From Marsupella aquatica (Eukaryota; Plantae; Marchantiophyta): a stretch of 64,000 bases of DNA. Numbering within the stretch: position 1 is the first letter of the stretch; the number at the start of each line of letters is the position of its first letter. A model generated the notes under the pieces. That model searched no databases and was not told the DNA's origin. It saw only the letters and a list, made by a program, of their open reading frames with translations. Below, in pieces: positions 1 to 64,000 of this stretch. The stretch is taken from positions 2,495,416 through 2,559,415 of the forward strand of contig OZ316897.1 in the NCBI GenBank assembly GCA_973895155.1. The letters run 5' to 3'. A program made the position numbers and the translations under genes.

Positions 1-3000
1 TTAGCTTGAGAGTAGTGTACAGCTTAAAATTTGGAGCTCAGGAAACACCGAGGGGCCTCATTAACTTTCAAGTCGAATACCTTTGCGAGCGATGTGGACA
101 AGAACAGAATCAATTCCTGCAGCCCCCGAGAAAACTCGCTCTATTCCAACAGCAGTCTAAAGGCCTCCTCTCCCGAAAGGTTATTGTACCTCGTCTGAGA
201 GACTCGCCAAACAAACAACGCACTGAAAGTCGTTAGGGCACCAGCGACTTCAACATAGAAGGTTATCATTCTGGAGCTTTCCGTCTTCAGGTACGGATAT
301 TATTAAGAACGCTACAGCAAGAAAACCTCAGTCGAAACTATTGTTATCAGCGGTACGTTTACTAGGGCCAGGACCCACAGCGGTTGCGGTGTGTGTGCAC
401 TTTTGAGGTGATTTAGATCGTCGAACCTGGCCTGGTCTGAAATGACATGCTGGTGTTCCGAGCAATGTCAGTATCGTGATGATGAGGACAATATCACCTC
501 CCATGCTATTGGGCAGAGGCGCGCAAGACTGACATCGCCATTTTACTTTACAGTTGGATAATCTCTGTTCAACGGACATCGTATAGCATGAGATCATTTC
601 ATTTCATTTCATTTCATATCTTTGCTTGGTGGGTGGGACCTCAGCGCATGATTCGCCGGGGTGCTCCTGTGGGCCCCATGCTCTGTCGCTTCGGAGTGGT
701 TACGATTACAGACAAAATAACCAGACTCGGGGTGTACAGGGTTTTTCTTTCGAAATCTACTGTACACGGGGGAGACGCACAGACGCATTATTTGTCGTGT
801 TTTGCCGTTGTTAATGCTTCCATCATGATTGTGTCCACTCACACAAGCTGACGGAATGACGGATGGTAGGAGCATATCCCACCAGGATAATTTAAGGTTT
901 ATTCTATTGCAGCGAAGGTGGCGAACTCGATGATTGGAAATAACCTCTTGTAGCTATTCTATCTACTTCTTGAGTTATAATAAATATTTGTCCCTTTAAC
1001 TTATTTGTTTGACGAACAAAAACGACTTACTCTAGCGGTTTCATCTGATTGATCAACAAATTTGCTAACAAGTAGGACGGTGCACAATAGTCACACAAAA
1101 AGATGCATGTAGCTGGATTTCTTAGATCCACGGGATGAGATAGAATATTGAAAATTAACGGTGAGGGTGTGCACTTTCAGCCGACGGTTCCTTAATTAAG
1201 TCCATTGTTCTTTTTGGGGGTTTCATGATGTTATTCCTGTGCTACTAGGTGCATCAGCATCCTAAAATGCATCAGAATAGTTTTCTAGCCATAATTTTGT
1301 CATTTCATGCTGATTGAGCTTCAGGTTTTTTCACATTGCTACTTACCTTGGGGATTTATTTACTACATAAATTTGAAGAAAAATGGATTTCCCAAAACTT
1401 TCCAATCGAGATTCAAGGGAGTGCGTTGTTAAAGAAAAAGAAGATAGTGAGGTTGCAAGTTTACTTAGGTTTAATAAATATTATGTATAATTTTCTCATT
1501 CAACCTCTAACAATGACCCTTGAACACAAAATGTGATCAATGCCATTATTTTTTCCCATATTTTTTAGACCAAGCCCCTTTCCCTTTAAGCTAGAGTGTG
1601 AACTCATCTTGGTGATTCATTGTGGGAATGTTGGCTTTGAAGTGTCACCCCATGACATCGGGCTCAAAGTAATAAGGTACAAATACGAGGTCTACTCTAT
1701 TTACATCTTTGGCAACATGAGTATATTGCTTGAGCCAGGTGTGAAAAATTGTTAGGAATAAATCTAGACTGAACAAGACAAAATAAACATATGTGAATAA
1801 CATGCATAGATTTTAACACTGAAGGTACATGGTTTGCCCAGTTTGGACTACAGCCATGAGACAAATACAATAATACTCAACAAGATTACATTGGTCTTAT
1901 AGCCAACATGCTAGAGCTCTGCCCACCTCTTCACTTTTAATTTCTCCTAGAGAGTAACATTCAAATGTGAACACAAGTTTTTTGTTGCCCTTGAATATAC
2001 CACCTTCAAATCGTTTATGTGAACTTGAAACTCAAACAAATATTATCCTAGTTCACTGAAGTCTAACTAGTACTATGTAAATAAACAAGTTATACTAGAT
2101 ACATAAACTAACAACGCTGAACTCAAAGTAACTATGTGAAAGAACATATACATGTATTACTCATAAGCATCAAAGAAGGGTCCATCAACCAAAATTTCCC
2201 CTTGAAGGATAAAACTTTAATGATTATTGTCGGTCTGTGTTTTTCCTATTCTGCTGAAACCAATGGTCTCGCCAAGTGGTGTACACTACTATGCCGCAGA
2301 AGTATGGTACAGTTACTCAGCTGCTGTTCTCAATTTCTGATGCAGATCGAGACTGCTCTAGATCTTCGACCGTAATCCTGACTGATTCTTCTCTTCGTCA
2401 AGTTGGGCTCTAGTCCTGCCGAAGCAGACTTCCAACTTCGTACGGTAGTAAGTGCACGGTACAGGCCGTTGTGAAGCAACAGGGACTCGTGGAAGAGATT
2501 GATTTGGTAGTCCCGACATGAGATTGATATGCAGTCGTTCCATCGGCAGAAATCATGGTACAGCGGGATCAGGCTCTGTAGAACTTTCCGTTCTCCTCTA
2601 GATACAGTACTGTCATTACTCTTGCTGAGCTCCAACAGCTCCCGTTAAGGTTCGAGTATGACATCGATATCGTGTAGACCGTGATCGTCCTCTCGCCGGT
2701 TCCAACCATATAGCATATGATGCTGCGGTCTGTGGTCAGGAGCGGAGGTCTGTATACTGTGAATGGATGCATTGAAACTAACTGTCGACATCATTGCTCG
2801 TGATCTGCTTCTTGCCGGTTCCACTGACAAATGATGCTGAAGGACCCTCTCGCTAGCTCTCTCTTGAGTCTGAATTTTGGAGCTAGGTTCTAAATATTGT
2901 GAATGGATACATTGAATTCGCGTGGACATCATTCTGAGGTACCTGATCAATATTGACTTCGTATGCAACGTTAACCCCCAATGGTGATCGAGGGTGACCT

Positions 3001-6000
3001 CTATAACATCCCGCCAGGTTTGTTGGCTTTCATACTGAGTGTACGCAATGCTACTTGAGGTATACCACAGGTATGATATAAACTTGGGGTCCTTTCGAGG
3101 GAAAAAATACAACTTGGGGTCTTAGGAACAGACTTCTCTCAGATACCCTCTTATAACGGACCACACTGAAATCAAGGACCTCAGATATGAGAACACAAAT
3201 TCAGAGTCGTGTCATATCATTTAGGCCGGCAAATTAAGATTTCGTTCACCAGGACTTACACGCCAGTGATTGAGATTAGGTAACCCATGTCATTCGCAAA
3301 ACGCGAGGTGTAGCAGTCTGTCTCACACAGCAGGATGTTTTCCCCTGAATGAAGCGGATCCAAAAATCGAGGGTAATCGCGCTCGGGATGGGGGACGTGG
3401 TGTCGTTCTAGCTGCACAACTTCCCAATTGCCAAAAGGTTCAAGAGCTGGATACCGTCACATCGCGCTACTGTATTTTAGCTTCACTGCAGTCAGATCGA
3501 TCACTACGATAACATCTGGAAATAAATTTTCGTGTCATGGATGTGGCGTGCTAATAATTGAAACCAATAGAAACCTAAAGACAACATTATCACTCGAACG
3601 CTGTTAATATAGTTCAGCAGAGATCTGGTTATTCGTTATACTGTTTCAACCCTGTCGAACCCAGTAATGCATGCGTACAATAACTACTGTATCATCCTCG
3701 GCTTCTGACAAGCTGTGGTCAAATATGGCAACAGAACGTGCTCAGCTCGCCAAACACGATCATTACGACTGTCTTTGCGTCGTTCCCGAGACAGACTAGA
3801 ACGGAAACAGTAATGTTTGCTCCACGTGAAACAAAGAGAGCACGCCGTTTTTCTAACACCTTTTAGCAAACTTCGGAGACGTACCTTTTTCACTCGTACG
3901 CATATTCTGTGACACTCGTACGCTCATTTGCTCTAACTATTGCAGCTGGCATATCATCATTCTACTGGATGTCGTCGATTCCACTGGCAATCTAGTGCTC
4001 GAGCCCTTGTACGCTCAATGGTACAATTCCCGCCCCATGAGGAAATGACTTAGCCAGCCCCCTCTGTGAAGACATTAAGACCCTCAGCTTTCCAATGCGT
4101 GGCCCCACAGCTCAGCTCTAAAAGGACTTAAACTGGCCTTACCAAGGTGCAGTCATAACTCCTCACATTCTTCTTACATGCATAATTACCACTATTAGAT
4201 AGGTTCATAATAGATACGGAGGCAGCCAGTTAACAGTCAGCCAGTATCGAGGAGGAGCCACCATAGCCCTGCACTGCCAGAATTCAGCCTATGATGACAA
4301 ATACAGCCAAGACATTTCCAGGGCACAACACCCGAGACACAACACCCGTTCCTTTCTGAAGATTGCATTGTCACATCCGGTTTCGTTAGTCCAGTGCCTG
4401 ATAGTGCGTCCCTTGTCACATACATATATCGTGAAGCATTGTTGTGGCTATCGCTCTTCTTGAAACACGTTAGATGAACACTTCTGGCATGGCAATAGTT
4501 GCGCATTTTCAAGTGACATGCCGAACTGCAGATTAACGATCCTACTGGCTTCTATGTGTCTCCAGATTTACCTTCTCAAACCTCAGCGTCCTGCTTTAAC
4601 GTCTGTGTTGCGGAACTCGCTTAAGGTAAATTGACAGCAGATAAAGGTATCTGACTCTGCTGATCGCCCATCGACCCCATCATCGACCATAGGTGGCGCT
4701 TAAGGTTTCTAATGTCCAGGTTGGCCACGCACTCGGCCACGCAGGGACTTGATGGTTTGAATTTTGGCTCTTTCTATGGACAATTGGCTTCCTTTATGGC
4801 CAAAAACGAGAAGATTGACAGACGGAGCTGATAGCCTTTCTAGACGCAACGATTTGGGAAGTCTTTCGGGTTGATCAGAATGGCCGAAAAGACTTTGCTA
4901 CGCTAAAGATTGCGGATCGACCTCATGACAACTGATGCGGAAGCTCTTCGAGTACGATGCAACCAGCTGTCCAGGTGTAATTTTCGTATGATCCTTGTCT
5001 TGCGTTCTGTTTTCTATGCTTGGTTATATATTTCTCTGGATCGAGAAAGCACAAACGATATCTCACTACATGTGCAAACATTGATAGCTTTCCGCACCTT
5101 TGTTTGTTTACGGCTTTCATCGACCTTCAATCGTCTTGTTCATGACTGCAGAATCAATGAAAGCAATGATTGCCGAGTAACCTCCGCAGTGCCTTTACAA
5201 TGTAATTGTTCAGAATTTTCAGCGAATGTGGAGATTAGTGACGTGACTCAGGGAGACTTCGTTCTCAACGATTCTCCTGTTTCCTTGCCATCACTTCTTT
5301 CAATGAAGACTGAGGTCCAATCGATCTTGTCTTGAGAGTGTATATCCCGCCCATCTCAGCTCACCTCACTCAAGACCTACTTGTGGTTCCTGGAACGACA
5401 GAACTTGCAGATCGAGAAGAGGAGAGTGTCTGATAGAGTTCATTTTAACTTGCTAATAATGTCAATGGCCAGGTTAAGTCATCTTCTTGGCCTTGTGAGT
5501 GTAGAAACCAGAAATGACTGTAGGATACGAGTTCTCGATTTACATCCGCAACCTGGCAGTCATGATTGACTAGACTACGTGGTGCCATTCATGCATAAAA
5601 TTTCATCTATGAGACACCAGTCTAACTGCTGTAGCAATCGAAACCAATCAGCAGATTTCCGCCACTCGCCGACTGGATGGAAACGTGGATAACTCAGAGA
5701 ACAACGGACCTGAGCTTCTGGTCTGCTGCAAAGGAAAGGTGTATACTTTATCAGGCCAGGGCGCATAAATCAACACGTCCCATATTGTCAATAATTTTAT
5801 TCTTATTCCGCCTCAACTTGCAACGAAAAGGTTCACCGAGAAATCTACTCAACGTGATGCTCCAGAAGTGAGACTGGAGTTTAGGCGTTGGCAGTGCAGA
5901 AATTGGGCAAAGTTTGCATCGACGCTTTTGAGGCAGACAGTGGCAACGTTTGGGAGACATCGTAGTTTGTAAAGGACAATTTTATATGACTCTCGTGTTG

Positions 6001-7864
6001 GAAACAGGAAAACAACGGATCAACATCACCGTGCACAAGTCCAATTTTTATTTTTCTATAAAAAAAGAAGGTTCAACTCTTCAAGATTCTTCCAAGTCGC
6101 CGAAAATTTGGGTTCCATTTCCAAACTTCATTCAATGGCCTACCACTAAAAGTTAAAAGGACATGTGAAGCTAATGGTAGAAGGAGGCCCATGAACTGAT
6201 GAACCTCCATAAAGTAGTTAAACTAGACAATATTAATGAAAGTGCGACAAAAGCTCCATAAAGTGCACAAGACAGAGGCTTGGAAGGTGTAAACTTCCAC
6301 TTTTGCACACGTTGACAGCTGAGATTTCAGCAGCTCGAAATTCTTGTCTAAAAGGTACAGTCTGGGTTGAGCCCGTGAGGTAATCTTTTGTTCACAGTTC
6401 ACACGCTGGATGCATGGAATCTCGAAGGGCTCTGTCATGAGCCACGTCCACTGGTTTCGCAACTTACTGTAGATCGGCACTTGAGAAGTCGGCTTCACAA
6501 TTTGCGGGATTGTCGGGAATTTTTTGGGATGGGAATTCATCAATGTCACGTCGCCATGCAACTATTGTATCGTCAGCGACGTTTTCGGGAGAGAGAACAC
6601 AATATCGCGAGAGAATGTTTGAAGAGGATTCGGACAGCAATGTCATATATGTAAGGCAGAACAAAGGCGAGAGGTGGAGCAGCCCTCTAGCTACAGTGCT
6701 TGACTGGAACAAAGCAGCTTGTTCAGGGACCTGATAGTATGTTTGCATTTGGATTCGGTGAGCATACACGGCGGATTATTGTCGCGAAAATTGCAAATAC
6801 TCAATCGAGAAGAGGGCAGGCGAAGCCCCCTAAATAGCAAGCGACAATCTGCTTAGATGATTTTAAAGGATTCTTCTCCCACAGAGAGTGGTTCATGAAC
6901 GTCCCGTCGATTCGTCACAAACCAACAAGATCCTCGGGTCCTGAGGACAACCTGTTGGATTAGGTACGGGTTGTGCAGAGGAGAGAGTGGTAAATTTTCA
7001 GGTGAGCATTCAGTGCCAGTCCTTAGAGCTCATTAGTACAGTGGTTTACAGCTGATTTTGGCAACCAAACAAGTCAGTAATCCCGGCGAAGTCGTTTGCA
7101 AGAAACCCATCTGCTGTTGAACACAATTAGCCTTGCTTGCTGAAAGAATACCCCTTCTATACGCACCTGTGGTGGCTTACTCAAGTGCACACCTTAACTT
7201 GCTTTGCTGAAACTAGCCAATTCATATATCTCGCTTGACTACTGTTGCCCTTCCATCCTGCCAGAGTCCTCTATTGGCTTCTTGCCATGAAAACCGACAA
7301 GATTTCCCCTCGTATTCTAAGCTTCCCTCCTCTTGCCCGGCTTGAGAGTCCGAATCTATGCTACGTAGATCGCTCCTCCCTGCAGCAACATCAATCTCAA
7401 AATCCAAAGACTCCGAGCCTCAGGATTAGCACTGTCGAATCACAGTGGAAGAAAGTCGGTCGGATGCATACTTGCTGTTTGAGAGTGTTCACAGGTGCAG
7501 TTTCAGTTGAACCCTGTGAAATCGATTTTCTCTCGACCCAAGCTGAAGAAAATCACAGCCTCTCGAAGAAAGGGCTGCCCTGCGCTCCTGCTCTCGCTTG
7601 AAATCGTCCACACCTGTTTTGGTCGCCCCAACAACTTGTCCAAAAGCAGCTGCAGTCAGTATGAACGCACACTATACTTGCCACGTTGTTCGGAACGGGA
7701 AACCATTTTAGCGCAGGTTCTGGTGTCTCAGGAAACGTGCGTTTATGGGAAAAGAAATCTGGGCGTGAACCCGGCCTTAGGAGCATTTGCCTCGGCCCAC
7801 AGACTTGCTACACTGGAAGAAGCAAGAGTTCCCCAAAGAAATTTTATTTCCACTGTGAACTCCG

Positions 7865-10358
7865 TCAAAAAAACGGCAGCTGTTTGGCAATTGTGGCGAC
7901 ATCTGAGCCAGATTCTGATGGCTTTCTTTCTTCATCTGGATCGTCTGATTCTTTGGCACTCTCCGATTCCACAAGCAAATTCCGATGGAGCTGCTGGTTC
8001 CCCCATGCGAGAAACTTCAAGCTGGACTCAACCTCGGTAACAGGCGGCGGCTTGTGAGATGGCCGAGGCAAGAAAAGGCTCGTAGTCCCTGTCGGCGGGT
8101 AGTTGTGGCCGAATATGGGTCTCAACTCCCTCAAGGTGTCGAGGACTTCTTTGATGGAGGGCCTTGCGTCAGGATCCATGCGCACGCACTGCAATGCTAA
8201 GAGGGCCACTTTCTTCCACTGCTTGAGGTCAAGTGGAGCCCCCGTCTGAATCAAATATGGCTCGAACAACTCGCTCAACCGATGGGTCTTCACTCTGGAG
8301 ATGGCGAGTGCAGCAAGCGTGAGCTTGTTTCTGGGCCGGCGGGGCTCCACCACCTGCATCCCGGATACGAGCTCGAGCAGGATCACCCCAAAACTGTACA
8401 CATCGCTCTTCATTGTGAGGTCGTAGTTCACAAGATAATAAGGATCCACATACCCTGGCGTGCCCACAGCGAGAGCGCTGAAGTTGCTAGAGTCGGTCGG
8501 TAAGCTCCTCGAGATGCCGAAACCAGCAAGTTTGGCAGAGAAGTACTCATCCAGGAGTACATGGGTTGATTTGACATCTCTATGAATGCTATGTAGAGTG
8601 CCATGAAGATGTGTGAGGGCCTGGGCTATTTCAATCGCTATTTTCATTCGAGTTCCCCAGTTGAGCTTCAATCCTCGTAACCCATCCAAGTGTTCCCTCA
8701 GGTTGCCGTTGGGGAGAAACTCATAAACTAGAACGGGGTCTTGAAAACCCAATGACCAGCCGATGAGCCTCAACACATGGGGGTGTCTGAATTGAGAGAT
8801 GATACCCACTTCCGCGTTGATAATGGAAAGCAACTCTCGGCTCACAAGCCTGAGTCTCTTGACGGCCACTGGACGGGAGAAATCTGGTAAATTGCCTCTG
8901 TATACGGTACCAAAGCCGCCTTCTCCAATCACGTTCGTGGCTGAGTAGAATCCGGTCGCTTTAGCCAGCTCCCGTTGAGAAAATCGAATTGCAGCCGTGG
9001 TTTGCCTCCAGTATCCTCTATACTCGTTTCGAAACCACGCCAAGTAGCATTCCACCTCTGCAACATTCCCCCCACCACACGGAGAGCACACCCCTCAAAT
9101 CTTACGAGAATGTAACTTTACTTTGGGGATCTTCAATTTGGAATCACTGTGTTTCTGTGCTTTAGTTTGGTATGGTGAGTAATGATCAATGTCGGAGATT
9201 CATTCCCTCAGTATCTTTTGGCAAACAAAATCAGGTGGACAAATCTTTAAACCAGTCTTGGTCACGATGTTTGAGCAGCTTTCTATGGGTCACTCCCCGT
9301 CTGAGCTAATCTCTTAGTCATGTGTCTTAGGAGGATCCCTATTGGACCTAAGGATGACCTTTCAACTTATTTTGTTATCTTGGCACCCTTTGTTGTCTAC
9401 GATATGTTCCTTCTCGGGCCAGTTGTGTCAAAGAACACCTCCCGGAGATTGAATTCCAGTCATTGGTCGACCACCTTCCATAGACCTACGGCACCTACTT
9501 CCAAACTAAGTATTCTGTAAAGGATTAGTTCTGCTGCTGGTGCTTCTAGTGGGATGATCACCTTCTGCTCAGGTATGTTGCAATTAAAGAAACGACAGAG
9601 GGCGGTTTTCAGTCTCCATTTAAAGTTTCACTTGCTCTCTGCAAAACTGCTAAAGCATGCAGATTGCAGGCCCAATTGGGTCAGATAGACTACAATTAGC
9701 TGCAGTAATGCAGCCGACCATGCAAGGTTCTTAGCAACTGAGGGATGCAGATTTGGTATCAGTACGGCCCCAGGAGCTCAGAAATAGTTCCTCAGAGAAT
9801 GACTCTCATTCTTTTGTGCAAGCTGCTGAGCCAGGGTATTAATGTTGAGATGACTGGCGATTTCTAGCAGTGCAATTCCAGCTTCAGGAACAAGAATACA
9901 AAGAGCCTGAGTAATAAGTTTAGGTTTATAGTTATGGCGAGTCGTGAACGAGAAGGCAGAATCAAGATACAGAAGGATATCAATGTGAAACAGTAGAGAT
10001 TACCTTGAGCGACCTGCAGATCGCTGGTGATGGTCCGTTGAAAGTATCTGCGAACGAAATCTTCCCAGGTGTGCCCCGCAGAGAATTGGCGTGCCCATGA
10101 GTAGTCGCAGTGTTGCATGTACTCCGAGGCAATCAACAAGGCGAGGTCGTCTGATAAGCCTTCCTGAGCGGCCCACCGACCAAAGCATTTAATCCAAGCA
10201 TCATTGACATCCTTAGATTCATTTCCCTGAGGTACGGGGACGAGAATCCTCGTCAGATGATCGGATTCCCTGGGACAATCGCTCAGCAGTATGTCAAGCC
10301 TCTCTCTCACGGTATCATCTATGTAGAACCGGGCTTGCTTGGGAGCGCTATGAGCCAT
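7865..10358 (-). CDS. Gag-capsid-like domain / RLK-Pelle pseudokinase fusion gene 1 (exons 10358-10004 and 9057-7865)
   Basis: Exon 1 encodes a Gag-like segment (VPVPQGNE..AW..F..WA..GLSDD..L..W....TWEDFVRRYFQR) and ends at the phase-1 donor CAAG|GTAATC. The phase-1 acceptor TTGCAG|AG at 9058/9057 joins it in frame to a WAK/LRK10L-like kinase (FSQREL, GEGGFG, VAVK, HRDVKSTH, KLAGFG, GTPGYVDP, KSDVYSFG). The DFG Asp is replaced by Gly. Confidence 0.8.
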
Positions 10359-11787
10359 GTTGCTGACCCAGGCTATCTGCTGACGTCAAGTACCATACAA
10401 CCTTGATGCATGACTGGTTGAAGTGGATTCCTCCACGCATGACAGTTCTCGATTGTCGACACTAGTCAATTGGGGAGAACCAACCATGGGAGGCAGTCTT
10501 AATTGTATAACACAAACGAGTCCCCGGGACTTGCAGCCTGTGCTGCCGAGTTGAATTGAACATCCAGAATGCTTATGCCGAACAACCATCATCACAAGAA
10601 GGGTGTCATCACTGTGATCGAAGTTGAGGCATTTAACAGCCTGACGTAAGAGGGTCCTTCTGTGCGAATCTCAGTCTCACGAAGTTCTCCTCCGATTAGC
10701 TGAAAATATATGTGAAGTCCGCATCCAATGTTTTGATCTGGTGATCATCATGATGGTGAGAGCGATCCCATGAATCGCTCTTATAGATGTACAGTAAGTC
10801 CCAACCTCCGGTGTAGGCGTTTCTATCTGTTGGATACGCTGAGTATAACTTAATGATCGAGTGGCTAGGTTTGTTATTCGGACGACGATCTATGAACAAG
10901 GATTTACGTCTGCATTCTGTTGGTGAAGTTCATAAAACCTTCCAGACAGGTTTGTACCTTAGCGGATGATCCTCACTAACTCAAACCTGTAGTTTTCCAA
11001 GCATCTGCTGAATTACAGGATTCGGCAGCAATCTCTGAAATCCATGGAAATAACTGGTGTTTCAATTATAATAACCAGCGAGAAGTCTAGCGGTGAGCTT
11101 GATGGGATTCCTGTGGACAACATCAACTCTTCATCTTCATAGAAGCAAGCTAGCTAGGTGAGCCCGCATCCAGTCGCCATGGCCACGCACCTTTAGCTCG
11201 GTTCAAGTACGATTTGAGAGTTCCTGGACAGCCTCCAAGAATTTAGTGAAGTCGACGACGGTTAAATTCACTTTCCATCATTGCCCAAAACTTCTGTATC
11301 CAAGAAATATTTCTCACAAACAACTTACTTCTATGATACGACGAAACGAGGCTCTTGCATTGCATGCATGCAAGAGACTGGTTTCCAAGGATGTTGAGCA
11401 TTTTGCTGCCAAAGTAGAAAGGGTTAGAGCAGGCATCTGGGCTCTCGAAAAGTGCATACTCAGAGCAATTGGGATCCTTCTGAAATATGGTTTTATTTGG
11501 CTGCTGGCCGTCCATATTGCAGACGAGCATGTCGATCCTTTGCCTGATCTTGTATCGATCAGCTTCGAGGGTATGTAATAAGTCGACGTCAATAATACAT
11601 GCAAGGGGATGGCCAGTGCATTATTTCACGAGTCTTGAATATATGAAGACGTGGTGCCTCTGAATTGCAAACGTGACGTCTTTCCACATTTACATTGCAA
11701 GATTGATTCAAGGACTCCTTCAGCTCCCGCAGAATTGGCACCGGCTGGCAGGTTGGCAACCACAGATGCATGGAAAGATCAGTTAAA

Positions 11788-14076
11788 TTAGTCTGGATCC
11801 CTTGGACTGATGATGGGACTCGGGTGCTCCCATTCCCAACCCAAGCGTCCTCTCTGATCTCCGACGAGATTCGTGTCTACCATCCACCTCCGGCGAGATC
11901 CAGATTCTCGGAAATTCTGCAGATAATCCGCCACTTCAGCAATGGAGGGTCTCCTTTCCAGATCGAAATCACAGCACCACACCGCCACATGCAGCATCCT
12001 TTCCAGAATCCCTGCACCGTAGATTTCTTCCGCTTTACCCGGAGGAATCGTATTGCCTGCACCGATGATCGAGTAAGGATGTGCTCCCCTCGTCCTGGAG
12101 ATGACCAGATCCACCAGGCACCTCTGCGATCTGGATGAATCCCACACCTTCATGAGCGTTACAAGCTCCATGAGCACCACGCCATAGCTGTACACATCCG
12201 TTTTATCATGGAGTATTCCAGTGTGCTTATAGACGGGGTCTACATACCCTTGACGATCGGCCAGAGGGCCGATCCTCTTGTCAGACTCGCTCTTGATCGC
12301 AACAGCCAAGCCCAAATCGTTGAGCTTAGCTCGCCAAGTCTCAGAGTAGACCAGAATGTTAGTAGATCTCACATCCCTGTGGAAGATTGGCCATCTCCCG
12401 TTGTAGTGGAGTTGAACCAGAGCGTTGGCCACATCAATGGCGACAGATAGACGAAATCTGGGATTGCTCTGGAGTTGATCGCCGTAGAGTCCCTCAATAT
12501 GGTGACGAAGATTGCCACCGATGAATTCCGAAACGAGGAGCGGGTTTCTCGCATTGCTGCAAAATCCTATCAAGCTGACGACGTCTGAATGGGTCGATTT
12601 CGTGATTTCTCGGCGGAGGCATACTTCGTCGAGGACCTTCTCCAGGTTCTCATTTTTCCTGACTCTGCGGGCCTTCACGGCGACTCTGTCGCTGCGACCT
12701 GAGAGTCGGGCCTCGTAGACGACACCCACAGAGCCTTCGCCCACCCGATTGCGGCCCGAGAACCCGTCTGTGGCTCGCTCCAACTCGCCGTATGAAAACC
12801 AAACCTTGGAAATATTCTTGGCGCAATCGTTATACCATTGCTCGAATTCTCCAGCTGCATTGCAACCGACATGGGTGGCACAATCTTCAGAACATGTCGG
12901 CAATCAGATATCTATTCACATGTACGATTCTTGATTTTAGTGAACAGGTCAATCATTCAGACTCTTGACCGATAAGAGTAATAATGTGTTTTCAACCCAT
13001 AACCAACTCATCCATCTCTAGCGGATGGAGACAAAGAGGAAGGTCAAACAACTCGTTGGAGAGGACAGACCCCGGCCGGCGATGGATTGGTGGATTGAAA
13101 TTTGATAATGAAGCTCTGGTCACACTTGTCCAGCGAAGAACGGCAGATCGCACCCTTGACCTTATGGACGGTTAATTCTGAGAAATTCTGGACATTCAGT
13201 TTTTCAAATCAATGCCTCTCCTGGCTGCTAATCCAATTATCCGAAATGAGAACCTGTTGCTGTGGAAGAAATTTGGACGAGCAATTGATGGTGGGAACCA
13301 AATGAAATTAATGGGAATCAGTGCAGGCATGCTCTGAATTCTGGAATGGATTCCGATTTTCATCATCCATGTCCAACTAAAGAAAACCTGGCTTGACCTC
13401 AAAATTCCTACACTGGTTTAATGTATCTTGTTGTAGAATTATGACTCGTGGTTCGGATGGTCCCAATGGCAATTCTCGTTACAAAGACAGACAAGGGTTT
13501 CATCAGATTGATTTGCCATTCCACCATCGGACTCACCAAAACTAAAGCAGATTGAAGGATAGGCTTGGGAAGCTTCAACTTCGAATTACTGAAGGGAAGG
13601 AGATCCATGCAAACGTTGGCGAGCTTCAGAAATTGGACCAACAACCGCACAATCGATGCATGTTCTGAATACTAAGGAACGGAAGGTCTGAAGAAAAGAA
13701 TTGTCATGCGCATAGCCTGATCAGAGCAGGGCAAAGAGCTACCGGATGGCAACCCGCCACATCCTGGAGGAATGTGGTGCCTCTGATAATAGTACTCGAC
13801 GTAGTCCTTCCACGTCTTGCAATCCATTTCAAGCGATGGCAAATTGAACGCCTTCTTGGTATACTCCTGGAGAAGTTGTTTCGTAAGATCATGGGAAAAG
13901 CCCATCTGTATCGCCCACAAACTCCAGAGTGTGAGGAATCTGACTGCAGCTTTCGGATCTTCGCATCCGGTATACTGAGGAATCACGATGTCACCCTTCT
14001 CCGCCCTCGGGATCAGAGGTAGCCCTGATATTGGCATGTCCCTCCGGACTGACTCGCTCAGCGCATAACGCGTCAT
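11788..14076 (-). CDS. Gag-capsid-like domain / RLK-Pelle kinase fusion gene 2 (exons ~14076-13743 and 12854-11788)
   Basis: Exon 1 (IVIPQYTGCED...W..WA..GFSHD...TWKDYVEYYYQR) ends at the weak phase-1 donor TCCG|GTAGCT. The phase-1 acceptor ATGCAG|CT is at 12855/12854. The kinase has GEGSVG, VAVK, HRDVRSTN, DLG, GYVDP and KTDVYSYG, so the catalytic Lys and both Asp residues are retained. Confidence 0.75.
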
Positions 14077-15736
14077 TGTTATCAACAGGCCTCGACGCAA
14101 GCTTTATACTGGATTCAATTTGCTTGCTCGTTAATGTCTCCCTCTTCTCCTGTAGATTTCCCGCTTTGCGAACTTTGGAGAATTGTACTCATAGGACGAG
14201 AATAGTGATGGTCTGGTCAAGCAACTTTTATGAATAAACAGACGAAAATCCCCCAGAATCGGCACAAGTGTTTTCTGTCGAGACCATTGTTGATTGGATG
14301 GACAGCCGAGCTCAATTCGGGGCTAATCCTTTCGGACAATCCTTAGCAGGATCCGTATTTTGAAAATTCAGGTTGCATTTGTAGGAATTTCAATCTACCA
14401 AAACTTGGAGGCAACGCGATCGATTCAAATCGTTTGCTCTTGTCGCGAGAACTGTGCAAGAGACTTCAATCCTCTGGTCGGGCGCTGCAGAATGACGACG
14501 GACCAGGGATGCGCTTAGCTGGGCAAGGTCGAAGGGGGCAGTGCAGGGCTCTGATCCTCGTGACCCTGCTTGCCCCCATCAGGTTAGGCGCCACCCTGAT
14601 TCAACGGTATGACCTAGATGGAAACAGCCAACGACCCGTGGAAAGCCGGTACGCAGTCTAATCAGGAGTGGAAACCGTGCAGGATGGAACCGAATTCGGA
14701 AGGCCAATTGCTCTCAAACAAGCTACAGGGACGGAATATTGCTAGTAGCCGAAGAGCGGATCTCATGGGAGATGAAATTATACGCACTAGACACCTTTTT
14801 GCCCTCAAGGGAACCTCAGAATAAAATGGCGAATGCGCGAGTGAGTCATGCATTCACACTCTTTACACAGAAGCTAAGGCACCAACGAGCTGTACAAGCG
14901 ACCCGTGAGAGATCTCACTGCTCTCACTAGTGTGTCCATCATAATTGTGCTAGGCGTCAATGTCCATCTTCGGCAACGGCTCGGTAACCTGATGTGGAGA
15001 ATGATGAAGCGAAGGCATAAACGGCGATTTTGCTGTGATCCCCTGAGATGATCACTCCATAGATACCGCTCTCAATATCACAACACGTTTTCTCCAATGA
15101 AACTATTTTACGGGGAACGACTTTGCTACAGGAGGTTGTACTGTAGTGAAGGTCGAGTAGAGACTAATACTAACATAACACAAGCTTTATCTCTAAATTT
15201 ATGAAATTGAATCTGGCTGGTTGACGAAATCGGGAGAGGTCACACTGCTGTCCCTGGGAGGGGTTTTACACATGGGGAGTTCAACCCATGGATAAAACTA
15301 ACTTGTGAAAGCTACGTGCTCATTCTGGGAATCGTGCCATGTTGGGAAAAAGTCTTCAGACTAGGAAACATTGCAGTGATCCATTGCAATGATACACAGC
15401 TGGATAATCTGCCTACTTAGGAATTGTCACAAGTCGGGACCGTCGACTTTATTTGACGTTCACACGAAACCAGTCAATGACGAAAATTTGACATCAATCA
15501 AGGACACAAACCAAGTTTATGCGGTCGGCAGCAAACCACTGCAGATTACTCATAAAGCACAGAGATGGAAACTTCTGAAATGCTTTGAAACCGAAATTTG
15601 ATTAATTGACTGGTTGCAGCGATGTTTGCTAACACCTCAACCTGCCAAAAATCTACACTAGCTTTACTTTGGTTGAGAGTGAAAATACTGAATACCTCCG
15701 CAACGTTCTGACCCTAGGCATTGACTAATAGCAGCA

Positions 15737-15960
15737 ATGGATCCCATCGGTCTGCCAAAATTTTATCCAGGGACCAATCACGACGGTGAAATATTCTTCC
15801 TATCGTTCCTAGGTGGTAGAAGAACTGACATCCATCCTCCTGGTGAATGGCGGATAACCTCTCTCGAGGCCCCTCCCCCGAGGCCTGGCATTGAGGGTGG
15901 CTGGCTAGCTGGCAGGCCCGAAGAGTTGGTACGCATTGAGATCTGACGCTTCAAGATTCA
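15737..15960 (+). pseudogene. possible degenerate retrotransposon Gag fragment
   Basis: MDPIGLPKFYPGTNHDGEIFFLSF resembles the Gag 'LPKF.G..D...FL..F' start. After a frameshift and a stop, LALRVAG*LAGPKSWY resembles 'L.G.A.SWY'. Confidence 0.3.
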
Positions 15961-17379
15961 AAAGCGTGCCGAAGCTCTTGGAGGTTGGAAAGGATGGGGC
16001 CCAGAAAGTCACTCTAAAGCAATGGTAGGAGGAGAAATCTGTCAAGTAGACAGGCGGTAGTGCCTATTTCTGCGCTAATTTCCTCGTGAGCTACATTGAC
16101 AGTCGCCTACTAGATGGACTGATTATTGTACATAGCCTTGCGGTTGATTACTGAACCATTTAGCAACTAGAATCACGGCGAGCCAGTTGGGGATATGTCT
16201 TATGCTTGATGGATACATCGATTGGGAGAAAGCACTAAGAGCCTCCAGCATCATGGAGGCAAGTGATCCCTTGTTCCTCCTGAGCGACTTCCTTTGGGTC
16301 TGAATCCAGTTGGCTTGCCTGCCTTTATGGGGAAGAGGGTGTTGAGGTGGAAGAAGAATGGCCTTCCTCTGTTTCCCGTCAGGATTCCAGTGGTTTTGGA
16401 TCCAACTCGAATGGCATCTCAAAGTCTTGATTCGCCTCTGCCCTCTTCAGCGTGCTCTTCCACTCGCCCTGGTACCGCTGGCAGAGTACTAGACTGTGCA
16501 AAGAAAGGCTCATCTACCGGGAAATCATCTCGAGTGAAATTCGACTGGCTCAATTTGTCGACCGTCATTCAGTTTACATCCCCTCGGTCCGAGTCTTCCC
16601 AGGAGCAGCAACTCTATCCGTCGGCCAACTCACTCGATTCCCACTCCCCTCCTGAAGTCTGTCAATGATCATCACCCGGAGCGGTCGGACGTTTCTCACA
16701 ATATCTTTCAATTACAGAGCAGAAGGGAAAGAAAGTATCAGTCCGACAGATAAATCATGAAAGCAATTCGTAGTGACTAACGCGGTGGCTTCGTAGATGC
16801 ACTGGCGCTAAGAATCGCGCTTCTGGCAGATCACACACCGCCTGCAAATTACAACTGCATGATTGTGGAGCATCGAGAGACATTGTTAGTTTCCCTAGAG
16901 GTAGTGTCCGGCCAATCGCTGTTGGATTAGGGACAATCAACCTACCCCCTCCTGAAATAATGTTTCAACCACAAGAATTGACGTGCATCTACTGAAGCAA
17001 GTAATAAGAGGAGTTGTAAAGATGATCTCCTACCCACAAAATTCTAGGACTCAAGTTGAGTAAGGGACTAGAAGCTCCATACCCCAAGCGTGCTGCCTCC
17101 AGAGACTTCACCTCAAGAAGCATTCATTCATTCATTTGTCAAGACCAAGCAATATATTGTTGTCTACTGGCTACAGAGATGATAACACGTCGTTGAGCAT
17201 TGTACCCACAGAAAAAGAAGGGTAGCTCCAAACCTCCAATACTTAGAGGAGAATCTGAGGAGTCAAGATTGACTGATCCCTTAGACAGCACGAGGACTGC
17301 GAACCAGAAAGAGACACAGGACACATTCATTCAACCATCCATTCACTGATCCGACCAGTCATTCATTCAGACATTGGTC

Positions 17380-20154
17380 ATGACGCGCGAACATTCTGTG
17401 TTTTACAACATCTTTGAGATCTTCTGCATGGGAGAGCACTTCGCTCTCTGCGATGCGGTCCGGGCGAGGCTTCGCAAGAGCCAGAACCGCTGCCTCTACC
17501 CCAGCCCTGCCAAGGACGACCTTGTGGTCCCCGTGCTCACAGGCGAGGAGCACAAGTCCAAGGTCGAAGCGTGGACGCGGAGCTACTTCTCGTGGGCAAT
17601 GCAGGAGCGTCTGTCGGATGACCAAGCTCTGCTGGTCGCTCTGGAGCATCTCGAAGGCAAGGCTCATGCGTGGGGGCGCTTGTTCAGCACCGGAGCATCG
17701 CTGGAGGACTTCATGTACGCTTTGTGCGAGGAATTCAAGGCTTTCTCCGGTGAAATCGACAGAGGAGAGGCTCACTCCCCGCGCGCCGAGAAAGTAATCC
17801 CGCAGATCAAACACGCGTTCGCTCAAGTAAGAGATCCCTCCATTCCTCGACTCTCCCTCGATCAATTGTTCTCACCATGTCCCGCTCAACTATGGTGAGC
17901 ATTGCCGCAACTCTTTGTACTTAAATTGGAAGACCTCTATTATGAGAAACGCTGCAGAGGGAGGATTCAATGAGAAATCTGTCATAGCTGAATGCTCTCC
18001 ACAGCCTAGGTGGGCAATTGCCAATCGGTCAGTACATTCTTGTCGTTAGAAAATATCAAGCCAATGCTCAATTAACTCAACACAAGAGGGTGACAATGCT
18101 CCCTCTGATGGGAACTCTCCTGGATGAAATAATCCTGCACATGAAACACGCCTTCGCTCATGTAGGAGATCCCTCCATTAATCCAGTCTCCCTCTCTATT
18201 GTACTCATCTATCTATCTATCTAAAATCCCGCCCAAGTATGCTGACGATACGACCACCACTTACGACGCACTTCTATCAAGGTGCTCAAAGCTCGAAGGA
18301 TCCATCGTAGATCTCTCTCTGATCAACAGCAGTAGATACTTGTGGGCTTAACAGAGGCTTGCCCCCTTAGAGTACATCCATGAATTTAGGTGTCATTATA
18401 ACATGCTCAATCCATCATCATAGATCTCTAATAGTGGGTACTAGTTCACTTCAACAAAAGGCTTGCCCCCTTGCCCCCTTCAATTAAAGGCCATCCTTGT
18501 TCCATTTGCAGACTTGGTTATTGCACTAGATGTAAATCATTAGCTTATCACACTATTGCCCTGATAGATTTTTGTCTACTTTTGACTTAGCCTGTTGGGA
18601 GAGGTTTGCATCCCACATGATTACTGGTGCTCACTCATGTCAATATGGCAAAGATTTCATCCTCGTAGGCTATTTTCTACTGCTCCTCCAGAGAGCTTCC
18701 CATGGCTGCTTGATAATTAAGCCTGTGTGGCAAGTTAGTTCGAACCATCACTGACTAGAGAAAGGGGGAAAGTTCAATTAGTAGTGCAGGGTTTTTTATC
18801 TGAAGTGGGAAACATGGTCCAATCTAAATACTAAGCCGGTAGTTGGGATAAATCCATCTGGGTGGTATAGAAAACGTGACTGAGCAGTAGAGAAGAGTGG
18901 ATCTCCGGATTCTGAGCGTCGTTCACAAAGTCTGGAGGACAGCATTAAGGATGTGTTTCTGATTTCTCCCTTGGAAACTAAGAGGAACCCTGCGACGTCA
19001 CTAGTGTTCCCAGCGTCTGGGGTGGTAAACTTGAATGATAAGGGAACCAAGGGCCAACCAGACTAAGAGAAATATAAATGAGAAGGTGCTTCATCTCTGC
19101 GAGAAAAAACCAAGTGACCAATCTAGTAGACGCTAGAAATGGATATCTGCACATGACGTGGGATTCTGACATCATCACTGATTGAATTGATTGAACTTTC
19201 AAACAGATGCAAGAGATCACGTGTGTGCGATTCTCCTACAGAGAATTGGCTTATGCTACGAACATTTTCTCAAGCAACAATCTGATCAAGGAGAATGAGA
19301 TTGGATGGTTATATCAAGGACGGCTGCCAGACAAGCGGCTGGTAGCCGTGAGAAGATTAAAAAAACCAGTCTGTTGCAGTGAAACGACAATTGAGCAGCT
19401 ACAAAGGGAAGTAAAGACCCTCTCTCTGATTAATCATCACAATCTAATCAGACTCCTGGGATGCTGTCTTGAGCCTGATGAGCCACTCCTTGTCTTTGAG
19501 TTTGAGCCAAGAGGTAACCTAGCACAGCATTTGCAAAGAGAGAAAGGTCGTGGATTAGACTGGGAAACAAGGTTTACTATAGCCCTCGAAGCAGCTGATG
19601 GGTTGTCTCACCTGCACCACGCCTGCACCCCTCCTTTGTTTCACAGAAATCTGAAATCTTCTAATATTCTTCTGGACGAGGACCTGAGACCGAAAATCAC
19701 AGGTTTTGGCATCTCCAAGTCCATGTTCGCTAAGGATTTTACACCATTGCCAGAATCAAAAATTGGTTACATTGATCCCAGCTATGCCCAGACTTACAGA
19801 TTCACAGAGAAAAGTGATGTCTATAGCTTCGGTGTGATTCTAATGGAGCTGGTGTCTAGCAAGAAAGTAGTGGACTTCAGCAGACCTGCCGGAGAGATCA
19901 CTCTTGCGGCTTTAGCTTTCACCAAGAAAAAACTTGGTTATACAGAATTCAAGGACCTGTTTGACCCACAGCTCAAAAATTTGGGAAAGACGTGCCTCTC
20001 TACAATACATGAAGTAGCACTACTGGCTCTCAAGTGCATGGCTCTGGATGGAGATGCCCGACCATCCATGAAAGAGGTTTCAGATCAGTTGCGCATGATT
20101 CAAGATAGGGAGGTCATCAGAACAAAGAGAGGTGACAGCGAATTCATGCAATAG
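17380..20154 (+). CDS. Gag-capsid-like domain / RLK-Pelle pseudokinase fusion gene 3 (exons 17380-17826 and 19207-20154)
   Basis: Exon 1 is the clearest Gag-like match (VPVLTGEE..VEAW...WA...LSDDQALLVALEHLEGKAHAW...SLEDFMYALCEEF). The strong phase-0 donor CAA|GTAAGA at 17826/17827 matches the phase-0 acceptor AAACAG|ATG at 19206/19207. The kinase lacks the Gly loop (IKENEIG), the VAIK Lys (VAVRR), the HRD Asp (HRN) and the DFG Asp (GFG). Confidence 0.82.
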
Positions 20155-20957
20155 CAAGTCAACAAATCAAAACTATCCATTCACAACATCAAAAGTCCGT
20201 CATGTAGTCCAGAATCGAAATGTAGATGTACAGTACATGATTGAGAATTATTTTTTATCCAAGGACAAGAATAGATAGAGAGTTTTGCAACAAGACTATT
20301 TTTTATAGCTCAAGATGCTATACCATTGTCAACAACAATTAACCAGATTGAGGCCTCATGATGCTCTCATGCAAAGCATGGAAACAAGCAAAATGACCGG
20401 CATACTGTAAAGTGTTAACTTGCGAACTTTAGAATGAGAATGACTCGTCTGATGTAAAAATATGCAGCAAACAAACTCAAAAACGCAACCTATGCTGATC
20501 ATCTGCCCTCTAAGCAGTAGAACCAACGCAGTAGGTATTATGCCTTTGCCTCTGTCGTGACAGGATCTGTCATTAACTCGTAAACATGCATTCGCTAATT
20601 GTTTGAGTGAAATCCTCTGGACATAAAGATGGACCAAAAATTCCATATCACACTTCAAAAGATTTGCACAAGTTCGTTATTATTACAATTATCAACAACA
20701 TGAGTCAGTCGACCAATAGAAGATTCTATGGACTAGCTATACGATGGAAATGCCATCGAAACAGGCTGCATAATATGGACTTCTAATGTAAGTAGCTGGC
20801 CAATCTACACCGCAGTGCTGAGCTCGGAATATCTTACAGGTAGCTGCTAGCAAGGAGCAGAAAATTGTATATCAGCCAATTACCAATGTGGGTGAGATTG
20901 AATAACAGCATCGTAAGACTTATACGATGGAATTGGCGTACTTAAATGAACGCAGAG

Positions 20958-23676
20958 TTATTCATCTCGCCGCACTGCATCAGTCATCCAGCAATGTTCA
21001 TATGGCCCTTCCTCCTAAAAAATTAAGTTCCCACATCAGAATGAAGCATTGTAAAATTGTACTTGCCAGTCAACAGCCGCAGTAAATGCCACCTGTCTGA
21101 AACTCAGCAATCATAACCATCCTTCGACAGAGAGTCCTCTGAAGTGAGTAAACTGACAGACGCGTTCAGTGAAGCACTCTGCCGACCTAAGGAAGTAATT
21201 TTGAGAAAACTCCAAGGAGAAGGCACTTCATCCACAACCGACCCATCTCTGTCCATTCATGACTGATGTATCCTTGATCCTATTAGCAGGAACTATACTT
21301 TTGGGGGGCTGATAAAGCAGACTGACCTGACGAGTTAAAGACCATTGGAAGGTCGCTTGTTTACCGTTGTGCCCTTTTATTACTACACGCTGCACAAACA
21401 TCCATTAAAGGTGATATTGTTGCAGTCCAGCCCAATCAGTGAGGCACGACAAGTACGGTTTTCTCGGAAACCAAAGCATGCGTGGACCAAACAAACTTGA
21501 AACTCTTAGACAGAAACAAGAAATCACGAGTGGAACGGTCGTCTTTGCAGAGGGCAGATTGTACTAAGCTTAGATTTCTGTATGAAAGTAATGACGTAGT
21601 GTGCACTGTAAAGTAACCACCTGCTGAAAGCGGTTACTGCTGATTGTGATTGTGCTCAGAATCTCTGCACTCGTATGCCCAATCATGACCTGGAAGATTT
21701 ACATCAGTAGATTAATGAGCACAATAACATCAAAATGGGAAGTAAGTACTCATGTTCAGGCCCCAATAGCAACTAAAGCTTTGGACACATGAGCAAATTT
21801 CTTTCGCAACGCAGTGATCCTGGTTGACTCATACTACTCACATTGTATGCCCTGCCTTCTAGCATTTCCGAGAATCGTAGAAGAGGACCTGTGCGTGCTT
21901 TGTTGGTTGGTGAAGCGAATTCAAATCTGTTAAAATAATCAATGACTGACCTTCAGATATTCAACTAGAAAACAGAGGGAAGAATTCATTACAAGGCAGA
22001 AAACGAGAACTCTGTTTCGAACATGACAAAGGATATCTGCGTAAAATTCATCTCATTCTTTCGATACATACACAGTGGCAAGATCATTTTCTCGCAAAGC
22101 CTTCAGTTGTGCCTTAACAACGTCAGCAGGATGCACCTGAGGATTACAAGCAGTATCAGATTCAGATGGTTCTCAGATTAGTTTTATGATGTTTGACGAG
22201 TCATTTAAAGTTTCGGAAATCTCTTCGAAGATTGGCAGAAACATTGACCAACAACAGAGATAAACGGCATGCTCGTCCTCATTGACTTTGAAAGGTCTCC
22301 AAGAGCATGTTGGCCAATTTGCCCAAAATTAATGAATCACTAGTGAGATGGAGAACGACCGCAATTCAGGATCCTACATCCCACCTTTTCGACCTAGTCA
22401 AGGTAAGAGGACAAGGAGGAGCTACATGAAAAGCAAAATGAAAAGAGTACTTCAGAATAAATGACATTAGAGATATCTTAGAATGCCTAAACCAGAAATA
22501 CATGGTTTAGGGTCACAAACCTCTGGATGTGGCTTTGTTGGTGGGGCCTGCTCACCACCCCTGTATAAAAAGTTCCACGTTATCTCAGCTTATTATGGTT
22601 GATCCACAAACACAGTACCACATGTCATTTCATTTCCTTTCGTTTCATTCCCTTATCTCACAGAAGAGAATGTGTCTCTTCACACTTAATCTTATCTGAC
22701 TACCTACTCGAAAGACTGTCTTATAACATTGACTGGGTGACAGATTTGTAAAGTTAATTGGACCAGGAGACAGAAAGTGTGAAATGCAAGTTCTAAAGAA
22801 GATAAGAGCTAAATCTGAGCATCTTCAAGTGCTTGGCTTTCTGCAGCATTACTTATTTGTGTTCAACATCCACCGCTTTCTTTCACATAGATGCTCATTG
22901 TTCTCAATCTCTGTACTCACTCCGAATTGATCCGCTGACCACATTACGATAAACCCGATCCCGTGTGATATACATTAGACTTTAAAGTTTAGTCACGGAG
23001 GTCTACTGGACCCAACTACGATCGCATCAGTCCAAAAATAGCTTCGGCTCCAGTTGTTAAGAAGTCATCTCCAATATCCAGTGAAGAACTCACTAAGTCG
23101 AAGCATGCCGTCTAAAACATAAATTTGCCCAGTATCTTACCCATTCTGACTTGGTAAAGTCTGATCTGAATCCGCTGTAGCTGCAGCAATGACAGCAATT
23201 TCTCGCCTTCCAAATGGACTGATCCTTCTTGCGCACCTGTCGCTGCAAGTGCCATACTCTGAAGGTGGCAACTGTCCAGGATGCTTCCTAGTTGCATCCA
23301 GGCCAATGCTTGAGCAAAGTGCCGAAATCCAATCGTCTCTAACAACAGAAACAGTTGACCTGCCTGCCCCCCTCCTCTTCGATCCCTCAGCACTGGCAAC
23401 AAGGAATTGCGTGGAAAACTTTAAAGTCAATCTCTGTCCGGTTTTCAATGGCAAAGACCTACGCCGTGGTGGAGTTACGGGAGTAAATAGGGTAGCCCTG
23501 TGATACTCTTCTCCACTAGGATCCTGAAACTTGACGGGGCTTCGCCATCCACTGGAAGAAGGTAAGGGACCTGCATACTTCGCTGGACAAGACCATTCCG
23601 AACCACGGCATTGATCAATTCTACCCAGAGGTGTACTTCCCAGTGCAAGTAGGGCAACTGGACCATCCGATCCCAT
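20958..23676 (-). CDS. DUF4864-domain protein with long N-terminal, probably plastid-targeting extension (7 exons)
   Basis: Spliced exons with GT-AG borders give PHPE/VHPADVVKAQLKALRENDLATV/FEFASPTNKARTGPLLRFSEMLEGRAYN/VMIGHTSAEILS.../RVVIKG...FQWSLTRQ/EEGPYEHCWMTDAVRRDE*, the typical DUF4864 pattern. Confidence 0.85.
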
Positions 23677-26600
23677 AATTTATCTTTCCAGGCCTCAGAG
23701 GGAAGAAGTTCCCTTAAATTCCAGAAAAAGAAACGACCCCTTTCAGGTCTCACTTTCTGACTATCAAGCAGTAGGCGTGCAATGCGGTCTATGGAAGAAG
23801 AAAGTATATGGATGACAAACTGCTCAACCGACGTTACGCCACGATCTCTTCGCCTCAAGTGCTTGATCATTAATCATAAAATCTTAGCCGGAATTCCAGA
23901 ATGTAGACATATGTAATCGATAGAATCTGCAGACAAACGAAACACACGAGCAGTTGAGAAACTCAAATTCATGAATGCACGCAGATGTTTCTATAGTACA
24001 GACGGACGTTACAACTTAGATTTTTGAAGCGTGGGTGCATCCAATACTGATCGCGACAAAAGCCTAGAGAAACCTGGTTTGAAGCAACTACGACTCGCAC
24101 AATAATTGCTGTGACTATTCCATCAATTCCATTTAATCGATGTTAATGGATGGCAAACTTATTAGCTGCCGTTGGCCAACTACTGGAGTGGACTCGCTGG
24201 CCCATATTGTATCAAGCCTCCTAACGAGGATGTGACCCATGCATTGCATTTGATTTCGGGCTTTCTGTGACGAGGCTCAATCATTCATTCTCACCCAGTT
24301 GCAGTGTTATACAGTTAATACAAATTTGCCTCAACTACTACGCAACACAGGGAGGGTGCAGGAAGAAAAAGAGCACAATACCGCACGGATATCATAATAA
24401 TATTTCTAATTCTTCCTCAGCTTACGCACTTTCGAAACGATTTCCAGGATGAAATCGTAGCCTACCATTCTTTCATTCATATTCATTCTCTGGATAAAAT
24501 GGGCCGGATTGCTAGGGCAGAAGCTATCTCTATATGCATAATGTCACGGAAATGAAAAGGACAGAGAAGACGGAAATGATATATGACACAGACTTCGTCC
24601 CCCTATCATGTCGAGTTACTCTCCATAGAACACACATCTATGGTGTGCAGCCAAATTGGGGACCAAAAGCTTCCTACTTCAATTAAACGAAGCAATGACT
24701 GCTCGAAGAGATCACCTATAAGGTTTGATTTAATCCTCGTTAATAATATTGATAGAACGCCGGCAAAGTACGGTTTGATGCGGTCAGGTAGGTGGGTAAT
24801 TCGTTCGTAGCAATTTGCCAGCGACTTTATGCAAGCGGGTGGCAGGAAATTCTCTTCTCTCCTCCGGGTTTCAAGTACAAAACGAGGCCGATCGCAGCCT
24901 ACCTGGATAGACTTTGCTTCTTCAACTCAAGAGTCTCACTAAATCCGCCTCCCTTTTAAAGCCCTTTTTCCCCGAAACAAACTAAGAAATTGGTTTGTTT
25001 CAACTGAATATTCACTACAATTCATACTCTTCAGCCCCGGCCCTCCTCTCGAAGTCCTTTCTGCCCCAACTAAACTAAGCAATAACTTTACGTCTACTCA
25101 AGATTCTCGATAATTCTACCTCCTCCTCCCGAGTCGAAGTGCTTTCCTGCCCGACAACAAACTACAGAATCACTTTGCTTCGGCTCAAGATTCTGAAAAT
25201 GATTCCTCCTCCTCGTCAACTTCGCTTCTCGAACTAAGTCTCTACTGTCCCGGAATGGCTTTGTTTCTGTCAAGAATGTCAATAATTCCTCGTGCTGACC
25301 CACACTCTTGGAGTCCTTTCTATCATAAACAAGTAAAGGTGGCACGGTGGAAGCAGGGCGAGGATGAGCGACCGAAAGTAAAGCTGGCGCTGACTTTGAC
25401 AAAAGGTGGTGCAAATTCGAACTACGGCCAAATTCGAACTCGTCCCTGTAGCGCAGAGTTGGAATCGTTGCAGTACACGAGTTTTAAGATGAAAAGATCA
25501 GCGCTGTTCTAATGTCCTGCCTTCGTTGAATCCCTTCCGGTAGCACGATCCTCCACGTTCTCGCTCCGGGGCTTGCGGGCCTATCTACCTCTCCTCTTCT
25601 ATCCTGTGCCCGTCGTTAATTCATCAACTAGCGATACGTCCTGTTTTACTCTTTGCCTCCCTGCTTTCCCTTACCTTGAAGCACCAGGCTCCGTAGGAAT
25701 GAAACCACCGCACTTCTGCTTCAGACTACAAATAAAATAATGCGTTCATCTGCTCCTAATTGCCACGCAGTACACCAGTAGTCTCGCAGGTGCATTCAGG
25801 GACGGTACTGTTCAGTGTACCACAGAAGTAGAGTGGAACGAGCTTCCCTTCAACAGTCGGTCAAGCCGGAATCCCGGACGCCAGGAAGCCAAACGTCAAT
25901 CCGCACCGTCCACATGCAGCCAAAAAGCATGAGACCTCCGGTAAACACGGATCTGGCTGAGGAATACCGTATCTTTTTCTCCGACAGACATTGCGTGTGT
26001 GCTATGCCCTCTCTCTCACCGATTAAGGACTCACACACGACAAGATTGTGGAGAACTCATCCGAAACAGTAGTACAAGAAAGAAAGGAAATTGAAGAAAG
26101 AAAGGCTCCAGAATGAGGAGCACCTGTTAGCTTCGATCAATTGGTGACCCGATTCCTCCGAGGTGTAGGCCCTGCACCGCAACCGCGCCACTCCCAGCCG
26201 TTCCTTGCCTTTCAATCCCTTACTTCACAACACACAATTGGCACCCGAAAGCGAGGGCCACACGCGGCGTCCTCGGTTCGTCAAAAGAAGCACACAGACT
26301 TCCATCAGTCTTTTCCTTCTCGTCTTGATCGATGAACACACTCCATCTGCCACAATCTTAGTACCAATCGGCAGCTACGAGTACGCAAAGTGTATGAAGA
26401 AAACAATTCCGAAGATGAGGAGACTGAACTTCAAACTTGAAGTGCAATAGTTTCGTCCCTCACCCGTTCATTGCTGGTGATGAACAGCAATTAATGAACA
26501 GCAATTAAGTATCTTGCTCTGCGTTTCGACTTGCTGCCATGGATGGATGGATGGATCGATCGATCCACCGATTCAATGCATGAGAGCTGCTCAGTGAGCT

Positions 26601-26824
26601 TCTCGAGTTCGGAATTTTCTATGGTGGAAAGGGCAAATCCACTTTTCCCATCCATTGTTGTGACGAGAGAATCATGAATTGCTCTGCCACCGCCATCCCA
26701 ATCCTGTGAGAGGGTTCCAGAAAAGCAATGACGACGTGGGGCCACCCAATTCCATGGAACCCGATAAGCAGGGCCAAAAGGAGATTCCCAAAAGACTCCC
26801 ACCCTAGCAAGAGTCATTTCCTGT

Positions 26825-27090
26825 GTGTAATGAGTGTTTGGTCTGGGTTTACTTGTCTATTGTATGCACAGGGTAATGAGTGGCATAGGGTAATGAGTGT
26901 TTGGTATGGGTTTAGATGTCTGTAACCATGTGACCAGAAAATGAAGGTCAGGTGAACAGAAAATGAAGGTCAGGTATGTGTAGGGTTGTGACCAGAAAGT
27001 GAAGGTCAAGTATGCATAGGGTAATGAGTGTTTGGTCTGGGTTCACTAGTCTGTAACCCTGTGACCACCCTGTGACCAGAAAGTGAAAAA
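26825..27090. repeat. patchwork of short interspersed direct repeats
   Basis: Multiple copies of GTAATGAGTGTTTGGT(C/A)TGGGTT and GTGACCAGAAA(A/G)TGAAGGTCA. Confidence 0.7.
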
Positions 27091-28097
27091 ATACTGACCA
27101 ATGGCAGTTGGGAAATTTTTCTGAGCTTTGTGGGAATAGGTTTGAGACTAGAACCCCGGCCCAAACAGTCATTATCATAGGTAGTACTTGCCTGGAAAGC
27201 TGGAGCTTAAATTTCCCACAGTGGCTGACTGGAAAAGTGGGGGACTGAAAAAATGGGGAACACCTGGTTTGACACACCCTATTACACAATGGTAGTGGTT
27301 TTAGGGCCTCTAGACAAATTCTTTTTTGTGACATTAAACTTTGCTACTGTAAGGCTTTAGTTTTTTTGCCATAGCTGGCAACTCTCAGCTCTTACATTAG
27401 ATCTTCTGGGGTTTTGCTGTTGTTTCCTCATCTATATTTAGTTTCTTGCCTTTGGATCCTATCTCCTTGTTTTGTGCTTTTTGTTCTTTGACAGTATAAT
27501 ATACTGGTAACTCAATTGTGAAAGAAGAGCCCTCTTAAGTGAAGTATAAGGGCTTCAATGGTAAAAAAACTGACCAAAATGTTCAGTCAAGTTGAGACAT
27601 TCTCATAGATTGCTTAGGAAAAAATGCTTGTAGATCATGAAAATCTATTTATAAACTATGTAAAATGAGGGCTGGATAATATCGGGTTTTGTTAAATTAG
27701 TAAAATGTTGATAATCTTTTAGTATTCTGGAGTTTGGACATCTTCTATCTAGGATAGGTCTATCGATATATATCTCAATGGGATATCTCACATTACCGAA
27801 AAACAAAAAAGGCTAAACCAGAAGACATGATCCCAACAGACCAAAGACCCAGTAAATGGGAGAACACAAGAGACAAAACCCAGGAGGACCAGAAAGCCAA
27901 AAAGCCTCACTGATAACCCCCTACAACAGCAAATGATCTCTTTAAGTTCTAGTGAGCAGCAAACAGAAAAGCCTAGTAAGGCTCTGGAGTAGAACTGATC
28001 GATGTAGTATGATTGTATATGCATCAACCTGTTACAAAAGCTTTCAAATGATTGTTTTGCCATCCGCAACTCCACTTGCCAGTACCAATGGATTATT

Positions 28098-28174
28098 TGC
28101 TTCCCTATTTGGCCATTTAGGCTAGATTACCTATGATGCTTCCCTATTTGGCCATTTAGGCTAGATTACCTATG
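28098..28174. repeat. 39-bp tandem duplication
   Basis: TGCTTCCCTATTTGGCCATTTAGGCTAGATTACCTATGA occurs twice. Confidence 0.85.
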
Positions 28175-29174
28175 ACTGGGAGTACAATGTCATGCTCCCA
28201 TGGACCCTAGATAGAAACCATGCAACCAGAATGGACTAATTAGCAGAATATATTCTGTGACATTGTGAGTAGAATGCCCCGGTTGCAAAATCCCATGGGG
28301 GGCATTTCGACAAACATATAGGTCGATCAAGGGCTCATATTAGTGGGATACAGGTTCCAGTGTTGAGATTACACCAAAGCTAATATTCCTTTAATTCACT
28401 CAACAAAAAGTCAACATGTTCAAAAGTTGAATGGGACCTATATGTCACCTTAAAGTCCATACTTATTCCAAGAATCTAAGGAATGTTCCAACAGCTGCAT
28501 GGATTGTGCTATGTGCACTAGCAACTCTATACGCATCCATTAACCAGAGATATCTTCGAGATCTTTAAAGTTCTACACTTTCCTGACCATACTGAATATG
28601 TCCAATCCAATTTGTTACTGTTCCCTTAGAAAAGCAAATTTTGGTAATTTGTCGTAGTAATTAAAATATATGTGTACCGACAGTATTCAATACCCAGCAC
28701 TATCTTCTTCATGACACCAGATAGTTTTCTGAACTAAGGCATTCCACATTTTTCTGAACTAAGACATCCCACGTCCCTGCAGCTAGCTATTCTTGGTCTA
28801 ATAAACAAAGGAACCAATTAAGTACTGTATTCAACACTCTTTTGTCCCGTGACATACAGCCGTACTGTAAAAAAGTCATTGCGAGTTGTTACTGAAAATA
28901 TTTTGCTTAGGAAGGTATTCATTATGATAATAGAAAATGCAGAAAAAGTGCATACAACTCACAAGGACTCGTCAAACTTGGCCAGGACAAAGCACAAGTT
29001 TTCTTATGTATTTACTAGTAGGAAGCAGGTTTCCTTCTGTACTTTGGGCAGGTGGCACTTCCAGCATGCTTGGAAGCCTGACTGTTACAACTATGTCCGG
29101 TCACATCTGGACAGTTAATTTTGGCAAGTAATCACCAAAGCTGTTAAAAATTCATCTTTTTAACATTCATAACA

Positions 29175-29297
29175 CACTTCACCTGGTAGCAAAGGTGCAA
29201 AGTTCACTTCACCTGGTAGCAAAGGTGCAAAGCTCACTTCACCTGGTAGCAAAGGTGCAAAGTTCACTTCATCTGGTAGCAAAGGTGCAAAGTTCAC
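29175..29297. repeat. 30-bp minisatellite, about 4 copies
   Basis: CACTTCACCTGGTAGCAAAGGTGCAAAGTT repeated with single substitutions. Confidence 0.9.
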
Positions 29298-30150
29298 GTA
29301 GAAAGGAAACACTGGCAGGAAGTAGCATGGGGAAGCCCGAGCTGAGCGCATCAGCACTCTTGCCTTGGAACTCCAGATTTATAACAATAACAATTGACAG
29401 TAGACAAACACGTGTCCTCAAAGTGCAAAAGTACACAGAAAACTGGTTGTCCTATGACGTGATTGATCTGTACAGAAGCAATAGTTCTCCGTGGAATTCA
29501 GGTGCCAGAACCGATTGGAAAATTAGTCATTGTCTGCATGGTGCTTGACTCGTGTATAGAAACGATTAGAGACTGCAGTATCTATGTAAGACAAATTACG
29601 CCAGTCTCTTGAGATAAATGTGCTCAGGTTCATGAAGGGTCCCATGGGAAAGAAGGGCCGAAACTTTAAAACTTAGAAAATTCAAGGTCTATGTATTCCC
29701 ACAAAAACGGCAGTGGCTGTAACCAGTGTATGATTCTCCATCCAAACCAAACAGTGCGAGACACAGAATTGGTGCTGCTTTTCATTGAGCTTTCAATTTC
29801 TTGAAAGCTTTTAAGAACATAGTGAAGGCTAATCATTGTTGCAACATTTCTCCTGTATAATTCGGTGGTCAACTGCAAGAGTCCTCAAATCTGTACAAAA
29901 CTGTCATTCTGGTTCAATTTGGAACCGAGTCAGAGAATGACCCAATGTAGCGTACCACTCGTAGCGCCCAACCGTTTCCTTCTAAAAGTACTTTGTTTGA
30001 GAAAGAGAAAGCAGGAGTGCTTGGCACCATCAGCCGGAACATATTGGAGTTCTCCACGTAGCAGGAGGCCATAAGCACACTTCTGCGTAGTAGCCCTCCT
30101 AGATGAACCACCATGAATTAAGGAACAACTATCTAGAGGTTGTAATTGTC

Positions 30151-33499
<3,349 letters not shown>

Positions 33500-35178
33500 C
33501 GCGCTCCTCGATCAGCTCCCCTAGTTGTCGAGTCTGAATCACGACGGACGCACGGTCTTTCTCTTCGAATGATCGCCTCCCAACGCTTCTCGTCCGAAAC
33601 TTCCGAGGGTGAGCACTGAACAAGGTCTTGCTTGGGCTTTGGCAAGGCCTGCGTGTACTAGCCTCATTACACGTTCCTTGAACGTTACATGTTCCATAGA
33701 AAAGAGCAGCATAGAAAACCTTGATTACACCTTCCTGATTACACCTTCCTTAAAAGTTACATGTTCCTTGAACGTAAAGTAAAATAAAATAAAATAAAAT
33801 AAAACCTTTGCCCCATCCCTGCCCTTTGTGTGCACCCACGCTCCACATCCCTGTTTTTTTCTCCCTCCACCCTCACTCCCCATCCCTATTTTTTTTGGCT
33901 GCACCCTCACTTTCATTTATGCCCTCAATCAGAGTTACAGTCTTGAGATTTCACTTTATACAATAGGCCTAGGGAGTAGGTTTTGATTGTGTATAAAACT
34001 AGTTTTTTCACTAGCCTCCACAATGGTCATGGCATATGACCATGTGCCATGACCATTCTTTATGGCAAAAAATCATTGAAGTATGAATTTGGTAGTCCTT
34101 AACTTTTTGTGTGTAACCAAGAGTGCAGAGTTATAAGGTTCATCAAATTTGGAGCTTTGAGATGCCCAGTGTTCATAATAGGGTGTCTCAAATTCGGGTC
34201 ATTAGTGAAAGTTATTGATTTGTGGTATATACGATAACTCTGGTTATGAAATCCAATTATAGAGTTTTAAAAAAGCGGGGAGTTAGCATTGATCTGCCCC
34301 ATACGACAGGAGTTACAACCTCACCTGTCTCATAGCATGCATTCATTTTTCTTTCATTCTTGATCAGCCATTGTAATGCACCAGCAATCACCATGTCAGA
34401 AGCAAATGCCACATGCCTTCAGCCATGGTGTTTTGGAGTTCTGGATTTCCGGATTTTTGAATTTGCGCTTAAAGTTGTGAGAAAGTTATGGGTTAAGGGT
34501 TGAGACTCTCCCATAACATTTGAATTATTGAAAGGCCTTATCTGTCGTCTTGTTAAGGCCAAGCTTTGAGAGGCCCTAATATGGCCGTCAAAACCTTTCT
34601 CTCATAAGTTATCAGCGCGCCATAAGTTCCACCTGCCCTAAATACAAAAAGAAACTGATTCCTTGCCATGTCTGGCTTTACATGTAAAGCTTGACTCATG
34701 GGTGTGTTCTGAGTTCTGTAGTTCGTCCGTTCGTCAATTCGTTTCTGCTTTGGTAGCACGAAGAAAGGTGCGGGCTACTGTAAGCTCAAGGCTCAAGAGA
34801 CGCTCGATTAGACATTGGAGAGGAGGAGATTCAGATTGCAGAAGTAGCGTGAGCGAGGGACGGAGAAGGTACTTTGCACGAATTCGGTTGTGTTGTGTAT
34901 TGGGAAAATTACTCTGTTGTGTGGCGTTTCAATTGACTTGAAAAAGAGGCAGGGTTAAGGGTTTCTATTTTGACTTGTTTTCAATCATGTTCTTCTGCTT
35001 GTCGATGCGTTTATCGACTGGAACAAGCGTTGTGGAATACGTCCTGGGCTGGAGGGTTGCTTCTCGAAACACCTTGCCCTGATTGGGGCTCGGCGGTCTA
35101 GTTAGGTTGACTTGACCAGTCCTTGAGCAGATGGATGCCAACGATATTGAATAATTTATGCTTGTTAATAATTTCAGG

Positions 35179-35503
35179 ATGGCAAAGGCATTGGATGTTG
35201 TTTACAAAAGTGTGACTGCGGTTCTTGGGTTGGCCACCGTTGTCGTCGGGGTCAATCTCAGCATGAATATCTACAGAGGAATTTCATGGCACTACGAACA
35301 GAAGGTACGAATCTTGGACTGGTGATTCTTGAGATGCTTCTGTTAGCGGAGGATCAGGACAATTTCGACCTACTTTATAGATATGACCAGGGGGGTCGGG
35401 GGGCTTTAAAGATGACAGCTATTGGAGCATCTAAGCGGAGTCAACCTTCCTAATTTCATTTTGTGTTCTTTACTCTTAGAAATTATTGAGTCTCATAGAG
35501 TAA
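35179..35503 (+). CDS. COX14-like small single-TM protein (exon 35179-35304; last exon possibly 35480-35503; 5'UTR intron ~34869-35177)
   Basis: MAKALDVVYKSVTAVLGLATVVVGVNLSMNIYRGISWHYEQK, flanked by TTTCAG|GATG and AAG|GTACGA. It resembles the conserved plant 'D..Y...TA.LG.AT......S.N.YRG.SWH' small proteins. Not in the ORF track. The last exon is uncertain. Confidence 0.65.
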
Positions 35504-37849
35504 CAACGGGTATGTCTGGCAGTGCCGAGTTATGTTTGCAAAGAAGACCTCTCGAATCTTGTTTATGAATTATTTCACCAACATGTGTGCTACACTTTTG
35601 CCAGGCTGAGGAGCAGAGGCAAGAGCGTTTGCCACAGCCGGAGTAGTTCCTTTGTGATGTGGCACATCTTGGAAAAGTTTATTGGATGGGATCATAAATT
35701 TGACTCCATCGAGGACCCACCTTTCTACCTTGCCGGGTTTTGACGACGCGGCTAGAACTTCTTCGGAGGTTGATACATGCTGGTGTTCGTCTCTTCGTTG
35801 TGGCCAAAATACCAACCCATGTAAATCTGATATTGCGGAGGGGAGCCTGTAGGTGTTGTTCAAGGTCGAATGCAGTTAAGACATCTAGATTGGGTTATCT
35901 ATGGAATAGGCTCGAAGAGTCTTTGGACCCTTTGTGGCGAGAAGAAGATAGACAGTTGGCCTTGTTACTCGTGGTGAACGTCGGCATCAGTCGTTGCCTA
36001 TACTTTTGGCAATGTGAATGTTGGCAGGTTTCCGCTTATTCGAAGTTATAGTCTTTCATTGGGCCATTTGTTGCTGGAGTCGCTGTGACTGGCATGCTGT
36101 GGACTTTATATATGGACGCAGTTGATTTCAGGTTGGGGTCGTAAGGTTGAGCATCCAGCCCATTTACCCCCACGACAGAGCTGCCATAGTTGAAGTCCAG
36201 GCAGGCTCTGGTTGATTGTAGATCGAAATCTGAAAACATATCAACGAATGATTGAAAATGCTACTTCTCGGTCCAGAGTATAGATTAACTTTGTACCTAA
36301 ATATAGACAGGACCCTAAGCTAATATGCAAGTAAATATCTGCACTTTCTGACACTATCTGGCACCTCTATCTGGCAAACTTCTCAGTATGGAACTCTTCA
36401 AATGACTGAATCAACCCAATTGAATGTGGTCTGGTGGAACAGAGCGTGCTCGTGCTTAAACTACTTTACTAAGTCCTGAGTATCTTGACCAAACCTAACT
36501 GGACGATATTCATGAACTTCTTTATGTTTGGCCTGGGAACAATTTTGGAGCCATTTTACCAGGCGACTCTCAGCCACGCCAATTTTTCAACAGTTTATGA
36601 GGCTCCTCGTAGATTGCAGAACTGAAGTAACTTATTGGCAAGTGTGCGTTGTCTTGGTCTGCTGAATGCCATTTGGAGTCACAGGTTGAAAGGTATACAT
36701 GAATCCAAGTCCCACCAATGAAGTATCCAACTCGAGGGTTGTGGCACTCAGGATGCATTGAATTCTGTTTCAGGATTTAGAATTATTGAAACATCAAATT
36801 CTCCGGGCCAGGTGTCAACTACTTCACCTTGAGGTTGGCTCCTTAGGTAATAAAATTAAGGTAGGTACAGCCACTTCTGTTGTCAGCAAATGGGTAAAAG
36901 CGTAGCCAAATGAGTGTCTGAGTCCTAGTGCAGAAATTTTCTGATACCCTACTTGAGACACATGTAAAGCATTTGTAGGAACACAGTAGACCCTCAGCCC
37001 TGCGGACATGTTGACTGGTCCCTTGGTGGCTTTAAAACGCCTCTAGAAAGTGCAGCTGCTCGACAGGGAGGCCGGAAGGATGCCAGATTTGCTGTCAACA
37101 ATGCTTATCTCCGACGTTCAAAATCATTCACTTTGACGGAACAAGGGATATAAGACACTGAAGTACAAGGAACAGAAAGAGCACAAGTCTGACATGCAGT
37201 AGATCCTCGTGAAACTCCTGTTCGCTCTGAGCTGATCAATGGGGAATAGTCACATGGGCAAAGAATGGCCGTTAGTGCAAGGTTGGGAGTTCGCTTCAAT
37301 AATGTAATTAGTACCAAGACATGGTGACATTCTCGTAAGAATGAGGCCCACAAGAGACCATTCAAAACAATGCACACGTCCACCACCACATGCAATTTCT
37401 ATTTCATCCTTACACGTTGGCAAAAAAGAAGGCATCAAATAGCAACTCTTCTTGCTCATTTTCGCATCGGAAATTCAGGACTGCAACTGGGACTGAGCTC
37501 TATCTCAATTCAATCTAGATACGCAGGTCCTGTTTAGACCAAATGGAAGGCCCTCACTCACAGTACTCATATGACATAGAGCTCTCTCCAATTCAAAACA
37601 GGAATATGGCCATATTATCAAAGCTCTTCTAAGGAAGCTAGCCCGATCAGAATATCATTCTCTTTTCAGAACACTGACACGTCAAAAATATTGAGAAGCT
37701 ATGTAGCGAGTCCAAGCCATTCTTGGTCCAACATGGAGCCAAGTGGTATAAATATAAAGGTACTTATTCCCCACTTTCCTGGTAAAGACATGCTTCATAA
37801 CTTCTGTCAATCCACTTAGCCAACCATTAATGTTGAGAACCAGGTGCAC

Positions 37850-40190
37850 TTAATGATGAGCACCCGGGAGACCTCCCTCGCCCACAACCTTCAACTGCAC
37901 AACACCGATATATTGACGTGACTCTTCTAAGAATTGCAAAATATTCTGGAAATTTCACGAACATTCCAGCACAATCTTGAGAAACTTCACAAGAGAGATC
38001 CAGACACTTGTGTCTCCTATTTAGGGAGAAAGTAAAATAGTGTGATCCAGGCATGCTGTTAGTCAGCATCTCAAACATCTGGAAACTGGCTTACCTCAAA
38101 CACTTGAGTACAAACAGGACATTCAAAATGTTCCCCCTTCTTGAGCTTAAACCAAGTCACATCATGCTCATCTTCTGCAGAATCAAAATTTTAATAAGTG
38201 TTTTAGAAAAAGCAGTACACAACATAACAGTCTGACAACCCGTCCAACTTTACGGCCTTCGGCATGGCTAAACTAGTAAACATGCACCTTCAAATCCACG
38301 ACATAGACTCTAGATTAACTCGTTACTCATGTTATTGAGCAGACTAGGATCCTGATACGTTAACCTGCTAAGTCACTGAAATTTCTAGCTAGCCTGATTC
38401 TTCTGGATAGAAACGGCTGGGCGATAGGGGTACTGTCAGCAATCATTCGTAAGCCAAACATGTTAGTCGTTGGGCAGAAGATGTTTGTGATAGGTTCCTA
38501 CATCTTTAGCAATTCTCCAGTATACTAACTCCAGCAATTGGTACAGCAAGCCAAAGACTTAACACCTTCTATCCTACATAATTCTACGTGCCTTTCTGTC
38601 GTTTTTTTTCCTATATGCTCATCTTGCACTATGGCAGGTGAAATCAAAACATTTTGTCCTGCATGCTCATCCTTCACTATGGCAATGAAACCCAAAGTAA
38701 GGAGCTGCTTTGTACTCCGGAGATCTGCTTAACATGTTTATCATCAGAATGGATCTACTGCTTGATGTGGCACTCCTTGCGTGAGTTATGAACAACATCA
38801 CTCGTCTACTGGCCTGTCATGGAAATCTCTTGTGTGTTCAAAAGATTGAAACCACTCCCATTTCACTGTCGAGAGTGTAGTAATAACAACGGTGATTTTT
38901 CTTTGAATTCCCAAGGAGCCTCTCGACTCAGTTCCATATTTAATTATGCCAGAGCCCTAGAATTATGCGTCAAACTTGAGGAATGCACAACCTGTTCATA
39001 GACCATTTGAGAACGTGATATTAACCAGGTAAGATAATTACCGCCAACACCTCCTGAACAACCGACAATTCGCTCGTCAAATACAGATTCTACAAGAGCT
39101 GGGTGGTCCTGTAGAAATCACACTCAGATATAAGCTCCGTCAAGGATAGAGAGGCTAATGCAGCATGACAGCAAAATTTGATGTTTAATTTTGTGTGGAT
39201 TTGGCAGGCAAGAATACGTAATCATTTGATCCCGTGGTTTAAGTCAACTCAGGATTACCCGGCTAAATGCATTTCCTGCCAAATATACCTTTTAAACGTA
39301 CTAACATTGCAATATATCAATATTCTCTCGTATCCAACCTGACGACTTCGGTGATACTTGAAACATTGCAGTTGAAGGCACTAGAACCTCAATTTACAAC
39401 CGTGACTGATTAGACTCCTTGAAGTTGATCAAGTTTTCAGGGCTGACAAACTCCAGATCTCAGGGTTTAAATGATCAGCAAACACATTGCACGCATACAA
39501 GATGTAGAATTCACAATCGGCCTGAACAAGTTTGTAGGGGAACACTACTCACCTTTGTTCCGAACGGACCCCTGGGGGCATCAAGATCGAACCGTTTTTT
39601 TCCCTGCGAATAGACGAGTTTATTAGATCCCTATTCCTCGCGCCAGTCACGATGCAGTCAAGTACTTGAAAGCAAAAGTCTCGCACTCCTCACCTCTTGT
39701 TGAGCCTCGAGTTCCTCCAGCTCCAGACCGGTTGCAATGCCAAAACTACCAGATCCACTACCTAGCAACAACACCAACAGAAATCTGGTCTGAAAGCTTC
39801 ATTCCCCTCTGTCTTGCTTCCCGACCTCCCTGCACCATAGTAGACGATACCAGAACAGGAAATCCCTAAACATAAATGTGCCCATTAATGATAAATTGGG
39901 TAGAGGAAAGCACACTGAGAAAAGGGTGGTCCACACCTTCCTTCCTCTAGTTTGCCCAGGGGATAATTGGCATGCGAGGGCTTACCTGAATCAGCTTTCG
40001 CGGCAGAAAGAGCCCCGGTGGGAGCGAGCCATGACGAGAAGGATCGCAATTCGTCACGGTGTTGCAACAGATCAGCACTGCTTCTTCCCTGGGAGGCCAC
40101 CGACGACTTTCCTCCAAGTACTGGCGCGGCTATCTCTGTAATTCGATTTAATCTCAACCGAGACGCCTCCCTGCCCGCGCACCTCAACAT
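37850..40190 (-). CDS. COX5B: cytochrome c oxidase subunit 5b, mitochondrial (6 exons)
   Basis: An Arg/Ser-rich presequence exon (MLRCAGREASRLRLNR...) is followed by GIATGLELEELEAQQE/GKKRFDLDAPRGPFGTK/DHPALVESVFDERIVGCSGGVG/EDEHDVTWFKLKKGEHFECPVCTQVFE/LKVVGEGGLPGAHH*. Zn-binding Cys are present and introns are GT-AG. Confidence 0.93.
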
Positions 40191-41879
40191 CTTTGCGCAA
40201 TCCTCGAAAGTGGGGCCGCACCACACTCCCTATTGTGCTACGAATTCCTCTGTGAACCTGCTCTGCCAGGCTTCCTGCTCCACTTAGGAACTACGGGACT
40301 AGATCCTTCTGCACCTCCAAGGCCCGGAATTTTATGCACTCTCAATAGCCTAGATCTTGTCCACTCCACCGCAGTGTCAGCTGATTATTCATCTGCCCCC
40401 CAAAAAACCAAGCCAGCAACACATTAGTTGTCTGTCGCATGAATTCGCATAAATGGAAGAAATTCCTCCCCCTCACTAGCGTCTTCACCTAAAATCAGCT
40501 TCCAGTAAGGGATAGTTAGCCCAGTCGAAGGGGGAGAATGGATGACCGTATAAAATGACTTCATTCTGAGTGAGGCCTGAATCAATGTGTTGACATGCTC
40601 TCAATCTCCAACCAATTTTCCTCATGAATGTGCCACAGTGCACTGCGCCACAACTGATTATAAACTATCCTCTCAACTAATGAAAACCACACACAGAATG
40701 AGAGACCTCATTCTCAGCTGGACTTTAAGCTCCACACGAACCCTCTCTCTCTAGTCAGTGATTGACCTGATTGAATTCTGCATCATGAGCCTCTTGGGCC
40801 ACCGAACGTTTCTCCTGAGTAGTAAGAGACTCAAGCGAGCTACAGAGAAAATCAATGACCACAGCAGTTGAATAACCTTGTTCTGAAACAGACCTGAATG
40901 CCGAACGAATTTGATACTTTTCTCTTGACAAATCAGCTCATGCATTACTCCAGAAGAAATTGATGTGATACGGTTCTCACTGGAGACCCAAAAGCACTCC
41001 CTCGTGGAATCAAGGAGAGAAGAAACTCGGCCTGAGAGGACTGTTTACCGCCCTTCATCCATGGTAGCTCAATCCAGGACAGAGTATCAATAGGGAGTGA
41101 CAAGACACAGTAAACCACTGCTTATGCTCTCATTCTGCCATGTTGTTCCGTTAATTAAAAAAGGACTTGGGACCCATCCTGCTTTGTACTGAGCATCGAG
41201 TTGAGGATAGGCACAATTATCTATCTATCCATGTTTTTTCGTATATAACCTCAATGGAAAGCTACTCTCAAAGCCTAGCCTAGCGTCGAGAGTGAGCCTC
41301 TAGATTGTGACTTTGGGGGCATAACTAAAGGTGGGGTGCAGATAGCAGGGAAGGACTGGGAAACAGGGATAGTGAATAGTAGGGAGAAAAATAATTCTGC
41401 AATGTCTGTTTTGTCCTCACCTCTATTTAGATTCAAAGACAGAGGAGTCATTCTAGTAACTATGTAATCAGAATCTGAAGTTACTCTCGAGGCTTACTTG
41501 TCAACTGAAATAGAGTGAAGCTGCTAGACCACTCCTATGAGGCATAATTGAAAGTGGGATGCAAGCAAAAAATAGTGATTGGGGCAAGTCATAGATGAAC
41601 TTGAGTGGTGATTCATTTTGTTTTGCAATGTTTCTTTTGTCATCAACTTTATTTACATTTAAAGAACAGGTAGTCAAGCTAGTCTATCTAAACATCTAAC
41701 AGCCTAATATGATGTCCCACATCGGTTTTCCCTGCAGTCTGTTTACAAAATACAGTTTGGGCAGGAAGAATTGTGGCTGTTCGAGTTACAAGGTATTTCC
41801 CGCATCTTATGACCAAATGCCTCGCAGGCCTGCTCTTGTCAGACAATCAGACATCTGCCTCCTGCAATCTGCATGGGGT

Positions 41880-42190
41880 CGGTTGAGGCAGGGGTGAGCA
41901 CTAGGATGGAGGGACTGAGGGGATGCTTTGGCGGGCATGCATAAATGGACAGGTGCAGGGTAATGTAGGGATGGATGGATGGATGGATGAGGCAGGCCTG
42001 CACCAGCCCTGAATGGGGAGGGCAGGAGGGGAAGCAAGACATGCAGGTAAGGGGGGACGGAGGGATATGACATAGAGGGAAGGGCCTTAGGTCAACGTTA
42101 GGGAAGGAGGCAAGGGAAATAGACAAGGGGAGGGGGGGAGGGGGAGACAGGATGGGGAGCCCAACTTGCCACCCCCCCCCCCCCCCCGCA
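41880..42190. repeat. G-rich low-complexity tract with (GATG)n and a long poly-C run
   Basis: Numerous GGG(G) runs, GGATGGATGGATGGATGG, and a C homopolymer at about 42172-42187. Confidence 0.7.
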
Positions 42191-42515
42191 TCTTCATTAG
42201 CCTTGCTTTGGCTATCATCTGAATGCTTGCAACAACCCCCAATCAAAATGACAACATGTCCACAATGACTCTTTGTCAGAAGTTACAACTTACATTTCCA
42301 CAATGACATCTGAGACGCAAAGGCAACACCTCCGTAACAACATGCTCACAACTACAACTATGCAATGCATGGGCATTGGGCTTGTCCACAATATAGTTTG
42401 TGATGGAAGTCTATCATTCATGACCTACTCCATATTGTGATGAGCCATAGTTTCCTTGGTACCAGAAAAATTTGATATTGAGGGCCATCTTGCTGTTGGG
42501 TATTTACTCTTACGT

Positions 42516-42658
42516 CTAGGTTAGGTATGACGTGGTTGGTACAACAACGTGGGTTGGTACAACTACGTGGTTAGGTACAACTACGTGATTAGGTACAACT
42601 ATGTGGTTAGGTACAACTACGTAATTAGGTACAACTATGTGGTTAGGTACAACTAAGT
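42516..42658 (+). repeat. 18-bp tandem array in LTR U3 (copied at ~48130-48272)
   Basis: About 7 copies of GTGGTTAGGTACAACTAC-like units. Confidence 0.88.
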
Positions 42659-43620
42659 TGCACACTATATCATAAGAGGCATGTGTGCTTGGAGAGGTAG
42701 AACCAAGGCTCATTGTTATGGAGCCACTTGAGAGATAGGGAGAGCTTACACTGTGGAGACTCGGTATAGCCGACGGGCTTAGAGTTCAGTAAAGCTCTCT
42801 TGTGTGTTCCCGTGGACGTAGCCTCAAGGAGGTGAACCACGTATCTCTTGTGTCGACTATTGTGCGTTGGATGGTTCATGGGCTTGCCGTTGCGATCGTC
42901 GTCTATGCTCAACAATTGGTATCAGAGCATGCTTGGGAGGTGACGTGTGTTCGTGACGGGATTTCATGACGGTTTTTCCAGCGTTGAGTGTTGGTGGATT
43001 TTCCAGAGTTCCATCGCATGGAACTTGGAGTTTATGGGCTCAACGGATAGATCAGGGCAAGAGCTTTCTAACGGTGTGAAGAAATCGTTGAACGGAGCTC
43101 GTGGTGCAGAGAGATCTAAGTTTTCGTCGTTCTGGATTTTGTGAAGAAAGTTGGCAATCAACTCGGAGGGAGAAGCGTCAAGTGTTTTGACTCAACGGAG
43201 AGATTGAGGCAAGACGATTGTTTTTGAGTCCGGGATTGGCTCTTTGATGCAAAGAGGAAGGCTAAGCAAAATCAATTACCTTGTTGGACTTGGTGACGGC
43301 ACCAAGTGCAATTGATCAACATTCGTTGTTGACAAGTGAGGTCGTAGCCATTGAAGTTGGCAATGCAGCGCACCAATCACATCGCAATTCCGACAACGGG
43401 TTGTACTTGGTATTTCGGTTATTCCCTGAGGTGGTCAAAACGGGGGAGTTTCCCAAGGTTTTACCCACCTCGACCGAAATTTGAATAACTTTTCCGTCAA
43501 ATTTCGATTTTGATTTTGGTTTTCAGTATTGGACTCCTAGCTTTGTGGGCTACGCGGCGGTGTTGAGTTTCGAGTTTTTTGAGAAGTTGTGAAAAACAAC
43601 ATTTTTTGTGACTTTCTCAT

Positions 43621-46600
43621 ATGAGTGATTCGGAGGAGTTTTTCGAAGACGTGGAACTTGAAGCACGAGGATCACCACGGAGGTTTCAGGGGCAGAGAGA
43701 GGAGCAGGAGGAAGAGCACGTGACACCGATACCATCACCGGTGCGGCGTGTGGTGGAGGAAGCAGTACTACTACCGGAGCTCACGGTAAAGAAGAAGATG
43801 GGGACTTTCAAGCTTGGGGGACCCAAGTATGAAGTGACAAAGTATGATGGGCGCTCTGACTACTTGCTATGGGAGAAGCAGGTGAAGGGAGTGCTTTATG
43901 CGTCAGGGATGGGCCAACTGCTGAGCCCTCGTGAAGACGATGTTGATGAGAAACAATGGGACCGCATGCAGGAGCAGGGAGTGTGGTGTGTTACACTCTA
44001 TCTCATGCCTCCCATCATCAAGCAGTTAGGTGCACATAAGGATTGCATGTCCTTGTTTGCGGAATTGCAGAGCAAGTATCACCGCAAGGAGTTGTCGAAC
44101 CGGCTCTACACTTCCTACAAACTGATGAGTTTCAGGATGAAGGAATCTGGTATGAAGTTGCAAGACCATGTGGATGCTTTCAACGACATGGTCGTTGACT
44201 TGGAAAACCTTGGGGAGACTTTGAATGATGAGACGAAGGCTCTGCAGCTTCTTAGTTCATTGCCTCCATCTTACCAGTCCCTATCACGAGTGTTGTTGCA
44301 TCGTGATAGGGATACCATTTCATACAATGACGTGGTAAGTTCTTTGCTTAGTGATGATCTTCAGCAGAAGATGCACATCACGTCACAGCCTTCATCATCT
44401 GGTGCTGCCCTCAATGTTAACCGTGGGAGGAGTATGCAGCGACCAACTGGGGACCGTAGAACCCAGTTTAGATCTAAATCCAGATCTAAGTCCAAGGGTA
44501 AATCCCCTCAGAGGAGGCAGGTGACATGTTGGAAGTGCAACCAAGTTGGACACTTCAAGCGAGACTGTAAGGGAAAGGCAGCGGAAACTTCATCGGCAAA
44601 TGTGGCTAGGGCTGATGGAGAAGCTGATTTACTCAATGATGAGTATGTTTTATGAAGCCGGGGGTATGCCCTGTGCACGTCATCTAGGAGAGCAGATGAT
44701 GTGTGGATTCTTGATTGTGCTTGCTCTTTTCATATTTGTTACATTCGTGAGTTTTTCAGTTCTTACTCTGTTTCAAACGGTTCAGTTCTGATGGGAAATG
44801 ATCACTCCTGTCAAATTGAGGGAATTGGGTCTGTGAAGATTCAAATGTTTGATGGCGCTGTGCGCACAGTGTCCGGAGTCAGGTATGTACCTGGCATGCG
44901 TAAGAATCTGATTTCACTCGGTGTGTTGGATTCAAATGGTCATCAATGGAGCGTTATTGATGGTGAACTTCAAGTCAGGTCGGGAGAGACAGTGATTTTG
45001 AAGGGGAGTAGACAAAAGAATTTGTATGTGTTATAGGGCAATACTGTATGTGGAGAGGCCAATGTAACCAAGTCTCACGAGGAGATGACTCAACTGTGGC
45101 ATTCACGGCTAGGCCACATGAGTGAGAAGGGTTTGGCTATCTTACGGAAGAATGGACTCATTTCTGATTTGCAATCTTGTAAATTAGAGTTTTGTGAGCA
45201 TTGCATTCTTGGAAAGCAGCATCGTCGTGCTTTTGGTGTTGGAACTCATCGTTCCAAAGCGGTTCTTGAGTACATACATAGTGACGTGTGGGGTCCATCC
45301 CCGACTCCCTCACACTCTGGAAAGTTGTACTATGTATCATTTATTGATGATTACTCAAGATTTGTGTGGATTTATTTCATGACGCATAAGTCTGATGTCT
45401 TGTCCATTTTTAAGAAGTGGAAGGCCCAGGTGGAGAATCAGACTGGAAACACGATCAAGTGTTTGGATACAAGGGTGAAGAGTCTGAGGTCAGACAACGG
45501 CGGGGAGTACACTTCAATGGAATTTGAAGAGTACTGTTCAGAACAGGGGATAACTCGCCATCTCACCACAGTTTATACTCCGCAGCAGAATGGTGTCGCT
45601 GAGAGGCTCAATCGGACACTGTTGGAGCGGTCACGGAGTATGTTGAGCCAATCAGGTTTACCACAAGAATTTTGGGCAGAAGCTGTCAATACCGTAGCTT
45701 ATTTGGTAAATCTTTCTCCTTCTAGTGCTATCAATTTCAAAACGCCATTTGAGATGCGCTATAAGCGGCAAGCAGACTATCATGGCTTGGTAATTTTTGG
45801 AAGTGATGCATATGCTCTCACACCAAAGCAAAATAGGACCAAGTTGGATCCTACCTCCAGGAAATGTGTTTTTCTTGGGTACCAGAGTGGTGTGAAAGCC
45901 TATAGGCTATGGGATCCTATTGCCTGTAAGCTCGTTGTCAGTAGGGATGTTTCCTTCAATGAATCCAGATTATTGAAGGAGGGGGAGAATACTCAGGTCT
46001 CCCGTACTGACAAAGGAAAATCTCCTATCCCGGATCTCGTTGAGGGGAAGATTGGTTATGAGGTGCATGACCGGAGAGAAGGAGTTGCTCCAATTATGGA
46101 GCTGGTTCCTATGCCAGAGGAACCAGAGGAGTTTGTTGATGCTGGTGAGCAACAAGTGGATGCTGTTGAGCTTCAAATTGTACCAGCACACGCAGATCAA
46201 CCAGAGTCATCGGCTAGAAGAACATCTGGTCGCACTGTACGCGCTCCATCAAGGTATGGACAGTGGGTTGATTCATCTCAACTGCAAGAGGATGATTTTA
46301 CAGCTGATGATGAGGGTGATGCGTTAATTTTGGAAGAAGGAGAACCTTCTTCATTTCATGAGGCAAGTGCTTCAAAAGAGAAGCAGAAGTGGACTGCAGC
46401 AATGCAAACGGAGATGCAGTCACTAAAGGACAACAAAACTTGGGAGCTTGTTAAGCTGCCTAAGGGTCAGCAAGTGGTGGACAGCAAGTGGATTTACAAG
46501 CTGAAGGATAATTCCATAGGAGGTGGATCGAAGGTCTACAAGGCTAGATTGGTAGCAAAGGGATTCACACAAGAGAAAGGTGTGGATTACAATGAGGTCT

Positions 46601-47916
46601 TCTCACCAGTTGCTAAGTACTCTACAATACGACTATTGTGTGTACTTGTTGTAATGTTTGGTCTGCTCCTAGATCAGATGGATGTTGTCACAGCTTTCCT
46701 CTATGGCACATTGGAAGAGGTGATCTTCATGAGACAACCGCTAGGTTTTGTGAAGAGAGGACAGGAGGAATTGGTTTGCAGATTGCTGAAATCCTTGTAT
46801 GGGTTGAAGCAGTCACCAAGACAGTGGAACAAGCGGTTTGACGATTGGATTCGGTCACAAGGTTTTCACAGAAGTGTATTTGACCCTTGTGTGTATTTGA
46901 AACCGGTGAAGAATGTTGTCTTTGGGTTCATTATTTTAGTACTTTATGTGGATGACATGCTAATTGCAGCCAAGGATAGGTCTGAGATTGTTAAGCTCAA
47001 GGCACTGCTTAGTGCAGAGTTTAAGATGAAGGACTTAGGGCCAGCTAAGAGGATTTTGGGTATGGAGATCACTAGGGACTTGGAGGCTGGCAAGCTATGG
47101 TTGACGCAGAGCAGTTATGCGAGGAAGGTAATTGCAAGGTTCAACATGGAGAATAGCAAGCCAGTAAGTACCCCGTTGGCTCCACACTTCAAGTTATCAT
47201 CAGCGTTCTGTCCTACGGATGACACAGAGAAGGGGTTGATGTCAAAGGTTCCATATGACAAGGCAGTGGGGAGTCTCATGTATTTGATGACTTGCACTAG
47301 ACCTGATCTTGCCATGGCTATGGGCAAGGTGAGCAGGTACATGTCGAATCCAGGGAAGGTACACTGGGAAGCAGTGAAGTGGATTATCAGGTACTTGAAG
47401 GGTACCGTGGATCATGGTCTTTTATTTGATGCGAATGCAAAGAATGCTAGATCATTGATTGGCTATGTAGATTCTGACTATGGACAAGATTTGGACCGAA
47501 GGAGATCAACAACAGGATACGTGTTCACACTTGGCGGTGGATGCATAAGTTGGAGGTCTACTTTGCAGAAGTGTATTGCTCAGTCTACTACAGAAGCGGA
47601 GTATGTTGCAGCTGCGGAAGCGATTTGGTTGGATAGACTTATCACTGAAATGGGATTGCCACAGGGGAATGTGAAGCTCCATTGTGATAGTCAAAGTGCG
47701 CTCCACCTTGCTGTGAACCAGGTGATGGACAGCAGAGTGAAGCACATTGACGTCAGGTACCATTTTATCAGGCAGGCTGTGTCTGATAATTTGTTTGAGC
47801 TAGTCAAGATTGATGGTAAACTCAACCCGGCTGACGCATTTACCAAAGTGATTCCTTTGGAGAGTTTCTCTAGACACCGTGACGTATTGCAGGTTTTGCA
47901 ATTGCATCACAAGTAG
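43621..47916 (+). pseudogene. copia gag-pol, single frame broken by two in-frame stops (44653-44655 TGA, 45034-45036 TAG)
   Basis: Contains the CCHC knuckle CWKCNQVGHFKRDC, protease WILDCACSFH, integrase HHCC with SDNGGEY, RT LYVDD and RNase H GYVDSD. Confidence 0.92.
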
Positions 47917-48588
47917 AGTTTTCTTAAACATTCATTGTAATTACTGATATATGCTCTTCCTCATTCCTATGTATTAGGCTACGGCTTAGTTCTGGTTTGC
48001 TCTAGTTAGAGAGGGAAACCGGTTTGGTTTCTGTCCAGAACTTCCCGCTGAGGGATCATATACATTGGCAGTATTACTCTCCCCTAGACCAGAGTCAAGG
48101 GGAAGATTGTTGGGTATTTACTCTTACGTCTAGGTTAGGTATGACGTGGTTGGTACAACAACGTGGGTTGGTACAACTACGTGGTTAGGTACAACTACGT
48201 GATTAGGTACAACTATGTGGTTAGGTACAACTACGTAATTAGGTACAACTATGTGGTTAGGTACAACTAAGTTGCACACTATATCATAAGAGGCATGTGT
48301 GCTTGGAGAGGTAGAACCAAGGCTCATTGTTATGGAGCCACTTGAGAGATAGGGAGAGCTTACACTGTGGAGACTCGGTATAGCCGACGGGCTTAGAGTT
48401 CAGTAAAGCTCTCTTGTGTGTTCCCGTGGACGTAGCCTCAAGGAGGTGAACCACGTATCTCTTGTGTCGACTATTGTGCGTTGGATGGTTCATGGGCTTG
48501 CCGTTGCGATCGTCGTCTATGCTCAACACTTGCATGTGGTGGCCTTGAGAAAATTGGCCCGTTAAGTGTTCAGGTGGCATCTTTGCAC

Positions 48589-49075
48589 TGTTAGGATTTA
48601 CTCTTAGGTCTAGAGTCATGACTGTACCGTAGTTAAGGCTAACCTTAGTCACAGACTTGGTTAGTTTAGTCATGTTGTGCACACTCCAATCTCCCCCTTG
48701 ACTCTGGTCTAGGGGAGGGTAAAGATTGCTACCAATATGATTGCTCAGCGGGTAGTTCTGGAAATAAAAACCAAACTGGTTTTTCCCTCTTTATACGAGA
48801 GTAGACCAGAACTAAGCCGTAGCCACTCTATAACCAAGCGGTGTTTGCTTGGAGAGTGGGAACTCAGGCTCATTGTTACGGAGCTAGTTGAGATATAGAG
48901 AGAGCTTGCGCTGTGGATGCTTGGTATGGCCGGTCGGCCTAGAGTGCAGTAAAGCTCATGTGTGTTCCCGTGGACGTAGCCTCATGTGGAGGTGAACCAC
49001 GTATCTCTCTGTGTCGACTATTGTGCATTGGATGGTTCATGGGCTTGCCGTTGCGATCGTCGTCTATGCTCAACA
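48589..49075 (+). mobile_element. solo LTR of a related copia family with an internal inverted insert
   Basis: Starts TGTTAGGATTTACTCTTAGGTCTAG, like the main LTR start, and ends GTCTATGCTCAACA. TSD TGCAC is at 48584-48588 and 49076-49080. Confidence 0.88.
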
Positions 49076-50679
49076 TGCACTGCGTGAGTCTTTGCTGCCT
49101 CACCAACCTCATCAGCCAGTCCTCATGGCAATAGTTTTCAAGGGCAAGGGTTGCAAGTTTGCTGCCCTTCCCAACCTAACCTTTGAATCTCAAATAAAGC
49201 AAAACAATATTTACACATGTTATCTTGCCTGTGCTGATGTGTGCAGATTTGAGGCAACACTTTTTATCTACATTTGTGATCCAAGGGCGTTTTTTTGAGG
49301 ACCTTCCACATGCAAGACAACCCTCAGAGTATCCTTGCATTTTGGGTAGGGCATGAGGAGTCTCATACCGCAAACCCTCCCTGTGCATAAGCTCTGGTAG
49401 TCAAGCTAGTGGATTGATAACTAGACTCAATTGTGGTGTTCATATTCAAGCTAGACAGTGGAGTGATGAACTAGACTCAACTATCTATCTTGTAGTACCC
49501 ATAATTTTTGTATGGAATGCAGGTTACCTATGTGTAACCTTTTCTGGACTTACCTGCCATTCCCATAATCTAGTGCCAAGAACTAACTTTTCAGATAGAT
49601 TATGTATTGTACGTATTGGAGATCTGGGCAGGGGTTCTAGCCTGAACTTTGCTCCTGGATATAGCATGCTCATCCTGGAACATGCTTTATTTTTTGTCTT
49701 GTAGTGATCTAAAAGTAAATAAAATATGAGAGCATAGAAGTGTTGTTATATAAGTAAAGTGTCTGCCAAGAAAAGCACAATGAGCAAGAAAAGGTACAGT
49801 CAAACGATGCTACGATGTGTGCACTTAACTCAGGGTGCCTTATGAATGACACTCCTTTCAATAAAAACCATAAACCTAGGAAATAAAAACATGAGGAGAA
49901 CTTAAGAGGCTATGCATTCATGTTCTTCAACATCATTTCTCTCACTCGTGGTGGTGGTGGTGGAGCCTTTGATTTCATCTCTAAGAAAACACATATCGTG
50001 GTGGTGGTGGACCATTATAGCAGCTTCAGTTTGGGCTGGATCTGGGGCCCTCTATAGTCACATTTGATGATGCTCGCTTTTGACTCAGATCGATAGAAGC
50101 TCTATGCTGCTCGATGTTGTGGTCTCTTCGATGTTGTGTAAACTTCGCTACTGATCAGATCAGATAGTAGCCAAAGCAGCAAAAGCCTCGATGCTGCTCG
50201 ATGGAGTGTTTGCTCATTCATTGATGTTGATTTGGATCTGGCTGATTTGGGTTGATTGATGGGGGCTGCGGCAACAACAAAAGGCTGGACTCATTTACTG
50301 CTTGACCCAATCTGACTGTTGCTCCGCTCTTGTACACAAGCTGGAGACAGTTTCCATGTATCTTGGAGATATGAAAATATACAATACTGTTCACTTAGCA
50401 TTTCACTTAGGTGGTCTCCAGATTAAAGGTTTAGTTGAGTGACAACACAAACCTCAGCCTTTAATCTGGAGGGGAGACAAAACGTGATTCCTGCTACTTA
50501 AGGGGACTCCATTGTATCAGTCCATTTAGTTCTTCAGTCTTTGAGAAGCATTATCTTTGCCTTGCCTTTGCTCTCTCAGCTTTTGATCTTCTCTTGATCT
50601 TGTTCTCGCTCCGGTGTGTAATAGTGTTTGGTCGAGGTCGCTTCAATCCCTTGTCAGATACTTGGGTCAGTGGAGGTGG

Positions 50680-51160
50680 TCTCTAACATTGTGTTGCGTT
50701 TTATAAGTCTTGGTTCTCGGTCATTGAGTCTTGTTCTCTGTCTCACTACCAGTCCTCAGGTGTCTCTAACACTCAGTCCATATTATCTACTAACAGTGTT
50801 TGGGTTCTCTGTTTCACTAACAGTCCTGAGGTGTCTCTAACAGTCAGAGTCGAGATTCTCTACTAACATTGATTTTGTCAAGGATATTTTCTAAGAGTCG
50901 CGAGTGGATGAAGAGGTGTTTCTAATGTGAGTCAGTCAGGATTATGTACTAACATTGAATACATCAAGGTCATTTACTAATATTGAGTCTGTCAAGGTTA
51001 CTAACAGGTTTGAGTTTATCAAGATTACTAACAATTTGAGTCCATCCAGGATACTTACTAATCGGGTTACTAACACTCTGAGTCTGTCAAGAGTACTAAC
51101 AATCCGAGTCTGTCAAGAGTACTAACATCCTATGAGTATTATTCACCCTAACATCAGCTA
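50680..51160 (+). repeat. degenerate ~25-35 bp tandem array (ACTAACA...GAGTC)
   Basis: Recurrent (T/A)CTAACA followed by GAGTCTGTCAAG-like motifs upstream of the HUH ORF. Confidence 0.75.
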
Positions 51161-53049
51161 ACTTGTGTTTGCCTTGTGTCCCTTGTGTTTGCTCTCTTTT
51201 TTGTGCCTTGTGTTGCTAGCGAGGTTGCTAGGAAGAGGAATGTCCAGCGAATCACAACTAGGAGCAGACATCACTATCATTCCTTACACACCTGAAGATT
51301 TAGTCCAAGTGATCCTTGAAAACATAGAGAAAGAGTCATCACATTGTGTTAGGGATATTGAATTTTGTTTTTTGGTGTGCAGGTTAGGTGAAGAGAAGTT
51401 GCTTGTTGGACCATTTCGGATTTTGCAGGCAACTGAGAATACAGGGGAGGACGAAATAGTGGTAGAGTCAAAAGAAAAAACTTTTTTTATAGTGAAAACA
51501 ATTGACACTTATCCAACTTATCTTTTTGAACTGAATTCTTGTATTTGTAATACAGATTCACAGAAGCAGTTTCGAGAGTCTAGAAAACTCTGTGCAAAGT
51601 TAACATGGCTTCTTTAAAGCGAAAAGCAAGACTTACTGTGTAGGATAAGGAGGAAGCTTCTCTGGTTGACAGTGTTTTTGAATTGAGTATCACTGTGGGA
51701 TACCTGGGTTCTGATGTTCATAAAGATGAAATTCACAAGCTCCATAGTCTCATGCTTGATCATTGTGTGGCAGGTGTGATTGGGCTTGAGAGGGGAGAAT
51801 TGGAGAATCATCTCCATTTTCAGATGGTTGTTAGAGCCAGAACAAAATCCGCCAGGTCTTTTGGTTTTCTTGTGAGAAAGTATATGGGTTGGCATGGGGT
51901 GAAGAATATGAATCCTGTTGGTAAAGTTATGTGTAAATGTTTGACTAATAGACAATTACATACTTGGAAATGAATGATTGGTTATTGTTTGAAAGATTTA
52001 GGAGCTACCCATTTTGAGCAAGCATTGTTTAACATTATTGATCAAGAAGTGATTGCAGGAAAACAGTTACATTCTATTTTTGGCAGAGTAGATCTGAAGT
52101 CGAGAGTAACTCTCACAAACAAGAATGTAGTTGACAGAATGTATGTGTGGCACAAATATAGGTCATAGAGACCTTTGCATGCAACATTCATTTCAACATT
52201 AACAAAGATGGTGAAATCTGGGATCTTCATGCCTGCTGCAAGCTGGATTATTCCTTTAAATGGGCAAGGAATGGATAGGAAGAGAATGACTTGTCTTTGG
52301 AAATGTATTATTGATCCTATCAATGTATGCAGAGTTAATGTTGAAGAAGTTTTTCTTAGAAAAGCTTGGAGTGGTGGTTGTGGCAGATATTATTCTGAGT
52401 CAGCTGATGATGATGTACCTGAACTGAGCAGAGTGATTGAGGGATCTCCAACAAAGAGTTCTCTCAAGAAGTCCAAGGTGGAACCAAAATCTGTTCGTTT
52501 TGATGATATGTTTGCAGAAATCAAGGTCCCTGAGAAGGGAGTGACATTTGGTGATTCTTTGGGCAAATTTGTATCATTGGCAAACAGGCAGCCATTTCCT
52601 AACTGTAATTATTTCGAGACTATTGATGCATTGGCTGCAGAGCATTCTTCGGGGTCTAAGAAAGAAAAGGAGAAGATGACAAATACATACATAATTGTGT
52701 TATCTGATGATGAAGAGATAGAACCTGCACAAGTGTATATTGATGCAGGAAAAAAGAGCAAATTTAAAGGCCGCACAACACTCTTAAGAAAGAGCCTTTT
52801 CAAGGTCAAGACTGAGCCAGGATCCCCTCTAAGTGGATGCAATGGAGATGGCTAAAACTGAGTGTCAAGTAAGTAATACAGGACGTATTTATCATCTTTT
52901 ACTTAATGTTTATGATAGGGTAAGTTTATAGATGAGAGTGAGAGAATAAATAAACATATTCAATGTACAATTTTTTCTGTGTGGGAAGTGAATGGGAAGG
53001 AAAGAAGAGACGGGGGGGAGGCGGGTTACTCTGCCTGGAGGACTGTATA

Positions 53050-53474
53050 TACATACAGTGTGGGGTTCAATTCCCCACCAGAGTCCTTGGATTCATGAAA
53101 CTATGAAGCATTTTGTGGATAATTTTGTGGATTCATAATGTGCATAGATTTTTAAAGGAAAATCATTATTTTGCACTTGCTGTCTTCACATTTACATACA
53201 ATGTGGGGTTCAATTCCCCACCAGAGTCCTTGGATTTATGAAACTATGAAGCATTTTGTGGATAACTTTGTGGATTCATAATGTGCATAGATTTTTAAAG
53301 GAAAATCATTATTTTGCACTTGCTGTCTTCACATTTACATACAATGTGGGGTTCAATTCCCCACCAGAGTCCTTGGATTTATGAAACTATGAAGCATTTT
53401 GTGGATAACTTTGTGGATTCATAATGTGCACAGATTTTTAAAGGAAAATCATTATTTTGCAGTTGCTGTCTTCA
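53050..53474 (+). repeat. 143-bp tandem repeat, 3 copies, each with a GTGGGG-TTCAATT-CCCCAC hairpin
   Basis: Near-identical units start at 53050, 53193 and 53336. Confidence 0.93.
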
Positions 53475-54938
53475 AATTTTTTCCGACATTGGTTTTTGTG
53501 GGTGGATTCATAAGTGTTTTATTGTGTACACATTTGACATGTGACACTATTGAGAAGTTTTGTGCAGCAAATAGTCATTACTTTGGAATTGATGTCTGCA
53601 AAATTTTTTCAGACATTGCTTATTCTGGGGTAAAATGCAAACTTAAATGTTTTTTAGAGGAGAAAATAAATTAAGATGACCAAGAATTATTTTTTTGACT
53701 AGAGGGGTCCAAAAATACTCCAGAAGACATTATTATGAGAAATGCCTTACTGTAAAAGCTAATCAACAATTTAATTTTGCCAGAAACAAATAGGAATAAA
53801 AAATGCAAACGTGCATTCACCATATAGCATTCACATGGGTGGATAATCTTCTATGGTGCAGCCGGTTTCCTCACTTTTTAGTCATAGGCTAGTAACCCAA
53901 CGGCTGTTATCCTATAGGATGTCCATGACTGGCACTGGTATTCAAAGTAGTGGTTTTACTAAGTATAGTAGACTGTAGGGCCCAAGTTCAAGAGCCGAAA
54001 ATCAAAATTAAGAGGTGTTTGATGAGACCCCAAAAATCAAAAGTGTTACTAGATAGGACCCCGGAGTGATCCAGGCCCTTCATGGACCTTAAATCAACAC
54101 TACTTATAAAGTGTCAACTACAAGCTAGAGTTGGAACCTAGGCTTCTAGAGTGAACCCTCTAGACCGTAACTCTATGGCTCATCATACATGATAAGAAAA
54201 CTCATGACTATGATGTATGTCAAATGATAATCATGCATGCTTTTTGTCTTGATTTCTATTTGCATTTAAAAACTGTGTTCTATGCCCCCACCATAACATA
54301 TGTGCATAGAAAGAGAGATGTGCATAGGAAAGAGTATTGTACGTTATGTATGATTATTAATATGATGACATGCATGATAATTTTTTTTTTCATTCAAAGA
54401 ATGTGAGTCAGGTGTATATTTTAGTGATAATTTTAGTATCCTTCCCTCTATTCACTTTCAAAGAGGGTAGTAGGGGCTAGTCTACCCAAAACTTAGGGGG
54501 TTCTATCAAGTACCATTCCATCAAGTAACACTTTTTATTCTGGGTCCCATCAAGCAAATACCTCCCAACATTAAAGGGAAGTTTGTGAAGAAAGAAAGGT
54601 TGTGAAGAAAGCCATTCACGTAGTGACAGTTGCCAGTGGGTTTTCATTGGAGCACCAGGAACTTCATAATTATGCCGCAGGACTTGGGGCCCATTCGGAA
54701 TTGTATGGTGGAGTGAGTTGACGATAAGTGGAGGAAGGAGATCTTGTTAGGCTGCACGAGAGGAAATCTGCGGAATGTGCTTGCTGGGGCTGAGGTTCAG
54801 TGTACACTGGTAGCAAGAGAATCAGCCAAGGGACGAGGCTTTGCATTTGGCCAACTACAGCATTCGGAGCAGAGCAGGGCAGGGGTTGCGACATTATCAT
54901 CATTTGGCCCGCAGCTGCTGTTGCTGTTGTTGCTGGAG

Positions 54939-57900
54939 ATGGCCGCGGTTCCAGCTACGATCGTCGGTGCTGCTCTCGGATCCGTTGCTGCGCGGCAGAG
55001 GGCTGCAACCCAGGTGTGGGTCTCGATTGGCGGCCACAGCGAGTGCTCTTTGAGAAATTCGAGGACTGTCTCGTGCCGTTCCCCAATTTATACCAGTTCT
55101 GGTGGGTTTCCGGTGCTCGTATCTACTGTAGTAGAAGTGGTCATTCAAACGAAGCTTTTCTGTGGTCGGCGTGACAAAAATGCTTGGTCTAGAATGTATG
55201 GCGTTGTCATCTGTTGGAGTCTAGGGTTTGTTCCACCATATAGTTCTCTGTGTTTCTACGTGTCTGCAATCTGTGTTGGGCCGTACGTACTGTACCATAG
55301 AAATTTGCTTTCAGAGTTAATGTTGTACGACGGTGAACAGTTTCCTTGATATAGAAACCTTGACGCGCCTTGGAAGCTTCAGACGTAGACCTCAGGTCCT
55401 ATGTATTTCTCTTGAGATTGTGGTGGAGGTATTTACGTTGAATGAGGACTGGTTCATGTGAGATTTGACGGTCTAAAGCCCACATGGTGCATAGCATGTT
55501 ATTTTTTCCCTTCGTTTTCGTCCCAAGAAGTGAATGCAACTTGTGTGGTGTCGGTTGCTTTGGTCGTATTGTGGCGTTTGGGTTGATAGATTTGCTGTTG
55601 GTCGGAGTTCCTGTACTCTACTTCTGGAGTATGTCATTGCAACTATCTAGGAGCTGGGGGGTCCTTTTCCTTTCCTTTGTCATTTATTTCGTCAGCATTG
55701 ATCGGCTATGTGAGAAGTTTGTCTACATTGCTTTCTTTTGTTGCAGAAGGTGTCACATGTGCTACGTAGTCAGACCTAATCTTGTAGTCCCTTGGGAGCC
55801 TCAGATCCAAACATTATCCCTTATCGCATATGCTATGTTAGTCTGTTTCCCTGGGTCACCCGGTATTTGTCTCTGCGAACAGATGGACGAACGGACGGAT
55901 GGAAGGAAGGAAGGAACTATTGTTCTTCTAGAGTCCTCACTAGCTCGAAAAAGGCTGGGAGGCTAGAGACTAGGGTGGAAGGTTACAATCACTCTTGTGT
56001 GACTGCCGGTGTCAGCATTGAGAAGGATGCTCCAGTACGACGAGCGTTTCTGCAGGTCAGTTTTTGTCCAGCACTTGGCCCCCGCTTATCACGTAGGGAG
56101 GCAAAAATAAGTACCTCGAATCTCCAAAGTCATGTGGACGTCTGAGGAAAGCAGTGTCTGCTATCACGATTCTTATCCTAGTTTTCAGTGTTTTCTTTCT
56201 GTTTTTTTGTCGTGCGAGTGACTTACTTCTCTTCTCCCACACACGGCCCTTCTAGAGAGATCAAGCTTCCATTGCTGCTTATGGCAACAATTTTTTCATT
56301 TTTGGAAGGATGCCCCTCATCCTTACTTTTACAAGCTTTCGTGTTTGCTGTGGTATCGTATAGACGTCATCTTTGTCTTGTTCTTCCAGTCACTCAACTT
56401 TTTGCACTTCTCTCTGTGCTCCTGTCATTTGGATGCAAAGGTTGAAGGAGTATGTTTCCGTCCTCCTGGGACACAATTCAATCTCCTGGACAAAGTGAGC
56501 ATGTCTCTTCCTGAAAATAGGTAATTTCTTCTAATTTTGCCCGAGTATTAGGGCTTCTATGAACTGCTTCACGACTTTTACCTTGTGGTTGCTGTTCTCT
56601 ACTCTAACTGAACTCGGACTTTTCTTCAAATATCCTAATTGAGCTCTGTTTCAATGAGAGTACATTTGTGAATCTGTGGATCTTATGTCTGTGTCATATT
56701 GACAGTAACACGCTATGATGTGAAGACAGTCTAGGTTTGGTGTATGGCCCGAGCGGGAGTGGCAAGACAACTCTTCTTCAGGCATGATCTTTTTGTCTTC
56801 TAAATGGTATTCCTTTAGCTTGTTTTTCCTCAGAACTCGATGTTTGTCCCCAGAACTCAATGATAATCTTTCTACAGTGTCCACTTAGGAGCCAGAGGAG
56901 CCTTTTGACTTTATTAACGTCAGACATACGGGCTTATTCAATATCTTCCAAAAATCAGCTTTAATTCTTGCACATCGGTCAAACAGGGTGATTTTTCAGT
57001 TGCCAATTGAAGCATGAGAAGGCCTTGTGAAAAAACGAACCAGTGACCTGCTTGCCAAACCTGTTCACAACTTTCAGTTTAATGCACAACTAAATGTGGA
57101 TGCAAGTATTTAACAAATGCACATGAAATCTAGTTTAATGTGATGCACCCGAAACTGAAGGACTTGAATATCATTGACAAATATGCTCTGAATGCAGGTA
57201 CTAGGTGGGTTAGTCACACCAACCGAGGGCTCAATCCACCTTGGGAGAAATGGGACTGACTTGAGTAAAAGTCCCTCCGGCCCTCTATCTTTGTCGGCTC
57301 ATGTGGGAATTGTATTCCAATTCCCGGAAAGGTACGGTGTCTACTTTAGTGAGGGATGAGGCCAACTTATTAACCCTGCTTTCCTGAATTCCTTTCAGTT
57401 TCTCTCTGAAATGTATGAGCTGTTAGTTTTAATAGCGATGACTCGTTCGTTTTGATTGTCCGACCAAGGTTGATAACGATTTTATTGTACCAAATTTCGA
57501 AATTTGCTGCAGATATTTCCTGACGGACACAATTGTGGAGGAGCTTCTCTTTGGGTATTCACGACAGACACCAGACCTACAATTGAGACACACACTGACA
57601 CTAAGACTGCAGACGGCTATCGTTGCTGTATGCTCTCTCTGGCTTCTTAAATGAGTTTCAAGATGTTTGAAGGCTTTTGGAATTGAATTACTGCAAATAA
57701 AGTAGATGCCTCTTGGTGAGGTCCATTGGATTGAAAGTTTCCTGAAAATTCAGTTTTACTGTTTTGAAGAATTTCGGGAACTTTCATTTGTTCTAGTGGT
57801 GGGCTTTACTACTTTCTGTGTTCATGTCGGCCATAGCTTAAACACTTTGTGAACCTGCAGGTTGGTCTTTCGGGCATGCCACTGGACATGAATCCGCGGG

Positions 57901-58650
57901 CACTGAGTGATGGCTACAAGCGACGTCTTGCACTGGCTGTTCAGCTGGTACGGCTCCATCTTATTTGTTCCCTGTCCTATCTTTGTGCAGGTCTAAATAC
58001 TTAATGCTAGGAAGATGGCGTGAGTTTGCTAACAAAAATTCGTTGGAGGAAGTTTTCTGGTTGGCATTTGTCTCCTTAATTAAACGAAGAAATCTCGCTG
58101 GTCTGACTCTTGTGCAGGTGAGAATGCCAGATGTCATGTTGCTTGATGAACCACTTGCAGGTCTAGGTAAGAAATGTCTCCTCTGATGCCCATGAGTCGG
58201 ACATATGGTTCTCACCGTACCTTGAAAAATCTGTGCGAAGCTGTCTTTGAGATAGTTTTATACTTTTCCTATTTTAATAGCATAGTTGTTAGATTGTCCC
58301 TGTCGGTAGATCGTATTTGTCTTGAGGGGTTTTGACATAACTGTACACTGAAACAGATTGGAGGGCAAGGGCTGACGTGGTCCGGCTGTTGTCAGCAATG
58401 AAAAAAGAGAAGACACTTATAGTAGTAAGCCACGATTTGAAGTAAGTTGGCCCTCCAATACTTACGTTTTGTTTGTGATCCTGAACGAGTAAATAAATGA
58501 TAGTCTTCAGCTGATGTTTCTGTGGCCTGACGTTGTTTTTCCCACTTATTTTTCCTCAGGGAGTTAAGTGGGTTAGTTGATAAGTCTTGGCGAATGGAAA
58601 TGGGAGGCAAATTGACAGAGCAGCCGTTTGATGGAGCACAGGGGATGTAA
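54939..58650 (+). CDS. ABCI11: plastid ABC transporter I family ATPase (ECF-type), multi-exon
   Basis: Exons encode VCFRPPGTQFNLL, LGLVYGPSGSGKTTLLQ (Walker A), VGIVFQFPER, LSDGYKRRLALAVQL, LLDEPLAGLDWRARADV, VSHDL and ELSGLVDKSWRMEMGG. This matches the ABCI11/NAP14 pattern. One GC-AG intron. Confidence 0.92.
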
Positions 58651-59518
58651 ACTTTAAGACACATATTTAGATTGCTTTAGTGAATATTATTTGTGGGCAA
58701 TAGTCTCAGGCCCATGGAAAGGTGATAAGTCTTGGAGGATGCAAAAGTCATGACTGTACTAGCACATTAATTTACATTGAACATCGACTAAAGAGAAAAA
58801 AGGATGTCTGCATTATGGAGCTTGGTATCGTGAATCTTATTCTCTTGGCTGGAATGGTCTCAAATAGGCGAATGCTACAGATTTTGAAGCGTCTGTGTTT
58901 GCCGCCTTTGTTCTCACATGAAAATCTTGGATGATGGGGTTTCATTTCTGCGGACGAAAGCTTCCTCATGAAATAAAATAGTTACGAGCTTGAAAGTTCC
59001 TGATTAGTTACGAGCTTGAAAGTTACTGATGCATCTGCTGTACTTGCTACTTCTTCCCACCCAAACTCTATGTCATGGCATGAGTTTGGACGATGGGAGT
59101 CGTAACGTCTTGTAAGAAGAAAATGCTGACCATAAAAACCCTTTCTTGAGTGGTATGACATGCTGACTAGAAAACGCCCTTTCTTGAGTTGTATGGGTCA
59201 TATTCCGTGTCCGTAGACTTCCACATACTTTTTGCATCTGGCGGTGGCTAGTCACAGCTAGTTTTCCTCAAGGACTACCCCAATCAATATTGAGATCCGG
59301 AGCTCTTGTAAAACCTCTGGATAATGCTAGTGATTTGTCAAGTATGAAACTTATACTTTTCATGCTTTGCAACATGACTTTCCACTTTTTAACTACCACG
59401 TTCACCCAAGTGCCTCGCTTTAGGCCACCCTCCACCCAGACACTTGAATGGCCTTCCGTTGTCACTTCAACATGTCAAATATGTATATATGAAATTAAAT
59501 ATGAATAAAAATGACTGT

Positions 59519-59583
59519 CAAATTTTAGGTGCCTTCACTTCGATAGTTCAAAATTTTAGGTGCCTTCACTTCGATAGTTCAAA
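59519..59583. repeat. 33-bp tandem duplication
   Basis: AAATTTTAGGTGCCTTCACTTCGATAGTTCAA occurs twice. Confidence 0.8.
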
Positions 59584-60091
59584 ACCTGCAAGACTTCTAT
59601 CGAATGAGAATGATCAACTACATCCACTAGGCTAGGTGACCATTAAACATTCTGATTGTCTTAGTTGAGAATGGTGGAAAACCATTATTGATTCCAGAGC
59701 AACTTTCTCAACTGTTCCAGGGAACCTTGCAGGCCATTGCGAAAGGAGCAGGAGGAAAGATTCACACTCATGAATGTAGGCATATCCATTCTTCTCCACT
59801 TGAAAATCTAATATGCCAGAAAAAATTCATCAGTTAAAGCCTTCAAAAGAAACGTTATTAGCTCCCAAAGCACTAAACATACTTAAGAAGACAACCACTT
59901 TCAAAAGCTGGCTTCGGGCAGAAGCCACCCCAATGGCATCAATTTGGAGGGACAGCCCTAATCCTCACGATATTAATTTTACTTTCTTCTTGAATAAACC
60001 CAGACAACACCCTCAAAAGTTAGTTGATATTGATTTCTTACCAGACTTCAGCTGGACAAAACACATGAGCAAGTTTCTTAGATCCGCAAGT

Positions 60092-63000
60092 TCACCGACC
60101 AGTTATCTCTGCGATAGAGATGCTCTCTTCCTTGGTCCGCTCAATCAACAGTTCCTGTAAAACCAAAGAACAATATATGTACTATTTATTGTGAGCGCAA
60201 AATCACAGGTTTTGGACTCAATCGCACTGAACTTCCGCAACAAAAAATATGAATGAACTATTGACATCCAGGAAAAGCTTACATGGATCTTTCGAGTTAC
60301 AAGTCCACATTCCTGCCAGAGTATTGCATAAGCCATGGTATCAGAGATCACAGATGAGTGTAGCCACACCTCTTTTAAGACTCATAAAACCTTCAGTATT
60401 CGATATCCAACAAAAAACAGTTCAGCAGCTATTGGGCCCTTTTATCCTGTACTTGTACATCTCTTCTGACAAAAGAAACCTGCTACCTACAATCTTACAC
60501 ATCTCATTCATTAAACCTCCTCCCATACCACAGGCTAATTCAAAGGCTGGAAGTCAACCTTGAGATGTTTTTAGTAAGGAATTTTTAAATGTACTTCACC
60601 TCCAACCCCAATCTTGTCCAGGAGTTTGCTGCCAGGTTCCAAGGAGTCAACTCGAAGGTCCTGATGGTTGGCATTTGGATCTCCACAACAGGTTGAAGTA
60701 TCCTTATACTACCTGCTAGGTATTAGGAGACCAACATGAAGACCTATATACTTTAGCTCTCAACGTGTATGGTCTAAGTCCTTTCATAGAAGATATACTG
60801 ATAAGAAATAAGTATCAATTAAGGAGTCTTGCTTCTCGAGTACTGACTGCCGATGAAAAGGTACCAAAAAACTAACAGCTTGCGGATTTCCACAACCACT
60901 AGCCTCCCTCCAAGTATGCGGTATGAATTTACTTGTTACAAATGCCTCCCTCCAAGTGTGACAGAAGCGCCAGGACGGTGCTACCTCACGGACAGGAATC
61001 CCTGACTCCCTGCATACCCTGCCTCACACCAAGGACAAAATCACTCAATTTCGAGAAACACCACCTTTAGACTTCGGGATCATTTGTAGAAGTATCAATT
61101 GGAAAGAGGTAGCTTGACTCATCCACTTTTCACAAACAAGCGCATTTCTTCGTTAAATTAACGATCATCGTCAAAGTCTCAGTGACGTAGATGGGAATTT
61201 TTTCTAGCAGGTTGCCATTGCGACAAAAGATTACCCTAGGAGAAGAAAGTGCTATCTCACAAAATTGTCCTTACAATCTGTTTGCGAGAGAGGCGGGATG
61301 GAGAACAACTGAAAATTGGTAAATACATTTGTGCCCTAGACCACGCCGAAGACCTCATGGACAATTTTCACATACTGAATGACCACACTTCTGATGACGC
61401 CTGGCAAAACCCCATCTTCCAATGGCGCAGTCTGCACTTCAAGACCATTCCAGGCATTCCCTGATTGTTCTTGTCCAATTTTACTCGTGGAATCCTCACT
61501 GTCCTGTGTCCTGCAGAGAGAAAAGTTGACAATAAACCTCCGAATTAGAATGTTCAGATGGTAGCATAGCTACCGTTTATGCTACGGAGTGTACATCCTA
61601 GGAGAATATGTGCTCAATAGTTTTTGCACCTGTGCAGAAGGGCAAAAGTAGCAGAAGGCACAATTTGGTCATACATCGAGTGAAAACATCAGGAACATAC
61701 CTTCTCGCCACAACAAAAAAGTTCGTTTGGGTGCCCTCTAGGAGCGAGTCCCCATCATTTGATAAAATGATCTCACTTGTACCAGCAGGCCGCACTCTCT
61801 CCAGTACTAGACGAGTGCTGCAAATTATGGGCCAAGGTCAGATCCAGTACTCTCTTTGCTACCAATCCGGGACCTACCAAAAGTTACTCATCCTCAATAA
61901 CGTCTTTCAGAATAATGCTCTGTAACTGAACTATTCAATCATTGAGAACACATTTACGAAAGTAATCCAAGTACAGAAAAATAATCGAAGTGAATTTCTC
62001 AGTGCAGAAGATAAGATATTGCAAAGAAAGCAACCAGCAGCTCCTTACACACACCCTAGGCTGAGGAAAGATTAACGAGCCCAACCTTGCCCAAAATGAA
62101 TTCTTAGCACGAGCCAGAGTGCGCCCAGGTCCCATTACTGCCACATTCGTCGCCATAGGCATTTTGCCTTCCCCCACAGCATTGTAATTTGAGGCGTGTA
62201 CATACACCTCGCAAGCAGATGGTGTCTGTGATGTGATCAAAAGACTTTTCAGAGGACGTCCCTTCAACTTGCAGACCAACCTCTAGATATGCACAAGATT
62301 ACAGCCAACCATCCATATATTTGATGTACAGTATCTTAGAAACAATGGAAAGAAGGTCATTTGTACCGGAGCAGCTTCAGTCAACCTGTTGTCACAAAGA
62401 AGAACAGTTAATGCAATCTCTTCCTCGGCTGTTCTCCGCTGCAGTGCTTCTGCAAGGCCCACCCTAACGGATGGTTGCACCAGGAGCTTGACATCCAGGT
62501 CCTGCCGGATTGAGGGATAGAGGTGTGGAGAAGCTGCAGTCAGAAGCTGCAGGGATTCAGTGAGTCGTGCCAGGTGCCTCTCCCACAGCAGTACGCTTGA
62601 AGCCCCACCAACTGTCCGGGTTGTAGTATACGCCCCTGTTCGTTACGTACATCGGTGTTAAAATGCTTCACGTCATACAAAATTTCTGTCACCAAAGGCG
62701 TGGTGAGAACTTCCGTCACTAGATCGTTCATTTATTGCATTGCGAGACCGCACAACGTAGCATATGCTGTAAGATATGAGAGCAGTACATATTACTTGTC
62801 ATTGATCGGTCAAACGAAACTTAAAACTAAGATGATGGACAGTATATCCAATGCGGATTCCAGATTGTTCAAGCTGACGGATCATAATGTAGCAAATTTG
62901 GATCTCTGCTGCCACTCAATTGGTGAGAGGCGAGAACACCTAACATTTCTACACACCATCTCCTGACGACGCCTTAGTTTTGCAAATACTTACATACGTC

Positions 63001-63308
63001 TCCGGGTCATGGACTAGTTGACAAATACCAAAGGGAGAGGTTACACACTTTTCATACTCTCTGTCCGAGATATGCAAACAAATCAATGATTTACTACGTC
63101 CTAGTCGGCCGCCATAAAGACTACCCTCACGTCATAGACACTTTCTAAGCATCAAAACTCTAGAATTCTTTCCAGTAACGGTGCCCCAATTTGTCGAGCC
63201 ATTTACTGTACCGGGTGCTTTTGATCGAAGGAACGCAGATGCGGGCCCAGGATTAGTCGGTACCACAGCCCCTCCTTTCACCAGCAGGCTCCATCCGTCA
63301 GCAGACAT
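60092..63308 (-). CDS. class IV PLP-dependent aminotransferase-like protein (D-amino-acid/ADC-lyase-like fold), multi-exon
   Basis: Exons encode GAYTT.R, VAVMGPGRTLARAKNSFWAR, EIILSNDGDSLLEGTQTNFFVV, VQTAPLEDGVLPGVIRSVVI, WREAFVTSSIRILQPV and a C-terminal ELLIERTKEESISIAEITGR*. Confidence 0.87.
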
Positions 63309-63639
63309 TTTCGTCCGCACTCTGTTCTTCCCACCGTCTATCGGTCTGTCCACATGACCACTTCCCTACACTCACTAGTTGATCGTCGGAGGTTGAATTG
63401 GCATAGCGTCGCACTAGACAAACAGATGCTGTGTGGGCATTCCGAACAGTACTACCGATTACGGAGGGGAGTTTTCGACCCACTTCTTTGGCTGAGGCGC
63501 TCGAACGCAAAAGTCATTACTGGGCCTCCTTATCGGACCCCACTGTACGCTTTCTCCACTTGTCCCGGATCCGCCATGCTCCCTCACTCTCCCTCACTTC
63601 CTGCTGTGACCGTCTAGACTTCAGACGGGGTGCATCACA

Positions 63640-63800
63640 GTCAAAAAAAATTTAGAAAGCTTGTAGGCGCTAATTAATAGGGGCAAAATCAAACTCACTA
63701 GTGAAACTCGCGAGTGCTCCCGAAAGAAGGCGAACGAAGGCGACGAACTTTTCTCTGACTACGAGGTAGGGTTTTAGGCAGAGGGTTTTAGGGCAGAATT
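63640..63800. promoter_or_regulatory. putative bidirectional promoter with telo-box-like AGGGTTTT motifs
   Basis: TAGGGTTTT at ~63767 and AGGGTTTTAGGG at ~63782, upstream of the aminotransferase and of a probable plus-strand gene starting at the window edge. Confidence 0.3.
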
Positions 63801-64000
63801 ATCACCCCCCTCATAAACAGAACAAATCGAGACACATTGATCTGGAGACGGAAGTCGAGGTGGGACATGAATTTAACGCAGTGATTGATGGTGTGGAGGG
63901 CGTGGCTGCACGGCGGAGGTGGACACAGGCCACACTTGTTTCGAGGCGGAAGAAGCTCCTGCATGAGCCTTAGCAATGGCTGGGTTGGCACGGAGGACAC

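Follow-up and report, generated by a model that had tools for sequence, protein, structure and literature searches.

Here we describe three adjacent genes of the liverwort Marsupella aquatica (g1, g2 and g3), located in a stretch of 64,000 nucleotides that was analysed as a whole (the window), in each of which a predicted reading frame joins a domain of about 100 residues, very probably the N-terminal lobe of an LTR-retroelement capsid, to a kinase of the RLK/Pelle class. In these genes a part of a retroelement seems to have replaced the ectodomain of a receptor and to have found further use, as a mobile exon, on another partner, an RNase H-like gene; no description of a capsid lobe fused to a signalling kinase or to an RNase H was found in the literature searched. 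A systematic survey reports that gag domestication is rare and that its products are not kept for very long (PMC8321522). Such events have been described in animals and fungi and, among plants, in four cases from angiosperms. The liverwort family dates back at least to the Devonian and has at least six lineages.

Gene models, surroundings and kinases

The exon boundaries and the match of donor and acceptor phases (1, 1 and 0) that the sequence-only reading had put forward hold in the three genes, all introns being GT-AG and the two-exon models being free of internal stops (Table 1). These fused reading frames are predicted splice models and correspond to proteins of 515, 466 and 464 amino acids for g1, g2 and g3, respectively. 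The junction of g3 (AFAQ/MQ) is identical in the annotated proteins of C. fissa and Riccia, and a Marchantia-type read-through open reading frame (P0009) follows the annotated protein up to the VAQ also present in g1 exon 1 and then departs from it. The second ATG of g3 coincides with the start point of the Riccia orthologue and may be the true start. The g3 intron lies about 20 codons closer to the kinase than that of g1 and g2, and is therefore not the same intron. The spacer between the head-to-head genes g2 and g3 would be a possible shared promoter.

Table 1. Predicted features of the three fusion genes, with positions in the window.
Feature	Positions	Strand	Remarks
g1 exon 1: capsid N-lobe-derived domain	10004..10358	-	phase-1 donor at 10003
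g1 intron	9058..10003	-	946 nt, GT..AG, phase 1
g1 exon 2: linker and WAK/LRK10L-like kinase, predicted pseudokinase, acidic tail	7865..9057	-	Pfam and residue inspection
g2 exon 1: most divergent copy of the capsid N-lobe-derived domain	13743..14076	-	
g2 intron	12855..13742	-	888 nt, GT..AG, phase 1
g2 exon 2: kinase, predicted active	11788..12854	-	Pfam and residue inspection
g2-g3 spacer, head-to-head genes	14077..17379	.	3.3 kb
g3 exon 1: capsid N-lobe-derived domain and linker	17380..17826	+	folded core 17431-17745; alternative start 17431
g3 intron	17827..19206	+	1380 nt, GT..AG, phase 0
Degenerate intronic copy of the 3' end of g3 exon 1 and its donor	18127..18207	+	82-84%
g3 exon 2: predicted pseudokinase	19207..20154	+	Pfam and residue inspection

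The first-exon peptides show homology to one another (local scores 164, 81 and 61; z 29.6, 12.8 and 7.6), none of 2000 shuffles reaching any of these scores. Three of the four motifs proposed as common to them occur in all three genes, but the leading W of 'W..WA.Q' is found in g2 only. A scan of the 64-kb window for motifs of reverse transcriptase (RT), protease, integrase and zinc knuckle gave nothing in the vicinity of the genes, its only hits (44527 and 46945) falling inside a copia element at about 43.6-47.9 kb, which is the element nearest to the trio and whose Gag is unrelated to the trio domain. The repeat search between positions 5000 and 24000 found no LTR-like repeats either, in agreement with what had been noticed from the letters. 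The trio as an active or decayed LTR retrotransposon was rejected because no LTR, protease, RT or integrase adjoins it.

All three kinases match Pfam Pkinase/PK_Tyr_Ser-Thr, and we assign them to the RLK/Pelle WAK/LRK10L type by these matches, the name of a paralogue (MpRLK-Pelle_WAK_LRK10L-9) and Marchantia annotations (WAKL9/14/21). The g2 kinase retains the VAVK Lys, the helix-C Glu, HRD, the Asn and DLG, motifs from which it is probably active. In g1 the catalytic-loop Asn is replaced by His and DFG by GFG, and in g3 the VAVK Lys has become Arg, HRD has become HRN, DFG has become GFG and the Gly loop is degenerate, the loss of Lys and HRD being found also in the Riccia orthologue. The RLK/Pelle kinase had been correctly recognised in the three genes, but two of them, g1 and g3, look like pseudokinases. 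No stretch resembling a transmembrane segment or signal peptide precedes the kinase in any of 20 proteins (highest Kyte-Doolittle 19-residue mean 0.33-1.13), which supports the earlier view that the capsid lobe occupies the position of ectodomain and transmembrane segment.

Predicted capsid-like fold of the first exon

The AF2 model of the domain built from an alignment of 18 rows reached a pLDDT of 94. Comparison of this model with 48,161 chains in VIA-align placed retroelement capsid or Arc-type chains in all of ranks 1-17, with the first non-capsid chain at Z 5.1, yielding the structural match that the sequence-only reading had named as a check. The best match was dArc1 (residues 41-121; Z 9.4, rmsd 2.9 over 76), the only row with Z >=8, a value that the tool cautions helical bundles can reach by chance; the Ty3 NTD (37-106) gave an rmsd of 1.9 over 64, and Drt2 (Z 7.1), the copia capsid (Z 7.2), the Ty1 CTD (Z 7.1) and Arc N-lobe-peptide structures (Z 7.1) were also retrieved. 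Foldseek likewise ranked dArc1 first (E 7.6e-3, rmsd 1.7 over 70), none of its hits reaching E 1e-3. The best matches are N-lobes, though both capsid lobes share one fold. The N-terminal strand is predicted to dock in the cleft as in dARC1, with a family-specific strand-helix extension in front; position 36 of the alignment, aligned to dArc1 F52, is Phe in 13 of the 18 rows; in the model, bridges occur at 36 and 74.

Searches by sequence gave a weak but gap-free agreement with capsids. Profile A5 against 177,635 PDB sequences returned five hits, of which the top four were N-lobes of dArc1/dArc2 (E 0.006-0.13), and profile A4 found dArc1 at E 1.2e-4. Rows of Ty3_capsid or Retrotrans_gag appeared in 6 of 19 scanned hits, all below the curated Pfam cut-offs (for the best relatives, 19.8 of 29.1 bits and 19.5 of 24.1 bits), and the two Atlas clusters nearest to the raw g3 exon were both PF03732 (0.92), sharing 122 and 110 of 256 features where 170 is typical of one family. 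When the six kinase-fused sequences were used alone (A2), the search of PDB sequences recovered no capsid and the resulting model was weaker (pLDDT 73, best Z 4.7 to an acyl carrier protein, capsids in 14 of 50 rows), so that part of the capsid signal comes via divergent members. Homology to Ty3/gypsy-type capsids is supported by these searches, but it is weak and partly transitive. The proposal that exon 1 encodes a Gag capsid domain (PF03732) can be kept for the capsid derivation, which fold and profiles both indicate, but must be narrowed to the N-lobe, and none of the three window exons matches Retrotrans_gag (PF03732) or Ty3_capsid (PF19259).

The C-terminal capsid lobe is absent from the 20 fused proteins examined, in which the kinase starts 142-223 residues from the N-terminus and only about 30-50 residues separate it from the lobe; capsid building is therefore not expected. 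With the C-lobe missing and this short spacing, we rejected the trio as capsid formers of the Arc/PNMA/PEG10 type.

Age of the family and its second partner

The same fused proteins are annotated in C. fissa (Calypogeia), two Riccia species and two Marchantia species, and thereby in both of the large liverwort classes. In Riccia sorocarpa, R1sor_006851/2/3 are the orthologues of g1/g2/g3 by tree, and their locus tags, from which the order was read, are consecutive. The exon-1 domain of g1 is 53-55% identical to those of Mp3g07350, Mapa_001180 and R1sor_006851, that of g2 is 90% identical to C. fissa CAM6097348/CAM6128238 and 49-51% to R1sor_006852 and R1flu_005892, and that of g3 is 93% identical to C. 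fissa and 64% to R1sor_006853. Across liverwort classes the identity of the domain (49-64%) is on par with that of the kinase (55/53, 51/53 and 64/70% for domain and kinase), and the paralogous domains are only 22-38% identical to one another. This conservation of the fused proteins supports the trio being host genes rather than remnants of transposable elements, as had been claimed. In organism B, exon 1 of g1 shows five differences, two silent and three replacing, too few for dN/dS, and its contigs, from one study, carry both an intact g1 and a version from which 9871-10227 is missing, as well as a g2 kinase with one additional base.

Domain and kinase trees share 7 of 8 splits (Mantel r 0.81; 0 of 10,000 permutations), a congruence that points to a single ancient fusion. 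The idea of one capture followed by triplication thus survives in its first half but not in its second, since the family comprises at least six lineages that were already distinct when the liverwort classes split, and g2 is not sister to g1 and g3. This split is dated to the Devonian (PMC9516144), and the age of the family therefore equals or exceeds that of Arc and SCAN (about 352 Ma). Besides Mp3g07350, the model species Marchantia polymorpha carries the members Mp3g06070, Mp3g00080 and Mapoly0095s0007 outside the trio, and the mechanism is directly testable in this species.

In other records the capsid-lobe domain, again with a phase-1 donor, forms the start of a spliced RNase H-like gene at all 10 loci. 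The partner, an RVT_3 domain in which the catalytic Asp positions are altered, is itself of retroelement type, and Tat elements are described as carrying an extra RNase H (PMC6317226). The lobe would hence behave as a module that can be placed on a non-kinase partner.

Possible roles and comparison with known systems

The explanation that we put forward, with about an even chance of being correct, is that the lobe is a docking module. An exon ending in a phase-1 intron would have been captured from a Ty3/gypsy-like gag, replacing ectodomain and transmembrane segment of a WAK/LRK10L-type kinase, and the lobes would now bring the g2, g1 and g3 proteins together, g2 as the probably active kinase and g1 and g3 as predicted pseudokinases of a stress-induced cytoplasmic signalling complex. 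Assembly between domains is envisaged on the model of the gag-derived SCAN, the dimerisation module that pairs zinc-finger proteins; SCAN is a capsid C-lobe. The stable dARC1 dimer is made by the C-lobe (PMC6938703), which is absent here, and this counts against assembly by the trio lobe. The kept adjacency, the head-to-head arrangement of g2 and g3, the presence of one intact and two degenerate kinases and the g3 loss common to Riccia suggest that the trio acts together. The Marchantia genes at the trio position (Mp3g07330/40/50, of which Mp3g07350 was compared by sequence) are co-induced by cold and heat, all 20 rows being UP, with joint induction in 5 of 10 conditions. However, adjacent genes may be co-induced without binding, and among the members outside the trio Mp3g06070 responds in the opposite direction (DOWN in 3 of 3 rows). 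The expression data examined comprise abiotic conditions only.

It is unlikely, in our view, that each lobe serves its own kinase independently of the paralogues, autoinhibiting it or binding outside peptides as the N-lobe of mammalian Arc does. Every lineage shows the domain evolving in step with its own kinase, Arc N-lobe-peptide structures are among the structural matches and the divergence between paralogous domains would fit separate specificities, but the dARC1-type residue at position 36 and the bridges fit a cleft filled by the domain's own strand (PMC6938703), and both the dead kinases kept beside a live one and the domain on an RNase H fold would be left unexplained. Improbable as well is an immune kinase fusion or decoy for cellular pathogens, in which pseudokinases or lobe would bind effectors and signal via g2 or an NLR, as in Triticeae kinase fusion proteins: the deep conservation, the kept gene order, the abiotic nature of the expression data and the lack of an NLR among the window's long open reading frames (nine ORFs/proteins scanned) speak against it, even if the kinase type, the hint of copy turnover in organism B and the combinations of kinase with non-kinase domain and with pseudokinase, which fit the KFP/TKP definition (10.1101/2024.04.30.591956), speak for it.

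We also doubt that the lobe is a decoy sensor, co-assembling with or clustered by Gag or caulimovirid coat lattices to activate the kinases. This would make the family a retroelement-sensing system of early land plants, in which a pre-Devonian lobe reads lattices from a kinase-pseudokinase trio in liverworts and from a dead RNase H in other plants, assembling retrotransposon or pararetrovirus particles triggering kinase signalling; it would then rank with the oldest known domestications of gag and be the first receptor in plants to couple a capsid to a kinase. The predicted capsid fold, the caulimovirid coat proteins that fill the top four rows of the viral library (E 0.1-0.5), the restriction of Ty1' in yeast by the single domesticated capsid lobe Drt2 (PMC10951436) and the retroelement-type second partner, comparable with the Tat RNase H (PMC6317226), are in its favour. 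Nevertheless, Drt2 is reported to work through a C-lobe (PMC10951436), a profile search of 1.84 billion representatives returned 22 hits, of which just one was a Gag-like fragment (P0029, E 8e-4), placing the domain far from present-day Gag, and one-to-one orthology with conservation at the kinase level is unlike a host-element arms race. Least probable of all is an origin outside Ty3/gypsy gag, whether in the capsid of a copia element or caulimovirid or in a small, unrelated helical bundle. The copia capsid and Ty1 CTD come close to the second-best structural rows, and the caulimovirid rows and modest E-values would allow it, but the sequence searches pick dArc1/dArc2, Ty3_capsid and Retrotrans_gag, and the window's own copia Gag gives no match (hhalign probability 0.1).

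Compared with known systems, the trio domain is closest in structure and sequence to dArc1/dArc2 and tetrapod Arc, domesticated Ty3/gypsy gag proteins (PDB 6s7x, 6tap, 4x3h; PMC6938703), with which it shares the N-terminal strand and four-helix core; Arc, however, has both lobes and forms particles (PMC6938703), whereas the trio domain is an N-lobe only, bears an extra strand-helix in front and is fused to a kinase. Crtg1-14 (PMC8321522) are likewise gag-derived and syntenic above the family level, and are constrained; R1sor_006851/2/3 provide the trio with such orthologues at a conserved position. Two of them, Crtg10-KELP and Crtg14-PEX14, are fused to host genes, and the four plant cases, all from angiosperms, date back no more than about 175 Ma (PMC8321522); the liverwort family is older. 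The main text of that survey contains no mention of kinase, Marchantia or moss, though M. polymorpha was among the genomes screened. SCAN (Crtg7, PMC8321522) is also a single capsid lobe acting as N-terminal module of an expanded host family, but it is found in tetrapods on transcription factors, unlike an N-lobe on kinases and an RNase H fold.

Drt2 and the Ty1 p22 restriction factors (PMC10951436; PDB 9rxy) resemble the trio in consisting of a single domesticated capsid lobe, which in them is a C-lobe, recent, close to its target element and without a kinase. Triticeae KFP/TKP proteins (RWT4, WTK1, Sr43, WTK6-vWA; 10.1101/2024.04.30.591956) also combine a cytoplasmic RLK/Pelle kinase with a non-kinase domain and set a kinase beside a pseudokinase; no gag domain turned up among them in the literature searched on KFPs. 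The trio differs in that its kinase and pseudokinases are separate genes with one-to-one orthologues across the classes. With WAK/WAKL/LRK10L receptor kinases, finally, the trio shares the kinase type, but in place of a transmembrane or signal peptide-like stretch it has the putative capsid lobe at the position of the ectodomain.

Gene models and conservation of the three genes in liverworts

The two-exon models of g1, g2 and g3, the three genes of the window under study, translate without stops, and their introns, predicted from the sequence to run from GT to AG, measure 946 nt (phase 1), 888 nt (phase 1) and 1380 nt (phase 0), giving proteins of 515, 466 and 464 aa, respectively. The exons proposed in the sequence-only reading, with matching donor and acceptor phases of 1, 1 and 0, therefore hold. 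Exon 2 encodes one Pfam kinase domain per gene, and the exon-1 peptides are homologous to one another (z = 7.6-29.6, with scores reached by 0 of 2000 shuffles). When the family profile was compared with the six frames of the window exactly three strong matches were obtained. Genes g2 and g3 lie head-to-head with 3.3 kb between them. Repeat and motif scans found no LTR-like repeats, RT, protease or zinc-knuckle motifs near g1-g3, in agreement with what had been read from the sequence regarding LTRs, protease and RT, and the closest element is the copia retrotransposon at 43.6-47.9 kb. This element was rejected as donor of the exon-1 domain, its Gag not matching the domain.

Features of the window and of two metagenome loci
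Feature	Position	Strand	Remarks
g1, exon 1 / exon 2	10358-10004 / 9057-7865	-	
g2, exon 1 / exon 2	14076-13743 / 12854-11788	-	
g3, exon 1 / exon 2	17380-17826 / 19207-20154	+	
Degenerate copy of g3 exon 1 end and splice donor	18127-18207		82-84%; inside g3 intron, 335 nt downstream
26S proteasome AAA-ATPase subunit exon	32041-32481	-	OB domain
Copia-type retrotransposon, long gag and pol ORFs	43612-47913	+	Retrotran_gag_2, zf-CCHC, rve, RVT_2
ORF	52169-52852	+	weak Replitron_C match, E 2.7e-5, below cut-off
Multi-intron domain-RNase H-like gene	L004 5998-7769		Cys-rich tail; altered catalytic Asp positions
Multi-intron domain-RNase H-like gene	L009 5989-9432		Cys-rich tail; altered catalytic Asp positions

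With g3 exon 1 as the sole query, full-length proteins joining domain and kinase were obtained from Calypogeia fissa (91%) and Riccia sorocarpa, the three-exon profile retrieved Mp3g07350 of Marchantia and further members, and a wider profile, scoring the 7,996 best-sharing candidates only, added R1sor_006852 of Riccia. In the tree, R1sor_006851, R1sor_006852 and R1sor_006853 (ordered by their locus tags alone) are orthologous to g1, g2 and g3, respectively. The g2 and g3 orthologues of C. fissa have consecutive accessions on two contigs, that of g1 not being retrieved from this species. The same fusion, which the sequence-only reading proposed to seek in other bryophytes, is thus present in three liverwort genera, and on this ground a transposable element remnant lying beside unrelated kinases was rejected. 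Calypogeia belongs to the Jungermanniopsida and Riccia to the Marchantiopsida, classes that likely split in the Devonian according to the available text of PMC9516144. Across this split the identities for domain and kinase are 55/53% in g1, 51/53% in g2 and 64/70% in g3, and by this comparison the domain is conserved to the same degree as the kinase. The exon junctions recur in annotated orthologues (AFAQ|MQ and VAQ|), and unspliced read-through ORFs part from the annotated proteins with which they pair at the corresponding position in all six pairs, with Gly at or adjoining the break in each, as expected of a phase-1 donor. Judged from these sequences, g1, g2 and g3 are conserved liverwort host genes with predicted splicing. 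Contigs from four runs, of a kind not on record, contained no spliced junction and carry no weight as to expression.

Two further observations concern these genes. The start of exon 2 (for example, 9057-9000 on the reverse strand) encodes a linker after the phase-1 intron in which an aromatic W-Y/F and then basic residues are conserved in most members, and which may be a leftover of the transmembrane-juxtamembrane border. Contigs of organism B (one study, runs X3 and X4, contigs only) include a g1 version without 9871-10227, the donor thus being removed, beside an intact exon 1, and in X4 the g2 kinase has an additional base at window position 12074; these are possibly broken extra copies or alleles.

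History of the family and identity of the domain

A profile search of 1.84 billion representatives, which lists one protein per 50% cluster, yielded 22 matches: 19 family members, a Gag-like fragment (P0029) and two repeat-driven artefacts (P0025 and P0028) that were dropped; the g3 orthologues P0001 and P0002 were not among the matches listed. Named members include MpRLK-Pelle_WAK_LRK10L-9, Mp3g06070, Mp3g00080 and CAM6097336 of C. fissa. The trees of domain and kinase have seven of eight splits in common (11 non-redundant rows of 20), and their identities are correlated (r = 0.81; 0 of 10,000 permutations). This agreement, in which the kinase tree comprises fused members only, is consistent with a single fusion and later duplication of whole genes. 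Because g1 and g3 join LRK10L-9, g2 joining Mp3g00080, the trio is, on this tree, an old cluster of distant paralogues, and recent local triplication was rejected. From the earlier proposal of one capture followed by triplication, the single fusion is retained, as the congruent trees suggest, and the triplication is abandoned. Accession or locus numbers of CAM6097336 and CAM6128242 in C. fissa and of Mapa_007767 and Mapa_007781 in M. paleacea are close to those of the trio or to each other's, which suggests a larger loose cluster. The family has other divergent exon-1 ORFs: P0020, whose cluster has 13 members, P0023, P0026 and P0027.

PDB sequence searches with two alignments of the domain, A1 and A2 (the latter of six kinase-fused rows), found no capsid, and the first model, built from A2 (pLDDT 73), signalled the fold weakly, capsids making up 14 of 50 rows with no Z above 4.7, and had no clear Foldseek match. 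The 18-row model (pLDDT 94) has strands at 4-6 and 31-33, a helix at 8-18 and four helices at 42-101. Its comparison with 48,161 chains placed retroelement capsid or Arc-type chains at all of ranks 1-17, the best being the dArc1 N-lobe (Z 9.4, rmsd 2.9 over 76, 20% identity), and the first non-capsid fold at Z 5.1. Foldseek with this model also pointed to dArc1 (E 7.6e-3, rmsd 1.7 over 70), with no match under 1e-3. The profile had five matches among PDB sequences, of which the top four were dArc1 or dArc2 N-lobes, with one gap in the alignment, and the profile of the divergent subgroup reached E 1.2e-4. Ty3_capsid or Retrotrans_gag rows appeared in 6 of 19 profile matches scanned with Pfam, all under the cut-off, and the Atlas protein-cluster search with the raw g3 exon put two clusters of PF03732 at the top (0.92; 49% and 95% of members), the shared features being below the usual same-family count. 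Four methods converge, no single result being strong, and the domain is likely capsid-derived. The capsid fold in the sequence-only reading is thus sustained in the predicted model; its assignment to PF03732 is not, since the Pfam scan of the window exons, like that of A2, gave no gag family. Because caulimovirid coat proteins head the viral library, though weakly, a Ty3/gypsy donor is likely but falls short of proof.

The proteins of g1-g3 have no room for a C-lobe. Position 36 of the domain is Phe in 13 of 18 rows and corresponds in the alignment to dArc1 F52, the residue that fixes the N-terminal strand within the cleft (PMC6938703, available text), and the model has bridges at 36 and 74; consequently, the cleft used for peptides by mammalian Arc is probably closed in the modelled liverwort domain.

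The domain is also joined to an RNase H-like RVT_3 domain in the protein record P0056, for which the Atlas returned no usable match. Ten metagenome loci found with the divergent profile, falling into three sequence groups and having no DNA match to the window, all carry RNase H-like exons downstream, and none a kinase match. The domain ends at a phase-1 GT in the seven loci checked, and L004 and L009 share further GT-AG introns at matching places. In the RVT_3 domain the first catalytic position is Ser and the last Ala or Gln, the canonical residue at both being Asp. The presence of the domain on RNase H-like genes and its phase-1 end indicate, at the sequence level, a mobile exon-bounded module, beyond a kinase accessory.

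Kinase residues, stress expression and the role of the domain

In line with the sequence-only reading, 20 of 20 proteins have no TM-like stretch upstream of the kinase. Gene g1 is missing the Asn of the catalytic loop and the Asp of DFG, and its orthologues are missing the Arg of HRD; in g3 the Lys of VAVK and the Asp of both HRD and DFG are gone, and its Riccia orthologue shares the loss of the Lys and of the HRD Asp. Lys, Glu, HRD, Asn and DLG are all kept in g2 and its orthologues, and LRK10L-9 has intact catalytic residues. In the available part of the Marchantia stress atlas (PMC9946954), Mp3g07330, Mp3g07340 and Mp3g07350 are adjacent WAKL-annotated kinases, the last identified by its sequence and the other two assigned by position. 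Among the rows listed, covering 10 of 25 conditions, they are UP in 8/8, 5/5 and 7/7, respectively, jointly so in cold, cold+light, cold+low nitrogen, heat+dark and heat+mannitol, and none is UP in cold+mannitol or dark; Mp3g00080 is UP in 4/4 of its listed rows and Mp3g06070 DOWN in 3/3 (PMC9946954).

The domain may be a docking module that would assemble one live kinase with two pseudokinases, all so predicted, and we give this reading, drawn by analogy, an even chance. SCAN is a docking module in tetrapods. Docking would explain why the trio has been kept and is co-induced, why the domain is strongly constrained and has no C-lobe, and why it recurs on a dead enzyme. Against it, co-induction of neighbours needs no complex, and dARC1 dimerises via the very lobe that is absent in the liverwort domain. 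That the domain is instead a private regulator or ligand binder seems unlikely, and a decoy for cellular pathogens follows it in probability. Behind both we place a sensor of retroelement or pararetrovirus capsids, an idea favoured by the predicted capsid-like fold and by the precedent of Drt2 (PMC10951436, available text), but opposed by the remoteness of the domain from present Gag and by its one-to-one conservation. Another origin of the domain is the most improbable of these alternatives.

Comparison with known gag co-options

Screening 2,011 eukaryote genomes, a published survey reported 14 gag co-options, two of them fused to host genes; the four plant cases all come from angiosperms and are no older than about 175 Ma. 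M. polymorpha was among the genomes screened, and the main text of the survey mentions no kinase, Marchantia or moss (PMC8321522, available part). The readable supplementary files of PMC6174852 and PMC11906373 held no match. A literature search with subscription journals mostly outside its scope found no description of the fusion or of its gene ids, in line with the earlier remark that the architecture was not recognised from the literature. Retroviral Gag-kinase oncoproteins are set apart because they are viral and not host genes. Domestication of gag with fusion to host genes is hence known, and what is new in the liverwort genes is an unusually old and undescribed architecture.

Follow-up and report, generated by a model that had tools for sequence, protein, structure and literature searches.

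A liverwort family of RLK/Pelle kinases and pseudokinases with a likely Gag capsid-derived first exon

Gene layout and kinase motifs

Three kinase genes lie close together in the window of 64,000 nucleotides from the liverwort Marsupella aquatica that was analysed here (Table 1). Their reading frames are as long and free of stops as the sequence-only reading had stated, but they are second exons and the first exons had been overlooked: each gene consists of exon 1, a single GT-AG intron and exon 2. The junctions of all three genes are putative, placed by their match to annotated orthologues. In gene 1 the joined VAQ/EVECY lines up with VAQDVKRY of Marchantia, in gene 2 GLPS/AGEF agrees with the Calypogeia fissa proteins CAM6097348 and CAM6128238, and in gene 3 HAFAQ/MQE is also found in C. 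fissa and Marchantia and reads QAFAQ/MQD in Riccia; other acceptors of gene 1 (9094, 9016) and gene 2 (12885, 12849) were discarded for poorer agreement with the orthologues. The long C-terminal tail of gene 1 is not present in its orthologues, and the second ATG of gene 3, at 17428, corresponds to the start position in Marchantia and Riccia. Genes 2 and 3 had been described as diverging head-to-head over about 3.3 kb, which holds for the distance between their start codons (14076 and 17380), whereas the kinase exons themselves are 6291 nt apart; four ORFs of at least 100 aa in this intergenic region gave no Pfam match. The intron of gene 3 contains a decayed copy (82%) of the end of exon 1 with its donor, at 18127-18207. 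Positions 7000-21000 match a single DNA contig with zero differences, which is not independent confirmation because that contig may be the window's own source.

Table 1. Features of the three-gene locus (window positions).
Feature	Position	Strand	Details
Gene 1 kinase ORF	7865-9094	-	stop-free; Pfam Pkinase E 8e-37
Gene 1 exon 2	7865..9057	-	linker helix, RLK/Pelle kinase domain, long C-terminal tail
Gene 1 putative intron	9058..10003	-	946 nt, GT..AG
Gene 1 exon 1	10004..10358	-	ATG and Gag-capsid-like lobe N1; phase-1 donor at 10003
Gene 2 kinase ORF	11788-12903	-	stop-free; Pfam Pkinase E 2e-27
Gene 2 exon 2	11788..12854	-	atypical kinase
Gene 2 putative intron	12855..13742	-	888 nt
Gene 2 exon 1	13743..14076	-	ATG and Gag-capsid-like lobe N2; phase-1 donor at 13742
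Divergent (head-to-head) intergenic region, genes 2/3	14077..17379		3303 nt
Gene 3 exon 1	17380..17826	+	Gag-capsid-like lobe N3 and linker; phase-0 donor at 17827
Gene 3 putative intron	17827..19206	+	1380 nt
Gene 3 kinase ORF	19195-20154	+	stop-free; Pfam Pkinase E 1e-30
Gene 3 exon 2	19207..20154	+	conserved pseudokinase (predicted); no Gly loop, VAVR, HRN, GFG at 19702-19704

All three genes belong to the RLK/Pelle kinases. Besides the Pfam matches, the gene 2 kinase retrieved 27 PDB entries at E<=1e-20, with CERK1 and FERONIA first and IRAK4 last, and both the source annotations (MpRLK-Pelle_WAK_LRK10L-1/-9) and the best matches (WAKL14, WAKL21, WAKL9) relate the kinase domains to the WAK/WAKL group (RLK-Pelle WAK_LRK10L-1). 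WAK/WAKL proteins carry a GUB_WAK/EGF ectodomain and a transmembrane helix, whereas the liverwort proteins have the Gag-like lobe in that place: no Pfam match to GUB_WAK_bind or EGF was obtained for the trio, and the fusion proteins contain neither an ectodomain nor a signal peptide-like or transmembrane stretch, the highest 19-residue hydropathy (KD19) within the first 165 aa of six proteins being 1.09.

The catalytic motifs are in the states previously reported for each gene. Gene 1 (GEGGFG, VAVK, HRDVKSTH, GFG) has lost both Mg-binding residues, the catalytic-loop Asn being changed to His and DFG to GFG (8522-8524). Its decay differs from lineage to lineage: the Marchantia orthologue combines a Gly-loop deletion with NFG, and the Riccia one lacks the Gly loop but may not be dead there, because K, E, D, N and DFG are all retained. 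Judged by the loss of at least one catalytic motif, gene 1 is nonetheless a predicted pseudokinase. Gene 3 (KENEIG, VAVR, HRNLKSSN, GFG) is likewise predicted to be a pseudokinase in all six sequences compared, every one of which has the VAIK Lys replaced by Arg and the HRD Asp by Asn or Arg. Gene 2 (GEGSVG, VAVK, HRDVRSTN, DLG) is the only member of the trio to keep the Lys, the alphaC-Glu, the HRD-Asp, the Asn and D(L)G, in four out of four full-length sequences, and a division of labour between one catalytic and two non-catalytic proteins, as suggested earlier, is therefore plausible. Gene 2 has an Arg for the Lys at HRD+2. Having neither the P+1 Thr nor the Gly-loop Phe, it may be weak or inactive, and the unlinked paralogue MARPO_0095s0007, with a fully canonical motif set, is as good a candidate for the executor. 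The APE Glu is absent from all 22 sequences compared, gene 2 included. Against a related organism gene 2 shows 13 synonymous and 7 non-synonymous changes, and its pN/pS of 0.16 (p=0.004 under a transition-only expectation) speaks for constraint; in one contig of a related organism a single base is inserted into its kinase exon.

A capsid-like lobe encoded by the first exons

The exon upstream of every kinase exon encodes a domain of about 105 aa. The three domains, N1, N2 and N3, are homologous, none of 1000 shuffles reaching the score of any of the three pairs, and they are the only strong matches to the family profile, of which all three form part, among 1304 six-frame pieces of the window. 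By both profile and fold the domain resembles a single Ty3/gypsy Gag capsid lobe, its best match being the N-lobe of dArc1. A profile of 15 sequences matched this lobe in the PDB at E=0.002, in an alignment of 77 positions without a gap, and dArc1 or dArc2 made up the first four of ten PDB matches. When an AlphaFold2 model of the domain (pLDDT 71) was compared with 48,161 chains, the first 13 rows were all capsid lobes of retroelements or retroviruses, led by dArc1 (Z 7.6, rmsd 3.0, 78 aligned residues). The four-helix capsid-lobe fold was thus recovered, at Z values below 8 that can also reflect a common helical arrangement and from a model of pLDDT 71, and each Gag signal taken by itself is modest. 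ESM Atlas neighbours of the domain include DUF4939/FAM127, DUF7041 and Retrotrans_gag, all rows of the Atlas structure search having TM<0.5; Foldseek with the domain model returned no match at E<=0.001. Pfam Gag families matched none of eight core members, and Ty3_capsid or Retrotrans_gag appeared in 6 of 12 short relatives, always under the cut-off. Taken together, these signals make it likely that the first-exon domain is a lobe from a Ty3/gypsy Gag capsid that has been domesticated.

Around the three exons there are no long repeats or pol ORFs, and the LTRs, second capsid lobe, zinc knuckle and pol that an intact LTR retrotransposon would have were not found there. A young LTR element with 99.8% LTR identity lies elsewhere in the window, at 42494-48527. 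The domain shows no similarity to the Copia Gag of the window, which discards that source as its origin.

Animals and yeast provide well-known examples of domesticated Gag capsids. Arc has two lobes and forms capsids, whereas the liverwort proteins have a single lobe fused to a kinase, without C-lobe or zinc knuckle, in a plant. The SCAN domain of vertebrate zinc-finger proteins, a homo- and hetero-oligomerisation module in an expanding gene family, is a single Gag-derived lobe captured as an exon, but it is a C-terminal lobe placed on transcription factors, and we claim no sequence link to it. Our literature search found no description of the family and no printed capsid lobe-signalling kinase fusion maintained across two liverwort classes. 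The fusion would bring a transposon-derived domain into the receptor-kinase repertoire, and it accounts for the unannotated N-terminus of at least four Marchantia genes (Mp3g07330, Mp3g07350, Mp3g06070 and Mp3g00080), as well as that of MARPO_0095s0007 and probably Mp3g07340.

Conservation and expression in liverworts

Annotations of Calypogeia fissa, Marchantia and Riccia contain this fusion too, and proteins with both lobe and kinase are present at full length in C. fissa, M. polymorpha, M. paleacea, R. sorocarpa and R. fluitans. N1 is 52-54% identical to the N-domains of Mp3g07350, Mapa_001180 and R1sor_006851. For N2 the identity is 90% with C. fissa and 49% with Riccia fluitans, and for N3 it is 93% with C. 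fissa and 64-65% with Marchantia and Riccia. The kinases of genes 1 and 3 share 51-53% and 70-71% identity, respectively, with their Marchantia and Riccia orthologues. Those of the 22 profile matches that bear a name are all liverwort proteins, while 12 short relatives bear none. The search overlooks any member that is represented in its cluster by a protein without the domain, as with the gene 3 orthologues, which it does not list, and the family may therefore not be restricted to liverworts. Three long repetitive proteins among the 22 (P0025, P0027, P0032) are likely chance matches and were excluded. A pattern scan of metagenomes gave 102 matches, none confirmed, and the single metagenome locus (L001) drawn from 150 matches was rejected for stops in the match and unrelated genes around it.

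At least four paralogue lineages exist beyond the trio, and the N-domain and kinase trees, both built without outgroup kinases, recover identical groups, {x7,(x6,g2)} and {x5,(x4,g1,g3)}. This concordance, together with a phase-1 intron after the lobe that is seen or implied in six of seven lineages, points to one ancient fusion; we regard a Gag origin and one ancestral fusion of the exons, with duplication afterwards, as highly probable. The earlier suggestion that the GFG shared by genes 1 and 3 is the same change stands as to the motif, with GGT as the glycine codon in both (8522-8524 and 19702-19704), and fails as to a single event: their orthologues carry DFG or NFG at this site, and a tree that unites the GFG kinases in one clade is rejected (AU p=7e-40). 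The shared motif is therefore nothing special, and it arose twice, as homoplasy with no joint signature. No trace of recent gene conversion was seen around it, with a third-position identity of 0.46 across 24 codons.

Linkage is also maintained. The tags of genes 3 and 1 are Mp3g07330/07350, R1sor_006853/006851 and Mapa_001181/001180, and in M. polymorpha they flank a third kinase, Mp3g07340, which, like R1sor_006852, we infer from position and WAKL-type annotation to be the counterpart of gene 2. The two liverwort classes concerned split roughly 400 million years ago. In C. fissa genes 2 and 3 have consecutive accessions on two contigs and no gene 1 was recovered in the search, and in M. paleacea the tags of genes 1 and 3 follow each other directly, no gene being annotated between them; hence the trio may not be obligatory. 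It is an old set of genes, low in copy number and slow to evolve.

In Marchantia the three genes are transcribed and induced together under combinations of cold and heat: in the supplementary table of PMC9946954, Mp3g07330 is UP in at least eight rows, Mp3g07350 in at least seven and Mp3g07340 in at least five that are common to all three, with none of them DOWN in the rows listed. Four flanking gene ids do not occur in those rows, although each stress condition of that table comprises genes by the thousand and those flanking the trio may just not be expressed. The ids of the trio are absent from the supplements of PMC6174852 (one file) and PMC11906373 (three files).

This transcription and co-induction, with the orthologue identities above, supports the view that genes 1 and 3 are not dead. 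That they could be decaying duplicates, or their first exons unrelated transposon debris, might be read from the long terminal branch of gene 1, its lineage-specific lesions and its tail, where 6 of the 9 changes listed against a related organism are non-synonymous; nevertheless, the open frames, the fusions annotated in five species, the gene 3 kinase identity, the differential expression in Marchantia and the lack of long repeats near the exons largely refute this idea, to which we give hardly any credit.

The arrangement of a pseudokinase next to a putatively active kinase, partly head-to-head, had also been likened to plant immune sensor/executor sets, in which the pseudokinases would be effector decoys and gene 2 would execute defence. 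ZED1/ZRK proteins acting with ZAR1 are indeed clustered RLCK-type pseudokinases, but they are not known to have an N-terminal capsid-like domain and function through an NLR, and NB-ARC or LRR domains occur in none of the 76 window ORFs scanned, so the comparison with paired NLRs fails. The analogy with cereal tandem kinases does not hold either, since each liverwort protein has one Pkinase stretch and is encoded by a separate gene. WTK1, Pm24 and sunflower RLK-2 share with the trio a cytoplasmic RLK/Pelle kinase with an extra domain and kinase-pseudokinase pairing, and such fusions form a class of resistance proteins (10.64898/2026.02.12.705495); unlike them, the trio is conserved rather than fast-evolving and is not known to confer resistance. 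Copy turnover is hinted at by higher depth over genes 1-2 in runs of a related organism and by two gene 2 loci in R. fluitans. Slow evolution with one-to-one orthologues fits poorly to an effector-decoy role, the observed induction is abiotic and GFG is homoplastic, all of which makes an immune set improbable.

Possible modes of action of the trio

A conserved pseudokinase requires a partner through which to act. We tentatively favour a liverwort RLK/Pelle family, devoid of transmembrane helix, in which the capsid lobe would serve as an interaction module assembling the co-induced kinases into a complex; gene 3, and probably gene 1, would be a non-catalytic scaffold or switch within it, and gene 2 the likely source of phosphorylation, or else an unlinked canonical paralogue, in a pathway responding to temperature or other abiotic stress. 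Capsid lobes of Arc are oligomeric or peptide-binding (PMC9787330). Complex prediction with full-length C. fissa genes 3 and 2 scored 0.00 in two runs made without alignments or folded controls, and the full-length AlphaFold2 model of gene 2 has a pLDDT of 57, with values below 50 in the kinase N-lobe, and was set aside for its low quality.

The proteins of this same domesticated family could instead act separately on their own clients, the cluster being a relic of tandem duplication under common stress regulation. Co-induction of neighbours can stem from a common promoter without any complex. The trio is strongly divergent (N-domains 22-36% and kinases 32-47% identical), gene 2 has closer relatives in the unlinked Mp3g00080 and in x7 than in the two genes beside it, further members lie dispersed in the genome, and Mp3g06070 is regulated otherwise, being DOWN in at least three dark conditions. 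The domain model also aligns to the structure of the Arc N-lobe with stargazin over residues 4-105 (Z 5.5), as a client-binding lobe might. Against this stand the linkage held across two liverwort classes, the co-induction in Marchantia and the need of a pseudokinase conserved at 70% identity for a partner, and we consider separate action rather unlikely.

It is tempting to speculate that the lobe is an integrated decoy or sensor, joining the Gag of stress-activated LTR elements or Gag-handling factors, with clustering leading to kinase signalling or hindering particle assembly. A single lobe would suit this role, and the second-best fold matches (Z 6.9) are Ty1 p22 and Drt2, isolated capsid lobes retained by the host and named restriction factors in their PDB titles. 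Heat and cold, under which the Marchantia trio is induced, activate plant LTR elements, and the genome harbours young ones, as in the window. However, p22 and Drt2 are kinase-free C-terminal lobes of Ty1 that remain near their target Gag, whereas no close element Gag was found among the 22 profile matches, which makes co-assembly with present-day Gag doubtful, and the Copia Gag of the window shows no similarity; moreover, lobes that keep 52-65% identity across liverwort classes in genes 1 and 3 are unlike an arms race. Such a decoy is improbable, and equally so is its extension to Gag-capsid receptor kinases in which the lobe replaced the ectodomain to sense, or nucleate on, retroelement or virus capsid proteins within the cell, the pseudokinases setting a threshold and the catalytic member firing a stress or restriction response. 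If true, this would be the plant equivalent, coupled to a kinase, of restriction factors that work as capsid decoys.

Three family members sit side by side in a model plant that is genetically tractable, so the trio is accessible to one deletion, and across the family as a whole there is a natural gradation between a canonical kinase and a stable pseudokinase.

A capsid-like lobe fused to receptor-like kinases

The central finding is a family of proteins in which a Gag-capsid-like lobe is fused to an RLK/Pelle kinase (N+kinase proteins), with a conserved and co-regulated gene cluster. The family is ancient and apparently undescribed: a literature search covering few subscription journals (gene ids; liverwort/Marchantia Gag, capsid, pseudokinase, kinase fusion, WAK/LRK10L) retrieved no paper on the trio (genes 1-3 or orthologues) or on a Gag-kinase fusion. 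The literature checked included passages of PMC10868138, 10.64898/2026.02.12.705495 and PMC11218826, the last with 0 mentions of gag or capsid.

Each of the three kinase ORFs is preceded on the same strand by an ORF of 140-180 codons, and the three upstream ORFs are homologues of one another (blastp E 1e-18 to 6e-4; score matched in 0 of 1000 shuffles for each of the 3 pairs). Inferred GT-AG introns of 946, 888 and 1380 nt yield spliced models of about 515, 466 and 464 aa for genes 1, 2 and 3, whose predicted junctions agree with orthologue proteins. The gap of about 3.3 kb between the head-to-head genes 2 and 3 holds when measured between upstream ATGs (3303 nt), not for the kinase ORFs, which lie 6291 nt apart. 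A cytoplasmic location is predicted for N+kinase proteins from the lack of a hydrophobic stretch in the first 165 aa of all 6 proteins tested. Gene 3 exon 2 opens with an ATG (19207-19209), making a kinase-only product possible; Mapa_001181, the M. paleacea orthologue, is annotated so.

A Pfam scan gave a Gag match in none of 8 core members. The family profile, searched against 1.84 billion representatives (E<=0.001), returned 22 matches, of which 7 were liverwort N+kinase proteins and 12 were short ORFs with a single domain; the other 3, long and repetitive proteins, were set aside from the family. Half of the short ORFs (6/12) carried Ty3_capsid or Retrotrans_gag matches, all below cut-off (E 6e-4 to 0.29). 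A 15-sequence profile matched the dArc1 capsid N-lobe over 77 gap-free positions (E=0.002), with dArc1 or dArc2 in the first four of its best 10 rows. The AF2 model of the lobe (pLDDT 71; four helices and two short strands) had no match at E<=0.001 in Foldseek; Gag capsid domains occupied 7 of the best 10 rows. The best 13 rows of a structure search over 48,161 chains held nothing but capsid lobes of retroelements or retroviruses; dArc1 came first (Z 7.6, rmsd 3.0, 78 aligned), though a Z below 8 can also reflect an arrangement that is common. For two members, ESM Atlas neighbours included DUF4939/FAM127, DUF7041 and Retrotrans_gag clusters, with scores of 0.86-0.92 and low shared-feature counts. 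Four methods, none of them decisive singly, agree on a probable Gag-capsid identity predicted from sequence and models.

The first-exon domain is a single lobe only; no LTR or pol was found near the three exons, and the lobes show no likeness to the Gag of the Copia element in the window. That the lobe senses retroelement Gag is an improbable reading. Seven more distant single-lobe ORFs (P0023, P0024, P0026, P0028-P0031) appear more Gag-like, and all diverge beyond a W-x-G motif, a pattern expected of first exons; four were looked up, two of them Logan-only.

Family history and linkage

A search with the gene 3 lobe for longer proteins gave 2 matches among 217 candidates, both N+kinase, from Calypogeia fissa (94%) and Riccia sorocarpa (65%). 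Two further searches brought in Marchantia Mp3g07330 (gene 3), C. fissa gene 2 orthologues and the gene 1 orthologues Mp3g07350, R1sor_006851 and Mapa_001180. The window genes share 87-93% identity with those of Calypogeia, which makes a leafy liverwort near that genus the probable source. Gene 2 has two loci in Riccia fluitans (R1flu_005881/005882 and R1flu_005892), one annotated as two pieces.

At least seven paralogue lineages were distinguished: genes 1-3, MARPO_0095s0007, Mp3g06070, Mp3g00080 and C. fissa CAM6097336/CAM6128242. The same groups emerged from the kinase tree (22 domains) and the N-domain tree (20 domains), both midpoint-rooted without an outgroup and the latter carrying a long-branch warning. 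Exon-1 read-through ORFs part from the full-length proteins at a Gly directly after the lobe, which implies that three more lineages clearly, and a fourth less clearly, share the phase-1 intron predicted in genes 1 and 2; the gene 3 intron is phase-0 and lies later. The simplest reading would be a single exon capture that predates the divergence of the two liverwort classes.

Locus tags indicate that gene 1-gene 3 linkage is kept across species: Mp3g07350 and Mp3g07330 flank one gene, as do R1sor_006851 and R1sor_006853. The gene between the Marchantia pair, Mp3g07340, is annotated WAKL9-like, and so is Mp3g00080, which is sister to gene 2. In C. fissa the accessions of genes 2 and 3 directly follow one another on two contigs. 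Against a fixed trio count the consecutive gene 1 and gene 3 tags of M. paleacea and the failure of homologue searches to find gene 1 in C. fissa. Contigs of a related organism (runs X3 and X4) showed several skipped-segment joints over window 7000-13000; compared with gene 3, genes 1-2 there had greater contig depth and lower identity, which may reflect an additional or a diverged copy of this gene pair, depth not being equal to copy number.

Catalytic states, expression and a proposed assembly

The sequence-only reading had described one probably active kinase and two pseudokinases, and its ORFs and motifs are all present in the window. Gene 1 retains the Gly loop, Lys, alphaC-Glu and HRD, with the catalytic-loop Asn changed to His and DFG to GFG; gene 2 has VAVK, HRDVRSTN and DLG; in gene 3 the Gly loop, Lys, HRD Asp and DFG Asp are all missing. 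The GFG common to genes 1 and 3 arose twice, because a tree forced to group the four GFG kinases is worse by 80 log-likelihood units (AU p=7e-40). The gene 1 lesion set differs by lineage, with GFG in the window, NFG and a Gly-loop deletion in Marchantia, and DFG with a Gly-loop deletion and HWD in Riccia. DFG is retained in gene 3 of Marchantia and Riccia; its Lys and HRD Asp are absent in all 6 sequences compared, and despite these losses the kinase is 70-71% identical between liverwort classes.

All 4 full-length gene 2 sequences keep K, E, HRD, N and DLG, even that of Riccia fluitans at 52% identity. The HRDVRSTN motif is likewise conserved; its Arg at HRD+2 is reminiscent of Src-type tyrosine kinases. 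Gene 2 has no P+1 Thr, and the APE Glu is absent from all 22 kinase sequences. MARPO_0095s0007, which lies outside this gene cluster, has the complete canonical motif set. Gene 2 differs from the related organism by 13 synonymous and 7 non-synonymous changes (pN/pS 0.16; 20 of 29 listed differences, 9 from minor contigs being dropped). One X4 contig carries a one-base insertion at 12074, in the gene 2 kinase exon.

In the part of supplementary file 11 of PMC9946954 covered (39,917 rows), Mp3g07330 is UP in at least 8 conditions (C, CD, CL, CN, CS, H, HD, HM), Mp3g07350 in at least 7 (C, CL, CN, CS, H, HD, HM) and Mp3g07340 in at least 5 (C, CL, CN, HD, HM). Among the rows listed none of the three is called DOWN, and four flanking gene ids do not occur there. 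Mp3g00080 is UP in at least 4 rows and Mp3g06070 DOWN in at least 3.

The division of labour between decoy or scaffold pseudokinases and one executor kinase, proposed from sequence, is partly supported, and its effector-decoy immunity version is decidedly improbable. We tentatively propose that the lobe is an assembly module: it would gather pseudokinase and catalytic members, and these could form a complex induced under temperature stress. Separate functions for the trio proteins are rather unlikely, and decay is hardly credible as an account of the trio. SCAN domains are a precedent for such an assembly module. Arc lobes serve in oligomerisation or peptide binding (PMC9787330).

Other elements in the window

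Coordinates of the kinase genes and other features in the window
Feature	Position	Strand	Details
Gene 1	7865-10358	-	exons 1 and 2
Gene 2	11788-14076	-	exons 1 and 2
Gene 3	17380-20154	+	exons 1 and 2
Proteasome ATPase OB-domain exon	32038-32969 region	-	
Young Copia-type LTR retrotransposon	42494-48527		LTRs 99.8% identical; 5-bp target duplication CTTGC
LTR-like piece, 87%	48842-49075		after the Copia-type element
Replitron-like transposase pieces	51644-52855		Replitron_HUH and Replitron_C, both below cut-off
143-bp tandem repeat	53050-53479		after the Replitron-like pieces
Possible class IV aminotransferase exon	62283-62642		weak Aminotran_4 match, E 5e-4

Two in-frame stops, at 44655 and at 45036, break the gag-pol of the Copia-type element. 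A plus-strand group II intron maturase fragment adjoins the proteasome ATPase exon.
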